A stretch of 64,000 nucleotides of DNA from an uncultured Candidatus Rokubacteria bacterium (lineage in GTDB: Bacteria; Methylomirabilota; Methylomirabilia; Rokubacteriales; CSP1-6): assembly GCA_963747235.1 (NCBI GenBank), contig CAVVEU010000015.1, positions 1 through 64,000 on the forward strand. Direction: 5' to 3'. The notes under the pieces are model-generated. The model was not told where the DNA came from. It saw only the letters and a list, made by a program, of their open reading frames with translations, and did no database searches. Made by a program: the position numbers and the translations under genes. Of this stretch, positions 1 through 64,000 are shown piece by piece; the first letter of the stretch is position 1; every line of letters starts with the position of its first letter.

Positions 1-385
1 GCGGAACATCACGCGGTCCGCGGGCATCGCGCGGCCGCTCCAGTACTTCTCGAGGTGCGGGTGGTACTTGTCGACGATGCGGGTCACGAGCGCGCGGCGC
101 GTCGGGGGAGTCGGCGAGGAACTCGGCGCGCCCGCGGATCGCGACGCCCTTGATCTCGGCGCCGCGCGAGCCGCTCTCGGCGACGATGTGGAGCCGCGGG
201 TCGCGCCGGAGGTTCTTGACCTTCTGCAGGTTGTCCACGCTGATCAGCGTGAGCGCCGCCGGCTCGTGGAGGAACCACATGGCGGTGACCAGCGGCGAGC
301 CGTCCGGGTTGATGGTGCCGAGGACGACGATGTCCTTGGTGGCCAGGTACTGCTGGATGCGCGGGTCGTTGAAGGTCAATTCCAC
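1..385 (-). CDS. PPOX-class (pyridoxamine 5'-phosphate oxidase-like), probably F420/FMN-binding oxidoreductase; runs off the window edge, one indel near 100
   Basis: Manual translation from GTG at 385: MELTFNDPRIQQYLATKDIVVLGTINPDGSPLVTAMWF...KVKNLRRDPR, the typical PPOX pattern (LxTxxxDGxP...KxxNLxxDP). Not in the ORF track. Confidence 0.75.
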   Translation of the reverse strand, partial: MELTFNDPRIQQYLATKDIVVLGTINPDGSPLVTAMWFLHEPAALTLISVDNLQKVKNLRRDPRLHIVAESGSRGAEIKGVAIRGRAEFLADSPDAPRARDPHRRQVPPAPREVLERPRDARGPRDVP

Positions 386-391
386 CTCGGG

Positions 392-432
392 CCCCCTCAC
401 CCTGCCCTCTCCCCCGAGGCGGGGGAGAGGGA
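392..432. repeat. REP-like palindrome, family 1 (CCCTCACCC..CCCTCTCCCC-loop-GGGGAGAGGG)
   Basis: Hairpin ccctctcccccg/agg/cgggggagaggg; related copies at 20150 and 44957. Confidence 0.8.
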
Positions 433-452
433 CATGAGGAGGAGAGCCTGCT

Positions 453-2073
453 CTACGGGGCGATCCATACCTTCATGAAGGTGTTGTTGTCGTAGACGGT
501 GAGGCCGGGCTTGTAGTTGCGAAGCTTCTTGTCCTTGAAGAACCAGCCCTCCACCCAGCCCACCGCGATGGAGGCGTGGTCGCCCTTGGCCAGCAGATAC
601 CGCTGCAGCTCCCAGTAGAGCTGCTTGCGCTTGTCGCGGTTGGACTCCCGCAGCGCGCGGTCGGCAAGGTCGTCCACCTTGGGGTCGGAGTACTGGCCGT
701 AGTTGCTGCCGGCCTGGCGTGGTGTAGGCGATGTGGAAGACGGCGGAGGGGTCGTTGATGTCCATGGCCCGGTCCTGGGTGGCGATGATGGTGAAGTCGC
801 CCTTGCCGAAGGCCGCGTAGCCCGCCGCGCTCTCGTGGGTCTTGAGCGTGCCGCGGATGCCGATCCTGCGAAGCTGGGACAGGACGAGCTGCGCCCGGTC
901 CACGTAGTTGCCGACCTGCCGCACCGCCACCTCGACGTCGAGGCCGTTCGGGTGATGCTTCTCCACGAGCTTCTTCGCCTCGGCGATATCCTGCTCCTTG
1001 GGCTGCGGCAGCCGGGCGCCTTGGCCACCTCGTCCAGCGGCAGCGCGAAGTCGCCGACCAGCTTCGGGTCCAGGATCGCGCAGGGCACGCCCGCGCCCTC
1101 GAGCGCCTTGGACACCAGCTCCTGGCGGTCGATGGCCAGGTTGACCGCGCGCCGCAGGTCCGGGTTGTCGAAGGGCGGCTTCTTCGAGTTCAGGTAGACG
1201 AGGAACAGCGGTGTTGATCGACGCCTGGTAGATGTCCACGTCGGTGCGGGCGCGCGCCAGCTCATCGGCCTGGGTCTTCCGCATCGGCGGCCACGTGTCC
1301 CACAGCATGATCTTCGAGGCCTTGGCCGCCGCGAGCTGGGTCGGCCCGCCCACCAGGATGAACTGCTTCACCCCGTCGAGATACGGCAGCCCGGGGATGA
1401 AGTAGTTCGGGTTCTTCTCCCACTCGATCACGCTGCCGCGCTCGTACTTCTTGAACTTGAACGGCCCGGTGCCCACCTGGGCCTCGGCCGCGTTCAGGTC
1501 GCCGTACTTGGCCAGGATGTGCTTGGCCGCGACCCGGCACCACGCCGACGCGATCGACGGGATGAACGGCGCCGCCGCGAACTTGAGCTTGAACTCGACG
1601 GTGTTGGCGTCCACCGCCTCCACGCTGGCCACCATCGGCTTGAGCGAGGCGCCGCACTTGGGGCTCTTGAAGTCGGGGTTCAGTACGCGGTCGAAGGAGG
1701 TCTTCACGTCGGCCGAGCTGAACGGCTGCCCGTCGTGCCACTTGACGCCTTTCCGGAGATGGAAGGTGTACGTCTTGCCATCCGGCGAGACGGTCCAGCG
1801 CTCGGCGAGGTCGCCCACCACCTTGCTCGGCTCGTCCGGATCGTACTGGAGCAGCCCGCTGTAGATGCCCGCGGTGGCCTGCTGGACGACCAGGGGCGAC
1901 TCGGCGTGCACGTCGAGGCGGCCGGGGTCGCCGTAGTCGAACCAGGTGAGGATGCCGCCCGTGCGGGGCTTCTCCTGGGCGGCCGCCGGCGGCGCCATCA
2001 GGGATCCGAGCGGGACGAGCAGCGCGACGGCGAGGGCCACCACGCGAGTGAGGCTCGAGAGGGTCGTCGTCAT
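453..2073 (-). CDS. ABC transporter substrate-binding protein, family 5 (DppA/OppA-like); indels near 715, 1000 and 1210
   Basis: Signal peptide; motifs DLAERWTVSPDGKTYTFHLRKGVKWHDG, GTGPF and PPFDNPDLRRAVNLAIDR spread over the 397..2658 and 453..1265 ORFs. Confidence 0.9.
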
Positions 2074-2099
2074 TGCTATCGCTCCTTTGCGATCCGCGG

Positions 2100-2939
2100 C
2101 TAGCCGAGGCCGCCGCGGAGGCGCGGATCCGTCAGGTCGCGGATCGAATCGCCGAGTAGATTGAGGCCGAAGACGGCCAGGCTGATGGCCAGTCCCGGGA
2201 AGAATACCATCCAGGGCGCGGTTTCCAGCGCCTGGATCCCCGCCGTGAGCATGCCGCCCCACGACGGCTCGTCGGGGGGCGCGCCCGCGCCGATGAAGCT
2301 GAGCGAGGCCTCCACCACGATGGCGTAGGAGATGTTGGTGGTCACGAGCACGATGTAGCTCGCCATGCAGTTCGGAATCAGGTGCCGGAAGATGATGCGG
2401 GTCTGCGAGGCGCCCGCGGCCTGCGCCGCCTCGATGAAGGGCGTCGCGGCCACCCCGAGCGCGACGGATCGGATCGTGCGGGCCGCGGTGGGCGTGAGCA
2501 GGATCACCAGGGCCAGGATCACGTTGTCCACCGACTGGCCGAGCGCGGCCATGAGCGAGAGCGCCAGGATGATGGGCGGCAGCGCCATCAGGCAGTCCAC
2601 GACCCGCTGGCTCCCCGCGTCGGCGGCGCCGCCCAGATACCCGGTCACCGCCCCCCATACCGCGCCCAGGGTGATGCCGAACAGCACCGAGACCACCCCC
2701 ACGTAGAGCGAGAGCCGCGCGCCCCAGATCACGCGGCTCAGCAGATCGCGCCCGAGCTGGTCCGTGCCCATCGGGAACTCGCGGCCGGGCGCCACGTACG
2801 GGGCGAAGGCCGCGTCCTTGGGTCCGTGCGGGGCCAGCATGGGCGCGAACAGGGCCACCGCGATGAGGACCAGGACCACCAGCGCCCCCGCCGCGCCGAG
2901 CGGCTGCCCCACCACGAAGCGGCCGAGCGCGGCCCTCAT
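2100..2939 (-). CDS. ABC peptide transporter permease (DppC-like)
   Basis: GTDQLGRDLLSRVIWGARLSL, FIEAAQAAGA and PSWGGML motifs; start overlaps the upstream stop. Confidence 0.9.
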   Translation of the reverse strand: MRAALGRFVVGQPLGAAGALVVLVLIAVALFAPMLAPHGPKDAAFAPYVAPGREFPMGTDQLGRDLLSRVIWGARLSLYVGVVSVLFGITLGAVWGAVTGYLGGAADAGSQRVVDCLMALPPIILALSLMAALGQSVDNVILALVILLTPTAARTIRSVALGVAATPFIEAAQAAGASQTRIIFRHLIPNCMASYIVLVTTNISYAIVVEASLSFIGAGAPPDEPSWGGMLTAGIQALETAPWMVFFPGLAISLAVFGLNLLGDSIRDLTDPRLRGGLG

Positions 2940-3899
2940 GCGTACCGGATGCGCGGGTCGAGCCACGCGTAGAGGAGATCCACCGCCAGGTTCACGATGA
3001 GGAACACGAGCGCCATCATGAAGATCATGGCCTGGACGGTCGGGTAGTCGCGCTGGCTGACCGCCTGGATGAGCGCGCTGCCCATGCCCGGCACCACGAA
3101 GATGATCTCCATGATCACGAGGCCACCGAGCAGGCGCCCGCCCCACCAGCCGATGAAGGTCACCACCGGCAGGAGCGAGTTGCGCAGCGCGTGGCGGTAG
3201 ACCACCGACGCGCTCGGCCAGGCCCTTGGCGCGCGCGGTGCGCACGTAGTCCTGGCGGATCACCTCGAGCATCTGCGAGCGGGTGAGCCGCGTGATGGGC
3301 GCGCTGATGTAGTAGGCCTGGGCCAGCGCGGGCCAGATGAGCTGCTTGAGGTTCTCCACCGGGTTCTCGGTGAACGACACGAACTCGAGCGGCGGCAGCC
3401 AGCGGAAGAAGCGCACGAGGCCGTACAGGATGAGCGCGCCGGTGAAGAAGAGCGGCAGGCTGAGCCCGCTCAGGCTGACCAGGCGCGCCAGGTAGTCGAG
3501 CGGACCGTTCTGCCGCACCGCCGAGACCACGCCGAGCGGGATCGCCCACACCATCGCGATCAGCATGGTGAGCGCGGCCAGCTCCATCGAGCGCGGGAAG
3601 CGCTCCTTGAGGATCTCGATCACCGGCCGGCGCTGCACGTAGGACTGCCCGAAATCGCCGCGCACCGCGCCGCCGATCCAGTCGAGGTACTGGGCGACGA
3701 CCGGCCGGTCGAGCCCCAGCTCGCGGCGGATCTGCTGGATCTGCCGCTTCTGCACCGTGCTCGACTCCGAGCCCGTCTGGTAGACCAGGATCTCCGCGAT
3801 GTCCCCCGGCACCAGGCGCATCAGCACGAAGATGAGGATCGACGCGCCGAGGAGGGTGGGGATGAACAGCAGGAGCCGGTGCAGGATGTAGGTGGACAC
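2936..3899 (-). CDS. ABC peptide transporter permease (DppB-like); indel near 3208
   Basis: PGD, LGLDRP, DYVRTARAKGL and DLLYAWLDPRIRY motifs. Confidence 0.9.
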
Positions 3900-3900
3900 G

Positions 3901-4323
3901 TCACAAACGGTGGCGCCGGATGGTCTTGACCGTCGCCTCGGGGCTGAAACCGAGCTGGAGCAGCGCCGTCCCCAGGTCGAAGGACTCGCGGTAGGCCGCG
4001 ATCCGCCCGCCGCGCTTCTCGAACACGCTCATGCCACGGAAGCTCACGCGGCGCCCCGCGCTGCGCGGGATCGCCTCGCTCACCACGTAGGCGAAGGTCC
4101 ACTCGGCGGCCGCGCACTCCTCCGTCTCCACCACCGTCTCCATGGTCCAGGTGTAATCCCGGCCCTCGCGGAACATCCGCTCGAACATGGCACGGAGCTG
4201 GTCGGCCCCGGCGTGCCCGCCGAAGAAGGTGTCGTGATAGCTGCCGTCCGGCGTGAAGCAGGCCACCAGGACCGCGACGTCCTGCCGGTTGAAGGCGCGC
4301 TCGAACTCCCGCACGATGCTCAT
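3901..4323 (-). CDS. SnoaL-like / NTF2-family protein
   Basis: C-terminal part of the 3901..5820 ORF: MSIVREFERAFNRQD...FTPDGSYHD...AAEWTF...GRIAAYRESFD. Confidence 0.8.
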   Translation of the reverse strand: MSIVREFERAFNRQDVAVLVACFTPDGSYHDTFFGGHAGADQLRAMFERMFREGRDYTWTMETVVETEECAAAEWTFAYVVSEAIPRSAGRRVSFRGMSVFEKRGGRIAAYRESFDLGTALLQLGFSPEATVKTIRRHRL

Positions 4324-4382
4324 GTCCCGGATCTCCCCCCGAATCTCCCCATTGAGATGGACCGGCCGCCGACGGCCGGGGT

Positions 4383-5631
4383 CTAGCGGATCACGAACCG
4401 CAGGTGCCGGTGGGATTCCCGCAGGGCCGCCTCCGCCTCGGCGGGAGCCGTCGCGCGCGAGAAGATGAAACCGAGATAGCGCGAGCCCTCCGGCAGGGGC
4501 ACGATCGCCTGGCCCTTGGGGATCGAGATCGTCACGTCCTCGATGTGCGGCACCGCGCGGGCCTCGTCGAGCCCCGCCACCTCTTCCAGCACGCCGCCGC
4601 GCGGGATCGGGATCATCATGACCGCGGCGGCCGCGCGCTCGCGCTCGAACGAGGGCACCGCCCGGCCGAGGGCGCGGCGCAGGATCAGCTCCTCGAGCGA
4701 CATGCCGGTGCCGAAGCGCAGCGTGCGGCCGCAGAGCCCCCCGATCGAGCGCGCCGCGATCTCCAGCACCACCGGCTCGAGCCCGCCCGCGGTCGGGCGC
4801 AGCCGCAGCTCGCAGTGCACCGCGCCGTCCGAGAGGCCGAGCGCCCGGGCGGCGGCGGCCGTCGTCTCCGCCACCCGGGCCTGGGTGGCCTCGGGCAGGC
4901 GCGACGGCGTCACGTAGATGGTCTCCTCGAAGAAGGGGCCGTCGAGCGGATCGGGCTTGTCGAAGAGGGCCAGGGTGCGGAGGACGCCGTTCTCCAGCAG
5001 CCCTTCGAGCGCCACCTCGCCGCCCGGCACGAAGCCCTCCACCAGGATGGTGTCGGTCCCCTCGCCCAGCTCCGCCACGTCCGCCGCGCGCAGGATCTCG
5101 CGGATCCGCTCGAAGGCGGCGGCGAACTGGGTGACGTCGTCCGCCCGGATCACGCCGCGGCTGGCCGAGAGCACCAGCGGCTTGAGCACGCACGGGTAGG
5201 TCATGCGGCCGGCCGCCGCGTGCGGGTTCTCGTCCACCGTGACGGTGGTGAATGGTGGCGAGGGCACCCCCGCGCGCGCGAGCCGCCCGCGCATCACGAG
5301 CTTGTTGCGCGTGGCCTGGGCCGCGGCGAGCGGGTTCACGCGCAGGCCGAGCGCCTCGCCGATCGCGGAGGCCACCACGGTGGTGGCGTCGTCCACCGGC
5401 ACCACCGCGTCGAGCGGCCGGCGGGCCGCGTAGCTCGCGCATCTCGCGCGCCGCCGCGGCCGGATCGCCGAACGGCAGGGTGAGCAGGTGGTCCGGGAAC
5501 TCGCCCGCCATCACGTTCGGGCGGTCGGAGGCGATCACGAGATCCACGTCGAGCGTCTGCGCCGCCTCGACGAAATCCTCGGTGCGGTAGGTGGTGGTGG
5601 GGATCAGCAGCAGCAGTCGCTGGAGCGCCAT
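4383..5631 (-). CDS. ATP-grasp domain ligase; indel near 5435
   Basis: TRNKLVMR, YPCVLKP..LSASRGV, LVEGFVPGGE, HCELR and LEIAARSIGG ATP-grasp motifs; N-terminus MALQRLLLLIPTTTYR in another frame. Confidence 0.85.
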
Positions 5632-5737
5632 GGTTGCGGCGTCGCCGAGTTTATCACGGGGCACGCGGCCCGCACTTGCGGTATACATGAGGGCCCGGTC
5701 CCCCACCGGGACCCCGAACATACGAGGAGGCCTGATC

Positions 5738-6679
5738 ATGCGCGTCGGCATCATGATCGAAGGGCAGGAAGGGCTCACCTGGGAGCGCTGGCGGCGGCTC
5801 GTGCAGGCTGCCGAGGACATGGGCTACGAGTCCCTCTGCCGGTCGGATCACCTCACCGGGCTCTGGGGCGAGGCCAAGCGCCCGTCGCTCGAGACGTGGA
5901 CCTCGCTCACCATGCTGGCGATGCGCACCCGGCGCATCCGCTTCGGGCCGATGGTCTCCCCGATCACCTTCTATCACCCGGCCCTGCTCGCCAAGATGGC
6001 GGTGGCGCTGGACACGCTCTCCAACGGCCGCATGGACCTGGGGATCGGCGGCGGCTGGAACGAGCACGAGCACGCCATGTTCGGCTTCGCGCTGCCCCCC
6101 ATGAAGGAGCGCCTCGATCGCCTGGAGGCGGCCGCCCGCTACATCCGCGCCCTGGGCGTCGGCGAGCCGGTGACGCTGGAGCAGCCCTACTACCCGCTCC
6201 ACAAGGCGGAGAACTATCCCCTGCCCACCCACGGCCGGCTGCGACTCGTGATCGGCGGGCGCGGCGAGAAGCGCACGCTGCGCATCGCGGCCGAGTTCGC
6301 GGACGAGTGGAACTGCACCCGCGTGGATCTGGATACCTTCCGCCACAAGAGAGAAGTCCTGGCCAAGCACTGCGCGGCGGTGCGCCGCGATCCGGAGACG
6401 ATCGAGCGCTCCCTGATGATCCCGCTCGCCATCGGGCGCGATCGTACCGACGTGGCCCAGCGCATCGCGGCGGCCCGCGCGACCTTCCCGCAGATGCCCG
6501 CGGACGAGGACGGCTGGCGCAAGGCGAGCTTCCTGGTGGGCTCCCCCGCCGACGTGGTGGCGAGCCTCAAGGAGTGGGAGGCGGCGGGCGTGCAGCGCGT
6601 GATGCTCCAGATGCTCGACATGGAGGACCTCGCCGCGATCGAGCTCTTCGCGCGGCACGTGCTGCCGCAGGTGAAGTAG
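5738..6679 (+). CDS. LLM-class (luciferase-like) probable F420-dependent oxidoreductase
   Basis: [46 protein letters not shown]; RBS GAGGAGG. Confidence 0.88.
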
Positions 6680-6710
6680 GGCCCGGCCGGACGATCTGCC
6701 GGACGATCTG

Positions 6711-7447
<737 letters not shown>

Positions 7448-7450
<3 letters not shown>

Positions 7451-8515
7451 GGCGCTCGCGCGCGCCTCTTCCGCGAAGCGCAGCAGGGCGAGGGTCAGGG
7501 CCACCACCACCGGCCCCACCACCAGCCCGATGGGGCCGAAGGCGCTGAGCCCGCCGATCAGGCCCAGGAACACCGGCAGCGTGGAGATCTGGGCGCGGCC
7601 CGAGATGAAGAACGGGCGCACCACGTTGTCGGCGCTCGACACCACCGCCACGCTCCAGACGGCCAGGACGACGGCGGCCACCCAGCGCCCCTGCAGGAAC
7701 AGCACCCCCACCGCGGGCACCCAGATCAGCGCGGTGCCGACGAACGGGATCAGCGAGGCGACCGCTGCCACCGCCCCGAACACCACCGGCGACGGCAGCC
7801 CGACCAGCGCGAAGCCGATGCCCACCAGCACGCCCTGCACGACCGCGGTGAGCAGGGAGCCGAACACCACCGCGCGGGTGACCGCCGCGACGTGATCCAC
7901 GAGCTGCCCGCGCCGCTCCGGCGTGATCGGGATCAGCCGCACCGCGGTCGCCATCATCTGGTCGCCGTCGCGCAGGAGGAAGAAGAGCACGAAGAGCGCG
8001 ATGGAGAGGCCCACCAGGGCGTTCAGGGTGCCCAGCACGAACGAGCCGCTCACCGCCACGAGCCCCTGCAACAGTGACTGGGCGCCGCTCATCACCCAGT
8101 CGTGGATCTGCTGGGCGTCCACCGGCGCGACCGCCTCGGCCCACCGGATCGCGCGGCTCACGATCGGAATGTCCATGACGTCACCGGGGCCCGAGATGCC
8201 GGACTCGGCCACCAGCTTCTGCACCCGCGCGAAGAGATCCTTCGCCTGGCTCGCGAAGGCCACCGCCAGGAGCGGCAGCGGCGCCACCAGGACGATCGTG
8301 GTGGCCACCGTGAGGAGGAGCGCGGTCAAGGCGTAGCGGCCGCCCAGGCGACGCCCCAGCGCCTGCCGCGCGGGAAAGAGCAGGAGGGCGAGCAGCATGG
8401 ACCAGAGGATGGCCACCAGGAACGGGCGCAGGATCAGGAACAGCGCGCCGGCCAGGAGCGCCGCCGTCACCAGCGCGAACACGCGCGGATAGAAGCGGTC
8501 GTCCCTCCCGGTCAT
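7448..8515 (-). CDS. AI-2E family (PerM/YdiK-like) transporter
   Basis: LFFLLRDG, QGVLVGIGF, SLIPFVG, DNVVRP and FGPIGLVVGP motifs. Confidence 0.88.
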
Positions 8516-9243
8516 CGCCGCGATCGGAGCTGCCGCAGCGAGAGCGCGTGGAGCAGCCAGGCCAGCGGCACCAGGAAGGCAGGCAGCCAGATGTACGGCC
8601 AGTCGGCGATGAAGGTCGCGGGCGGATCGGTCTCGAACATCCGCCACGGCGTGGGCGCGGAGAGCTGCGCGTGCACCACCACGTTCAGCAGGATGACGAT
8701 GCCGGCCCAGTTCCACCACACCGCGACCCGCGCGGGCCACGCGCGCCGGACGAAGCAGACGTAGGCCACCACCGGCGCGGTGAGGCCGACCAGGATGTCC
8801 ACGTTGCGCCCGTGGAAGCTCAGCAGCTCCGGGATGGCCCCCGCCACCGCGAGCTGCCACAGCACGATCTCGACCGGGATGCGGAAGGTCTGCGCGGCCA
8901 CCAGCCAGACCGGCGGCACCGCGGCCAGGAGCGGCGCGACCCGGCGGGACACCGTCAGCGCCAGAATGGTCAGCAGCGGCGGGCCGACCCCGAGCAGCAT
9001 GCGCGGCGGCAGGGACTGAAAGTCCTCGAAGAAGCCGCGCTCCGCGAGCACCGCGGTCAGCGCGAGCCAGCCGACCAGGGCCACGCCCGCGATGCGCACG
9101 CCCTGCATCGCGCCCGCCCCCACCCGTCGCGCCACGCGCGCCGCGCCCCAGAGCACGAGCCCGAGCATGCCGATGACGATGGCGATGAAGGCCAGGTCGA
9201 CCGCGACCGGGGCATTGGTGAGCACCACGCATGGATAGCACAT
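8512..9243 (-). CDS. Multi-pass membrane protein of unknown function
   Basis: 243 aa hydrophobic ORF with about 7 TM segments (QTFRIPVE, GRNVDI, PYIWLPAFLVP). Confidence 0.7.
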   Translation of the reverse strand: MCYPCVVLTNAPVAVDLAFIAIVIGMLGLVLWGAARVARRVGAGAMQGVRIAGVALVGWLALTAVLAERGFFEDFQSLPPRMLLGVGPPLLTILALTVSRRVAPLLAAVPPVWLVAAQTFRIPVEIVLWQLAVAGAIPELLSFHGRNVDILVGLTAPVVAYVCFVRRAWPARVAVWWNWAGIVILLNVVVHAQLSAPTPWRMFETDPPATFIADWPYIWLPAFLVPLAWLLHALSLRQLRSRR

Positions 9244-9347
9244 CCGTCATCGAACGCGCGAGCAACACGACGTCACCCCGGTGACACGCCGGGGGGCCGG
9301 ATGGACCTATCCCCCCACCGGATCAGCCTATTCCGGCCTGGCCCGGC

Positions 9348-9363
9348 TGGCACCGCGCTTGCT
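9348..9363 (+). promoter_or_regulatory. sigma54 (-24/-12) promoter
   Basis: TGGCAC-cgcgc-TTGCT, an exact consensus match. Palindrome GTCACcccgGTGAC at 9272-9285 may be an enhancer site. Confidence 0.8.
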
Positions 9364-9382
9364 CCTCTTCGGGCACGCGGAG

Positions 9383-9473
9383 CCTCTTCCCGACAAACGG
9401 CAAACCCGTCGCGAGACGGGGACGCAAAGCCACGGATCAGGCCAACCTGACAGCCGGGCTACCGAAGGAAGGG
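9383..9473 (+). ncRNA. c-di-GMP-I (GEMM) riboswitch
   Basis: cttccCGACAAACGGCAAACccgtc-GCGA-gacggGGACGCAAAGCcacgg...agccggGCTACCGaaggaag: GGCAAAC, GNRA-capped P2, GACGCAAAGC, P3, and P1 cttcc/ggaag all fit the GEMM-I consensus. Confidence 0.9.
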
Positions 9474-9529
9474 CGCTCAACGTAGCGCTCGTCGGGATCC
9501 GAGTGTGCTCCGCGAACAGGAGGATCCTG

Positions 9530-10234
9530 ATGAGACACGGTCTGATTCGCTTCATCGTGCGCCGCCTCGCGGTGCTCGCCATCATTCTCTTCATCCCGGT
9601 TCCCGCGGCCGCCGACGACGCGATCATGAGCGTCGATCAGTACAAGACGGCCAAGGCCCGCACCCTCGCGACCACGCACCAGGCGCTGCTCAAGCAGGTG
9701 CGCGAGGAGATCTACCACTGCATGCCGTGGGTCGGCGTGCAGAAGGCGGGGATCGGCTTCCGCCAGCCCAAGGGCGCGGTGGAGGACGATCGCTACCTCT
9801 CGGTGTGGATCGTCATCGATCAGGACGAGGATGCGCGGTTCTCGGCGCTGCCCGCCGAGCGGCGCGCCTCCGCCATGTTCTCGCGTTACGGCACGGATCT
9901 CCTGCGGCGCATGGCCCAGCTCCAGCCGCTGGTGGCCGATCCGGACGTGAAGGGCTTCTCGGTCGTGCTCTCGTGGCTGAAGCCGGGGACCGGCGGCGGG
10001 TCGGTGCAGCCCGTCAACGAGACGCTCGCCCTCTGGAGTGACAAGCAGACCACGCTCGGCTTCCTCGCCAAGCGCGTCCCCGCGGGCGAGTTCACCCGCC
10101 GAGCCAAGTTCAACGTCTTCGACGGGGTAGAGGACAAGGGGCGCCTCGCCCTCGAGGTCTGGGAGGATTCGTTCGTCCGGACCTTCAAGGTCGCCAACAT
10201 CGAAACCCCGAAGGGGCAGAGGTGCTCTGGCTAA
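9530..10234 (+). CDS. Hypothetical exported protein (riboswitch-controlled)
   Basis: RBS AGGAGG then ATG at 9530; signal peptide ending PVPAAA; no family recognised. Confidence 0.75.
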   Translation: MRHGLIRFIVRRLAVLAIILFIPVPAAADDAIMSVDQYKTAKARTLATTHQALLKQVREEIYHCMPWVGVQKAGIGFRQPKGAVEDDRYLSVWIVIDQDEDARFSALPAERRASAMFSRYGTDLLRRMAQLQPLVADPDVKGFSVVLSWLKPGTGGGSVQPVNETLALWSDKQTTLGFLAKRVPAGEFTRRAKFNVFDGVEDKGRLALEVWEDSFVRTFKVANIETPKGQRCSG

Positions 10235-10237
10235 CCG

Positions 10238-10933
10238 TCAGGACACCGGCAATCGGTCGCCGGCCCGGTACCACACCGGGTCGGCGGCCGGCCGGAACAG
10301 CTTGACCCGCGCCGTGCCGTGCACCGTCACGGCACCGTCGTCCACGATGACCCACGCCCCTTCCTCCAGCCCCAGCACCGGGTTCGTGTTGACCACGTGA
10401 TACTCCCGGATGCGGTCGTCCCGCGTCTCGCTGAAGGCGGCCATGGCCGGGTCCGCTTCCTTGTAATGGGGATTGATGTTGAAGCCCACCAGCCCCAGCG
10501 CGTCGAAGCGGTCGAGCCCCACCACGTTCCAGTCGTTCGTGGTCAGGATGGTGGGCCCCGCCACGTTGGAGCCGGCGCTGGCGCCCGCATAGGGCATGCC
10601 CGCGGCCACGCGCGCGCGGATCGCCTCCAGCAGCCCGGCGCCGCGCAGGCGCTGGAGCAGCGCGTAGGTGTTGCCCCCGCCCATGAAGAGCGCCTCCGCG
10701 GCGGCCAATGTGGCGAGCGGATCGCGATCCCAGCGCAGGTGCAGCAGCTCGAGGCCGGCCCCGTCGGGCGGCGCGGGCTCGAGCGCGGCGCGGATGCGCT
10801 CGAACGAGGCCGTCTCGTCATGCAGGTTGGCGGCGGTGACGAAGGCCACGCGGCGCCGCGGGCCGAAGAAGTCGGGCAGCGCGGCGCGGCCCACCGGGCC
10901 GAGCGGCCCGCCCGAGTGCAGGAAGACGCGCAT
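10238..10933 (-). CDS. pepE: Dipeptidase E (peptidase S51)
   Basis: GGGNTY, GASAGSN, TTND, FNINPHY and ETRDDRIREY motifs. Confidence 0.88.
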   Translation of the reverse strand: MRVFLHSGGPLGPVGRAALPDFFGPRRRVAFVTAANLHDETASFERIRAALEPAPPDGAGLELLHLRWDRDPLATLAAAEALFMGGGNTYALLQRLRGAGLLEAIRARVAAGMPYAGASAGSNVAGPTILTTNDWNVVGLDRFDALGLVGFNINPHYKEADPAMAAFSETRDDRIREYHVVNTNPVLGLEEGAWVIVDDGAVTVHGTARVKLFRPAADPVWYRAGDRLPVS

Positions 10934-10936
10934 CGG

Positions 10937-11728
10937 CTACGGGCCGAGCAGGCGCTTGAGCTGCGACATGGACTTGACGATGTAGTGCGCGACCCCGTCC
11001 GGCCCGCCCTTGGGCGCGAAGAGCACCGCGGTCATGCCGACGCGGCGCGCGCCCCGCACGTCGGAGTCGATGCTGTCGCCCACCATCGCCGCGTCGTCCA
11101 CGCCGAGGCCCATGCGCTGGAGCGCCAGCTCGAAGAGCGGCGGCTCGGGCTTGCCGATCACGATCGGCCGCGCCCCCGCCGCGGAGGCGACCGCCTCCAC
11201 GATGGCGCCGCAGCCGGGCAGGAACTGGCCGTCCTCCATCGGCAGGCGCGGATCGATGTTCGGCGTCACGAAGGCGGCGCCCGCGTCCACCGCGCGCGCG
11301 GCCGCGGTCAGGCGCTCGTAGCTGAAGTCGAAGTCGTTGCCCACGACCACCACGGTGGCCTCGCGGTAGGCGTCCACCGGCACGAGGGTGTGGCCGGCCT
11401 CCACCAGCACCGCGGCCAGCTCCGGCCCGCCGATGGCCAGGACCCGCGACGGGCCCCAGCGCTGGGCCACGACCTCGCCCAGGATCTCGAGTGGGGTGAG
11501 CACCTCGGCTTCCTTGGCCTGGACGCCCAGGCGCTCCAGCTTGGCCTGCATGGTGCTGGCGCGGGCGCGCGAGTTATTGGTGAGGAAACACAGCCCCTTG
11601 CCCTGCCTCCGGATCAAGGCGAGCACCTCGGCGGCGCCCGGCGTGAGCACCTCGCCGGTCCAGACGCAGCCGTCGAGATCGAAGACCAGGCCGCGCATCT
11701 CGCGGAGGGCACGCCGTGGCGGGCTCAT
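10937..11728 (-). CDS. HAD-IIA (NagD-like) hydrolase
   Basis: FDLDGC, LTNNS, IGKPE and MVGDSIDSD motifs. Confidence 0.9.
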   Translation of the reverse strand: MSPPRRALREMRGLVFDLDGCVWTGEVLTPGAAEVLALIRRQGKGLCFLTNNSRARASTMQAKLERLGVQAKEAEVLTPLEILGEVVAQRWGPSRVLAIGGPELAAVLVEAGHTLVPVDAYREATVVVVGNDFDFSYERLTAAARAVDAGAAFVTPNIDPRLPMEDGQFLPGCGAIVEAVASAAGARPIVIGKPEPPLFELALQRMGLGVDDAAMVGDSIDSDVRGARRVGMTAVLFAPKGGPDGVAHYIVKSMSQLKRLLGP

Positions 11729-11837
11729 GGGTGGCGGTCGGATACTAACACGCGGGCCACGAGCCCGGGGGGCGGCGGCGGCACCGGCTCTCTCAGAACT
11801 TGGGGCGCGAGGCCGATCGCGCTAGATTTGGGGCGCC

Positions 11838-12482
11838 ATGAGTAACAGCCGGACGTATACGCTGCGGAATGCGGCGTCGATCGTCTTCGCGCTGACCGCG
11901 GTCATTCCTCTGCTCCTGTTCACCTACACGCTCTACCTGCTCGGGCAGCTCGGGCAATTCCAGGCCCAGATGGGACTCGGCGTCGCGCTCGGCTGCGCGC
12001 TGGTGGGCCTCTTCATCTTCTCGAACCTGATGGCGCGCCTCGGCGAGGTGCTGCGCTTCCTCGAGGGGCAACCGGCGGCCGCCGAGACCCCGGACGGCGC
12101 CGCCGAGGCGAACTCGGCCGAAGATCGCGCGGCACGGCCGGTCTCGGTGGCCACCAACGGCCCCGCGAGCCCGCCGTGGTCCGGCCCCGGCGGCCTGCTC
12201 GTTCCCGGCCTCGGCACGATCACCGCGGCGAGCCGGGCGGCCTCGGCGGCACGACAGGCCGCGGGCGTCTTCGACGACGTGCAGAAGACGATGTGGCACG
12301 CCGAGGCCCAGCAGCACCTCGGGCGGCGCGTGCTCATCTCGGTGAAGAACGCGCCCGAGCCGATCGCGGGCAGCCTGGCCCAGATCGCCGAGGACGGCGT
12401 CCTGCTCGAGAAGGACGACGAGCGGGTGGCGGTCAGCTACCTCCGCATCACCAACATCGAAGCCGACCCCTCCGATACGTAA
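11838..12482 (+). CDS. Hypothetical protein: two TM helices, low-complexity linker, small C-terminal beta domain
   Basis: 214 aa ORF with high-GC3 codon usage. Confidence 0.7.
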   Translation: MSNSRTYTLRNAASIVFALTAVIPLLLFTYTLYLLGQLGQFQAQMGLGVALGCALVGLFIFSNLMARLGEVLRFLEGQPAAAETPDGAAEANSAEDRAARPVSVATNGPASPPWSGPGGLLVPGLGTITAASRAASAARQAAGVFDDVQKTMWHAEAQQHLGRRVLISVKNAPEPIAGSLAQIAEDGVLLEKDDERVAVSYLRITNIEADPSDT

Positions 12483-12545
12483 TCGGAGGGGCTCGCCCCC
12501 TCCGAGCCTCCCCCAGAGCAGGTTGCGCGGGCGGAGCCCGCGCTC
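12483..12545. repeat. Composite palindromic intergenic element, family 2
   Basis: Two hairpins between convergent genes: tcggagggg/ctcgc/cccctccga and gcgcgggc/gga/gcccgcgc. Confidence 0.6.
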
Positions 12546-12556
12546 AGCGCTCCGCG

Positions 12557-14347
12557 CTAGCGGCGCCGCAGGATGGCGCTGAGGGCGACGCGCGCGCGCG
12601 CATCGCCCGGATCCAGCCCGACCGCCTCGCGATAAGCGGCTTCCGCCTGACGCCACCGGCCCTGGCGCGCCAGCAGGTGCCCGAGCCGCGCGTGCGCCTC
12701 GGCCAGGTCCGGGCTCACCTCGATGGCCGTGCGGTAGGCGGCCTCGGCCTCCTCGAGCTTGCCCTGCCGCTCGAGCGCGGTCCACAGACCGAAGTGGCTC
12801 TGCGCGTCGTCGGGCCGGAGGCCCAGCGCGTCACGGTACGCGGCCTCGGCCCGGGTGTTCTGCCCCTGCAGCAGCAGGGCCGCGCCCAGCCCGCGGTGCG
12901 AGGCGATCCGCCGCGGCTTCACCCGGATGGCCTCGCGGAAGGCCTCCACCGCCTCGTCGTGGCGACCCGTCTCGGTCAGCAGCTCGCCCAGGTCGCCCCA
13001 CGCCCGCGCGTAGCCCGGCTTGAGCGCCACCGCCCCGCGGAAGGCGGCCTCGGCCGCCGCGTGCTTGCCCTGCGAGTAGAGCGCCATGCCGAGGCCGCGG
13101 TGGAGCGGCGCGCCGTCCGGCTTCACCTCGAGCGCCTGGCGATAGGCCGCCTCCGACTCCGCGTGGCGCCCCTGGCGGCCGAGGCCGAGCGCCAGGTTGG
13201 CGCGGGCCACCGGGTCCTGCGGATTGAGGCGCACCGCCTCGCGCAGCGCCGCCTCCGCCTCCGCGTGGCGCCCCTGGCGGCCCATCGCGATGCCGAGCTC
13301 GACGTAGAGATCCGCGTTGTCGGGCGCCAGCGCGACGGCGCGACGAAACTCGCCTTCGGCCGCGCCGAGCAGCCCCTGCGCCTCCAGGGCCAGGCCCAGA
13401 TCGGCGTGCAGGTGCGCGTCGGCCGGCTTGAGCTGGATCGCGCGCTCGTAGACGCGCGCCTCCTCGGACCACTTGGCCTGGCGGCGATAGATCGAGGCGA
13501 GGCCCACGTAGGCGTCGAGCAGATCGGGCTCCAGTCGCAGCGCTTCGAGCAGCGCGGTCTCGGCGTCCGGGAAGCGTCCCTGCCGCTCGAGCACGCGGCC
13601 GAGCCGCGCGCGCCAGCGACCGCTCGTGGGCGCGAGGCGCGCGGCCCGCGCGTAGGCGGCCACCGCCTCGCGATAGCGCCGCAGGCGCTCGAGCACGAGC
13701 CCGAGGCGGCCGTGCAGCACGGGCTCGTCCGGCCGCAGGATCGCGGCCTCGCGATAGGCCACCGCCGCGTCGCCCCACCGCCGCAGGCGGCGCAGGGCCT
13801 CCGCGTGCTGGGCGTGCGCCCGGTGGGCGCGCGGGTCGAGCCGCACCGCCTCCGCGAAGGCGGCGGCGGCCTCCGCGTCGCGCCCCTGCGCGGCCAGCGC
13901 CAGGCCCAGGCCGTGGCGCGCGATCGGGTTCGACGGGGCCAGGCGGATGGTCTCCTCGAACTCGCGCATCGCCTCGTCCGTCTGGCCCAGGCGCGCGAGG
14001 GTGACCGCGAGCCCGTGGCGCGCCTCCGCGCTGCGCGGGGCCAGCCGCGCCGCCTCGCGCGAGGCCGTCTCCTCCTCGCGCGCCTTGCCGAGGCGCCGGC
14101 ACACCGCCGCGAGGCGGAGCCACGCCGTCGCGTGATCGCGCTTGCCGCGGACGGCGGCGCGGAAGGCGGCCTCCGCGCCGGCCCACTTTCGCTGGCGCTC
14201 GAGCACCAGGCCCAGCTTGAAGTTGGCCTTCACGCTGCGCGGCTCGATCGCCAGCGCCGCGGTCAGCGCGTGCTCGGCGTCGGCGTAGCGGCCGTCCCGG
14301 ATCGAGCGCTCCGCGCTGTCGAGGCAGAAGGCGAACTGCGTGCTCAC
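12557..14347 (-). CDS. Tetratricopeptide-repeat protein (about 16 TPRs)
   Basis: Continuous 34-aa TPR periodicity (A..LG....QG...EA..AYR.A..L.P); GTG start overlaps the upstream stop. Confidence 0.88.
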   Translation of the reverse strand: MSTQFAFCLDSAERSIRDGRYADAEHALTAALAIEPRSVKANFKLGLVLERQRKWAGAEAAFRAAVRGKRDHATAWLRLAAVCRRLGKAREEETASREAARLAPRSAEARHGLAVTLARLGQTDEAMREFEETIRLAPSNPIARHGLGLALAAQGRDAEAAAAFAEAVRLDPRAHRAHAQHAEALRRLRRWGDAAVAYREAAILRPDEPVLHGRLGLVLERLRRYREAVAAYARAARLAPTSGRWRARLGRVLERQGRFPDAETALLEALRLEPDLLDAYVGLASIYRRQAKWSEEARVYERAIQLKPADAHLHADLGLALEAQGLLGAAEGEFRRAVALAPDNADLYVELGIAMGRQGRHAEAEAALREAVRLNPQDPVARANLALGLGRQGRHAESEAAYRQALEVKPDGAPLHRGLGMALYSQGKHAAAEAAFRGAVALKPGYARAWGDLGELLTETGRHDEAVEAFREAIRVKPRRIASHRGLGAALLLQGQNTRAEAAYRDALGLRPDDAQSHFGLWTALERQGKLEEAEAAYRTAIEVSPDLAEAHARLGHLLARQGRWRQAEAAYREAVGLDPGDARARVALSAILRRR

Positions 14348-15465
14348 GACCGGCCGCGCTGGGCGATCTGCTCCACGACGAGGTCCACGATGTGCTGGGC
14401 CGCGTCGGGACGCCGCAGGCGCCGCAGCGAGCCCTGCAGCCGCTCGACGGTGTCCGGATCGCCCACCGCCCGGTCCAGCAGACGGCGCAGCGCGCCGCGC
14501 GATCGCGCGACCAGCGCGATGCCCGCCCGCGAGGCGAAGCGCTCGTTGCCGCGCTCCTGGCCCGGAAGGGAGCCGTAGAGCAGCAGCGGGACCGCGGCGG
14601 CGGTCGCCTCGGCGAGCGTCATGCCGCCCGCCTTGGTGACGAGCAGATCCGCGGCGGCGAGGAGCGTGCGCACGTCCTCCACGAAGCCCACCACGCGCAC
14701 CGGGCTCCGCCCGGCCAGCCGCGCGAGATCGGCCCGCAGGCGCTCGTCGCGGCCGGCCACCACCACCGCCTGCATCGGCCGCTCCATCGTGAGCAGCGCG
14801 CGCGTGACGTCGCGGAGGCGGCCGAGCGAGCCCTGCGTGCCCGCCATCGCCACGATGGTGGGCAGCCCGGGCGAGAGGCCCAGCGCGCGGCGCGCCGCGT
14901 CCGCGTCCACCGCGCGCGCGAACTCCGCGCGCACCGGCACGCCGGTGACGATCACGCGCTCGGGCGGGATGCCGCGCGCGACGAACTCGTTCCGCACCTC
15001 CTCCGCGGCCACGCAGTAGCGGTCCACCGGGCTCGACATCCACTGGCTGTGGGCCACGAAGTCGGTCACCGCGGTGGTGTGCGGCGGCAGGCGGCGACCG
15101 CTCGCGGCGAGCGCGGCCATGGCCACCGCGGGCGTCGCGTGCACCGTGATGACCGCGTCCGGCCGCATCGTGTCGAGCAGGCGCGCCAGGCGCGCGGTGC
15201 CCACCCGGGTCATGCCGAAGGAGAGCGGCGACTCCGGCCCCATGCGGTCGCCGAGACCGTAGGCCAGCGCCCACACGCCGGGCGCGCGGCGCAGCAGCCA
15301 GTAGTAGGCCGCGCGGCTCACGTGCGCGAAGACCGGGTGCACGAGCTCGCGGAAGTGATCCACCACCACCGCGTGGCCGCCGCGCGCTTCGATGGCGGCG
15401 GCCAGGCTGCGCGCGGCCTCCGCGTGGCCCGATCCGTAGCTGGCGCTCAGGATGAGGATGCGCAA
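14344..15465 (-). CDS. GT28 / MGDG-synthase (UgtP-like) glycosyltransferase
   Basis: SASYGSGH, VTDFVAHSQW, VTGVPVR, DLLVTKAGG and PGQERGN motifs. Confidence 0.85.
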   Translation of the reverse strand: MRILILSASYGSGHAEAARSLAAAIEARGGHAVVVDHFRELVHPVFAHVSRAAYYWLLRRAPGVWALAYGLGDRMGPESPLSFGMTRVGTARLARLLDTMRPDAVITVHATPAVAMAALAASGRRLPPHTTAVTDFVAHSQWMSSPVDRYCVAAEEVRNEFVARGIPPERVIVTGVPVRAEFARAVDADAARRALGLSPGLPTIVAMAGTQGSLGRLRDVTRALLTMERPMQAVVVAGRDERLRADLARLAGRSPVRVVGFVEDVRTLLAAADLLVTKAGGMTLAEATAAAVPLLLYGSLPGQERGNERFASRAGIALVARSRGALRRLLDRAVGDPDTVERLQGSLRRLRRPDAAQHIVDLVVEQIAQRGRS

Positions 15466-15470
15466 TGGGC

Positions 15471-16106
15471 TCAGAGCGCGATCGGCTCGTCCACGTAGAC
15501 GGTGTAGCGGCGCGGGCGGCCGCGCCCGGCGTCGGCGGGATCCACGTAGAGGATGGAGCTCTGCCCGCGGATCGCGGCGGGCTGGATCGAGAAGCGGATG
15601 AAGCTGGTCTCGCGCTCGGCGGCCGACACCGCGAGCACCGGCTCGCGCCCGCTCTCGAACCAGGCCTCGCCGGGATTCACGGTGCGCGGCGCGCCCTCGG
15701 CCACCGTCACCTCGAGGCGGCCGCGGAGCAGGCAGCGGATGCCGCCGCCCCGGTGGCGATGCGGCGGCGCGATCCCGCCCGGCTCGAAGTCCACGCGGTC
15801 GCAGCGCATGAGCCATCCCGCGCCGCCCGCCACATCGATCGGGTGCTCGAGCAGCACGCGCCCGCCCGCCGCGGGCGGCGGCTGGCGGACCAGCTCGACC
15901 CGGTACACCACGGCGCCCGCGGGGCCGGCGTGCGCGGTGCGATCGGCGGGACCGACCGCGGGCACCGGCTCGGCCGCCTCGCCGCCCAGGAGCTCGCCCG
16001 AGACCGCGTAGAGCACGCGGGGCGCGCGCGGCCGAGGGGCGGCCGCGCCGGCGGCGAGACGATCTTCGATGAGACGGAGCGAGTAGGCCATCGCGCGAGA
16101 CTCCAT
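15471..16106 (-). CDS. Cupin-domain protein
   Basis: PGGIAPPHRHRGGGIRCLLRG...PGEAWFE. Confidence 0.75.
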   Translation of the reverse strand: MESRAMAYSLRLIEDRLAAGAAAPRPRAPRVLYAVSGELLGGEAAEPVPAVGPADRTAHAGPAGAVVYRVELVRQPPPAAGGRVLLEHPIDVAGGAGWLMRCDRVDFEPGGIAPPHRHRGGGIRCLLRGRLEVTVAEGAPRTVNPGEAWFESGREPVLAVSAAERETSFIRFSIQPAAIRGQSSILYVDPADAGRGRPRRYTVYVDEPIAL

Positions 16107-16150
16107 AGTAATCGCTTGGCGTGGCCCGGCGAAACCCCTACCCTGTCCGG

Positions 16151-17005
16151 GTGACCGCCGCGGCGCTCCTCCTCGTCCTGGGCGCGGCCGTGCTCCACGC
16201 GGGCTGGAACGCGCTCACCAAGCGCGCGGGCGATCCGGTGGTGTTCCTGTGGTGGGTCGGCGTGCTCGCGAGCGCGCTCTACGCCCCGATCGCGCTGGTG
16301 ATCCTGGTCCGCGACGGCTTCACCGCCGCGGCCATCCCGTTCGTGCTCGGCACCATCGTGCTCCACGCCCTCTACTTCTTCACCCTCGGCCGCGCCTATG
16401 CCACCGGCGACTTTTCACTGGTCTATCCCATCGCACGCGGCTTCGGGGTCGCGCTGGTGCCGATCGCCGCGCTCGCCTTGTGGGACGAGCGCCTCTCCCC
16501 GCTCGGCACGCTCGGGGTGATCCTGGTGGCGAGCGGCATCTTCTTCCTCCACTGGCGGCCGGGCGCGTGGACCCGGGCGGCCTTCCTGGCCTCGGGCACC
16601 GGCTGGGCGCTGGCCACCGGCGTGCTGATCGCGTCGTACTCCCTGCTCGACAAGGCGGGCGTGGCGCGCCTGCACCCGTTCGCCTACATCTGGCTCATGG
16701 AGGTGGGCTCCTGCGCGCTGCTCACGCCGGTGGCCTTCGCCAAGGGTGCGCTGACGCGCCGCGAGTGGCGTCTGAATCGCGGGACGATCGCGGCCGCCGC
16801 GCTGATGAGCCCCACCGGCTACCTGCTGGTGCTCTTCGCCTTCCAGTTCTCGAAGACCGGCTACGTGGTGGCGGCCCGCGAGATGTCCATCGTGCTCTCC
16901 GCCATCATCGGCAGCGTGTGGCTCAAGGAAGGCGGGCTCGGGCGGCGGCTGGCCGGCGCCGTGGTCGTGCTGGCCGGGGTCGCGTGCGTGGCGATGGCCC
17001 GATGA
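16151..17005 (+). CDS. EamA/DMT-family transporter
   Basis: LHAGWNAL, GDFSLVYPIARG and AAREMSI motifs; about 10 TM segments. Confidence 0.85.
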   Translation: MTAAALLLVLGAAVLHAGWNALTKRAGDPVVFLWWVGVLASALYAPIALVILVRDGFTAAAIPFVLGTIVLHALYFFTLGRAYATGDFSLVYPIARGFGVALVPIAALALWDERLSPLGTLGVILVASGIFFLHWRPGAWTRAAFLASGTGWALATGVLIASYSLLDKAGVARLHPFAYIWLMEVGSCALLTPVAFAKGALTRREWRLNRGTIAAAALMSPTGYLLVLFAFQFSKTGYVVAAREMSIVLSAIIGSVWLKEGGLGRRLAGAVVVLAGVACVAMAR

Positions 17006-17890
17006 GGAGCGAGGCGGCGCGGCACGGCCGGCTCCTGGTCGGAGCCGCCGCGATGTGCTGGAGCACGGGCGGCTTGATCGCGCGCCTCGTGGACACCGAT
17101 CCGTGGACCACCGTGTTCTGGCGCGGGCTCTTCTGCGCCGCCTTCCTGGTGGCGGTGACCGCGCGGCGGGAGGGCCGCGGCACGCCCGGCGTCTTCCGGG
17201 GCATGGGGCGGCCGGGCCTCGCGATGGCGGTCTGCTTCGCCACCGCGTCCACCTGCTTCATCATGGCGCTCCACCGGACCTCGGTGGCGAACGTGCTGAT
17301 CATCCAGAGCCTGAGCCCGTTCATGGCCGGGCTGCTCGGCTGGCTCTGGATGGGCGAGCGCGTGGCCGGCCGCACGTGGGCCGCGATGGGCGTGGCGCTC
17401 CTGGGCAGCGCCATCATGGTCTCGCGCTACTTCTACACGGAGGCGGCCGCGGGCTCGATCGGCGGCGATCTCCTCGCCTTCACGGTGGCGCTGGCCTTCG
17501 CGATCGCCACCGTGATCCTCCGGCGCAACCGCCACGTGCAGATGCTGCCCGCCGCCGCGCTCGCCGCCGCGCTGACCAGCGTGGTGACGGCCGCCGCGGC
17601 GCAGCCGGGATCGGCGGGCGCGGGCGATCTCCTGCTCCTGGCCCTGTTCGGCACCGGCCAGCTCGGCCTCGGCATGATCCTGTTCACCGCGGGCGCGCGC
17701 CGCATCCCGGTGGCGGAGGCGGCGCTCATCGCGGTGCTGGAGAGCGTGCTGGGCCCGGTGTGGGTCTGGCTCGCGCTGGGCGAGAATCCCGGCGTGCCCT
17801 CGCTGGTGGGCGGCGCCATCGTGCTGGCCGCGCTTGCCGGCCACACCCTGGCCGACCTGCGGCTCGACGTGGCGCGCGGAGGCGGCTCAG
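17002..17890 (+). CDS. EamA/DMT-family transporter; 3' end uncertain
   Basis: Within the 16249..18378 ORF: WSTGG, TSVANVL, LESVLGPVWVWL; ATGA overlap with the upstream gene. Confidence 0.8.
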
Positions 17891-18300
17891 TCGGTGTCGG
17901 GATCGGGGTCGCGGAACCGCCCGTCCACCGGCACCTGATAGGCGTTCGCCAGCGAGTTGGTCTCGCAGGCCATGCCGACCACCGCGAGCAGCTCGCCCCG
18001 CATGGCCTCGGTCATGCCGGCGCGGCGCGCGCCCGCGGTGTGCGAGGCGATGCAGTAGTCGCAGCCGTTGGCCGCGCTCACCGCGAGGTAGATCATCTCC
18101 TTGGTCAGCGGGTCGAGCGCGCCCGGCCCCATGATCTGCTTGATGCTCTCCCAGGTGCGGCGCAGGGTCGGCGGGTGGTTGGCGAGCGCCTTCCAGAAGT
18201 TGTTGATCCAGTCCGTCTTGCGCGTGGCCATGATGTCGTCGTAGACCTCGCGCACCTCGGGCGTCGCGAACTCGTACTCGATCAGCTCGGTGATGGGCAT
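17887..18300 (-). CDS. Carboxymuconolactone decarboxylase / AhpD-like protein
   Basis: KEMIYLAVSAANGCDYCIASH. Confidence 0.88.
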   Translation of the reverse strand: MPITELIEYEFATPEVREVYDDIMATRKTDWINNFWKALANHPPTLRRTWESIKQIMGPGALDPLTKEMIYLAVSAANGCDYCIASHTAGARRAGMTEAMRGELLAVVGMACETNSLANAYQVPVDGRFRDPDPDTD

Positions 18301-18319
18301 CGTCGCGCCTCCTTTCGCC

Positions 18320-19232
18320 CTACTCCCCGCGGAGAGTCGGGTCCAGCACGTCGCGGAGCCAGTCGCCGGTGCGGCTGACCACGATGGAGGTGACCATGAG
18401 CACGATCCCGGGGAACGTGGAGATCCACCAGGCCGAGTCGAGGTACTCGCGGCCCTCCTGCACCATGCCGCCCCAGGACGGCGTGGGCGGCTGGATGCCC
18501 AGGCCCAGGAAGGACAGCGTGGCCTCGAGCACGATGGCCCGGGCCAGCTCGAGCGTGGCGATGACCACGATGGACGAGAGCACGTTGGGCAGCACGTGGC
18601 GGAGCACGACGCGGGCGAGCGAGCCGCCGAGGGCGTGGATGGACTCCACGAACTCGCGCGAGCGCAGCACCAGCACCTGCGAGCGCAGGATGCGGGCGTA
18701 GGAGACCCAGCCCGGAGAGCCCGATCACCACCACCAGCGTCGGGAAGCTCGGGCCCAGCACCGCGATGATGCCGATGGCGAGCAGGATGAACGGGAAGGC
18801 GAGCTGGGCGTCCGCCACCGTCATGATGACGGCGTCCACGCGCCCGCTGCTGAAGCCGGCCGCCGAGCCCCGCCGCCGCCCCGAGCAGGCCGCCCACCAG
18901 CACCGCCGAGAAGCCGATCACCAGCGAGACGCGCGAGCCGTGGATCACGCGCGAGAGCACGTCGCGGCCCAGGTGATCGGTGCCGAGCAGGTGGGCGCGC
19001 CCGTCGGAGCCCTGCCACGTCGGCGCGGCGAGGCGGCCGCGCAGGCTCTGGCGGATCGGGTCCTGGGGCGCGATGCAGCGGGGCGGCCGCGGCCACCACC
19101 AGCAGCAGCCGCGACGAAGCCCACGCCCGCCACCACCAGCACGGGGAACCGGCGCCGGCGCCTGGGAATCCGGAGCGCGGGCGCGGCGAGGGCCGCGTCA
19201 GCCGGCGCGGATGCGGGGATCGAGGACGCCAT
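18320..19232 (-). CDS. ABC peptide permease (DppC-like); several indels, start uncertain
   Basis: LSRVIHGSRVSL, AFPFILLAI and EATLSFLGLGIQPPTPSWG fragments across frames. Confidence 0.8.
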
Positions 19233-20124
19233 AGATCAGGTCCACGAAGAAGTTGATCACCACGAACATGAGCGCGGCCAGGAAGACCGTGCACTGCACC
19301 ACCGCGTAGTCGCGGTTGTAGATGGACTGCACCGCGAGCCGGCCGATGCCGGGCCACGCGAAGACGGTCTCGGTGACGACCGCGCCGCCCAGCAGCGTGC
19401 CGAACTGCAGCCCGGTGATGGTCACGATCGGGATCGCCGCGTTCTTGAGCGTGTGCTTGGCCACCACCCACATCTCGGCCACGCCCTTGGCCCGCGCGGT
19501 GCGGATGTAGTCCGCGCCCAGCACCTCCAGCACCGCCGAGCGGGTGAGCCGGGCGATGGAGGCCATGGTGAAGGCGCCCAGCGTGAGCGCGGGCAGCACG
19601 AGGTTACGCCAGTCGCCGCGGCCCGAGGTCGGGAAGAGATCGGCCTTGAGCGACAGCAGCAGGATGAAGAGGATGCCGAGGAAGAACGTGGGCGCCGACT
19701 GGCCGACCAGGGCCAGGCCCATCGCCACGTGGTCCACCAGGGTGTTGCGCCGCATGGCGGAGAAGAGCCCGATGGGCACCGCCACCACCGCGGCGAGCAC
19801 GAAGGCGGTGAGCCCCAGCTCGAGCGTGGCCACCAGGTAGCCGCGCACCACGTTGAAGGCGGGCTCGCGGAAGTGGATCGAGCGGCCGAAGTCGCCGCGC
19901 GCGAGGTTCGACAGGAAGATCACGTACTGCACCGGGATCGGCTGGTCGAGGCCCAGCTCGCGGCGCACGCGCATGATCTCGCTGTGCGGCGCGTCGGGGG
20001 GCAGCAGCAGCGGCACCGGGTCGCCGGACAGGCGCATGACCACGAAGACCACGGTGGACACGAGCCAGAGCGCGATGAGGGCGCGGAAGAGGCGGTGACC
20101 GAGGAACGGAACGAATCCGCGCAT
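19198..20124 (-). CDS. ABC peptide permease (DppB-like)
   Basis: DYIRTARAKG, ETVFAWPGIG and DPRIR motifs. Confidence 0.92.
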   Translation of the reverse strand: MRGFVPFLGHRLFRALIALWLVSTVVFVVMRLSGDPVPLLLPPDAPHSEIMRVRRELGLDQPIPVQYVIFLSNLARGDFGRSIHFREPAFNVVRGYLVATLELGLTAFVLAAVVAVPIGLFSAMRRNTLVDHVAMGLALVGQSAPTFFLGILFILLLSLKADLFPTSGRGDWRNLVLPALTLGAFTMASIARLTRSAVLEVLGADYIRTARAKGVAEMWVVAKHTLKNAAIPIVTITGLQFGTLLGGAVVTETVFAWPGIGRLAVQSIYNRDYAVVQCTVFLAALMFVVINFFVDLIYGVLDPRIRAG

Positions 20125-20149
20125 GACTGGATGCTCTCCCCTCTTCCCA

Positions 20150-20183
20150 CCCTCTCCCCGATGGGGAGAGGGCAGGGTGAGGG
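20150..20183. repeat. REP-like palindrome, family 1 (reverse orientation)
   Basis: ccctctcccc/gat/ggggagaggg-cagggtgaggg; the reverse complement shares ccctcaccctgccctctcccc with the copy at 392. Confidence 0.8.
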
Positions 20184-20196
20184 AGGTGGCGACGAC

Positions 20197-21746
20197 TTAC
20201 GCGCGACGAAGCTTCAGGTTGAAGCGACGCACCTCGAACTGCTGGTTCGGGTTCGGCGTGAAGTCCACGTACTTCTGGAGCCCGTAGTCCTCGTACGGCT
20301 GGATGACCGGGCAGCCAGGGCAGGTGCTCCAGGAAGATCTTGGTCATCTCCTTGTAGGCCTCGCCCGCGGAACTTCTCGTCCACGCTGAAGCGGGCCGCG
20401 TTGCCCAGCTCGTCGAACTTGGCATCGCGCCAGTAGTCCTGCGGTCCGCCCGGGCCGAGCAGCCGCCACATCATGCCGTCCGGATCGCCCAGGGTGGACG
20501 TCGGGTCCGACCAGAACACGCCCTTGAAGCTCTTCTCGCGGTTCTTCTGGGCGCGCACCGAGTACTCGATGACCTCGACCTTGACGTTGACACCCACGTC
20601 CTTCCACATGGCCGCGATGGCTTCCGACATCGCCTTGTCCTGCGCCACGTAGGCCACCGTGGTCTCGATGAAGATCTCCTCGTTCTTGTAGCCCGCCTTC
20701 TTGAGCCGATCCTTGCGCCTCGGCCGGGTTGTAGGCCAGCGCCGGCAGGCTCGCGTCGAAGTGGTTGTCGCCCTTGGCGATGGGGCCGCTGGGCACGACG
20801 CCGCGCCCGCGCCACAGCTCCTTCACGATGGCCTCGCGATCGATGGCCAGCGACAGCGCCTGCTTCACGAGCGGATTGTCGAGCGGCGGCCGCTTGCTGT
20901 TCACCGCGAGCACGTAGAGGCCCGCGTAGAGCGCGCCCGCCACGCGCGTGGAGGCGTTACCGGCCACGCGCTCGCCCTGGTCGGGCGGGAGCTGGGTGAT
21001 GATGTCCACCTCGCCCTTGAGCAGCGCCGCGATGCGCGGCGCCGTCTCCGGGATCGGCCGCATGATCCAGCGGTCCACCTCGATCTTGCCGCCCCAGTAG
21101 TCCGGGTTGGCCTCGAGCACCGCCTTGTCGTCCTTCACCCAGGAGCCGAAGCGCACCGGGCCCGTGCCGACCGGCTTGGCATTGAAGGTGTCGTTGCCGA
21201 CCGCCTCGAGGTACTTCTTCGGCACGATCTGGCCGCCGTAGAACGCCAGGCGCGCGGGCAGCAGCGGGTCCGGCTTCTTGGTGGTGGATGACGAGCGTGA
21301 AGGGATCCGGCGCCTCGATCTGCTCGATCGTGGCGAGCGCGGTGGCCACCATGGTCTTGGCGGCCGGGTCGTAGGTGCGCTCGATGCTGAACTTGGCGTC
21401 GGCCGACGTGAAGGCGTCGCCGTTGTGGAACTTGACGCCCTGGCGCAGCTTGAAGCGCCACGTGGTCTGGCCCCTCGAGCTTCCACTCGGTCGCGAGCCC
21501 CGGGTGGAGCTTGCCGTCCGGATGGCGGCTCGTCAGGTTGTCGAAGACGTTGAAGGACACCCGGATGTCGTTCGACGAGGTGCTGAAGTGCGGGTCGAAC
21601 TTGGAGATGTCGCCCGCCTGGGCGGTCACCAGCTCCTTCTTCTGGGTGGTCTGGGCCAGGGCCGCGCCGGGCGCGGTCAGGGGCACCGTGGCGGCGGCGC
21701 CGAGGGCGGCCGCTCCCTTGAGCAGGTCACGTCGGGTCAATTCCAT
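20197..21746 (-). CDS. Tat-exported family-5 ABC substrate-binding protein; several indels
   Basis: MELTRRDLLK Tat signal; GLATEWK, GTGPV, NPDYWGG and LSLAIDR motifs. Confidence 0.88.
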
Positions 21747-21832
21747 AGTGGTGGCTCCTCCTCGGGTTCGCACTGCATCTGGGCTCCGTCTGGATACCGC
21801 GGCGGGCGACGGAGGCCGCTCGCGGTGCGTCA

Positions 21833-21861
21833 TTTATAGGGGTTTCCCCGCACCCTGTCAA
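21833..21861 (-). promoter_or_regulatory. sigma70-type promoter for the ABC operon
   Basis: Minus strand TTGACA-17 nt-TATAAA. Confidence 0.65.
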
Positions 21862-21911
21862 GCTGGGCCGCCGGTGGCGAACCTGTGCCAAACATGACAG
21901 AATCCAGCGCC

Positions 21912-23101
21912 ATGAGCCCCACAGCGGACATCGTCATCATCGGCGGCGGCGCGAACGGCACGAGCACCGCGTTTCACCTGGCCCGCATGGGCGCGAAGAA
22001 CGTCCGCCTGCTGGAGCGCCGCCACCTGGCGGCCGGCGCCACCGGCAAGTCCGGGCGCCCTCGTGCGCATGCACTACACCAACGAGCACGAGTCGCGCCT
22101 CGCCATCGAGAGCCTCAAGATCTTCCGCGAGTTCTCGGCGATCGTGGGCGGCGACTGCGGCTTCGAGACACCGGGCTTCCTGCAGATCGTGCCGCCGGGC
22201 TACGAGGCGGCCCTGCGCCGCAACCTGGCCCGTCAACAGCGACTCGGCGTAGACACTCGAGAGGTCTCGCGCGACGACGTCCGCGAGCTCTTCCCCGAGT
22301 GCCGCGTGGACGACATCGGCGCCGCCGCCTGGGAGCCGGGCTCCGGCTACGCCGACCCGAGCGCCACCGCGTTCGCCTTCGCCGCCGCCGCGCAGCGCCT
22401 GGGCGTCACCATCGAGAACGGCTGCCACGTCACCCGCATCCTGACCGAGGGCGGCCGCGTCACCGGCGTCGAGACCGCGGGCGGGCGCGTGGAGGCCCCG
22501 GTGGTCGTGCTGGTGCCGGGCGCGTGGGGCCAGCCGCTCCTCGATCCGCTCGGCCTCGACTATGGTCTCCAGCCCTTCCGCATCCAGGTCTCGCTCTTCC
22601 GCTGGCCGCCCACGCTCACCCGCAAGCACCCGGTGGTGATCGACGCGGGCCAGAAGGCGTGGATCCGCCCGGTGGACGGCAACCTGAGCCTGATCGGCGT
22701 CGAGCTGGGCGCGGCCTACGGCGGCGACCCGGACAAGCTGCACGAGGGCGTGGACGAGGGCTACGTGGCGCTCTGCCGCGAGCGGCTCGAGCCACCGCCT
22801 GCCGCTCTTCGCCGACTCCACGATGCGCGGCGGCTGGGCCGGCATGATCATGATGAGCCCCGACGGCCGCCCGATCATCGACCAGATCCCGTCGATCCCC
22901 GGCCTCTACGTGATGCTGGGCGACTCCGGCACGTCCTTCAAGACCTCCCCCGCCATCGGCAAGTGCCTCGCGGAGTGGATCCTCGAGGGCAAGCCGCGCA
23001 CCGTCGACCTCACCCCGTTCCGCGCCGCCCGCTTCGCCGAGGGCCGCCCCTGGGTGGACGACGACAACTACGGCCGCGAGCGCCTCACCATCTCGCGCTA
23101 G
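21912..23101 (+). CDS. FAD-dependent oxidoreductase (DAO / sarcosine oxidase beta family); indels near 22055 and 22790
   Basis: IIGGGANG, GATGKS, SPDGRPII and SGTSFKTSPAIG motifs. Confidence 0.85.
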
Positions 23102-24217
23102 CTCCGGAGCCCGACGACGTTGAACGCGGGAACGGGCCGGAGCAGCCCCTTGAGCGTGAGCGAGCCGATCTCCTCGAGGTCGGCCAGCATCCTCGACGGT
23201 CGAGGCGACCCGCTGGGCGACCAGGATCTGGCCGCCCTTGGCCTCGCCGCAGAGCCGCGCGGCCAGGTTCGTGACCGTCCCGATGGCGCCGTAGTCCCAG
23301 CGCCCCTCGAAGCCGATGGCGCCGATCGTGGCGTACCCCTGGGCGATCCCCAGCGCCGAAGGCGAGATCGTAGCCGCGCTTTCGCCAGCCGACGGCCAGA
23401 TCGTCCACCCGCGCCCGCATCGCCACCGCCATCCGGACCGCGCGCTCGCCCGGATTCGGAACCGGCACCGGGTCGTTGAAGAAGATCATCATCCCGTCGC
23501 CGGTGAACCGCTCGAGCGTCCCCTCGTGGTCCAGGATCAGCTCGCCCCATCTCGGCGTGGTACTCCCGGAGGACCCCCATCACCTCCTCGGGCTCGGCCG
23601 TCTCGGCGAAGGCGGTGAATCCGCGGAGGTCGAGGAACACGACCGTCACCTCGCGGCGATGCGACTTCAGCGGGTCCTCGGCCCCTCCCCCGACGATCAG
23701 CTCGGCGAGCTGGGGCGAGAAGAAGCGCTTGAGCCGCCCGAGCCGCTCGAGCTGCCCGACCTGCTCCTCGACGCGGCGCTCGAGGGTCTTGTTCCACTCG
23801 GCCCGCTCGGCCGCCAGGGCCTCCACGGTGTCGTGCAGATTCTTGATCCGCAGCATGGACTTCACCCGGGCGACCAGCGCGGGCTGGTCCACCGGCTTGG
23901 TCAGGTACTCGTCGCCGCCCGCCTCGAGGCCCGCCACGACGTCCGTGGGATCCGACTTCGCCGTGACCATGATGATCGGGATGAAGGGCAGCGACGCGTC
24001 GGCCCGCAGGCGCCGGCAGACCTCGATCCCGTCCATCTTCGGCATCATGACGTCGAGCAGGATCAGGTCCGGCTGCAGTCTCCTTGACCGCGGCGAGCGC
24101 CGCCTCGCCGTCGGTCGCGGTGACGATGTCGTACCCGTGGGCGGCCAGGCGCGCCTGGAGGATGTGCACGTTGGCCGGCGTGTCGTCGACGATCAGGATC
24201 CGCGGCGGCGTTCTCAC
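23098..24217 (-). CDS. Response-regulator receiver fused to a class III nucleotide cyclase; indels
   Basis: ILIVDD, MMPKMDG, YLTKP (receiver); FLDLRGFT, ERFTGDG, YGAIGTVTNLAARL and LKG (cyclase). Confidence 0.88.
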
Positions 24218-24234
24218 CTTGAGGTCTCCCGTCG

Positions 24235-24600
24235 CTACGCGAGGAACTCCCGGACCTTGGCCAGGAGCTCGCGCGGGACGAATGGCTTGGTGACATAGGC
24301 GTCGCAGCCCGCCTCGAACGCCTTCACGTCGTCGCCGCTGAGCGCGTAGGACGTGACCACGATGATCGGGATGTGCCGGAGCGCGGGATTGCCCTTGATC
24401 CGCCGTGTCGCCTCGTACCCGTCGAGCCCCGGGAGCTGGATGTCCATGAGGATCAGGTCCGGGCGCTCCTTCTCCGCCGTCGCCACCCCTTCCTCGCCGG
24501 TGACGGCCTCGATCATCTCGATGCCGGCGCTCGTCAGGAGGAGGCGCAGGATGCGCCGGTTCTCCTCGTGGTCCTCGATGACCAGGACACGCTTGCTCAT
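24235..24600 (-). CDS. Single-domain response regulator (DivK-like)
   Basis: MSKRVLVIEDH...DLILMDIQLPGLDG...YVTKPF. Confidence 0.9.
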   Translation of the reverse strand: MSKRVLVIEDHEENRRILRLLLTSAGIEMIEAVTGEEGVATAEKERPDLILMDIQLPGLDGYEATRRIKGNPALRHIPIIVVTSYALSGDDVKAFEAGCDAYVTKPFVPRELLAKVREFLA

Positions 24601-27600
24601 GCTCTCTCCGCCGGCCGCTCCACCCGCAGCGGCACCGTGAAATAGAACGTCGACCCCTTGCCGAGAACCGATTCCACCCACAGGCGCCCGCCGTGCAGCT
24701 CCACGATCCGCCGGGAGATCGAGAGCCCGAGGCCGCTGCCTCCCTTCGCGCGGGTGCTCGAGCTGTCGGCCTGCTGGAACTCCTCGAAGATCCTCTGCTG
24801 GTCGGCCTCGGAGATCCCGGGGCCGGTGTCCGACACCGAGACGAGGAAGGCGCCGTCGGTCGCCCGCGCCTCGATCGAGACCTCGCCCGCGTCGGTGAAC
24901 TTGATCGCGTTGCCGGCCAGGTTCAGCAGCACCTGGGTGAGCCGCCGCTCGTCGCCGCGGCCCGGGGGCAGATCGGCGGGGACGATGGCCTTGAAGGCGA
25001 GCTTCTTCCCGGCGGCGAGGGACTCCACCGCCGAGACCACCGCGTGCACGACCTCCCCCATGGCGTAGTCGCCGAGCGAGAGCGTGAGCTGGCCCGCCTC
25101 CATCCTGGAGAGATCGAGCACGTCGTTGATCAGGCTCGAGGAGGTGGTGCCCGTTGGTCTTGACCCGCTCGAGGGTCTCGCGGATCGGCGCGGGCACGTC
25201 GCCGAAGATGTCGTCCAGGATGAGGTCGGTATAGCCCAGCACCGCGTTCATCGGCGTGCGCAGCTCGTGGCTCATGTTGGCGAGGAACTGCGACTTGTGC
25301 TTGCTCGCGAGCTCGAGCTGCTGGCTCTTCTCCTGGATCTCCTGGAACAGCCGCGCGTTCTCGACGGCGACCGCCGCCTGCGCGGCGAAGGTATGCAGCA
25401 GGTCGACGGTGTGGGCCGGAATCGGCGCCCGGCTCACGCGGTTGTCCGCGCTGAGAACGCCCACGGTGCGCCCGCGGGCGATCATGGGGCTGACGAGAAA
25501 CGCCTTGAGCCGCAGGGCGGCAATCGCCGAGTAGGGAGGGCGCAGTCGATACTTCTCCGGCAGCGGGTGCGCCTCGCTGAAAAGCAGCGGCTCGCCGTCG
25601 CGGTAGACGGCCGCCAGCGCGCCCGCCTCGCCGAGGGGTATCGTCACGCCGACCAGATCTCGCCAGTCGCTCTCGCTGAGCCCGGCCCCCGCGCTGACCA
25701 TGAGCCCGTCGGCCGCCGGGCTGAGCGTCCAGATGTAGAGGTGGTCGAGGCCGACCACCTGGCGCGCGGCGTCGAGGACGCGCGTGAGCTGCTCCGCGAG
25801 GGACAGCGGCTCCTGGAGCGCCGTCGAGAGGCGGGAGAGCTGCTCCTGGTTGCGCGAGAGCTCCTCGAGGGCCCGGCTCTTCTCGTCGATCTCCCGGAAG
25901 AGCCGCGCATTCTGGATGGCGATGACCGACTGGGTCGCGAAGGTCTGGAGCAGGTCCACGATCGGCTTCGGGAACGCCCCCGCCACCTTCCGCCGGACCA
26001 CCAGCCCACCGATCACGCGGCTCCTCGCGCAGGAGCGGGACGGCGAGGAGCGCGCGGTACCCCGCCTCGAGCAGGAAGGGCAGCGCGTAGTGCGGCTCGC
26101 TGCTCGAGGTCGGGGATCTGGAACGGCGGCGCGCGTCGCCGCCGCCTGCCCGACCGCGCTCTCGCCGACGCCGGATGTGCGACTGGCGGAGGGCCTCGAT
26201 CAGCTCCTCGGCCATGCCGTAGTTCGCCCGGGGCACGAACACCTGCGTCGGCCTCGTCGAACTCGTAGATGGTGCCGGCGTCGGTGCTGCGAGAGCTCGA
26301 CCGCGTGCGAGACGATGCTGGTGAGGACGGACTGGATGTCCAGGCTCCCGCTGACCGCCTGCCCCACCTCGCCGAGCGCCCGGAGCTCGTCGACCGAGCG
26401 GGTCAGCTCCTGCGTCCGCTCCTGCAGCTCCTTGAACAGCCGCACGTTCTCGATGGCGATGACCGCCTGGTCGGCGAAGGTCTGGAGCAGGGCGATCTGC
26501 TTGTCGGAGAATGGGTTGACTTCGGTGCGGCGGAGCTGGATCACGCCGATCGCCGCGCCCTCCCGCATCAGCGGAACGCTCAGGGTCGTCCGGTGCCCCA
26601 GTTCCCTGGCGCGCGCGCTGACCTTCTGGAAAGTCGTGCTGCCTCGGCCTGAAGGTCGGCCACATGGATGGCCCGCCGCTCGAGTAGCGCGCGTCCCGCG
26701 ACCGTTCCGCGCACCAGCGGCACAGAGACGCCCTCCGGGTTGGAGAATCGGCCCGTGGTGGGCACCCATCCGCAGGCTGTCCCCTTCGGGGAGAAAGATG
26801 ACCGCGTCATAGGCCCCGCACAATCGCGTGGCGCTCCTGACCAGCGCGTCCAGCACGGGCTCGATGTCGGTCGGCGAGCTGCTGATCACCCGCAGGATCT
26901 CGCTGGTCGCCGTCTGCTGCTCGAGCGCCTCGGTCAGGTCGCGGTTGGCGTCGCCCAGCTCTCGCGTGCGTGCCTCGACCTTCTGCTCCAGGCCCTCGTA
27001 GGACTCCTTGAGGCTGGCCGTCATGCGGTTGAACGACCCCGCGAGGGCCTCGATCTCGTCGCCGGTGTGCAGCTCGATCGGCTGGTCGAGCCTCCCGGCG
27101 CCGATTCGCGCCGCGCCTTCCTGGAGCACCCGGATCGGCGCGACCATTCGCCGGGCGAGGAAGAGGCTCGCCAGGATCGAGAGCCCGAGACCCAGCACGA
27201 AGATGACGGCGCTCCGGATGATCGGCGCCCGGAGGGGAGCGTAGGCGTCCGCGGCCGGCCGTTCGACGAAGACGAGCCACCCGAGGGGAGCGATGGCCGC
27301 GTGCGCCGCGAGGACCCGCCCGCCGCCGAGGCCGTCGGCGACCACGGCGACCGGGGCGTCTGCCGTGGGGCCCGAGCGTTCGGCCCGCGCTGACTTCACC
27401 TGGACGAGTCCCGAGACGTCCCGCTTCTCTCGCAGCAGCCGAGCTGTCCGGATGGGCGACGAGCTGGTTCCGGGAATCCACCACGTAGGCGTAGCCGCCC
27501 GGGCCGACCTCGATCTGGGAGACGATCTTCAGGACGGCGCCGAGGCTGACCTCCGCCGTGGTCACCTCGACGGCGTACTTGCCGACGCGGCACGGCCAGC

Positions 27601-28139
27601 GTCACGTACGGCTCCGAGTCGTTCTTGAGGTAGACGGGACTCCAGTACGTCTTGCCCGCTCGCGCCTCGAGGAACTTGGGCGCCTTGGAGAAGTCTTCCT
27701 GGCTGCCGACGACATCCGGCTCCAGACGAGAGACGCGAAGCTGCTCCTTGCCGGCCAGGTCGAGGTGGCTCAGCTCGCTGACGGCGGGGACATTGCGAAG
27801 GACCCGCAGGAAATCGAGCTCGCGCTGCTCCGCCAGCGCCGCCCCCAGACCCTGGCGAAATCCGAGCTTCCCCTGCCCCACCTGGCTCGCGTCGGGATCG
27901 TCGGACGCGGTCCGGGTCGTCTCGCGCACCTGCTGCTCGATCTCCTTCAGAAACTGCTCGATCCCGACCGCCGCCGCCACCGCCTTCGCGCGCTCGACCC
28001 GGACGATCGCGACCTGGGTCTCCCGGTAGGAGAAGTAGAGCTCGACCAGGCTCGACGCCATCAGCACGCCGCCGACCAGCACGAGCAGGACGACGACGTA
28101 CTTGCGGAAGAGCCGCCCGCGCGTCCCGAGGATCTTCAT
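24597..28139 (-). CDS. Sensor histidine kinase TM-Cache-TM-HAMP-GAFx3-HisKA-HATPase; many indels
   Basis: Pieces across ORFs: YWSPVY and GYAYVVD (Cache), DEIEALAGSFNRM (HAMP), three (T)FAxQ..IAIEN-type GAF ends, SHELRTP, NAIKFT, GSGLGL. Confidence 0.88.
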
Positions 28140-29112
28140 CGCCGGAAGGCGTCGGCGCGGAGCAGGATCTTTCGCGGCACGGTGAGGCCGAGCAGCGTCC
28201 GCGGTCTTGAGGTTCACGGCGAGATCGATCTTCTCGGCGCCTTCGACGGGCAGGTCCTGAGGCCGGGCGCCCCGCCGGATCTTGGCGACCAGCGCGGCGG
28301 CCTGGACCCCCTGGGCGTAGTAGTCGGGACCGTACGACATGAGACCACCATAGCCGACCCAGAGCGCCGTCCCGAAGACGGCCGGGACGCGCAGGGCAAG
28401 CGACTGCTCGATGATCGCGATGGCGAGATCCGGGTTCGAGCCCTCCGGCGCGAGCACGGCGTCGTCGCGCCGGACCTCGCGGAGCACCCGCCTCAGCTCG
28501 TTCGCGTCGAGCACACCCTTCGGCACGACCTCGAGCTTCATGCGCTGCGCCACCTCGAGCGCCTTCTGGATCATGGGCATGGTGCTCAGGTCGACGCCGT
28601 AGTAGATGAGCCAGACCCGGCGGACGGCCGGAGCGAGCGTCTTGAGAACTTCCAGGCGCTTCGCCACGAGCTCGGTCTGGAGGCTCGAGACACCCGTCAC
28701 GTTGCCGCCGGGCTGGGCGAGCGTGCCCGACGATGCCGGCGCCCACCGGGTCGCCCACCAGGGTGAACACGATCGGGCACGCTCTTCGTCGCGTCCTTCG
28801 CGGCCTGGGTGGCCGCTTCCTGGCTCGTGAAGATCAGGTCGACACCCGCCTGACGAGGGCGACGGCGGCCGCGGGCATCGCGTCCAGCTTCCCTTCGGTG
28901 AAGCGAATGTCGAACGTCACGTCGCGCCCGTCCTCGACGCCGAGCTCCTTGAGCCCGGCCTTGAGTCCCTCGACGGTCGGATGGCTCGCCGCCCACGCCG
29001 CGTTGAGGACACCGATCCGGAACGGGCGCGGAGCCTGCTGCGCCTCGGCCGATTGAGCGGGCAGCCAAAGAAGAATCGCCACCGCGATCGAGAAGGACCG
29101 AGGCATCGGCAT
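28136..29112 (-). CDS. ABC-type substrate-binding protein (ABC_sub_bind-like); indels
   Basis: FRIGVL, DPVGAGIV, KRLEVLK, GGLMSYGPD, GARPQDLPVE and VNLKTA motifs; stop overlaps the kinase ATG. Confidence 0.82.
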
Positions 29113-29114
29113 GG

Positions 29115-30215
29115 CTACCCGGACACGAACTGATGGTAGGCGCCCTCGGCCACGTGGTCCCAGGGGCCCACCAGCGCCTGGAACTTCGTGAAGGACGCGT
29201 GCACCTTCTTCGCCATCGGGGTCTTCTCGGATTCTTCCCTGACAACCTCGGCCGACAGCTTCTTGAGATCGCGCAGCACCGGCACGGGGAGCTGGAGCAC
29301 CTCGACCTTGCCCTTGAACTCGGTCCTGAGCCGCTCGAGCGCGATGGCGTTCTTCAGGTGGAAGTCCGTGAGGCCATAGACTTGCACCGCGGCGGTGGCA
29401 TGATCGAGCGTCCGCTGCAGATCGATCGGGAGCGCCTCGTACGCCTTCTTGTTGAAGCCGAACATCGTCGCGTTGCCGGGTTCATGCCAGCCCGGGTAGT
29501 AGTAGTAGCGGGCGGTCCTGTGGAGACCCAGCTTCATGTCGTCGTACGGGCCGATCCATTCGGCGGCGTCGATCACGCCCCGCTCGAGCGCGGAGTAGAT
29601 GTCGGCGGCCGGGAGTGAGCACCACCGTGCCGCCCGCCTTCGCGTAGACCTCTACCGCCCAGGCCCGTGCCGATGCGCATCTTGAGTCCCTTGTAGTCGG
29701 CGATCGTGTTGATCTTCTTCCTGAACCATCCGGCCATCTGTGGAGCCGCCGCCGTGGCGGGGCGCGGCACGAGGTCGAAGGCGGCGTACGTCTCCTCCCA
29801 GAGCTCTGAGCCCGTCGCCCTGGTAGTACCAGGCCGCCATGCCCTCGGGATTCATGCCGAACGGGACGGTCGTGAACCACTCGAACGCGGGCTCCTTCGC
29901 GGTCCAGTAGTATGCGGAGGCCATGAACGCCTCGATGGTGCCCTTCGAGGCGGCCTCGAAGCACTCGAGCGGCGGCATGATCTGGCCGCCCGGAAAGACC
30001 TCGATCCGGAACCGCCCGCCGCTCATCTCCTCGACGACCTTCGCCAGCCGCTGGGCCACGCCCTGCAAGTGGTCGAGCGCCGGGGTCCAGGCCGTGGACA
30101 TGCGCCACTGGACCTTCGGCTGCGCGATGACGTTGGGGGCATCGACGATGGCGCCAGCGGCCGCGGCCGCCATCACACCGCCCGCCTTCACGATGAACCT
30201 GCGTCGCTCGGTCAT
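29115..30215 (-). CDS. TRAP substrate-binding protein DctP (TakP-like), copy A; indels
   Basis: Tat signal TERRRFI; WRMSTAW, GLKMRI, DAAEWIGPYDD and YYYPGWHEP motifs. Confidence 0.88.
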
Positions 30216-30226
30216 CACGCCCATCC

Positions 30227-31329
30227 TCACCCCGCCACGAACTGATGGTAGGCGCCTTCGGCGACGTGATCCCAGCGGCCCACCAGCGCCTGGAACTTCG
30301 TGAACGACGCGTGCACCTTCCGGGCCATGGGGGTCTTCTCGGACTCTTCCCTGACGACCTCGGCCGCCAGCTTCTTGAGATCGCGCAGCACCGGCACCGG
30401 GAGCTGGATCAGTTCGACCTTGTCCTTGAACTCGGTCTTGAGTCGTCCGAGCGCGATCGCGTTCTTCGCGTGGAAGTCGGCGAGCCCGTAGACCTGCACT
30501 GCCGCGACGGCATGATCGAGCGTCCGCTGCAGATCGACCGGGAGCGCCTCGTAGGCCTTCTTGTTGAAGCTGAACTCCGTCATGCTGCCGGGCTCATGCC
30601 AGCCCGGGTAGTAGTAGTAACGCGCGGTCTTGATGGAGGCCCAACTTCATGTCGTCGTGCGGCCCGACCCATTCGGCGGCGTCGATCACGCCCCGCTCGA
30701 AGGCACCGTAGATCTCGGAGCCCGGAATCAGTACCGCCGTGCCGCCCGCTCTCGCGTAGACCTTGCCGCCGAGAGGCACGCCGATGCGCATCTTGAGTCC
30801 CTTGTAGTCGCCGATCGTGGTGATCTTCTTTCGGAACCATCCGGCCATCTGGGGGCCGTACGTGGTGCCTGGGCGCGGCACGAGATTGAAGGGGGCGTAC
30901 ACCTCTTCCCAGAGCTTGAGCCCGTCGCCCTGGTGGTACCAGGCAGCCATGCCCTCGGGGTTCATGCCGAACGGGATGGTCGTGAACCACTCGAGCGCCG
31001 GCTCCTTGGCGGTCCAGTAGGACGCCGAGGCCATGAACGCCTCGATGGTGCCCTTCGAGGCCGCGTCGAAGCACTCGAGCGGCGGCATGATCTGGCCGCC
31101 GGGGAAGACCTCGATCCGGAACCGTCCGCCGCTCATCTCTTCGACGACCTTCGCCAACCGCTGGGCCGCGCCGTTGCAGGTGATCGAGCACCGGGGTCCA
31201 GGCCGTCGACATGCGCCACTGGACCTTCGGCTGGGCGATGACGTTGGGGGCGTCGATGATGGCCGTCGCGGCGGCGGCCGCCATCACCCCGCCTGCCGTC
31301 GCGATGAACCTGCGTCGTTCGGTCGTCAC
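30227..31329 (-). CDS. TRAP substrate-binding protein DctP (TakP-like), copy B; indels
   Basis: Same motifs as copy A. Confidence 0.88.
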
Positions 31330-31339
31330 GTTGCCCTCC

Positions 31340-32435
31340 TCATCCTGCTACGAGCTGATGATAGGCACCTTCGGCGACGTGGTCCCACGGGCCCACCAAC
31401 GCCTGGAACTTCGTGAAGGACGCGTGCACCTTCCTGGCCATGGGAGTCTTCTCGGATTCTTCTCTGACGACCTCGGCCGCCAGCTTCTTGAGATCGCGCA
31501 GCACCGGCGCCGGGAGCTGGATCAGCTCGACCTTGCCCTTGAACTCGGTCTTGAGTCGTCCGAGCGCGATCGCGTTCTTGGCGTGGAAGTCCATGAGGCC
31601 ATAGACGTGCACCGCGGCGGCGGCATGGTCGAGCGTCCGCTGCAGATCGATCGGGAGCGCCTCGTACGCTTTCTTGTTGAAGCCGAACTCGTCCGTGGTA
31701 CCGGGCTCGTGCCAGCCCGGGTAGTAGTAGTACCGCGCGGTCTTGTGGAGGCCCAGGTTCATGTCGTCATGCGGCCCGATCCATTCAGCGGCGTCGACGA
31801 CGCCCCGCTCGAGCGCCGGATAGATCTCGGCGGCGGGGATGAGAGCCGCCGTGCCGCCCGCCCGGGCGATGACCTTGCCGCCGAGGTTCACGATGCGCAT
31901 CTTGAGTCCCTGGTAGTCGCCGATCGTATTGATCTTCTTCCGGAACCATCCGCCCATCTGCGGGGCGTTCGAGAGGGCGGGGCGCGGCACCAGGTTGAAG
32001 GGGGCGTAGGCCTCCTCCCAGAGCTTGAGCCCGTCACCCTGGTAGAAGCCAAGCCATCATGCCCTCGGGGTTCATCCCGAACGGGATGGTCGCGAACCAC
32101 TCGACCGCGGGCTCCCTCGCCGCCCAGTAGGACGAGACGGCCATGAAGGCCTCGACCGTGCCCTTGGAGGTGGCGTCGAAGCAGCCCAACGCCGGCATGA
32201 TCTGGTCGCCCGCGAAGACCTCGATCCGGAACCGCCCGCCGCTCATCTCGTCGACGATCTTCGCGAAGCGCTGGGCGGAGCCCTGGAGGACGTCGAGCGC
32301 CGGGGTCCAGGCGGTGGACATCCGCCACTGGACCTTCGGCTGCGCGATGACGTTGGGGGCATCGACGATGGCACCTGCAGTTGCGGCCGCCATCATCCCG
32401 CCTGCCGTCACAATGAACCTGCGTCGTTCCGTCAT
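31340..32435 (-). CDS. TRAP substrate-binding protein DctP (TakP-like), copy C; indel near 32045
   Basis: Same motifs as copy A. Confidence 0.88.
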
Positions 32436-32448
32436 CGCGCTGCCCTCC

Positions 32449-32589
32449 TCACCCGGCGACGAACTGGTGGTAGGCACCTTCGGCCACGCGATCCCAGAGC
32501 CCTGCCGACGCGTGCTCCTGGGCGATCACGTCGGGAGCGTCAACGATGGCGGCGGCGGGCGCGGCCGGGCGCCGGGCTTGGCCCCTCAC
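32449..32589 (-). pseudogene. Internally deleted relic of a fourth DctP copy (46-codon open frame)
   Basis: Manual translation VRGQARRPAAPAAAIVDAPDVIAQEHASAGLWDRVAEGAYHQFVAG*, which joins the DctP N-terminus to the DctP C-terminus. Confidence 0.75.
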
Positions 32590-32716
32590 TTGTAGCGAGC
32601 GGTCCGCAGAAGTATCACCTTCACGGCACCTCGCCGGCGCGGTCAGGTTCGTGACCCGATCAGGGATGGTCGGTGTCGGTGTGGCCGGGCGAGTATATGC
32701 GGCACGGCCGGACGCG

Positions 32717-35059
32717 TCAATCTACCGCAGCCGGAACAACCGCATCGGCGTCTCCACGTTCTTCAGCTCGCGCACGCCCAGGTCCTCCACGAGCCAGGTC
32801 GTCCCCCAGCCGCGTCCGCGTCGCCTCGCTGATCACGATCTCGCCGTCGCCCGCCTGCGCGGCCAGGCGCGCCGCGATGTTGGTGGTCATGCCGGAGGCG
32901 GTGTAGGTCCAGCGCGTGCCCGCGCTGCCCTCGATCTTGGTCGCGCCCAGCAGCGCGGGGCCGGTGTTGACGCCCACGTGCATGGCCACCGGCTCGAAGC
33001 GCGCGGCCAGCTCGGCGCCGATCTCGGCGGCGCGGCGGTGGATGGCGCGCGCCGCGTCCACCGCCGCGCGGGCGTGCGGGCCCTCGTGGAAGATCACCAT
33101 GAGCCCGTCGCCCGCGGTCTCGTTCACGTCGCCGCCGTGCTTGACGATCTCGTCGAGGAAGGCGCCGAAGTAGCGCTCCACGAGGCCGGCCAGGTCGTCG
33201 GGCTGAAGGCGCGACGACAGGCGCGTGTAGCCGCTGATGTCGGCGAAGAGCACGCTGACGTCGGTCTCCTTCTTCTCGAGCGACGGCGCCTCCGGCGATT
33301 CCTCGATGAGCTGGCGCACCCGGCGCGGCACGAACTTGGCGAGGCTGCCGCGGATGAGCAGGCTGCGCTCGAGCTGCTGGGCGTAGTCCAGCACCTGGCG
33401 GTGCGCCTCCGCGTTGGCCACCGCCACCGCGGCCTGGTCGGCCAGCGCCTCCAGCATCTCCAGATCCTCGCCGGTATAGGGCGCCTCCGACCGCTTGCCG
33501 CCCAGCACCAGCAGCGCGCGCAGGCCCCCCTGGAAGCGCAGCGGCACCACCACCTCCGCGCCCAGCGCCTGGTAGGCGGCCAGGGCGGCCCCGCGGTCGC
33601 TGCCGAAGCTCGGATCGGCGGCGAGCTGGTAGCGGGAGAGCGCGCCCGGCGCGACCTCCAGGGCGGCCAGGATGTCGTGCGGAAACCCGTCCACGAGCAG
33701 GCGCGTGGATCGCACGTGCATGGCCGACTCGATGGTGGTGGTGAGGCGCCGGGTGATCTCGTCCAGATCGAGCAGGCTCGACATGGAGCGGGCCAGCGTG
33801 CGCATCGCCAGCGCGTAGTCGTGGCGCTCGCGGAAGAACGTGCGGTCCACCGCCCGCCGCACCCGCTCGCGCAGCGGGTTGAAGAGCAGCACCACCACGA
33901 ACATGAAGCCGGCCGAGAACCAGGGCGAGCGCGTGAGGTCGGTCTGGGCCAGCAGCGCGTTGGTCCCGGCCAGGAGCAGCGCGTAGGCGCCGGTGATGAG
34001 GCCGGCCAGCCCGGTGTAGATCACCGAGCGGCGGATCACCACGGTGGCGTCGAAGAGACGGTAGCGCACGGTGGCGTAGCCGATGGCCGCCGGGTAGAGC
34101 AGCATGAGGGCCGAGCCCACCTGCGGATCGAACGGGCTCTGGTAGAGCTGCTGCAGCGGCCAGAGCATGAGGCAGAGCCAGGCGCCGAGCCCCATCCCGA
34201 TGCCCAGCAGCAGCACGGTGGTCTGCTGGTTGACGAGCGGCGAGGCGGCGCGCCGGCGCGTGTCGAGCAGCGCGCCGATCTTGATCGGGAAGGACAGCGT
34301 GCTGAGCACCGAGAGCACGGCGGCGGAGGCCGGATAGACCCAGCCGTTCACCAGGAGCGCCGGCGCGAAAGCCCGGATCAGGATGAACGAGAGCGCGCTC
34401 GCCAGCCCGAGCGCCACCGCCACGCGGTAGAGGCGCGGGATCACGCGGTGGCGCTCGAGCCACCGCGCGCGGTCGGCATTGGCCGGGTACGTGAGGAAGA
34501 ACACCCAGCCGTGGATGGAGAGCAGCGGGGCCAGGAGCCCGACCAGGGCCGCCGCGTACGGGCGCGCGCCCAGCACCGCCTCGGGCACCGCGACGTTGGA
34601 GACGGCCCAGAGGCACATATAGAGGAGGAAGCGGCGGTTGGGCGCCGCGGCGGGGTTCTGCACGAAGACCGCCGCGCCCACGATCAGCATGAGGGCCGAG
34701 ACGAGGAAGTAGACCCCGAAGTGGTCCACCAGCCGGCTCCAGGTCAAGGTGCGCGGCGCCAGCTCCACGGAGAGCCGGCGCCCGGCGCGCTCCACCTCGT
34801 AGCGGATGGGCCCGGCGGCGGCGCGCACGCGCGCGGCCAGGGTGAGCGGCGAGTCGCCCTCCACCGCGACCAGCCGATCGCCCGCGCGCAGGCCCGCCGC
34901 GCGCGCGGCGGACTCGACGGGGACGACGTAGTAGTCGGGCGTGGCGAAGAAGCCCGGATAGGGGCGGCCGGCCTCCAGGGCGAGGCCGCCCAGCAGCCCC
35001 AGCAGCACCGCGAGGCTCACCGCGACGAGGAGCGTGGATCGCAGGTCCCACCGCGCCAT
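32717..35059 (-). CDS. Membrane nucleotide cyclase: PDZ-like, multi-TM, GAF, class III cyclase; indel near 32790
   Basis: SAARAAGLRAGDRLVAVEG (PDZ); LGGKRSEAPYTGEDL (GAF); LFADISGYT, GDG and NIAARL (cyclase). Confidence 0.85.
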   Translation of the reverse strand: MARWDLRSTLLVAVSLAVLLGLLGGLALEAGRPYPGFFATPDYYVVPVESAARAAGLRAGDRLVAVEGDSPLTLAARVRAAAGPIRYEVERAGRRLSVELAPRTLTWSRLVDHFGVYFLVSALMLIVGAAVFVQNPAAAPNRRFLLYMCLWAVSNVAVPEAVLGARPYAAALVGLLAPLLSIHGWVFFLTYPANADRARWLERHRVIPRLYRVAVALGLASALSFILIRAFAPALLVNGWVYPASAAVLSVLSTLSFPIKIGALLDTRRRAASPLVNQQTTVLLLGIGMGLGAWLCLMLWPLQQLYQSPFDPQVGSALMLLYPAAIGYATVRYRLFDATVVIRRSVIYTGLAGLITGAYALLLAGTNALLAQTDLTRSPWFSAGFMFVVVLLFNPLRERVRRAVDRTFFRERHDYALAMRTLARSMSSLLDLDEITRRLTTTIESAMHVRSTRLLVDGFPHDILAALEVAPGALSRYQLAADPSFGSDRGAALAAYQALGAEVVVPLRFQGGLRALLVLGGKRSEAPYTGEDLEMLEALADQAAVAVANAEAHRQVLDYAQQLERSLLIRGSLAKFVPRRVRQLIEESPEAPSLEKKETDVSVLFADISGYTRLSSRLQPDDLAGLVERYFGAFLDEIVKHGGDVNETAGDGLMVIFHEGPHARAAVDAARAIHRRAAEIGAELAARFEPVAMHVGVNTGPALLGATKIEGSAGTRWTYTASGMTTNIAARLAAQAGDGEIVISEATRTRLGDDLARGGPGRARAEERGDADAVVPAAVD

Positions 35060-35083
35060 GCGAGTACTCTATACTGCGAATCC

Positions 35084-37184
35084 GTGACCGACCTCAGCGC
35101 TGTCTTCCGGCCTCGCGCCATCGCGGTCGTGGGCGCCTCCGATGATCCCGTCAAGATCGGTGGCCGGCCGCTCGCCTTCCTGCTGCGCCACGGCTACGCG
35201 GGGCGCGTGTTCCCGGTCAATCCCGCGCGCGCCACCGTGCAGGGCCTGCCCGCGTTCCCCTCGATCGGCGCGATCCCGGAGGAGGTGGACCTGGCCATCG
35301 TGGTGGTGCCCGCCGAGCGCGTGCTCGAATCGCTCGAGGAGGCCGCGGCCAAGGGCGTGCGCGCGGCCATCGTGTTCAGCAGCGGCTTCGCGGAGGTCGG
35401 CGAGGCCGGGCGCGTCGCGCAGGCGCGGCTGCGCGAGCTGGCCGAGCGCACCGGCCTTCGCATCATCGGACCCAACTGCCAGGGCTTCGCCCACCTGCCC
35501 TCGCGCCTGGTCGCCACGTTCGCCTCGCCGTTCCTCGAGCCCGGCCTCGCCATCGGGCCCATCGCGATGGTGAGCCAGAGCGGGGCCATGGCCGGGATGA
35601 TCTACGAGATGGCGCGCGCGGCCGGGCTCGGCCTCAACTACTGGGTCAGCACCGGCAACGAGGCCGACGTGCAGGCGGCCGAGATCCTGGCCGAGGTGGT
35701 CGAGGACGAGGAGACGCGCGTGGCCTGCTGCTACATGGAGGACATCAAGGACGCGGGGCGCTTCCGCCGGGCGCTGGCGCGCGCCCATCGCCGGGGCGTG
35801 CCGGTCTTCGTGCTGAAGTCGGGCCGCAGCGCGGTGGGCCGGCGCGCGGCGTCCTCGCACACCGGCGCGCTCGCGGGCGAGGACGCGGTCTACGACGCGG
35901 TCTTCGCCGACTGGGGCGCGATCCGCTGCGCCGATCCGGCCGAGCTGCTGGCGCTGCCGCAGGCCTTCCTGCGCTACCGCGAGGCCGGACGCCGCGTGGC
36001 CATCCTCTCCAACTCGGGCGGCCTCGGCGTGCTCTCGGTGGATCTCTGCGTGGATCTGGGGCTCGTGCCGTCGGAGTTCACGCCGGAGACGACCGCGGTG
36101 CTGCGCGGGGCGCTGCCGGACTTCGCGGCCGCCGCCAATCCGGTGGATCTCACCGCGCAGATGCTCACCGACCCCGGCATGCTCATGCGCGTGCTGCCCG
36201 CGCTCGAGGCCGACCCCGGCGTGGACGCCATCGTGTTCCAGATCGCCCTGCTCGGCGCCGCGACGGATCTGGGCCGACTGGTCGGCGATGTCGCCACGGT
36301 GGCCCGCGCCACCCGCAAGGTCGTCGCGGTGAGCTGCCCGCAGCGCCCGGTGGTGGACGCGTTCCGGGCGGGCGGCGTGCTCGCCTTCGACGACGCCAGC
36401 GTGGCGCTCCGCTCGCTCGCGTGCCTGGCCCACGCGACCGTACGCCGCGCGCGCTGGCTCGATCGCGCGACGCTCGAGGCGCCCCCGCCGCCGCGCGGCC
36501 CCCGCGGTGCCGGCCGGCCGCCCCGGCGAGCCGTTCCTCAACGAGTGGCAGAGCCAGCAACTGCTCGCGCCCTTCGGGCTGCCGCTGGTGGACACCGTCT
36601 TCGTCACTCGCGCCAGCGCCGCGCCCGACGCGGCCGAGCAGCTCGGCTACCCGGTGGTGGTGAAGGCCTGCGCCGCCGCCCTGCCCCACAAGTCGGACGT
36701 GGGCGGCGTGGCCCTCGGGCTCTCGGACCGCGCCGCGGTCGCGGAGGCGTGCCGGCGCATCGAGGCCAACGTGCGCGCCGCGGCGCCGGGCGTCGCCCTC
36801 GACGGCTTCCTGATCCAGCGCCAGGCCCGGGGCGCGCTCGAGCTGGCGCTCGGCGTGAAGGTGGATCCCGTCTTCGGCCCGGTGGTGCTGGTGGGCTCGG
36901 GCGGCGTCCTCATCGAGGTGCTGCGCGATTTCCGGCTGCTGCTGCCGCCGATCGACGCGACCGCCGCCGAGGAGGCGCTGCGCGGCCTGCGCATCGGCCC
37001 GCTCTGGGACGGCGTGCGCGGCGGCGCGCCGCTGGACCTGCCCGCGGCCGTCGAGCTGCTGCAACGCCTGGGCGAGGCCGCGCGGGCCCTCGGCGCCGCG
37101 ATCAGCGAGATCGACCTGAATCCGGTCCTGGTGGGCCGCCGCGGCGAGGGCGTCACGATCCTCGACGCCCTCGTCCGCCGCTAG
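35084..37184 (+). CDS. ADP-forming acetate/acyl-CoA ligase family protein; indel near 36500
   Basis: VVGAS, IIGPNCQG, SQSG, STGNEAD, ASSHTGALAG, HKSDVGGV and DLNPV motifs. Confidence 0.9.
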
Positions 37185-37202
37185 CAGGGCGACGCTAGCG
37201 CG

Positions 37203-37610
37203 TCAGGCGAGGACCGCGGCGCCCGCGGCCGCGCACTCCTGGTCCTGCTCGCCGGTGCCGCCGCCGCAGCCGATGGCGCCGATCACGCGGCCCTTCACGA
37301 CGATCGGCACCGCGCCGTGGCTGGCCAGGAGCTGGCCGGGGACCGCGCTGCCCACCTGGGCCCAGAACGGCGAGCCCTTCTGCACGCGGTCGGCGAGATC
37401 GGCGGTGGACATGCGGAAGTTCGCGGCGGCCATCGCCTTGGCCCGCGAGGTCTCGGGCGTGAAGAACCCGGTGCCGTCGCCGCGCGAGCACAGCACCAGC
37501 CGTCCCGCCTCGTCCACCACCGTGATCGTCATCGGGGTGCCGAGGGCATTGGCCTTCTCCCGCGCCGCGCGCGTCGCGCGCTCGGCCATCTCCAGCGTGA
37601 GCTCGATCAT
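37203..37610 (-). CDS. GlcG/HbpS-family heme-binding protein
   Basis: ITVVDEAGRL, AKAMAA, GAVPI..GRVIGAIGCGG..EQD; TTGACA-17-TTCAAT upstream at 37661-37689. Confidence 0.85.
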   Translation of the reverse strand: MIELTLEMAERATRAAREKANALGTPMTITVVDEAGRLVLCSRGDGTGFFTPETSRAKAMAAANFRMSTADLADRVQKGSPFWAQVGSAVPGQLLASHGAVPIVVKGRVIGAIGCGGGTGEQDQECAAAGAAVLA

Positions 37611-37834
37611 TGCCGCCACCTTTCTCGAAGCGCCTCCCGGGATCCTGCGATCGCGCCCGCATTGAAGCCCGGCGGCCGCGCGGTGTCAACGGCTCCCGGA
37701 GTGACAAATCCGGGGAGCGGATTACCCAGTCCTGCCGGGAAAGACTATAGGTGGGGCCCCCGCCCGCGTCCTATCACAGGGAAAGTGCTTGAAACAATGA
37801 CGCTCGGTATCCTATGCTCGCGGGTGGCGCGCGG

Positions 37835-37850
37835 TGGCACTGGCCTTGCT
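37835..37850 (+). promoter_or_regulatory. sigma54 promoter upstream of mlaA
   Basis: TGGCAC-tggcc-TTGCT. Confidence 0.75.
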
Positions 37851-37946
37851 CCCTTGGTGCCGGGCGCACCGGCCTCGGCCAGCGAGCCCATGAGCGACGC
37901 CAGCCACAACTCGAGGGGGACACGGAACGTGCGTTTCGGATCCGGG

Positions 37947-38933
37947 ATGCGACAGGCAGCGCTGCTGTTGGCGGTATCGGCCCTGGCCATGGGCGGCTGT
38001 GGCACGCTCTCGGGCGGGTTGCGCAGCGAGTCCATGATGGCCGCGACCGCGTCCACCACCGATCCGGACAATCCGACCGCCGCGGCCCTCGCCCCCGAGC
38101 ACCAGCCGACCGGCGTCGTGGTCGAGCCCCGCGCGGGCGAGCAGGCCATGGCCGCGACGGTGGCGTTCCGGCCGGCCTCCTTCGAGCTGATCCAGCCCGG
38201 GTCGCAGCCCTCCTACATGGTCGCCTCGGTGGGGCCGCTGATGGTCGCCCAGGCGCCCACGCTGCTGTCCCAGGCGCGCGCCGCCGATCCGGTCGTGCCC
38301 GCCGAGGGCATCCTCGAGGAGTACGACCCGTGGGAGCCGTTCAACGAGAAGATGTTCACGTTCAACTACAACCTGGACCGCTACGTGCTCAAGCCGGTGG
38401 CGAAGGGCTACAACTTCGTGATGCCGGATCGCCTGCAGCAGATGATCGACAGCGGCTTCGACAACCTGCTGGTCGTCCAGCGCGTCGTCAATAACCTGCT
38501 GCAGGGGCGCCCGCTGGGCGCGACCGCCGAGGTGGGCCGCTTCCTGATCAACAGCACGGTCGGCATCGGCGGCCTCTTCGACATCGCCAAGCAGGAGTTC
38601 AACCTGCAGAAGACGCGCGCCGACTTCGGCCAGACCCTCGGCATCTGGGGCATCGGGCCCGGGCCCTTCCTGGTCCTGCCGCTCCTGCCGCCGCTCACCG
38701 TGCGCGACGGCATCGGCACCGCGGTGGACGGGGCCATGGACCCGCTGAGCTACGTGCTGCCGTTCATCTGGACGCGGCTCGGCATGAAGGTCGGCAGCAT
38801 GATCAACGACCGGTCGCTCAACCTGGATCTGTACCAGGGCTTCGAGGAGACCACGGTCGACCTCTACAGCGCGGTGCGGAACGGCTACCTGCAGCGCCGC
38901 GAAAACATGATCAAGAGCCCGTCCCCGTATTGA
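37947..38933 (+). CDS. mlaA: MlaA/VacJ-family lipoprotein with a long N-terminal extension
   Basis: Lipobox MGGC; DPWEPFN, RFLINSTVGIGGLFD, DFGQTLG and YLQRR motifs. Confidence 0.88.
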   Translation: MRQAALLLAVSALAMGGCGTLSGGLRSESMMAATASTTDPDNPTAAALAPEHQPTGVVVEPRAGEQAMAATVAFRPASFELIQPGSQPSYMVASVGPLMVAQAPTLLSQARAADPVVPAEGILEEYDPWEPFNEKMFTFNYNLDRYVLKPVAKGYNFVMPDRLQQMIDSGFDNLLVVQRVVNNLLQGRPLGATAEVGRFLINSTVGIGGLFDIAKQEFNLQKTRADFGQTLGIWGIGPGPFLVLPLLPPLTVRDGIGTAVDGAMDPLSYVLPFIWTRLGMKVGSMINDRSLNLDLYQGFEETTVDLYSAVRNGYLQRRENMIKSPSPY

Positions 38934-39053
38934 AGTAGAACGATCTTGAAGTAGTCTTGGATTAGACACACCGGCAGTCGCCCCCGCCGCACGATCCCCG
39001 CAGTCCTCCCCGCCGCTGACGCGATGCAGTGCAACTCCTGCAGTCTTTTTTTG

Positions 39054-39119
39054 TTGACAGGGTTCGACGGCACGCAATATGTTGGGGTCCGCTTGACTGA
39101 GATACACCACCTATATGCA
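39054..39119 (+). promoter_or_regulatory. sigma70 promoter with tandem NrdR boxes
   Basis: TTGACA at 39054 and TATGTT at 39078; ACGCAATATGTTGGGG (39072) and ACACCACCTATATGCA (39104) start 32 bp apart upstream of the RNR gene. Confidence 0.7.
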
Positions 39120-39256
39120 TACGAGTTCACAGAGAGCAGCTCAGAACGACGCCCTCGCGGCGCCCCTACCCACCTTCCCTTTTCCTGTCTGAAGTAGGCC
39201 GCATCCATGGATCGAGCAAGGTCGTGCTTTGGCCAGTTTTCTTTTAGGAGGAGCTC

Positions 39257-42200
39257 ATGAGAGTCGCCCGTCGGTTCACCAGAGAAGGCCAGAGTCCGTA
39301 CGCGGGCATTCAGTTCGACCAGCGAGTGTCGGAGATCAAGAACCCCGACGGCTCCACGGTCTTCCGCCAGGACGGGATCTCGGTGCCGGCCGGGTGGTCC
39401 GCGGTGGCCACGGACATCCTCGCCCAGAAATACTTCCGGAAGTCCGGCGTGCCGCAGTACGCCCCGGACGGCAAGCCCCTGCTGGACCGCGAGGGCCGGC
39501 CGGTCCTGGGCGGCGAGCGGGATGCCCGGCAGGTCTTCCACCGGCTGGCCGGCTGCTGGATGCACTGGGGCGAGAAGTACGGCTACTTCGACACGCCCTC
39601 TGACGCGCGGGCCTTCTACGACGAGCTCTGCTACATGCTGGCGTCCCAGGTCGCGGCCCCGAACTCGCCGCAATGGTTCAATACCGGGCTGCACTACGCC
39701 TACGGGCTCTCCGGCCCGGCCCAGGGCCACCATTACGTGGATCCGGACACCGGCATCCTCACGCGGGCCAGCTCCGCCTACGAGCGGCCGCAGCCGCACG
39801 CCTGCCAGCCCTACCACGCGCTGGTCTCGACGCCCGAGGGCCCGATGCCGATCGGGCAGATCGTGACCAAGAACCAGGTCGGCCTCGAGGTCTACGACGG
39901 CCGCGACGAGGGCATCGGCACGACCCGGGTGGTGGCGGTCAAGGAGAACGGCGAGAGGGCGGTCTTCCGCATCGAGCTGCGCAACGGCGTGGCGGTCGAG
40001 GCCACCGGCGACCACCTGGTGTACGCGATCGCCAACGGGGTGGGCGCCTGGCGCCGGGTGGACGAGGTGGAGCCGGGCGCGGCCCTGCGCCTGTCCACGC
40101 GGACCGACGTGCGCCGGGACTCGTACCACACCGAGGTGGACGAGGCGGCGCTGGTCGGGTGGCTGCAGGCCGACGGCTTCGTGGGCCAGGACGGCCTCAG
40201 CACCGACCACAGCCTGGCCGTCGAGTTCACCACCATCGACAAGGACGAGCTCGACTTCATCGTCGAGCGGGTCCACCGCGTCTTCGATGGCGTGCACTAC
40301 CACGTCCGCTCCATGGAGACGCGCACCCCGGGGCTCGACATCCACCGGATCCGCCTCTACGGCGAGCCGCTGCGGCCCTTCGTGGACAAGTACGGCCTGC
40401 TCCGCTCGAGCGCCGACCACGCGGTACCGGCCATGATCCTGCGGGCCGGCCGCGACGCGCAGGCCGCGTACCTGCGCGCCCTCTTCCAGGCCCAGGGCAC
40501 GGTGCGCCTGCGGTCGTACTGGGCCCGCCAGGCCGACATCGCGCTCACCACCATCTCGGCCACACTCGCCCACGGGGTGCAGGCCCTCCTGCTCAACATG
40601 GGCATCTACGCCAAGCTCGGGCGGGGCGCCGAGACCCGGGAGAGCCGTCGCACGCCCTACATCATCTCGATCGTCCACGCGGAATCGCGGGCGCGCTTCC
40701 GGGACCTGATCGGCTTCATCTCCGACGACAAGCGCGAGCAGCTCGACACCGCCTGCTCCGACCAGTTCGCGGGCAAGAAGCTGCCCGCCCTGCGGGACGA
40801 GACGGTGGTGCGGGTGGAGTGCGTGGGCGTGCAGCCGGTGTTCGACATCCAGACCGAGAGCGGGCAGTACCTCTCCAACAACGTCATCGTCCACAACTGC
40901 TTCATCCAGTCCGTCTCCGACGACCTGGTCAACGACGGCGGCATCATGGACCTCTGGACCCGCGAGGCCCGCATCTTCAAGTACGGCTCGGGCAGCGGGA
41001 CCAACTTCTCCAACCTGCGCGGCGCGAACGAGCCGCTCTCGGGCGGCGGCAAGTCCTCCGGCCTGATGTCGTTCCTCCGGATCGGCGACCGCGCGGCGGG
41101 CGCCATCAAGTCGGGCGGGACGACCCGGCGGGCCGCCAAGATGGTGATCCTCAACCTCGACCACCCGGACATCCTGACCTTCATCCGGTGGAAGGTGGTG
41201 GAGGAGCAGAAGGTGGCGGCGCTGGTCAGCGGCTCGCGCATGACCAAGCGGCGGCTCCAGGCGGTGCTGTCCGCGGTGCGCACCCCCACGGGCGTCGAGG
41301 CCGACCCGCGCCAGAACCCGGCGCTGCGCTCGGCGGTGCGCGAGGCGCGCGCGGCCCTCGTGCCCGAGGGCTACATCCAGCGCGTGCTGCTCCTGGCCGC
41401 CCAGGGCGTGCGCGAGATCCACTTCCCGGAATACGACACCGACTGGGACAGCGAGGCCTACTACACGGTCTCCGGCCAGAACTCCAACAACAGCGTGCGC
41501 GTGCCCAACGCCTTCTTCGACGTGCTCGCGCGCCGAGGCCAGTGGGAGCTCAAGCGCCGCACCGACGGCAAGAGCGCGGGCGCGGTGCCCGCCGAGCAGC
41601 TCTGGGACGAGATCGCGCACGCGGCCTGGGCCTGCGCCGATCCCGGCGTGCAGTACGACACCACGATCAACGAGTGGCACACCTGCCCCGAGGACGGGCG
41701 CATCAACGCCAGCAACCCGTGCGTGACCGGCGAGACCCTGGTCGCCACCGCGGAAGGCTGGCAGCGCATCGACGCCCTGGTGGGCAAGACCGCGCGCATC
41801 ATCGGCTCGGACGGCCAGCCACACCTGGTGACCCGCATCTTCCCAACCGGCCACAAGCCGGTGTTCGATCTCCGGACGCGCCTCGGGTACCGGGTGCGCA
41901 TCACCGGCGATCACAAGGTCCTCACGGTGGGCCGCGGCGACGTGGCGGTGGCCGACCTCACGGCGGGCAACCGCCTCATGCTGCGGGGGCCGGGCTTCGG
42001 CCGGCGCGCCCTCGCCACCGAGCTGGCCCTGGGGGTCGGCGTGGCGGTGGCGGAAGGCTATCTCACGCAGTCGGTCGTCCAGGGCCGCGCGCAGGAGTCG
42101 CTCGTGCTCACCACCGACGCCGGCGAATCGCCGGTGCTGGCCGCGGTCGCGGAGGCGGTCCACGCCGGCCGCGCCGCGCTCCAGGCGGTGGGTGGGCTCG

Positions 42201-44941
42201 GCCGCCAGGCCGGCAGCGGCGTCATCACCCGGAGCGCGGCCACCGCGCGCCTCATGCTGAGCGAGGCGTCCGCGGTGGCGGTCTTCCGCGAGTTCGCGAT
42301 TCTCGACGAGGGCGCGGCGGCCATCCGCTTCGCCCCCGCCATCTTCGAGCTGGACCGGCCGGCCCTGGCCGCGGTGCTCCGCGGTCTCTTCACCGCGGAT
42401 GCCACCGTGGCCAACTACGGCGAGCAGTCGCGCTACATCTCCTTGGACTCGACGTCGCTCGAGCTGCTGCGCCAGACCCAGCTCCTCCTGCTCGCCTTCG
42501 GCATCAAGGCGCGGCTGTATGAAGACACGCGGCTGGCCGAGGCGACGGCGGCGCGGCCCCACCCGACGCACTCGCTGCGCATCAGCCGCGCGTCCTGCCC
42601 GCTCTTCGAGCAGGCGATCGGCTTCCACGCGGAGAGCCCGAAGGCGCAGGCCCTGGCCCGCCTCAACGGGAACGAGCCGGTGACCGGCGAGGAGCTGACC
42701 GACGAGGTGCTCGCCATCGAGCCGGCGGGTGAGGCGGACGTGTTCGACCTCACCGAGGAAGTCACCCACCACTTCGTGGCGGGCGGGCTCGTCGTGCACA
42801 ACTGCTCGGAGTACCTCTTCCTCGACGACACCGCGTGCAACCTCGCGTCCATCAACCTGGTGAAGTTCCTGCGCGAGGACGGCAGCTTCGACGTGGACGG
42901 CTTCCGCCACGCCTGCCGCCTGTGGACCTCGGTGCTCGAGATCAGCGTGCTGATGGCGGCCTACCCGAGCCCGGCGATCGCCCAGCGGAGCTGGGACTTC
43001 CGCACCCTGGGCCTGGGCTACGCCAACATGGGCACCGTGCTCATGCGCCGGGGCATCCCCTACGACTCCCCGGAGGCCACCGCCATCTGCGGCGCGATGA
43101 CCGCGATCATGTGCGGCGAGGCCTACGCGACCTCGGCGGAGATGGCGCGGGACCTCGGGCCCTTCCCCGGCTACCAGAAGAACCACGAGCCCATGCTGCG
43201 CGTGATGCGCAACCACCGGCGGGCCGCCTACGGCGTGGCCGCGGTGGAGTACGAGGGCCTCAGCATCACGCCGGCCGGCATCGATCCCGCGCACTGCCCG
43301 GCCCCGCTGCTCCTGGCCGCGCGCGAGACCTGGGACCGGGCGGTCGGGCTCGGCGAGCAGTACGGCTACCGCAACGCCCAGGTCACGGTCCTGGCGCCGA
43401 CCGGCACCATCGGCCTCGTCATGGATTGCGACACCACCGGCATCGAGCCCGACTTCTCGCTCGTGAAGTTCAAGAAGCTCGCGGGCGGCGGCTACTTCAA
43501 GATCATCAACCAGAGCCTGACGCTGGCGCTGGAGACGCTCGGCTACACCCCGGGCGAGATCGACGACATCGTGGCCTACTGCGTCGGCCGCAAGACGCTG
43601 CGGGGCGCGCCGTTCATCAACCACGACACGCTCCGCGCCAAGGGCTTCGACGAGGCGGGGCTGCAGCGGCTGGAAGCCTCGATCGAGACCGCGTTCGACA
43701 TCACCTTCGCCTTCAACGCCTGGACCCTCGGCGAGGGCTACGTGGCCTCGCGGCTCGGCATCAACGAGGCGCAGCTCGCCGAGTGGAACGGCAACCTGCT
43801 CCGCGCGCTGGGCTTCACCCCCGCCGAGATCGAGGCGGCCAACGACTACTGCTGCGGCACCATGACCGTCGAGGGCGCGCCGCTGCTGAAGGCCGCCCAC
43901 CTGCCGGTCTTCGACTGCGCCAACCGCTGCGGCAAGAAGGGCACGCGCTTCATCGCCACCGAGGCGCACATCCGGATGATGGCGGCGGCCCAGCCGTTCA
44001 TCTCCGGCGCCATCAGCAAGACCATCAACATGCCCATGGACGCCACCATCGAGGACGTCAAGTGGGCCTACGACCTCGCCTGGCGCGGCATGCTCAAGGC
44101 GGTGGCCCTCTACCGCGACGGGTCCAAGCTCTCGCAGCCGCTCAACTCCACGACGGACGATGAGGAGGAGCAGGCGGCGGCCGCGGACGTGGAGGCGGTG
44201 GCCGAGAAGATGACCGAGCGGGTGGTCACCCAGTACCTCCGGGAGCGGCATCGCCTGCCCGACCGGCGCTCGGGCTACACCCAGAAGGCGGTGGTGGGCG
44301 GCCACAAGGTCTACCTCCGCACCGGCGAGTACCAGGACGGGACGGTCGGCGAGATCTTCCTCGACATGCACAAGGAAGGGGCGGCCTTCCGCTCCCTGAT
44401 GAACTGCTTCGCGATCGCCATCTCGCTCGGCCTGCAGCACGGCGTGCCGCTCGACGAGTTCGTGGACGCCTTCGTGTTCACCCGGTTCGAGCCAAACGGC
44501 ATGGTGAAGGGCAACGATCGCATCAAGATGTCCACCTCGGTCATCGACTACGTCTTCCGCGAGCTGGCCATCACCTACCTCGGGCGCACCGATCTCTCGC
44601 ACGTGCCCGAGGAGGACCTGCGCGCGGACGCTATCGGCAGCCGGCCGGGCGAGGGCCCGGTGGCCAGCGCCCCGTCCATCCCGCTGGCCACGGAGGTGAC
44701 GGCGCCGGAGCCGCCGCCCGCCCCGCGCCCGGCGCCCGCGCGGGTGACCGCGCGCGCCATCGCTCCCGTGAGTGGGGGCAGCGGCGCGCTGGCCGAGATG
44801 AAGCTGCTCACCGCGTCCGAGATGGCGCGGCTCAAGGGCTACGAAGGCGATCCGTGCGGCGACTGCGGCCAGTTCACCATGGTGCGCAACGGCACCTGCC
44901 TCAAGTGCATCACCTGCGGCACCACGACCGGCTGCTCGTAG
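39257..44941 (+). CDS. nrdJ: Class II (adenosylcobalamin-dependent) ribonucleotide reductase with two inteins
   Basis: [40 protein letters not shown]; C-terminal domain with a Cys-rich zinc ribbon. About 1168 aa after removing both inteins. Confidence 0.95.
39803..40897 (+). mobile_element. Intein 1 (365 aa) with LAGLIDADG-type endonuclease domain
   Basis: Starts CQPYHA, block B TGDH, motifs VGWLQADG and LRALFQAQG, ends VFDIQT...IVHN followed by C. Confidence 0.92.
41720..42802 (+). mobile_element. Intein 2 (361 aa) with LAGLIDADG-type endonuclease domain
   Basis: Starts CVTGETLV, block B TGDHK, motifs VGVAVAEG and LRGLFTADA, ends VFDLT...VVHN followed by C. Confidence 0.92.
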
Positions 44942-44956
44942 GCCTGGCGGCCACCG

Positions 44957-45045
44957 CCCCCTCACCCCACCCTCTCCCCCTCACGGGGGAGAGGGTTCGT
45001 TCTCCTTCTCCCTCTCCCCTCTGGGGAGAGGGCCGGGGTGAGGGG
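44957..45045. repeat. Pair of inverted family-1 REP-like palindromes (BIME-like)
   Basis: ccccctcaccccaccctctccccc/tcac/gggggagaggg ... ccctctcccc/tct/ggggagagggccggggtgagggg. Confidence 0.8.
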
Positions 45046-45068
45046 CTCCGAGATCAGGCGTTCCTCGC

Positions 45069-46694
45069 ATGAGCCACCCGCTGGCCCGAAGCGCGCGCCC
45101 CGCGCGGCATGGTCGCCACGCCGCACCTCCTCGCCACCCAGTCCGGCCTGGCCGCACTGCGGGCGGGCGGCAACGCGCTCGACGCGGCCATCGCGGCGGC
45201 GGCCACCATCGCGGTGGTCTATCCCGCACATGAACGGCCTGGGCGGCGACAACGTGTGGCTCATCTACGACGCGCGCCAGCAGCGGCTGCGCGCCCTCTG
45301 CGCGGTGGGCCGCGCCGCGCGCGCGGCCAGCCATCGACTGGTACGCGGCGCGCGGCATCACGGGCGCCATCCCGTCGCGCGGCGGCCCCGCCGCGCTCAC
45401 CGTGCCCGCGGCGGTGGACGGCTGGTGGCAGGCGCACGAGTACAGCCGCGGGGCGATGGGCTCGCCGGTCGGCTGGAAGGCGCTGCTGGCCGACGCGATC
45501 CTGTACGCGCGCGAGGGCTTCCAGGCCTCCGACGGCCAGCGCATCCCGCCGCCCCGCGAGCCCGATCTGTTCACCGAGCGCGCGCCCGAGGAGATTCGCC
45601 GCGCGCTCTGGCCGCTCTACCACCCGGACGCCCTGCGCCGCGGGCCGCTCGTGCAGCGCGACCTGGCCCGCACGCTGGAGGCGGTGCGCGACGGCGGGGC
45701 CGAGAGCTTCTACCATGGAGACGTCGCCCGGCGTCTCGTGGCGGCGGCCGCCGCGGCGGGTAGCCCGCTCGCGGTCGAGGATCTGGCCGAGCATCGCTCG
45801 GACTGGATGGAGCCGCTGCGCATCGCGTACGCGGAAGGCCAGGTCGCGAGCTTCCCGCCGCCGACCCAGGGCATCTCGGCGCTCGCGATGCTGGGCATGA
45901 CCGAGCGCTTCGACATGAGCGCCCTGCCCGAGGCCGACTACATCCACGTGCTCGTGGAGGCCACCAAGCTCGCCTTCGACGATCGCGACCGGTACCTCAC
46001 CGATCCGGCCCACATGCGCGTGAGCCCCGTCGAGCTGCTGGCGCCGGAGCGCCTCCAGGCCCGCGCCAAGCTGATCTCGCGCGAGCGCGCGCGCCCGCCC
46101 CAGCCCGCCGCGCCCACGGGCGGCGACACCATCGCGCTCGTCACCGCCGACCGGGAAGGCAACGCGGTCTCGCTGATCCAGTCGCTCTACTTCACCTTCG
46201 GCGCGGCGGTGCTCGCCGGCGACACCGGGGTGGTGCTGCAGAACCGCGGCTCGTTCTTCTCCCTCGATCCCGGCCACGTCAACGCGCTCGCCCCGGGCAA
46301 GCGGACGATGCACACGCTGATCCCGTCCATGTATCTCGAGGGCGGGCGGCCCCGCTTCGTCTACGGGACCATGGGCGGCGAGGGCCAGCCGCAGACCCAG
46401 GCCGCCATCCTCACCCGCTGCCTGTTCCGGCGGTTCGGCTTGCAGGCCGCGATCGAGGCTCCGCGCTGGCTCTACGGGCGCACGTGGGGAACCGCGTCAC
46501 GGGCGCTCAGCCTGGAGGGACGCTACTCGCAGGAGCTCGCGGCGGAGCTGGCCGGCCGCGGGCACGAGGTCGCGATCGGCGGGGAGTGGGACGATCTCTT
46601 CGGGCACGCGCACGGCATCTGGGTGGCCCCGGAGGACGGCGGCCTGGTCGGCGGGTCGGACCCGCGGGCGGACGGCGGCGCGCTGGGGTTCTAG
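45069..46694 (+). CDS. ggt: Gamma-glutamyltransferase family protein; indels near 45225 and 45330
   Basis: GGNALDAAIA, GLGGD, GDT nucleophile site, LQNRG, PGKRTMHTL, GTMGGEGQPQ and SDPRADG motifs. Confidence 0.88.
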
Positions 46695-48304
46695 GCGTTA
46701 CCGCCGGCCAGGGCCTTGTAGAGCTCGAGGCCGACCTGCGAGAGATCCGAGCGGGTCTCGATCGGCAGCCCCGCGTTGGTCCAGGCGCCGATGCCGCCCT
46801 TCAGGATCCGCACGTCCTTGAAGCCCATCTTGCGCAGGTCGCGGGCGACCCGGGCGCTGGTGTCCTCGTCCGGGCAGGAGCAGTAGGCGATCACCGGGCG
46901 GGCCGGATCGAGGTCGAGGCCCGCCATGCTGTTGGCCAGATCCTCCGGCACCACCCGCACCGAGCCGGGGATCTTCAGCGGGAGCTGCTCGTAGGCGTCG
47001 GACTTGCGCGCGTCGAGGATGGTCGGCGACTTGCCGGCCTCGATCATCCGCACCACCTCGAAGGGGTGGACGCGGTAGCGGTTCTTGTTCCAGCGATGCA
47101 GCCACTGCCCGCCGAAGCCGCCCGCGCTCACCAGGGTCACGCCGACCGCCACCCAGAACCACGGGAAGGGCTTGGGCGGCGGGTTCTTCAGGTACTCCCG
47201 CGTCTCGGCCAGCTTGCGCCGGACGTCGGGCAGGTTCGGGTGGAGCTTGTCGGCTTCCTCGAAGCGACGCAGGGCGCCGCCGTAGTCCTCCCCGTAGAAG
47301 GCGGTCAGGCCCGCATACCAGACGTCGTTGAACTTGCTGGGCCCGTTGACCTTCACCGGTGTGCCGCGCACGAAGTCGGCCACCGCCGCCGACGGGATCA
47401 CGAAGTTGAAGCCCTGGACGATGGCCCCCTCCGCGCCCGGCGCCAGCGACACGAAGGTGAGCACCCCCACCACCCGGCCCCGGTCGTCCACCGTGGGACC
47501 GCCCGAGTTCCCCCACGCGGCCGAGGCATCGGTCTGGATGAGGGGATTGTTGCTCGCGTCCGCCTGGATCGCGGAGACGGCGCCGTTGGTCACGACGGAG
47601 TCCACCATGGTGGACTTGCTGAGCAGCTCGTGGGTGAGCACCACGCCCGGGAAGCCCAGGATGTGCACCGGGTCGCCGATCTGGACCCCGCGGGAATCGG
47701 CCAGGGGCAGCACCGGGAAGGAGTCCCCGTCGACCTTCAGGAGGGCGAGGTCCTTGGCCGACATCTCGCTGACCGGCGGGCTGTACTTCTTGACCTCGGC
47801 CTTCAGCCGACCCTTGGCGGTGACCACGAAGATCTGGGGCTGGAGGTTGACCTTGGTGGTGGGCAGCACGGTGTCGAGCAGCTTGCGCTTCGCCGCCTCC
47901 TCGCGGTCCGACGCATCCCCCGGCTGCAGCCCCATCTTCTTGAGCATCTGGGGGAGGCAGGCCGTCGTCACCGCCCGCTGGGCCTGCTGGTTCGCCAGCC
48001 AGCGGGGCGGCTCGTGGGCCGGCTGTACCACGTGGCCGTTGGTGATCAGCCAGCCGTCGGCGTCCAGGAACCAGCCGGTTCCGGTCTCCCGGTAGACGGG
48101 CGGGGTGATCTTCTGGGGACCGGAGCCGTATCCGCAGTCCAGCGTGACCTCGGAGGCCACCTCGGCCACCACCAGCACCACCGCCGGCTTGGCGCGCTGC
48201 AGGGCCTCCTGGACCGTGATGGGCTTCTGGGCGGAGGCGGCGGCGGGGAACGAGGCGGCGGCCATGACGACGGCCGCCCCGAACAGCGCTGAACGCAGTA
48301 TCAT
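46691..48304 (-). CDS. Trypsin-like (S1) serine protease + TM helix + rhodanese-domain fusion
   Basis: Signal peptide; triad motifs TNGHVV, DLALL and GNSGGP; TM WFWVAVGVTLV; rhodanese ILDAR, IPGS, YCSCPDE, LKGGIGAW. Confidence 0.85.
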   Translation of the reverse strand: MILRSALFGAAVVMAAASFPAAASAQKPITVQEALQRAKPAVVLVVAEVASEVTLDCGYGSGPQKITPPVYRETGTGWFLDADGWLITNGHVVQPAHEPPRWLANQQAQRAVTTACLPQMLKKMGLQPGDASDREEAAKRKLLDTVLPTTKVNLQPQIFVVTAKGRLKAEVKKYSPPVSEMSAKDLALLKVDGDSFPVLPLADSRGVQIGDPVHILGFPGVVLTHELLSKSTMVDSVVTNGAVSAIQADASNNPLIQTDASAAWGNSGGPTVDDRGRVVGVLTFVSLAPGAEGAIVQGFNFVIPSAAVADFVRGTPVKVNGPSKFNDVWYAGLTAFYGEDYGGALRRFEEADKLHPNLPDVRRKLAETREYLKNPPPKPFPWFWVAVGVTLVSAGGFGGQWLHRWNKNRYRVHPFEVVRMIEAGKSPTILDARKSDAYEQLPLKIPGSVRVVPEDLANSMAGLDLDPARPVIAYCSCPDEDTSARVARDLRKMGFKDVRILKGGIGAWTNAGLPIETRSDLSQVGLELYKALAGGNA

Positions 48305-48343
48305 AGGCCCACTGCGGGCCATTCTAACACCGAGTCAGGAGCC

Positions 48344-48749
48344 ATGAGCCGGCCAATCGGGGAAGTCCCAACCAGAACGTTCCAGCCCGGCGACGTCATC
48401 TTTCGCGAGGGGGACGACGCCAAGAGCGAGGCGTTCATGGTGCACGGGGGCCGCGTGGACATCCGCAAGCATATCGGCGGCGAGGAGCGCCTGCTGAGAA
48501 CGCTCGCCAAGGGTGAGCTGCTCGGACAGATCGCGCTCTTCCGGAATGCCCCGCGCTCGGCCACCGCGATCGCCGCCGACGCGGTCACGCTCATGGTCAT
48601 TCCCGCCAACCGCCTCGATCACCTCGTGCGGGCGAATCCGGCACTCGCCATCGCGATAATCCGCGACCTGGCCGCCAACCTGGTCGCCGCGGAAGACCGG
48701 CTGCGCGAGTTCGAGGACGAAGCAGAGGAAGAAGCAGGAGGAGAAGTAG
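48344..48749 (+). CDS. Stand-alone cyclic nucleotide-binding protein; stop probably hidden by an indel
   Basis: [27 protein letters not shown]; a shifted frame ends KKQEEK* at 48749. Confidence 0.8.
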
Positions 48750-48753
48750 CCGC

Positions 48754-49976
48754 TCAGGCGGCGGCGACGAGACCGAAGGCCTCGGCCGCGACGCCCGCGA
48801 CGTGGCGCCCGATGGCCAGCGACGCGGTGGCGCCCGGAGAGGGCGCGTTCACCACGTGCACGGCGCCCGCCGTCACGCTGATCTTGAAGTCGTCGATCAG
48901 CGAGCCGTCCGGGGCCACCGCCTGCGCGCGCACCCCCGCCCCGCCCCGCTCGAGATCGGACGCCGCAATGTCGGGCACCAGCTTCTGCAGCGACCGCACG
49001 AAGGCCGCCTTGCTCGCCGAGCGGTACATCTCGAAGGCGCCGACGCGCCAGTACTTGCGCGCCATGTGCCAGAAGCCCGCGTAGCCGAGCGTGCCCAGGA
49101 GCTCGCCGGGCCGCACCGTGCCGAGCGTGTAGCCCTCGCGCGCGAAGGCCAGCACCGCGTTCGGCCCCGCCTCCACGTCGCCGTGGATGGTGCGGGTGAA
49201 GTGGACGCCCAGGAACGGGAACTCGGGATCCGGCACCGGGTAGATGAGCCCGCGCACGATCGAGCGGCGCTCCGGGCGCAGCATGTAGTACTCGCCGCGG
49301 AACGGGATGATCCGCACCTCCGGGGTCACGCCCATCAGGGCGGCCACCCGGTCCGAGTGCAGCCCGGCGCAGTTGACGAGGTGCTTCGCCTCCACCGCGC
49401 CCTGCGCGGTCTCGAGCACGAGCGCGCTCCCCTGCCGCCGGATCGCGGTCACGCCGGCGCCGGTGAGGATGCGGACGCCGCGCTGCTGGAGGAGCTCGGC
49501 CATCTTGGCCACCACCTGGATGTAGTCCACGATCCCGGTCTCGGGCACGTGGATCGCGCGCACCGCGCGGCAGTTCGGCTCGTAGGCGCGCACTTCCTCC
49601 GCCGCGAGCATCTTGAGGCCGGTGAGCCCGTTGGCCTGGCCGCGCTCGTAGATGGTCTGCAAGCCGCGGCAGCTCGTTCGCGTCGGTGGCCACGATGATC
49701 TTGCCGCAGCCCTCCCACTTGATGCCGTGGGTGTCGCAGAACTCCTTCATGCGGCGCGCCCCGTCCACGCAGAGCTTCGCCTTGAGCGAGCCGGGCTTGT
49801 AGTAGACGCCGGAGTGGATGACGCCGCTGTTGTGGCCGGTCTGGTGCGAGCCGAGCTGCGGCTCCTTGTCGAGCAGGATGACCCGCAGGCGCGGGTAGCG
49901 CCTCCGTGAGGGCCAGGGCGGTGCCCAGGCCCACGATGCCGCCGCCGATGATCGCCAGGTCCGTGGTCTGCGTCAC
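48754..49976 (-). CDS. lhgO: L-2-hydroxyglutarate oxidase; indels
   Basis: [36 protein letters not shown] and [11 protein letters not shown] motifs. Confidence 0.88.
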
Positions 49977-50005
49977 GGCCGCCAGGATACCATCACCGTC
50001 CGGGG

Positions 50006-50767
50006 TTACTCCAGCGTCAGGGTGATCGGGCAGTGGTCCGAGCCCACCACGTGGGGCAGGATCGTGGCCGCGCGCACGCGGGCGCGCAGCTCGTCCGAGA
50101 CGAAGAAGTAGTCGATGCGCCAGCCGATGTTGCGCGCCCGCGCGCCCGTCTTGAGGTCCCACCACGTGTAGTGGCCGGGCTCGGGGGTGAAGAGCCGGAA
50201 CGTGTCGTGATAGCCGGCCGCGATGAAGCGCGCCACCCACTCGCGCTCGGCGGGCAGGAAGCCCGACGTCCGCTCGTGCTCCTTCGGGCGGGCCAGGTCC
50301 AGCTCGGTGTGCGCGGTGTTGACGTCGCCGCACACCACGACGCCCTTGCCCCGCTTGCGCAGCGACTCGGTGAGCGTGAGGAAGGCCTCGTAGAAGGCGA
50401 GCTTGTGCTGCACCCGCTCGGGCCCCATCCCCCCGTTGGGGAAGTACACGTTGAAGAGATGGAAGTCGGGCAGCTCGGTGTGCACCAGCCGCCCCTCGCA
50501 GTCGAGCACCGGCGAGTCGCAGAGCGTGCTGGCCGCGAGCGGCTCGGGCTTGAGATAGGTCGCCACGCCGCTATAGCCCTTGCGCTCCGCGAAGCTCCAG
50601 TAGCTCCGGTAGCCGAGCGGCGCCCGCATCTCGTCGGTGACCTGCTCGGCCTGCAGCTTGGTCTCCTGCAGGCAGACCACGTCGGCCGCCTCCGCGCCGA
50701 GGATGTCGAGCAGGCCCTTCTTCCAGATGGAGCGGAGCCCGTTGATGTTCCAGGACAGGAGCTTCAA
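50006..50767 (-). CDS. xth: Exodeoxyribonuclease III
   Basis: SWNINGLR, LQETK, GYSGV, YFPNG, GDVN, GWRIDY and SDHCP motifs. Confidence 0.92.
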   Translation of the reverse strand: MKLLSWNINGLRSIWKKGLLDILGAEAADVVCLQETKLQAEQVTDEMRAPLGYRSYWSFAERKGYSGVATYLKPEPLAASTLCDSPVLDCEGRLVHTELPDFHLFNVYFPNGGMGPERVQHKLAFYEAFLTLTESLRKRGKGVVVCGDVNTAHTELDLARPKEHERTSGFLPAEREWVARFIAAGYHDTFRLFTPEPGHYTWWDLKTGARARNIGWRIDYFFVSDELRARVRAATILPHVVGSDHCPITLTLE

Positions 50768-51529
50768 GGCGAGCGGTAGATCCTCCGCGCGATCCTCGGG
50801 GACGTAGCCCAGCACCGCGCGCGCGTGCTCGATGTCGCGGTAGCCCCACTTGTTGTCCGAGGTGATGAAGAACACGTCGAAGCGCAGGCTGTCCGGCGCG
50901 GCCAGCGCGCGCTCGATCGCCTGGGCGATGTCGCGCCGGCTGCACCAGACCGAGAACTCGCGCGGCTTCACCGGCCGGTCCCCTTCGCTCACGTGGCCGA
51001 TGCGCAGGCAGATCATGGACATGGCCGTGGTGTCCGCGAAGTGCCGGGCGAGCGCCTCGCCCCAGACCTTGCTGCAGCCGTAGAGGCCGTTCGGGCGCAT
51101 CGGCGACTCGTGGGTGAGCATGGGCCAGTCGGCGACGTCATCGTAGCGGCCGGCGGCCAGCGCCGCGTAGGGCGCGTCCGTCTCGATGCGGCTCACGGTG
51201 GCGCCGCTGCTCGCGTAGATCACCCGCTTCACGGAGGCCCGGCGCGCGGCCTCGAAGACATTGTAGGTGCCGACCACGTTGTCGCGCAGCACCGCGGCCC
51301 ACCCCGGCGTGCCCTCGACGTTGGCCACGTTGGCGGCCAGGTGCACGACCGCGTCCACGTCGCGGAAGGCGGGCGCGATGGCGTCCAGGTCGCCGATGTC
51401 GGCCTGGTGCGTCTCCACGCCCGCGACCGGGCGGCGGTTGAGCGCCCGCAGGGCCCAGCGCCCCTCGAGGCGGGCGCGCACCGCGGTGCCGATGAGGCCG
51501 CTCATGCCCGTGACCAGGACCCGGCGCAT
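50764..51529 (-). CDS. NAD-dependent epimerase/dehydratase (uronate dehydrogenase-like)
   Basis: VTGMSGLIG, VVHLAA, YASS and YGCSK motifs. Confidence 0.85.
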
Positions 51530-51576
51530 GGCGAGCACCATATCATGTCGCAGGGCGCAGGGAGCCGGGCGCGCGC

Positions 51577-51605
51577 TTGACCGCGCGACGGGCCGCGGCT
51601 ACAGT
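51577..51605 (+). promoter_or_regulatory. sigma70-type promoter
   Basis: TTGACC-17 nt-TACAGT upstream of the SDR gene RBS GGAGG. Confidence 0.55.
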
Positions 51606-51626
51606 CCCGACCGGGAGGACACCGCC

Positions 51627-52400
51627 ATGCTCGATCTGGGTCTCGCCGGGAAGGTCGCCATCGTCACCGGAGGCAGCGAGGGGCTCGGCCGCGCCACCGC
51701 CATGCGCCTGGCCGCGGAGGGCGCGCACGTCGTGATCTGCGCGCGCCGCAAGGACGTGCTGGAGCGCGCCGCCGAGGACGTCCGCCGCCAGACCGGCGTG
51801 CAGGTCCTGGCCCTGCCCGCCGACGTCACCCGCCCCGCCGACGTGGACGCGGTGGTGAGCGCGGCGCTCGGCACCTACGGGGGCGTGGACATCCTGGTCA
51901 ACAACGCGGGCACCTCCTCCGCGGCCAGCTTCGAGAAGGTGGACGATGCCACGTGGGAGGCCGACATCCAGGTCAAGCTCATGGCCGCGATCCGCTTCTG
52001 CCGGCTCGTGATCCCGCAGATGAAGACACGCGGGGGCGGCCGCATCATCAACGTGACCACCGTGGGCGGCAAGGCCCCCGCGGCCCGCGCGTTGCCCACC
52101 AGCGTGACGCGCGCCGCCGGCATCAACCTCACGAAGTCGCTGGCCAACGAGTACGCGCCGGATCGCATCCTGGTGAACACGATCTGCCTGGGCCTCGTGA
52201 AGAGCGCGCAGTGGGAGCGCCGCGCCAAGGGCGGCGATCTGGAAGGCTACTACCGCGAAGCCGCCAAGCGCGTCCCGGTCGGCCGCATGGGCGAAGCCGA
52301 AGAGTTCGCCGACCTCGTCGCCTTCTTCGTCTCAGCCCGCGCCGCCTACATCACCGGCACCGCAATCAACTTCGACGGCGGCATGTCCGCCGCGTTTTAA
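51627..52400 (+). CDS. SDR-family oxidoreductase
   Basis: VTGGSEGLG, LVNNAG and YITG..INFDGG motifs. Confidence 0.9.
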   Translation: MLDLGLAGKVAIVTGGSEGLGRATAMRLAAEGAHVVICARRKDVLERAAEDVRRQTGVQVLALPADVTRPADVDAVVSAALGTYGGVDILVNNAGTSSAASFEKVDDATWEADIQVKLMAAIRFCRLVIPQMKTRGGGRIINVTTVGGKAPAARALPTSVTRAAGINLTKSLANEYAPDRILVNTICLGLVKSAQWERRAKGGDLEGYYREAAKRVPVGRMGEAEEFADLVAFFVSARAAYITGTAINFDGGMSAAF

Positions 52401-52426
52401 CCCGCGTCTCGTTTCAACCCGCTTCT

Positions 52427-52465
52427 AGGCGTTCGAGAAGGGAGATGGCCCCTTATCGGACGCCT
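52427..52465. terminator. Long hairpin between convergent genes (terminator or REP-like)
   Basis: aggcgttcgagaaggg/agatggc/cccttatcggacgcct. Confidence 0.5.
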
Positions 52466-52468
52466 GCC

Positions 52469-53441
52469 TTACCCCTGCTGGATCGCGCTCAGCTTGAAAG
52501 CGCCAGGGCCCACCGGACGGACGAACGTCCAGTACTCTTCGAACTTGACGGGCTCCGTCCGACTCCCCTCGAGCACGCGCGCGCCGCTCTCGTCGGTGGT
52601 GTAGTCGAGCAGGCTCGCCAGGAAGTGCACCGTCACGTAGTCCTGGCCGGTCTCCTGCCAGGCCTCGGTGATGTCGGCGCTGCGCACCGCGATGTTCTCG
52701 AGCCGGTTGATCTTCTGATCCGCCCGCAGGCGGTCGCAGTCGCGCTGGAGCTGCGCCTGCATCTCCGGCGTGAGGTGGGCCGAGACGCTCCGGAGATCGC
52801 GGGCCGTCCACGCGCCCTGGACCTTGAAGAAGACGTCCGACGCGGTCTCCGCGAACGCGCGGGGATCGAAGCTCGCGTCCATCTGGCGGACATGCCCGAG
52901 GCCGCGCTCCAGATCGGACGGGCCGGCCGGGGGCGGCTCCAGCGTGGCGGTGCCGCCTCCCGAGGACGCGGACCCGTAGCGGGCTGACATCCCGGCGTCA
53001 TCGCGAGGGCCCGGCCCGGTGTAGCCGCCGCCCGCCATCGCGTAGCCGGAGGGAACGGCCGCCGCCTGCCGACGCCGCATGTAGGAGATCGCGAACCAGG
53101 CCAGTGCGGCGATGATCAGGATCTCCATCATCCCGATGCCGCTGCCGAAGCCGCCCCCGAAGAGCAGCCCACCCAGCAGGCCGCCCAGCAGGAGGCCACC
53201 CAGCATCCCGCCCATCATGCCGCCCCAGCCCGGACGCGGCTGCGACGGGGACACCGCCGGCGAGGACGGCTGGCTCGGCGAGACGGGGCTGGAGCCCGGC
53301 CGGGCCGGCGAGGAGTAGCTGCGGGAGCCGCGGCTCCCGCTCGAGCTGCCGCCGCCCGGCGCGCGCCCATGCTTCGGTCACGGAGAGCACCGGCATGATC
53401 GCCAGCGCTATCAGAAGGGCCAGAGCCAGGGTCCGCTTCAT
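52469..53441 (-). CDS. Tim44-like domain protein; indel near 53358
   Basis: Signal peptide, Gly-rich membrane segment, FFKVQGAW, FEEYWTFVR...LSAIQQ. Confidence 0.85.
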
Positions 53442-53572
53442 CGCGTGCCTCCCTCAGTAGGGTTGTCGGGGTTGGTGGATGCTACGCGCACAGTATACGC
53501 GGAACTTTCCTCCCGGTGGCCGGTCTAAGCGGGCAACCCATAGCCCCGCTCCGAGCGGGCCCGGAGGAGATC

Positions 53573-54619
53573 ATGAACCCATTTCGACGCTCGTTCCTCA
53601 AGCTGCTCGCCACCGGCGGCGCGGTCGCCGCCTCGGTCCCAACTCTCGCCCGGGCCGACCGAATTCGCGTCCTGCCCGACGGCGGCGACGACGCCATCGC
53701 CCAGCTCGTGGCCGGGCAGCGCAGCCCGGAGCTCGGGCGGGCGCTGGGCGGCCTCACCCTGGGCCCGGCCGCCGTCCAGGGCGGCCTCGCGGTGCTGTGG
53801 CTGCACGCCAAGGACACCGGCGCGCCGGCGCTCGAGATCCTGACGCTCGACGAGGGCCGGGCCCGCGGCGCCCTCACGGTGATCGAGCGCGCCCAGGCCA
53901 GCGTGCCGGAGCTGATCGCGGAGAACCACGGCAAGACCCACGTGCTGCTCCTGGCCGGCGAGATCCTGATCGGGGGCAAGCAGAACCGCGTGCTGCGCGA
54001 GGACCTGCTCCTGCCGCCGCTCAGCGGGCCGCGGAACATCGCGGTGTACTGCGTGGAGCAGGGCCGCTGGAACGAGGGCCGCAAGGACTTCGACAGCCGC
54101 GGCAGCGTGGTGCAGCCGAGTGTCCGCTCCCAGGTCCTGCGCAAGGCGGACCAGTCGCGCATCTGGTCCGGCGTCGCGTCCGCCTCGCGCGAGATGGCGG
54201 CACCCTCGGCGACCGGCAGCTACCAGGCCATCTACGACAAGCCCGAGGTGAAGGCGCACCTCGAGCAGACGACCCGGAGCTTCGATCCGACGGTGGCCCC
54301 CACCGCGGTCGGCGCCGCCGTCTTCGTGGGGCCGAATCTCGCCGGCGTGGACTGCTTCCACGCCCCGGGCCTCTTCGCGCGGGAGTGGCCCAAGCTGCTG
54401 CGCGCCTACGCGCTCGACGCCTACGGGACCGCCGCGGGCGCGTGGGACGAGGCGGCCGCGCGGGCGCGCACCGAGGGGCTCCTGCGCGCGGCCGCGCGCG
54501 TCGAGGGCGGCGCGCGCGGGAGCGTGGGGGCCGGGCGGCACTTCGAGTTCACGCTGGACGGCCGGCGCGGCGCCGCCCTGCTCTTCGAGGGCCAGGCGAT
54601 CCATGTCGCGATCCTGTGA
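53573..54619 (+). CDS. Tat-exported protein with a DUF6569/ARPP-1-like domain
   Basis: Tat motif FRRSFLK; GEILIGGKQNRV, CVEQGRW and QSRIW motifs, assigned to this family from memory. Confidence 0.7.
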   Translation: MNPFRRSFLKLLATGGAVAASVPTLARADRIRVLPDGGDDAIAQLVAGQRSPELGRALGGLTLGPAAVQGGLAVLWLHAKDTGAPALEILTLDEGRARGALTVIERAQASVPELIAENHGKTHVLLLAGEILIGGKQNRVLREDLLLPPLSGPRNIAVYCVEQGRWNEGRKDFDSRGSVVQPSVRSQVLRKADQSRIWSGVASASREMAAPSATGSYQAIYDKPEVKAHLEQTTRSFDPTVAPTAVGAAVFVGPNLAGVDCFHAPGLFAREWPKLLRAYALDAYGTAAGAWDEAAARARTEGLLRAAARVEGGARGSVGAGRHFEFTLDGRRGAALLFEGQAIHVAIL

Positions 54620-54742
54620 GCGACGCGCGCGGAGGAACTTTTGATCGTCGGGCGCGCGCGCGTATGATCTGGCCACACGCCGAGCCGCGCGCGGGGCCGA
54701 GCCCACCGCGTCGTCCCGGCGGCCAAGGAGGCCACACACGCG

Positions 54743-55312
54743 ATGGCGGCGAGATTGCCCTACCTCGATCGGGCGCAGGTCGGCCCCGAGCTCCAGTCGG
54801 TCTTCGATACGCTCCAGAAGGCGAGCGGACGCGTGCTCAACTTCTACCGGCTCATGGCGCACCACGCACGGTCGGTGGCGCCGTTCGTCGCCTGGTACCC
54901 GCAGCTCCGCGAGGGCGCGCTCGACCTCAAGCTCCGCTACCTGGCCTACGTCCGCGCGTCGCAGCTCAACCGCTGCCGCTACTGCGTCACCCACAACGGG
55001 GCCGCCGCGCGCCGCGTCGGCGTCTCCCGGGAGCAGCTCGACGCGCTCGCCGACTTCCAGACCAGCCCGCTCTTCTCGGAGCTCGAGCGGCTCGTGCTCC
55101 GGTACGCGGAGGAGATGACCCTTCGCGTCCAGGTGGACCCGGCGCTCGTGGGGACGCTCAAGAAACACCTCGACCCCGAGTCGCTGGTGCAGCTCACCCT
55201 CTCCGTCGCCGCGGCCAACTTCACCAACCGCTTCAACGAAGCGCTCGGCACCGAGCTCGAGTTCGAGGAGGGCCGCGTCGAGCCTTCCGCGGCGTCCCGC
55301 CCCGCCGGGTGA
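54743..55312 (+). CDS. AhpD/CMD-like protein
   Basis: ASQLNRCRYCVTH and ANFTNRFN motifs. Confidence 0.85.
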   Translation: MAARLPYLDRAQVGPELQSVFDTLQKASGRVLNFYRLMAHHARSVAPFVAWYPQLREGALDLKLRYLAYVRASQLNRCRYCVTHNGAAARRVGVSREQLDALADFQTSPLFSELERLVLRYAEEMTLRVQVDPALVGTLKKHLDPESLVQLTLSVAAANFTNRFNEALGTELEFEEGRVEPSAASRPAG

Positions 55313-55830
55313 GCGCGCCTCGTCATTGTCTGGCGTGCGGCGCCCGCCTGCGGGCCACGCGCCAGGACGGCTTCCGCCGGTGGCGGTGCCCCCGCTGCGG
55401 GTGGATCTTCTACAACAACCCGGTGCCCGCGACGGTGGCCATCGTGGTGGGGCCGCGGGGCATCCTCCTGTGCCGGCGGGCCGCCGCGCCCTACGCGGGT
55501 TACTGGGACCTGGCCGGGGGCTTCCTCGAGGTGGACGAGACGCCGGAGCGCGGGCTGCGCCGCGAGCTGCGCGAGGAGCTCGGCGCGCGCGTTCGGCGGG
55601 CGCGCTTCCGCGGCTTCGTGCCGGATCGCTACGGCCCCGACGGCTTCCCGGTGCTGGGGATCGTCTACGAGGTGCGCGTGGCCGGACGGCTCACGCCGGG
55701 GAGCGACGTGAGCGAGGTGCGCTGGGTGAGGCGCGACGCGATTCCGTGGCGGCGGCTCGGCTTCGCCTCGATCCGCCGGGCGCTCCGCGACTATCTGCGG
55801 GGCGGAGACCAGAAGATCACGTTGCGGTGA
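55309..55830 (+). CDS. Zinc-ribbon Nudix hydrolase (ADP-ribose/NADH pyrophosphatase-like)
   Basis: CLACG...CPRCGWIFYNNP; Nudix box GGFLEVDETPERGLRRELREELG (end of the 53479 ORF). Confidence 0.85.
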   Translation: MSAPRHCLACGARLRATRQDGFRRWRCPRCGWIFYNNPVPATVAIVVGPRGILLCRRAAAPYAGYWDLAGGFLEVDETPERGLRRELREELGARVRRARFRGFVPDRYGPDGFPVLGIVYEVRVAGRLTPGSDVSEVRWVRRDAIPWRRLGFASIRRALRDYLRGGDQKITLR

Positions 55831-56246
55831 CCCGGCTCGTGCCGGAGCACGAGCACCAGGTTGCGCGTGAGATGGCCGAAGGCGGCCACCGCGGCCAGCG
55901 CGAGCACGACACCACCGGCCGGCACGAGCACGGGCGCGCTGCTCGCGCCCCAGACACGCCACGCGAGCCCCACCGCGACCGCGCCCAGCCCCAGCGTGGA
56001 CTCGAGGCACGTGCGCACCTCGCCCGGATGCGGATCAGCCGTCGCCGCCACACGCGGCGCCTCCAGCGCCAGGCGGGCCAGATCGCGCGCGAGTCCCGCG
56101 CCGAGTAGCGCGACGCCCGCGCAGACGAGCATCATCGGCCGGGTGAGCGCGATCTGCCACGCCGGCCGGGCCAGCAGCAGGACGAGACCCGCCGCGAGCG
56201 CAGCCAGATCCAGGACGCGCTCGACCCGCGCGATGCGTGGCTCCAT
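55791..56246 (-). CDS. Small hypothetical membrane protein
   Basis: Four hydrophobic segments; CLESTLG motif. Confidence 0.55.
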   Translation of the reverse strand: MEPRIARVERVLDLAALAAGLVLLLARPAWQIALTRPMMLVCAGVALLGAGLARDLARLALEAPRVAATADPHPGEVRTCLESTLGLGAVAVGLAWRVWGASSAPVLVPAGGVVLALAAVAAFGHLTRNLVLVLRHEPGHRNVIFWSPPRR

Positions 56247-56377
56247 GGGCCCATGCTGGCACAGAGCAACCCTTGCGCTGTCCGAACTCTGACGGGGCTG
56301 CCGTCGCCCTGACGATCCCGAGATGACGGCCCGGGGGCAATCTCCTGACATTCCAGATGTTTAGGACCCATGCGCCG

Positions 56378-56393
56378 TGGCATGTCCCATGCG
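56378..56393 (+). promoter_or_regulatory. Probable sigma54 promoter
   Basis: TGGCAT-gtccc-ATGCG (GG-N10-GC). Confidence 0.55.
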
Positions 56394-56454
56394 ATGAAGG
56401 CGGCACCGAGACACGACGGCGCAAGCCGATCCGAGATGGGCAAAGGAGCAACAC

Positions 56455-56676
56455 ATGGCGCAGACCGAGGATGTCCTGGCCGAGTACGTCGAGCGGCTGT
56501 TCGCGAAGGCGAGCTTGCTGAGTCTGGCGGTGCTGGGACACGGCCGCATGCTGGAGGACGGCTGTCTGCGGCCGGACGGGAATCGCCTCGATCAGCTCCA
56601 GTCCCTGGCCACCGAGCTCGAGTTCGGCCTGGGCATGATCCACGACCGGCTCACCGAGCGCGGCGAGCTCGCCTGA
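56455..56676 (+). CDS. Small hypothetical helical protein (73 aa)
   Basis: RBS AAGGAG; high-GC3 codon usage. Confidence 0.65.
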   Translation: MAQTEDVLAEYVERLFAKASLLSLAVLGHGRMLEDGCLRPDGNRLDQLQSLATELEFGLGMIHDRLTERGELA

Positions 56677-56690
56677 GCGCCCGGCGCGTC

Positions 56691-57272
56691 ATGCGGTCGC
56701 GCATCGCTCGTGTCGTCACGCTGGCCTTGGCGCTGCTGCCGCTCGGCTGCGCGCGCCCCATCGAGCCGGCGCGCGTGACCGTGGTCACGGCGGCCGCCCC
56801 CGCCCCCGTGACCGCCCCGCCGCCCGCGCCCACCTGGCCGGACGCGGCGCCGGCCCCCGACCTCCCCACCCCCGAGGGCACCGCCGAGACCTTCATCGCG
56901 CGCGCGGAGCTCCCCGACGTGCACTTCGCCTCGGGCGAGATCCAGGTCGACCGGCGCGAGCTCGCGGCGCTCGACGCGGCGGCCGCCTGGCTCAAGGCCA
57001 ACCCGGGCCAGCTCGTGATCGTCGAGGGCTACACCGACGTGGTCGGCCCGCGCGCCGCCAACCTGGCGCTGGCCCAGCGCCGCGCGCGGTGGGTGATGGA
57101 CTACCTGGTGACGAAGGGCGTGCCCGCCGAGCGGATCACCGCGGTGGCGCGCGGGGAAAGCGGCACGGTCTGCGCAGACCGGTCCGCGGCCTGCCAGGGC
57201 CGCAACCGGCGCGTGCACTTCCTGGTCCGCGAGAGCGGACCGCTCCAGCTCAGCGCGTCGCCCAGCCGCTGA
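56691..57272 (+). CDS. OmpA/Pal-like peptidoglycan-binding lipoprotein
   Basis: Lipobox PLGC, Pro-rich linker, VEGYTD, NLALAQRRA and NRRV motifs. Confidence 0.85.
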   Translation: MRSRIARVVTLALALLPLGCARPIEPARVTVVTAAAPAPVTAPPPAPTWPDAAPAPDLPTPEGTAETFIARAELPDVHFASGEIQVDRRELAALDAAAAWLKANPGQLVIVEGYTDVVGPRAANLALAQRRARWVMDYLVTKGVPAERITAVARGESGTVCADRSAACQGRNRRVHFLVRESGPLQLSASPSR

Positions 57273-58212
57273 GGCAGGCGAGCGCGTCCGCCCGGCCGCG
57301 CTCGAGCGCCCGCGCGATTCCTTCCTGATCGAAGTCGAGCGGCCGCAGCGCGAGCGGCGCCGACGGCTGCAGCAGGTGCACCTCCACTCCCGGGAACTTG
57401 AGCCGGGCCAGCTCCACGTCCCGCCGGATCTGGTGGATCATCCCCATCTCGAACGCCTCTTCCAGCGCGCGGCGCATCGTGGTGGGCGGCGCGCCGCGCT
57501 CGTCCGGCGCGTAGCTCATCACCACCACGGCCCGGCCCACGCCCGGCTCCGCGGCGAGCGCCTCCAGCACCGGCGCGCGGCCGGTCAGCCCACCGTCCAC
57601 CAGGAGCGTGCCGCCCACGTCCACCGCGGGGAACGCGCCGGGCACCGCCGCCGCCGCCATCAGGGCCTCGCGGGTGATGGTCTGGTTGTCGAAGAGGCGC
57701 GGCTCGCGCCGGGCCAGGTCGCTCGTGATCACGAGGAGGCGCACCGGAGAGGCGCGGACGCGGTCGAGATCGAGCGAGGCGTCGATCAGCTCGCCCAGCG
57801 GCCCCGGGTCGAAGAGGGAGCCCGCGCGATCCAGGGCGAGCAGGGTGAGCCAGCCCGGCAGCAGGCCCGCGAAGAGCACGCGCGTGCGGAGCGAGTAGAC
57901 CCGGTCGCGCGAGAGGCCGCGCCAGAGCGCCTCCAGGCGCTCCATGCGGCCGTCGGCGATCATGGCCGCGTTCAGCGCGCCCGCGGAGGAGCCGGCCACC
58001 AGCCGGATCGGCAGGCCGCGCTCGACGAAGACGGCGGCCACGCCCGCCTCGTAGGCGCCCTTGGCGCCGCCGCCCGAGAGCACGAGCGCGGTGGGCACGT
58101 CGAGCGGGCGCGTGGACGGCCCGCACGCGGACGCGGCCGCGGAGCCGGCGCCCAGGGCGAGCCCGAGGAGAGCGACTTCGAGTAGCCGCGCGATCGCGAG
58201 GTGTGAAGGCAT
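57250..58212 (-). CDS. Patatin-like phospholipase
   Basis: LSGGGAKG, GSSAG and DGG motifs. Confidence 0.9.
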   Translation of the reverse strand: MPSHLAIARLLEVALLGLALGAGSAAASACGPSTRPLDVPTALVLSGGGAKGAYEAGVAAVFVERGLPIRLVAGSSAGALNAAMIADGRMERLEALWRGLSRDRVYSLRTRVLFAGLLPGWLTLLALDRAGSLFDPGPLGELIDASLDLDRVRASPVRLLVITSDLARREPRLFDNQTITREALMAAAAVPGAFPAVDVGGTLLVDGGLTGRAPVLEALAAEPGVGRAVVVMSYAPDERGAPPTTMRRALEEAFEMGMIHQIRRDVELARLKFPGVEVHLLQPSAPLALRPLDFDQEGIARALERGRADALACLSGWATR

Positions 58213-58266
58213 GGCCCGGCTCTTACAACGAGCCGGGCCTTCGCGTCAAATGGAGCGGGCGCGGGA

Positions 58267-58653
58267 CTAGCGGGCGGGCGTGGCCTCGGGCTGACGGTCC
58301 AGCACCATCCGCACGCGCCGGGAGAGGTACTCGGTGGTGAACGGCTTGGTGATGACCGGGCCGATCGGGTTGAGCCCGCTCGTGACGAGGAAGTCGCGGT
58401 CGTAGGCGGACATGAACATCACCTTCAAGCCGGGCAGCAGCGCGACGAGCCCGGCCGCGAGCTCGCAGCCGTTCATCCCGGGCATCACCACGTCGGACAA
58501 CAGCATGTGGATCGGGCCCGGGTGCTCGGCCGCGACGCGGATCGCGTCCTGGCCGTCCGCGGCTTCGAGCACCCGATACCCTTCACCGGCCAGCACGTCG
58601 CGGGCGAGCACCCGCACCCACGGATCGTCGTCCACCACGAGGATGGTACGCAT
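58267..58653 (-). CDS. Single-domain response regulator
   Basis: ILVVDDD, LSDVVMPGMNG and ITKPF motifs. Confidence 0.9.
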   Translation of the reverse strand: MRTILVVDDDPWVRVLARDVLAGEGYRVLEAADGQDAIRVAAEHPGPIHMLLSDVVMPGMNGCELAAGLVALLPGLKVMFMSAYDRDFLVTSGLNPIGPVITKPFTTEYLSRRVRMVLDRQPEATPAR

Positions 58654-58994
58654 CAGCTCGCCCGCCGGCGCCGCACGCGGGCCTGGATCTTGGCGGGCCC
58701 CGCGGCGAGGCGCGCATCGCTCTCCGCGCGCTTCGCGCGCAGCCGCTCCAGCCAGAGGGGGCGTGGCATCGCGGCGACGTGGACCGCGCGGTCCACGTTG
58801 ACGTTGCCGATCACGACGGGAGCCTTCTCCGAGCGCTCGCGGTTGAGCCAGGACTCGAGCGGATAGAACTCGATACTGCCGCAGGTCGGGCAGTTCCGGA
58901 ACATGGCCGAGTCGAACACGGTATTGCAATCGAGCTCCATGCAGAGCTTCGCGAATCGTAGATCGATGCGTGGCAGGTCTCGTTCGAAACTCAT
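58653..58994 (-). CDS. Small zinc-ribbon hypothetical protein
   Basis: CMELDC...CPTCGS; RBS GGAGG; TGATG overlap with the receiver gene. Confidence 0.7.
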   Translation of the reverse strand: MSFERDLPRIDLRFAKLCMELDCNTVFDSAMFRNCPTCGSIEFYPLESWLNRERSEKAPVVIGNVNVDRAVHVAAMPRPLWLERLRAKRAESDARLAAGPAKIQARVRRRRAS

Positions 58995-59354
58995 CCGATC
59001 CTCCCGTGGTGGCGGCTAGCCCCACTATCTCTGTGACCAGGCAGGCCGGAGAGCCCGGGGGCCGGTACAACCCGCCGGTGGAGAAGGGACCGACAAATTA
59101 TCCCGACCACCGCGCTTCCGACCTGCCTGATCCGTACGCTCTCCTAGGGGCAAGTCCTGTACCAGAAGGGATGCGTCGTAGAATCAGCGGCTTGCCGACC
59201 GGCCGCCCGAGCGAGTTCCCCCGTTCTTCCGTGGGTGGGCAACGAACTACCCTATTGGTGGGTCGGTCCTCTCTCCGCACATTCTGCGGAGTGAGTAAGC
59301 ACACGCGGGGGCCGTCTTGACAGCGCGCGCGCACGCCCCGCATGATCTTCATGG

Positions 59355-60653
59355 ATGGCTTCGGACGATCTCGCTTCCCTCCTCGCCGGCCGCGCGGCCA
59401 CGCTCATCGCGGACGGCTCGCTCTCCCCGGTGGATCTGCTCGAGTCGTGCCTCGCGCGCATCGCGGCGCGCGACGCGGAGATCCGCGCGTGGGTGCACGT
59501 GGACGAGGCGGGTGCGCGCGCCGTCGCGCGCGAGCGCCACGCGGAGGCCCGCGCGGGCCGGTCGCGCGGACCGCTGCACGGCGTGCCGGTGGGCATCAAG
59601 GACATCATTCACGTGGCGGGCCTCACCACCACGTGCGGCGCCGCGCCCGCCTTTCACGTCGCCGCGACCGAGGACGCCGCCGCGGTGGCGCGGCTCCGCG
59701 CGGCGGGCGCGATCATCCTCGGCAAGGCGCACACCACCGAGTTCGCGTACTTCGAGCCCGGCCCCACGCGCAATCCGTGGAATACCGCGCACACGCCGGG
59801 CGGCTCGTCCTCGGGCTCGGCGGCGGCGGTGGCCGCGCGCATGGCGCCGCTGGCCCTCGGCACCCAGACGGTCGGCTCGGTGCTGCGGCCCGCCGCCTAC
59901 TGCGGCGTGGTGGGCTTCAAGGGCACGCACGGCCTGATTCCCACCGAGGGCGTGGTGCCGCTCGCGTGGAGCCTCGACCACGTCGGCGTCTTCGCGCGCG
60001 CGGTCGCGGACGTGGCCCTCACCGCCGGGGTGCTCGCGGGGCGCCCGCTCGCCGGCCCCGCGGCGCGGCCGCCGCGGCTTGCGCTCGCGCCCGAGCTGGT
60101 GGACCGCGCCACCCCGGAGACCGCGGCCGAGGTGCGCGCGGCCGCGGCGCGCCTCGCGCGGGCGGGCGCGACCATCGAGGAGGTGAAGCTGCCCCCGTCG
60201 TTCGCGGGCGTGCACGCGGCGGGGCGCGAGGTGCTCGAGGTGGAGGCGAGCGCCTATCACGAGGAGCTCTACCGGGCCCACGCCGCCGCGTACCGGCCGC
60301 GCACCCGCGAGCTGATCGCGGGCGGGCTCGCGCGCCCCGCGGTGGCCTACGCGCGCGCACAGCGCGCCCGCCTCGCCTTCCGCGAGGAGGTCATGCCGCT
60401 GCTCGCGGCCCACGACGCGCTGCTCTCGCCGACCGCGCCGGCCCCCGCGCCGGAAGGGCTCGCGACGGGCGATCCGTGGTTCTGCGCGCCGTGGAGCTTC
60501 GCGGGCGCGCCCGCGTGCTCGCTGCCGAGCGGCGTGTCCGCGCTCGGGCTGCCGCACGCGGTGCAGCTCGTCGCGGCGGCGGAGCGGGACGCGGAGCTGC
60601 TCGCGGTGGCCGCGTGGTGCGAGCGCGTGCTAGACTTCAAGCTCTCCCCATAG
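59355..60653 (+). CDS. Amidase signature family protein
   Basis: GPLHGVPVGIKD, GGSSSGS and GTQTVGSVLRPAAYCG motifs; TTGACA-18-CATGAT at 59317-59346. Confidence 0.92.
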   Translation: MASDDLASLLAGRAATLIADGSLSPVDLLESCLARIAARDAEIRAWVHVDEAGARAVARERHAEARAGRSRGPLHGVPVGIKDIIHVAGLTTTCGAAPAFHVAATEDAAAVARLRAAGAIILGKAHTTEFAYFEPGPTRNPWNTAHTPGGSSSGSAAAVAARMAPLALGTQTVGSVLRPAAYCGVVGFKGTHGLIPTEGVVPLAWSLDHVGVFARAVADVALTAGVLAGRPLAGPAARPPRLALAPELVDRATPETAAEVRAAAARLARAGATIEEVKLPPSFAGVHAAGREVLEVEASAYHEELYRAHAAAYRPRTRELIAGGLARPAVAYARAQRARLAFREEVMPLLAAHDALLSPTAPAPAPEGLATGDPWFCAPWSFAGAPACSLPSGVSALGLPHAVQLVAAAERDAELLAVAAWCERVLDFKLSP

Positions 60654-60704
60654 GAACCGATCGTCGAATGGAACGGACGCGGTAGAAGGGCGGTTGATCA
60701 GTCA

Positions 60705-63700
60705 GTGGCAGACTCCAGTCCCCGGTTCGCGCTGAAGCGCATCTTCTCCTTCTCGCGCTCTGCCTCCACGCGCGGCCTCACCCCCAGCCAGCCCGCCCTC
60801 GCCACCGGCGTGATGAGCGAGGACGTGCTCACCGGCGCGTCGCGGCGGTCCTGGGTCGCGCGGATGCGCGAGCTGCTGCACCGGCGGTACGTCCTCTTCC
60901 CGCTGATCGTGGTGGTCCTGGCCCTCGCCACGCTCGTGGAGGTGCGCACCTCCACGATGCAGGCCCTCGTGCTCTCGCGCGCGGCCGCCTGGCTGACCTA
61001 CCGCGTGGACGCGGGCCCGAGCAAGGCCATCCGCTTCCCGCGGACCGGCCCCTACGACGAGCGGCTCGGCTACACCCGCCTCGGCGGCTTCGTCGAGCGG
61101 CTCGAGGGCGCGGGCTACCGCGTCGAGCGCCAGGCGCGGCTCTCGCCCGGCCTCGACCGGCTCGCCGCGTGGGGCGTCGCGCTGCCCTACCGGGAGAAGA
61201 CGCGCGCGGGGCTCGCGGTCCTCGATCGGGAGGAGAAGCCGCTCTACGCCACGCGCTACCCCGAGGAGGTCTACGAGCGCTTCGAGGCGGTGCCGACCCT
61301 CCTCGTCAACACCGTGCTCTTCATCGAGAACCGCGAGCTCCTGGACGCGGGCCACCCCTTCCGCAACCCGGTGGTGGACTGGCGGCGGCTCGCCAAGGCG
61401 GTGGGGGTCGAGACGCTCGGGCGCCTGGGCGGCGAGCGGCACTCCATCGGGGCGAGCACGCTGCCCACCCAGCTCGAGAAGCTCCGGCACTCGCCGGACG
61501 GGCGCACGCGCCACCCGGGCGACAAGCTGCACCAGATGATCACGGCGAGCCTGCGCGCCTACCAGGGCGGCGTGCAGACGCGGGCCGCGCGCCGGCAGAT
61601 CCTGGTGGACTATCTCGACTCGCTCCCCCTCGCCGCCGCGCCCGGTCACGGCGAGGTGCACGGCATGGGCGACGGCCTGCGCGTCTGGTACGGTCTCGAC
61701 TTCGCGGAGGCCAACGCGCTCCTCGAGGCCAAGCCCGGGGTCTCCGACGCGGCGCGGGCCCGCGTCTTCAAGCGCGCGCTCAGCCTCATCCTCGCGGTGC
61801 GGCGGCCCTACCACTACCTGGTCGAGAACCCGCGCGGCCTCGAGGAGTTCACCGACAGCTACCTGCGCGTGATGGCCCGCGCGGGCGTGATCGACGCGCG
61901 GCTGCGCGACGCCGCGCTCGCGGAGCGGCTCGAGCCGCGCGCGGGCAGCGGGCCCGCCACGATGGCCTTCGTGGAGCGCAAGGGCGCCAACCTGGTGCGC
62001 AGCCGGCTCACCACCCTGCTGAACGTGCCCGCCCTCTACGATCTCGACCGGCTCGACGTCACCGCCTACAGCACGCTGGACGCGCCCGGCCAGGCGGCGG
62101 CCTCGCGGCTCCTGCGGTCGCTGCGCGAGCCCGCGACCCTCGAGCGCCTCGGGCTCGTGGGCGAGAAGCTCCTGGGCGGCGGCGATCCCGCGCGCGTGCT
62201 CTACAGCGTCACGATCTACGAGCGCGGCCCCCACGCCAACCGGATCCGCATCCAGACCGACAACCTCGACCAGCCGCTCGACATCAACGGGGGCGCGCGG
62301 ATCGACCTGGGCTCCACCGCCAAGCTCCGCACCCTGATCTCGTATCTCGAGGCGATCGCGGTGCTCCACGACCGGTACGCCCGCCTCGCGCCGGCCGAGC
62401 TGGCCGCGGCGCGCCCGCATCCCAAGGACCGCATGGGCGCGTGGGCGCTCGAGTACCTCACCGCCGCGCGCGGGACCGACAAGACGCTCCAGGCCATGCT
62501 CGAGGCCTCGCTCGAGCGCAAGTACTCCGCGAGCCCGGCGGAGGCCTTCTTCACCGGCGGCGGGCTCCACACCTTCGGCAACTTCGACCGCGAGGACGAC
62601 CGCAAGGTGATGACGATCCGCGAGGCCTTCCAGAACTCGGTGAACCTCGTCTTCATCCGCCTGATGCGCGACGTGGTCACCAACCACCTCTACGGCTCCG
62701 AGAGCTCGCTGGCGGTGCGCCTGGCCGATCCCCTCGACCCGCGCCGCGATCGCTACCTGACCCGCTTCGCGGATCGGGAGGGCAGCGAGTTCGTCCGGCG
62801 CTTCTACCGGAAGTACCAGGGCCTGGCCCTCGACGCCCAGCTCGAGCTCGTGCTGAGCGGCGCGCGCGCCACCCCCAACGGGCTGGCCACCGCGCTGCGC
62901 TCGGTGTACCCCGAGGTCAGCTTCGAGGTCTTCCGCGAGATGCTCACCCCGCGCTTGCCCGGCCGCGGCCTGTCCGACAAGATGATCGAGGAGCTCTACG
63001 AGCGGGCGGACCCGCAGGCGATGCCGCTCGCCGATCGCGGCTACGTGGCCGGCGTGCATCCCCTCGAGCTGTGGCTCGCGGGCTACCTGCGGCGGCACCC
63101 GGGCGCGGGCATCACGCAGGTGGTGCGGGCCAGCAGCGCCGAGCGCCAGGCCGTCTACGGCTGGCTCTTCTTCACGCGCCACCGCAACGCGCAGGACAAT
63201 CGCATCGCGAGCCTGCTCGAGATCGAGGCCTTCCTCGATCTGCACCGGAGCTGGGAGCGGCTGGGCTATCCGTTCGCGTCGCTCACCCCGTCGCTCGCCA
63301 CCGCCATCGGCAGCTCCGGCGATCGTCCGGCCGCGCTCGCCGAGCTGATGGGCATCATCCTGAACGACGGCGTCCGCCTCCCCACCGTGCTCGTGGACGG
63401 CGTGGACTTCGGGGTGGGCACGCCCTACGAGACGCACATGGGCCGCGCGGAGGTGCCCGCGACGCAGGTGCTGGCGCCCGAGGTGGCCACGGTGGTGCGC
63501 GGCATGCTGACCCAGGTGGTCGAGCAGGGCACCGCGCGCGGCCTCCGGCCCGCGCTCGCGCAGCCGGGCGGCACCCCGCACCTGGCGGGCGGCAAGACCG
63601 GCACCGGCGATCACCGCTACTTCGTCTACGCCAAGAACGGCGCGGTGGTGGAATCGCGCGTGGTGAGCCGCGCCGCGACCTTCGTCTTCATGCTCGACAA

Positions 63701-63863
63701 CCGCTACTTCGGCACCGTCACCGCCTACGTGCCGGGGCCCGAGGCCGCGCGGTTCCACTTCACGAGCGCGCTGCCCGTGCGCGTCACCGGGCTGCTCATG
63801 CCCACGCTCGACCGCCTCTCCTCGCCGGCGCCTGCTCCCGCGGCTGCGTCCGCCTCGCCTTAG
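60705..63863 (+). CDS. Large bifunctional penicillin-binding protein (transglycosylase-transpeptidase)
   Basis: N-terminal TM; transglycosylase GASTLPTQLEK; transpeptidase STAK, SVN and KTG. Confidence 0.85.
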   Translation: MADSSPRFALKRIFSFSRSASTRGLTPSQPALATGVMSEDVLTGASRRSWVARMRELLHRRYVLFPLIVVVLALATLVEVRTSTMQALVLSRAAAWLTYRVDAGPSKAIRFPRTGPYDERLGYTRLGGFVERLEGAGYRVERQARLSPGLDRLAAWGVALPYREKTRAGLAVLDREEKPLYATRYPEEVYERFEAVPTLLVNTVLFIENRELLDAGHPFRNPVVDWRRLAKAVGVETLGRLGGERHSIGASTLPTQLEKLRHSPDGRTRHPGDKLHQMITASLRAYQGGVQTRAARRQILVDYLDSLPLAAAPGHGEVHGMGDGLRVWYGLDFAEANALLEAKPGVSDAARARVFKRALSLILAVRRPYHYLVENPRGLEEFTDSYLRVMARAGVIDARLRDAALAERLEPRAGSGPATMAFVERKGANLVRSRLTTLLNVPALYDLDRLDVTAYSTLDAPGQAAASRLLRSLREPATLERLGLVGEKLLGGGDPARVLYSVTIYERGPHANRIRIQTDNLDQPLDINGGARIDLGSTAKLRTLISYLEAIAVLHDRYARLAPAELAAARPHPKDRMGAWALEYLTAARGTDKTLQAMLEASLERKYSASPAEAFFTGGGLHTFGNFDREDDRKVMTIREAFQNSVNLVFIRLMRDVVTNHLYGSESSLAVRLADPLDPRRDRYLTRFADREGSEFVRRFYRKYQGLALDAQLELVLSGARATPNGLATALRSVYPEVSFEVFREMLTPRLPGRGLSDKMIEELYERADPQAMPLADRGYVAGVHPLELWLAGYLRRHPGAGITQVVRASSAERQAVYGWLFFTRHRNAQDNRIASLLEIEAFLDLHRSWERLGYPFASLTPSLATAIGSSGDRPAALAELMGIILNDGVRLPTVLVDGVDFGVGTPYETHMGRAEVPATQVLAPEVATVVRGMLTQVVEQGTARGLRPALAQPGGTPHLAGGKTGTGDHRYFVYAKNGAVVESRVVSRAATFVFMLDNRYFGTVTAYVPGPEAARFHFTSALPVRVTGLLMPTLDRLSSPAPAPAAASASP

Positions 63864-64000
63864 CCTCGCGCGCTCGTCTTACCTGACCCGTCGGGCGGGA
63901 CGCCGGGGGGCGGGGGCCCTCCCGGGAACACGCTGAGTCGCATTGCCCCGGGGCCACTCTGACGAGCCACGAGATGGGGCGCGATTCGCTTCGCTTACGC

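Follow-up and report, generated by a model that had tools for sequence, protein, structure and literature searches.

The window, i.e. the whole 64-kb stretch of DNA that was analysed, contains a minus-strand run of genes at 23098-32589 in which Pfam searches with the reading-frame pieces identified three DctP-family binding proteins, a binding protein of family PF04392, a histidine kinase, a receiver, and a receiver-cyclase (Table 1). This is the gene order that the original prediction had claimed for the locus, including the Cache-HAMP-3×GAF architecture of the kinase, and a three-frame read confirmed that the genes overlap or nearly abut: the stop codon of the PF04392 gene overlaps the kinase start in an ATGA at 28139-28136, the kinase stop and the receiver start do the same at 24600-24597, and the spacing at the remaining junctions is 2-11 nt. 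Only one promoter-like site was found between positions 22800 and 33000, with 10 of 12 consensus matches (0.6 such sites are expected from shuffled sequence). Translation and reading of the sequence also revealed a residual fourth DctP copy, which is similar to the N- and C-terminal ends of the three complete ones.

Table 1. Features of the gene cluster, in coordinates of the window.
Feature	Position	Strand	Basis or remark
Sigma-70-like promoter, predicted	32692..32720	-	TTGACG-17-TATACT, just 5' of the operon; consensus match only
Remnant of a fourth DctP copy	32449..32562	-	Signal-peptide end fused to the last ~15 residues and stop
DctP-C, TakP-like TRAP-family binding protein, RRRF Tat motif	31340..32435	-	Pfam DctP, both pieces
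DctP-B, GTG start	30227..31329	-	Pfam DctP
DctP-A	29115..30215	-	Pfam DctP
PF04392 (ABC_sub_bind) periplasmic binding protein, Sec-type signal peptide	28136..29112	-	Pfam
Sensor histidine kinase: TM, dCache, TM, HAMP, GAF ×3, HisKA, HATPase_c	24597..28139	-	Pfam
Single-domain receiver	24235..24600	-	Pfam Response_reg, 95 bits
Receiver and class III nucleotidyl cyclase	23098..24238	-	Pfam Response_reg and Guanylate_cyc

Retrieval via the kinase yielded 53 loci with the cluster, mostly from Methylomirabilota/Rokubacteria MAGs and some from Burkholderiales; DctPs of the array clade that sit beside transporters elsewhere fall outside this census. The putative sensing operon is a conserved feature of uncultured soil bacteria, kept in Methylomirabilota (Rokubacteria) and present in some Burkholderiales. 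The PF04392 gene, an orphan binding-protein gene, adjoins the kinase with its periplasmic sensor domain in 50 of the 51 loci that have at least 1.1 kb of upstream sequence, and of the 44 loci in which 2.3 kb or more is available, 37 have one or more DctP genes upstream. The number of DctP copies was variable: of the 29 loci whose upstream sequence spans 9 kb or more, four had none, six had one, eight had two, seven had three, three had four, and one had five, and six DctP tiles were present in L053. This variable number of 1-6 copies, with turnover, agrees with the predicted expandable panel. Locus L010 lacks the array over 5 kb upstream although its sensor is 87% identical, six loci more distant than L010 likewise have no array, L040 carries a Peripla_BP_6 gene in its place, and in four loci (L004, L006, L017, and L022) a PIN/Phd pair sits between the array and the PF04392 gene. 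The DctP array is an accessory, dispensable part of the cluster. The binding-protein/kinase trio was also found in Burkholderiales/Casimicrobiaceae MAGs, with a sensor identity of 55-65% and differing flanks and outputs, and the linkage of binding proteins and kinase is accordingly kept across two phyla. Two apparent fusions were set aside: P0024, which joins PF04392 and dCache in one protein, lies on a contig equal in length to that of L002, a locus with frame breaks, while the ORF L042:9023-13273 owes its length to an N-terminus extended too far in the kinase frame and has no PF04392 domain by Pfam and different frames by tblastn.

The cluster had further been suspected to be an acquired island on account of its codon usage. 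Its GC3 of ~0.88 is indeed lower than the 0.93-0.97 of intact flanking genes, but acquisition itself is poorly supported, as the clusters of relatives have a similar GC3 of 0.79-0.91, which on average lies only 0.022 below that of their flanks, and Pfam searches of the large ORFs found no mobility genes beside the cluster within the 64-kb window.

The absence of dctQ/dctM, permease, and ATPase genes, another element of the original prediction, held up. Neither within the cluster nor next to it did Pfam searches of the remaining large ORFs of the window find DctQ, DctM, a BPD_transp_2 permease, or a cognate ATPase, and tblastn of a real DctQ/DctM pair, that of locus L031 described below, gave no match in the whole 64 kb. 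The nearest ABC components belong to a peptide-type system (SBP_bac_5 and BPD_transp_1) at 19.2-21.8 kb, past a convergent DAO gene. Pfam annotation of 296 flanking ORFs placed DctQ/DctM in one of the 53 loci only, L031, where a dctPQM set lies 1.5 kb upstream of the array and brings its own DctP, which does not match the array DctPs. In the tblastn search, the L031 pair had no further match among the 53 loci either. A cognate ABC permease or ATPase for the PF04392 protein was found neither in the window nor consistently among the loci.

The DctP assignment was supported by full-length Pfam matches of 140-151 bits in intact relatives, and by matches to the pieces in the window, while the array DctPs stayed under the NCBIfam DctP cut-offs (46 versus 175 bits, and 34-38 versus 50). 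Their best solved relative was TakP (2hzk, E 4.6e-76, full-length), and the match includes the C-terminal stretch, which in TakP forms the helix that makes the helix-swapped dimer. The TakP ligand residues, taken from the available text of PMC1839085, were mapped via a HMMER alignment to 2hzk onto 66 array copies. R177, the TRAP carboxylate-binding arginine, and E214 were kept in all 66 copies, Q156 and E240 in 63 each, Trp215 in 57, and Tyr100 in 56. In contrast, column entropy at pocket positions V97, Y99, T153, V245, I47, and T213 ranked in the 91st-99th percentile, and the three copies of the window differ at these variable positions. Judging by sequence, the array DctPs are TakP-like proteins with a fixed carboxylate-cation anchor and a hypervariable side-chain pocket. 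A fixed array position for each specificity was considered and rejected, with 27 label changes on the DctP tree versus 27.8 in shuffles; since positions are not conserved and copies do not cluster by genome on the same tree, the data point to birth-and-death turnover only, and not to a fixed slot per specificity. The RRRF twin-arginine motif, a trait of the TakP subfamily, is confined to the DctPs, so that the notion of Tat-exported receptors applies to the DctPs and fails for the PF04392 protein with its ordinary signal peptide.

An uptake function for the DctPs is the alternative that survives best. Here, the PF04392 protein would be the sole co-receptor, and the DctPs would serve a TRAP pair encoded elsewhere and be merely co-transcribed, an arrangement that could raise sensing and scavenging of related acids together. 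Several observations fit: TakP, the closest characterised relative, is a transport protein working with TakQM according to the available text of PMC1839085, the ligand anchor for transport-type binding is intact, the array is missing in L010 and set apart by a toxin-antitoxin pair in four loci, and L031 has its transporter genes close to the array. A TakQM-like pair could also lie elsewhere in these genomes. I nevertheless consider this explanation unlikely, as DctQ/DctM are out of reach in 52 of 53 loci and in the window, the one neighbouring transporter comes with an unrelated DctP, and the linkage of the DctP and kinase families persists across phyla while the flanks change. It would also be unusual for TRAP systems that several SBPs with divergent pockets share one distant transporter.

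Attention then turns to the kinase and the binding protein encoded next to it. The sensor domain matched dCache_1 with 41-47 bits in close relatives (cut-off 45) and with 50-87 bits in distant ones, and the match was weak in the window. An AF2 model of a relative's sensor (pLDDT 82.4) consisted of a long helix (7-79) and two alpha/beta modules, and a Foldseek search with this model retrieved the dCache domains of PctA/B/C, Tlp3, and kinase sensors at a probability of 1.00; the modelled sensor of this relative is shown to have a dCache fold. The PF04392 protein matched the Pfam ABC_sub_bind profile with 154-162 bits and has solved relatives in 3lkv, 6hni, and 3lft, while it did not reach the TrpX equivalog score (127 bits versus a cut-off of 390).

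The complex modelling that had been suggested was carried out for the pair of sensor and PF04392 protein from L011, an intact relative. Kinase residues 37-300 and residues 6-304 of the PF04392 protein gave a predicted complex with a score of 0.67, compared to 0.00 for the best of three controls. This mark is attained by 116 of 157 solved complexes and by 2 of 215 mismatched pairs; as the present pair was modelled from alignments built for this analysis, these counts apply only roughly, and the score may in part reflect a likeness to solved complexes of binding proteins with double-PAS sensors, e.g. LuxP-LuxQ. Runs agreed in at least 96% of contacts with a partner pLDDT of at least 86, and the columns of the predicted interface were more conserved than the remainder in both partners (SBP entropy 0.70 vs 0.98, p 0.02; sensor 1.35 vs 1.66, p 0.05). 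Docking of the PF04392 protein on the membrane-distal part of the kinase dCache, where it would act as a co-receptor like LuxP on LuxQ, is thus a prediction with in silico support. The original idea of a panel that feeds one kinase is to be modified: the near-constant partner with predicted docking is the PF04392 protein, and not the DctPs, which are accessory and absent from L010.

According to a second alternative, a small molecule is sensed by the dCache domain itself, which is never touched by the binding proteins; these would buffer or scavenge ligand near the sensor or be neighbours for historical reasons. As the dCache domains with the closest solved folds bind amino acids or small ligands directly and without a helper, the sensor may need no binding protein; the dCache-HAMP module is moreover shared by 571 representative clusters (E <= 1e-30) that have many different outputs. 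Direct sensing is nevertheless improbable given the near-constant adjacency of the PF04392 gene, its stop overlapping the kinase start, and the predicted complex with its conserved interface, and the SBP-dependent receptors tabulated in PMC8050422 have dCache-like sensors as well.

As the sequence stands, the lone receiver is the only intact gene of the cluster, and all others (8 of the 9 counted) are spread across two or three frames, owing to 24 one-base insertions and a single one-base deletion. Insertions are located at ~32048 in DctP-C, at ~31173 and ~30633 in DctP-B, at ~29806, ~29652, and ~29614 in DctP-A, and at ~24077, ~23548, ~23353, and ~23189 in the receiver-cyclase gene. The PF04392 gene has insertions at ~28777, ~28728, and ~28193 and the deletion at ~28852, and reads through to 324 aa when corrected, while the kinase gene has 10 insertions and gives 1177 codons without an internal stop once these are skipped. 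The earlier advice to polish indels thus turned out to concern a severe problem, and all genes are full length after skipping the lesions. The breaks could in principle mark a decaying, non-functional pseudogene cluster in the source genome, but this is very improbable, since all 25 lesions are single-base, no nonsense codons or larger indels were found in the cluster genes, dN/dS downstream of the breaks relative to the intact relative L007 was 0.125, 0.187, and 0.197 over 633, 121, and 370 codons, frame breaks also affect unrelated neighbours at 16-23 kb whereas genes in other parts of the window are intact at lengths of up to 1897 aa, and L050, the closest relative by synteny, is just as heavily broken, with 149 gap openings. 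Single-base lesions, the lack of nonsense codons, and the low dN/dS argue for sequence error and not for decay; the operon is intact in the organism, and the ~25 single-base errors that make the frame breaks look like sequencing errors. The practical lesson of this window is that dense one-base insertions can give a working operon the look of a pseudogene graveyard.

On the output side, the lone receiver is 93% identical to the receivers of relatives. In agreement with the claim of a receiver-cyclase output, the kinase is followed by a class III cyclase with a linked receiver in 25 of the 35 loci whose sequence extends far enough, and 10 have no cyclase. The closest solved match of the cyclase domain was CyaB (3r5g, E 2.4e-35). 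Based on positions assigned from aligned CyaB, CyaC, and Cya2 sequences, its key residues read D-R-D-G-N-R, with both metal Asp, Asn, and Arg present, and the D-x-D-x-N-R pattern is found in the window-type cyclase and in 11 loci. Class III cyclases are specified by Lys/Asp(Thr) for ATP and by Glu/Cys(Gly) for GTP. The substrate-specifying positions are here non-canonical Arg and Gly (Gln and Thr in a second cyclase type of relatives), and the nucleotide product is consequently not assignable.

Taken together, the cluster is most likely a multi-receptor sensing device. I assign a probability of roughly 0.55 to the reading that it is a conserved and intact periplasmic sensing operon in which the PF04392 co-receptor and the DctPs signal via the kinase to the receiver and the receiver-cyclase. 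Translational coupling links the PF04392 gene to the kinase gene, and the PF04392 protein would act as co-receptor on the dCache. Each Tat-exported, TakP-like DctP would have its own ligand, a cation-coupled 2-oxo or 2-hydroxy acid that differs in its side chain, and would signal its occupancy to the same kinase, possibly by contact with the dCache domain or with the PF04392 protein. Following domain logic, the signal would reach the HisKA/HATPase core by way of HAMP and the three GAF domains. From the core, phosphoryl groups would be handed on to the lone receiver, which would serve as sink or connector, as well as to the receiver-cyclase, where phosphorylation would turn on the class III cyclase. 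If this reading holds, transporter-less TRAP-type proteins, usually annotated as transport subunits, would need re-annotation as sensors throughout an uncultured phylum. With 2-oxo acids, the array would give Rokubacteria, of whose physiology very little is known, a defined input to a cyclic-nucleotide pathway, and it represents a natural experiment in which ligand specificity diversifies around a fixed anchor.

A more far-reaching version can be put forward tentatively: orphan, tandem TakP-like paralogues, with their fixed anchor and a rapidly evolving side-chain pocket, together with the PF04392-bound dCache kinase may form a combinatorial, periplasmic multi-ligand sensor that converts the mix of 2-oxo/2-hydroxy acids outside the cell, and perhaps aromatic amino acids, into a cyclic-nucleotide or partner-switching signal. 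If true, the DctP family and PF04392, neither of which appears in the signalling-SBP table of the 2021 review PMC8050422, would each gain their first role in signalling, and the array would be a bacterial case of receptor diversification through tandem gene birth and death.

Literature searches for this cluster found no description of it, and only a handful of binding-protein-dependent kinases are known. LuxP/LuxQ, TorT/TorS, and ChvE/VirA likewise place an orphan binding-protein gene beside a membrane kinase gene without a transporter, and the periplasmic sensor of LuxQ is of the double-PAS/dCache kind. The cluster differs from these in that the binding protein is of family PF04392 and accompanied by a second family in 1-6 copies, and in that the output is a receiver-cyclase and not a DNA-binding regulator or Hpt relay. 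TakP-TakQM of Rhodobacter sphaeroides (2hzk/2hzl) shares the twin-arginine leader and the Arg177/Gln156/Glu214/Glu240 sodium-pyruvate site, whereas the array has no Q or M subunit and consists of tandem, kinase-linked paralogues with a hypervariable side-chain pocket. BctC/BctE of Bordetella pertussis is likewise a case of kinase signalling that involves the binding protein of a secondary transporter, here of the TTT type, as described in the available text of PMC5812351 and PMC8050422; BctC, however, is of the TctC family and also serves its own BctBA transporter, whereas the array proteins are DctPs without a transporter. NspS/MbaA and ScrB/ScrC, listed in Table 1 of PMC8050422, control a nucleotide second messenger through a binding protein on a dCache-like sensor, but these receptors carry GGDEF/EAL domains themselves and make or break c-di-GMP, in contrast to the phosphorelay to a separate response-regulator cyclase predicted here; direct dCache-HAMP-cyclase fusions do occur among distant relatives (P0190 and P0197). 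Finally, CyaB of Pseudomonas aeruginosa (3r5g) shares the metal Asp pair, Asn, and Arg with the cyclase of the cluster, in which the adenine-specifying Lys is replaced by Arg and the Asp/Thr by Gly, and the regulatory module is a receiver domain.

The gene content of 23098-32589 was read on the minus strand with Pfam and by three-frame translation, and both bore out the order of the original prediction, in which three DctP genes are followed, with overlaps, by a second binding protein, a kinase, a receiver and a receiver-cyclase. The three-frame reading placed ATGA overlaps between the gene for the second binding protein (PF04392) and the kinase, and between the kinase and the receiver, while the other cluster genes are spaced by 2-11 nt. 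Tat export, which had been claimed for all the receptors, held for the DctPs with their RRRF twin-arginine leaders but not for the PF04392 protein, which has an ordinary signal peptide.

Coordinates of the cluster, its split neighbours and the one-base lesions
Feature	Position (nt)	Strand	Basis or remark
Sigma-70-like site	32720-32692	-	Single such site within 22.8-33 kb, just upstream of operon
Fourth-DctP scar	32449-32562	-	Signal-peptide end fused to last ~15 codons and stop; between sigma-70-like site and first DctP
Three DctP-family genes	31340-32435, 30227-31329, 29115-30215	-	Pfam; transcription order
PF04392 'ABC_sub_bind' binding protein	28136-29112	-	Pfam
Histidine kinase	24597-28139	-	Pfam: dCache_1 (weak match), HAMP, GAF x3, HisKA, HATPase_c
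Lone receiver	24235-24600	-	Pfam
Receiver fused to class III cyclase domain	23098-24238	-	Pfam
Split DAO oxidoreductase	21885-23101		Three pieces
Split SBP_bac_5 gene	20217-21833		Three pieces
Split EamA transporter	16112-18375
Insertions	23100-26520		11
Insertions	26621 and 26638		2
Insertions and the deletion	26800-29120		5 insertions, 1 deletion
Insertions in three DctPs			1, 2 and 3

All cluster genes except the lone receiver are broken across two or three frames, and the indels that had been suspected were located by DNA alignment with intact relatives as 24 insertions and one deletion, each of a single base and specific to the window, the majority of the 25 lying outside homopolymer runs. 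Skipping these lesions gave full-length frames without internal stops, with lengths of 358+, 367 and 371 residues for the DctPs, 324 for the PF04392 protein, 1177 codons for the kinase, 121 for the receiver and 378 for the receiver-cyclase. Compared with the related locus L007, dN/dS was 0.125 for the C-terminal part of the kinase, 0.187 for the receiver and 0.197 for the receiver-cyclase. The breaks are concentrated in 16000-32600, and genes outside this stretch are intact, up to 1897 residues. Gene decay could also account for broken frames, but because the unrelated EamA, SBP_bac_5 and DAO neighbours at 16-23 kb are split as well and long genes elsewhere are intact, I conclude that 16000-32600 is a locally unpolished assembly stretch and not a decaying one. 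The cluster is taken, with a probability of about 0.9, to be a real, conserved signalling operon that is disrupted here by sequence error alone. Elsewhere in the window, a 642-aa ORF (2103-4028, minus strand) with OppB-like and OppC-like BPD_transp_1 permease domains may be a natural fusion or may consist of two genes merged by another indel.

A search with the N-terminal 184 residues of the kinase gave 829 database matches, the best 120 of which are 87-96% identical and fall into length classes of ~995, 1178, 1356, 1530 and 1710 residues that reflect differing GAF numbers; the few named members among these 120 belong to Rokubacteria/Methylomirabilota. These length classes lie ~178 residues apart while the periplasmic domain stays 87-96% identical, and one to about eight GAF-sized tiles separate HAMP from HisKA in these 120 and in the kinases of the related loci. 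A scan of species-representative genomes yielded 53 such loci, most of them in Methylomirabilota MAGs, some in Burkholderiales or Casimicrobiaceae, one alphaproteobacterial, and a few in MAGs with other phylum labels; the nearest are only ~88% identical to the window in DNA. Searching them with pieces of the window (tblastn) recovered a recurring order of DctP copies, PF04392 protein and kinase, so the predicted synteny is kept: of the 51 loci whose upstream sequence spans 1.1 kb or more, 50 have the PF04392 gene directly next to the kinase (all but L044), and of the 44 that reach 2.3 kb or more, 37 carry one or more DctPs upstream (those without are L010, L040, L044, L047, L048, L049 and L052). 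Where 9 kb or more of upstream sequence was present (29 loci), none, one, two, three, four and five DctP copies were counted in 4, 6, 8, 7, 3 and 1 loci, and L053 has six DctP tiles by tblastn. In L004, L006, L017 and L022 a PIN-domain toxin, inserted at the same junction, separates the DctP array from the PF04392 gene, and in L022 a Phd/YefM antitoxin adjoins it. In L040 a Peripla_BP_6 binding protein (L040:7538-8845) stands in place of the DctPs. Extra PF04392 paralogues, 27-34% identical to that of the window, occur near the kinase in L046, L047, L048, L052 and L031 (L031:11281-11805), so that in distant loci the presence of several binding proteins near this sensor family extends beyond DctPs.

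The reported lack of dctQM, permease and ATPase genes was upheld by Pfam analysis of the window ORFs, the remaining large ones included, and by tblastn with DctQ and DctM of L031. Out of 495 ORFs called in the loci, 296 outside the cluster were scanned with Pfam, and DctQ/DctM turned up in the flanks of one locus of 53, L031, in a sample that was located through the kinase and leaves DctP-clade members beside transporters elsewhere outside it. There they accompany a DctP of their own, with an AbiEii gene between them and the array, and in tblastn the three L031 proteins matched nothing but themselves in the window and the 53 loci. The PF04392 gene has no BPD_transp_2 permease or matching ATPase beside it among these 296 ORFs; the flanks hold unrelated metabolic genes that vary between loci. 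The window's own flanking genes are shared with L050 only, and with a differing neighbourhood in almost every genome the cluster behaves as a movable module. An acquired island had been proposed from codon usage, and in the window (~71% G+C) the GC3 of the cluster (~0.88) is indeed below that of the intact flanking genes (0.93-0.97), but a recent acquisition is not borne out, as in 23 relatives (cluster GC3 0.79-0.91, lower than the flanks in 17) the mean difference is just -0.022.

The PF04392 protein is related to the solved structures of its family, which contain aromatic amino acids according to the accessible text of PMC10443332, and is not a TrpX equivalog by NCBIfam. The periplasmic part of the kinase folds as a dCache domain (AF2 pLDDT 82.4; Foldseek probability 1.00 against PctA/B/C, Tlp3 and kinase sensor domains). 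The dCache-HAMP module is common, with 571 representative clusters at E <= 1e-30, and its partners in the 53 representatives scanned are mostly GAF-kinases, besides a direct cyclase, a PP2C phosphatase and a LuxR-type domain. The proposed modelling of binding protein with sensor was carried out on the related locus L011, pairing its kinase (residues 37-300, 104-row alignment) with its PF04392 protein (residues 6-304, 36 rows), and gave a score of 0.67 against 0.00 for the best of three controls. Among solved complexes 116 of 157 attain this mark, and among mismatched pairs 2 of 215, a calibration that is roughly valid here as custom alignments were used. Three runs agreed on at least 96% of contacts, with a partner pLDDT of at least 86. 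Solved complexes of binding proteins with double-PAS domains exist, such as LuxP-LuxQ, and the pass may be partly owed to likeness with these. The model places the contact surface at the membrane-distal part of the sensor, and the columns involved are more conserved than the remainder (p = 0.02 for the binding protein, p = 0.05 for the sensor). Predicted complex and interface conservation together support binding of the PF04392 protein to the sensor, and a role as co-receptor on the dCache domain seems probable.

DctPs of intact relatives match Pfam DctP along their whole length but fall far under the NCBIfam DctP cut-offs. Among solved structures they are closest to TakP of Rhodobacter sphaeroides (2hzk, E 4.6e-76), with other keto-acid/lactate binders next. 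PMC1839085 describes TakP as a binding protein for 2-oxo acids in which Arg177, Tyr100, Gln156, Glu214, Trp215 and Glu240 hold sodium-pyruvate, with a side-chain pocket lined by Y99, F40, V97, V245, A212, A213, P243, T153 and I47. Across the 66 array copies mapped, which include the window's three, the anchor is nearly invariant (Arg and Glu214 in 66/66, Gln156 and Glu240 in 63/66), while the pocket positions V97, Y99, T153, V245, I47 and T213 rank at the 91st-99th percentile of column entropy, and four of them differ between the three copies of the window. The tree of DctP copies showed no clustering by genome or by array position, which points to an array probably shaped by repeated gain and loss, and the scar of a fourth DctP attests directly to the loss of a copy from this array. 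Whether these TakP-like paralogues serve as sensory inputs and not as uptake proteins appears evenly balanced: a sensory role is suggested because they come without a transporter, keep their linkage across phyla, and combine a fixed anchor with a variable pocket, and it is counted against because the array is dispensable (L010), can be replaced by a Peripla_BP_6 gene (L040), and in some loci has a toxin-antitoxin pair between it and the PF04392 gene.

The output side was surveyed in the 35 loci with at least 2.5 kb past the kinase ATPase domain. A receiver-linked class III cyclase is present in 25; the lone receiver followed by a receiver-cyclase, as in the window, accounts for 10, with three more similar, and in 12 the cyclase comes after a hybrid kinase that has an Hpt domain as well as two receivers. 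Instead of the cyclase, two loci from Burkholderiales carry receiver-PP2C, anti-sigma-type kinase and STAS proteins, six loci are without a nearby receiver, and two are of other kinds. In L040, L041 and L042, partner-switching proteins (receiver-PP2C, anti-sigma-type kinase, STAS) are coupled to this same sensor module. In the cyclase of the window the two metal-binding Asp residues are present, as are the Asn and Arg of the transition state. The positions that specify the nucleotide are occupied by Arg and Gly; in the alignment they read Lys and Thr in the adenylyl cyclases CyaB and CyaC, and Glu and Gly in the guanylyl cyclase Cya2. With this Arg/Gly pair the putative cyclase may make cAMP, cGMP or another product. 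Directly upstream of the cluster lies an intact 783-aa PDZ-GAF-class III cyclase (32720-35068, minus strand) with the pattern D-E-D-T-N-R, i.e., Glu where adenylyl cyclases carry Lys; it is placed outside the conserved unit because this neighbour was found in L050 only.

Two further features of the window were recorded. A 1897-aa class II (B12-dependent) ribonucleotide reductase at 39248-44941 (plus strand) is interrupted by intein splicing and LAGLIDADG domains. The stretch 12000-16000 (76-78% G+C) holds a 1039-aa TPR-repeat ORF (12560-15676, minus strand) and an MGDG-synthase-like ORF, and gene calling there is ambiguous, with several long overlapping ORFs.

Full-text searches found no description of the cluster, and the portions covered of PMC8050422 and PMC5812351 name neither DctP-family nor PF04392 proteins among signalling partners. 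Kinases that depend on binding proteins have precedents, and so do receiver-cyclases; what is new is which two families of binding proteins take part, that there is a tandem variable array, and that a cyclase is coupled to the system.
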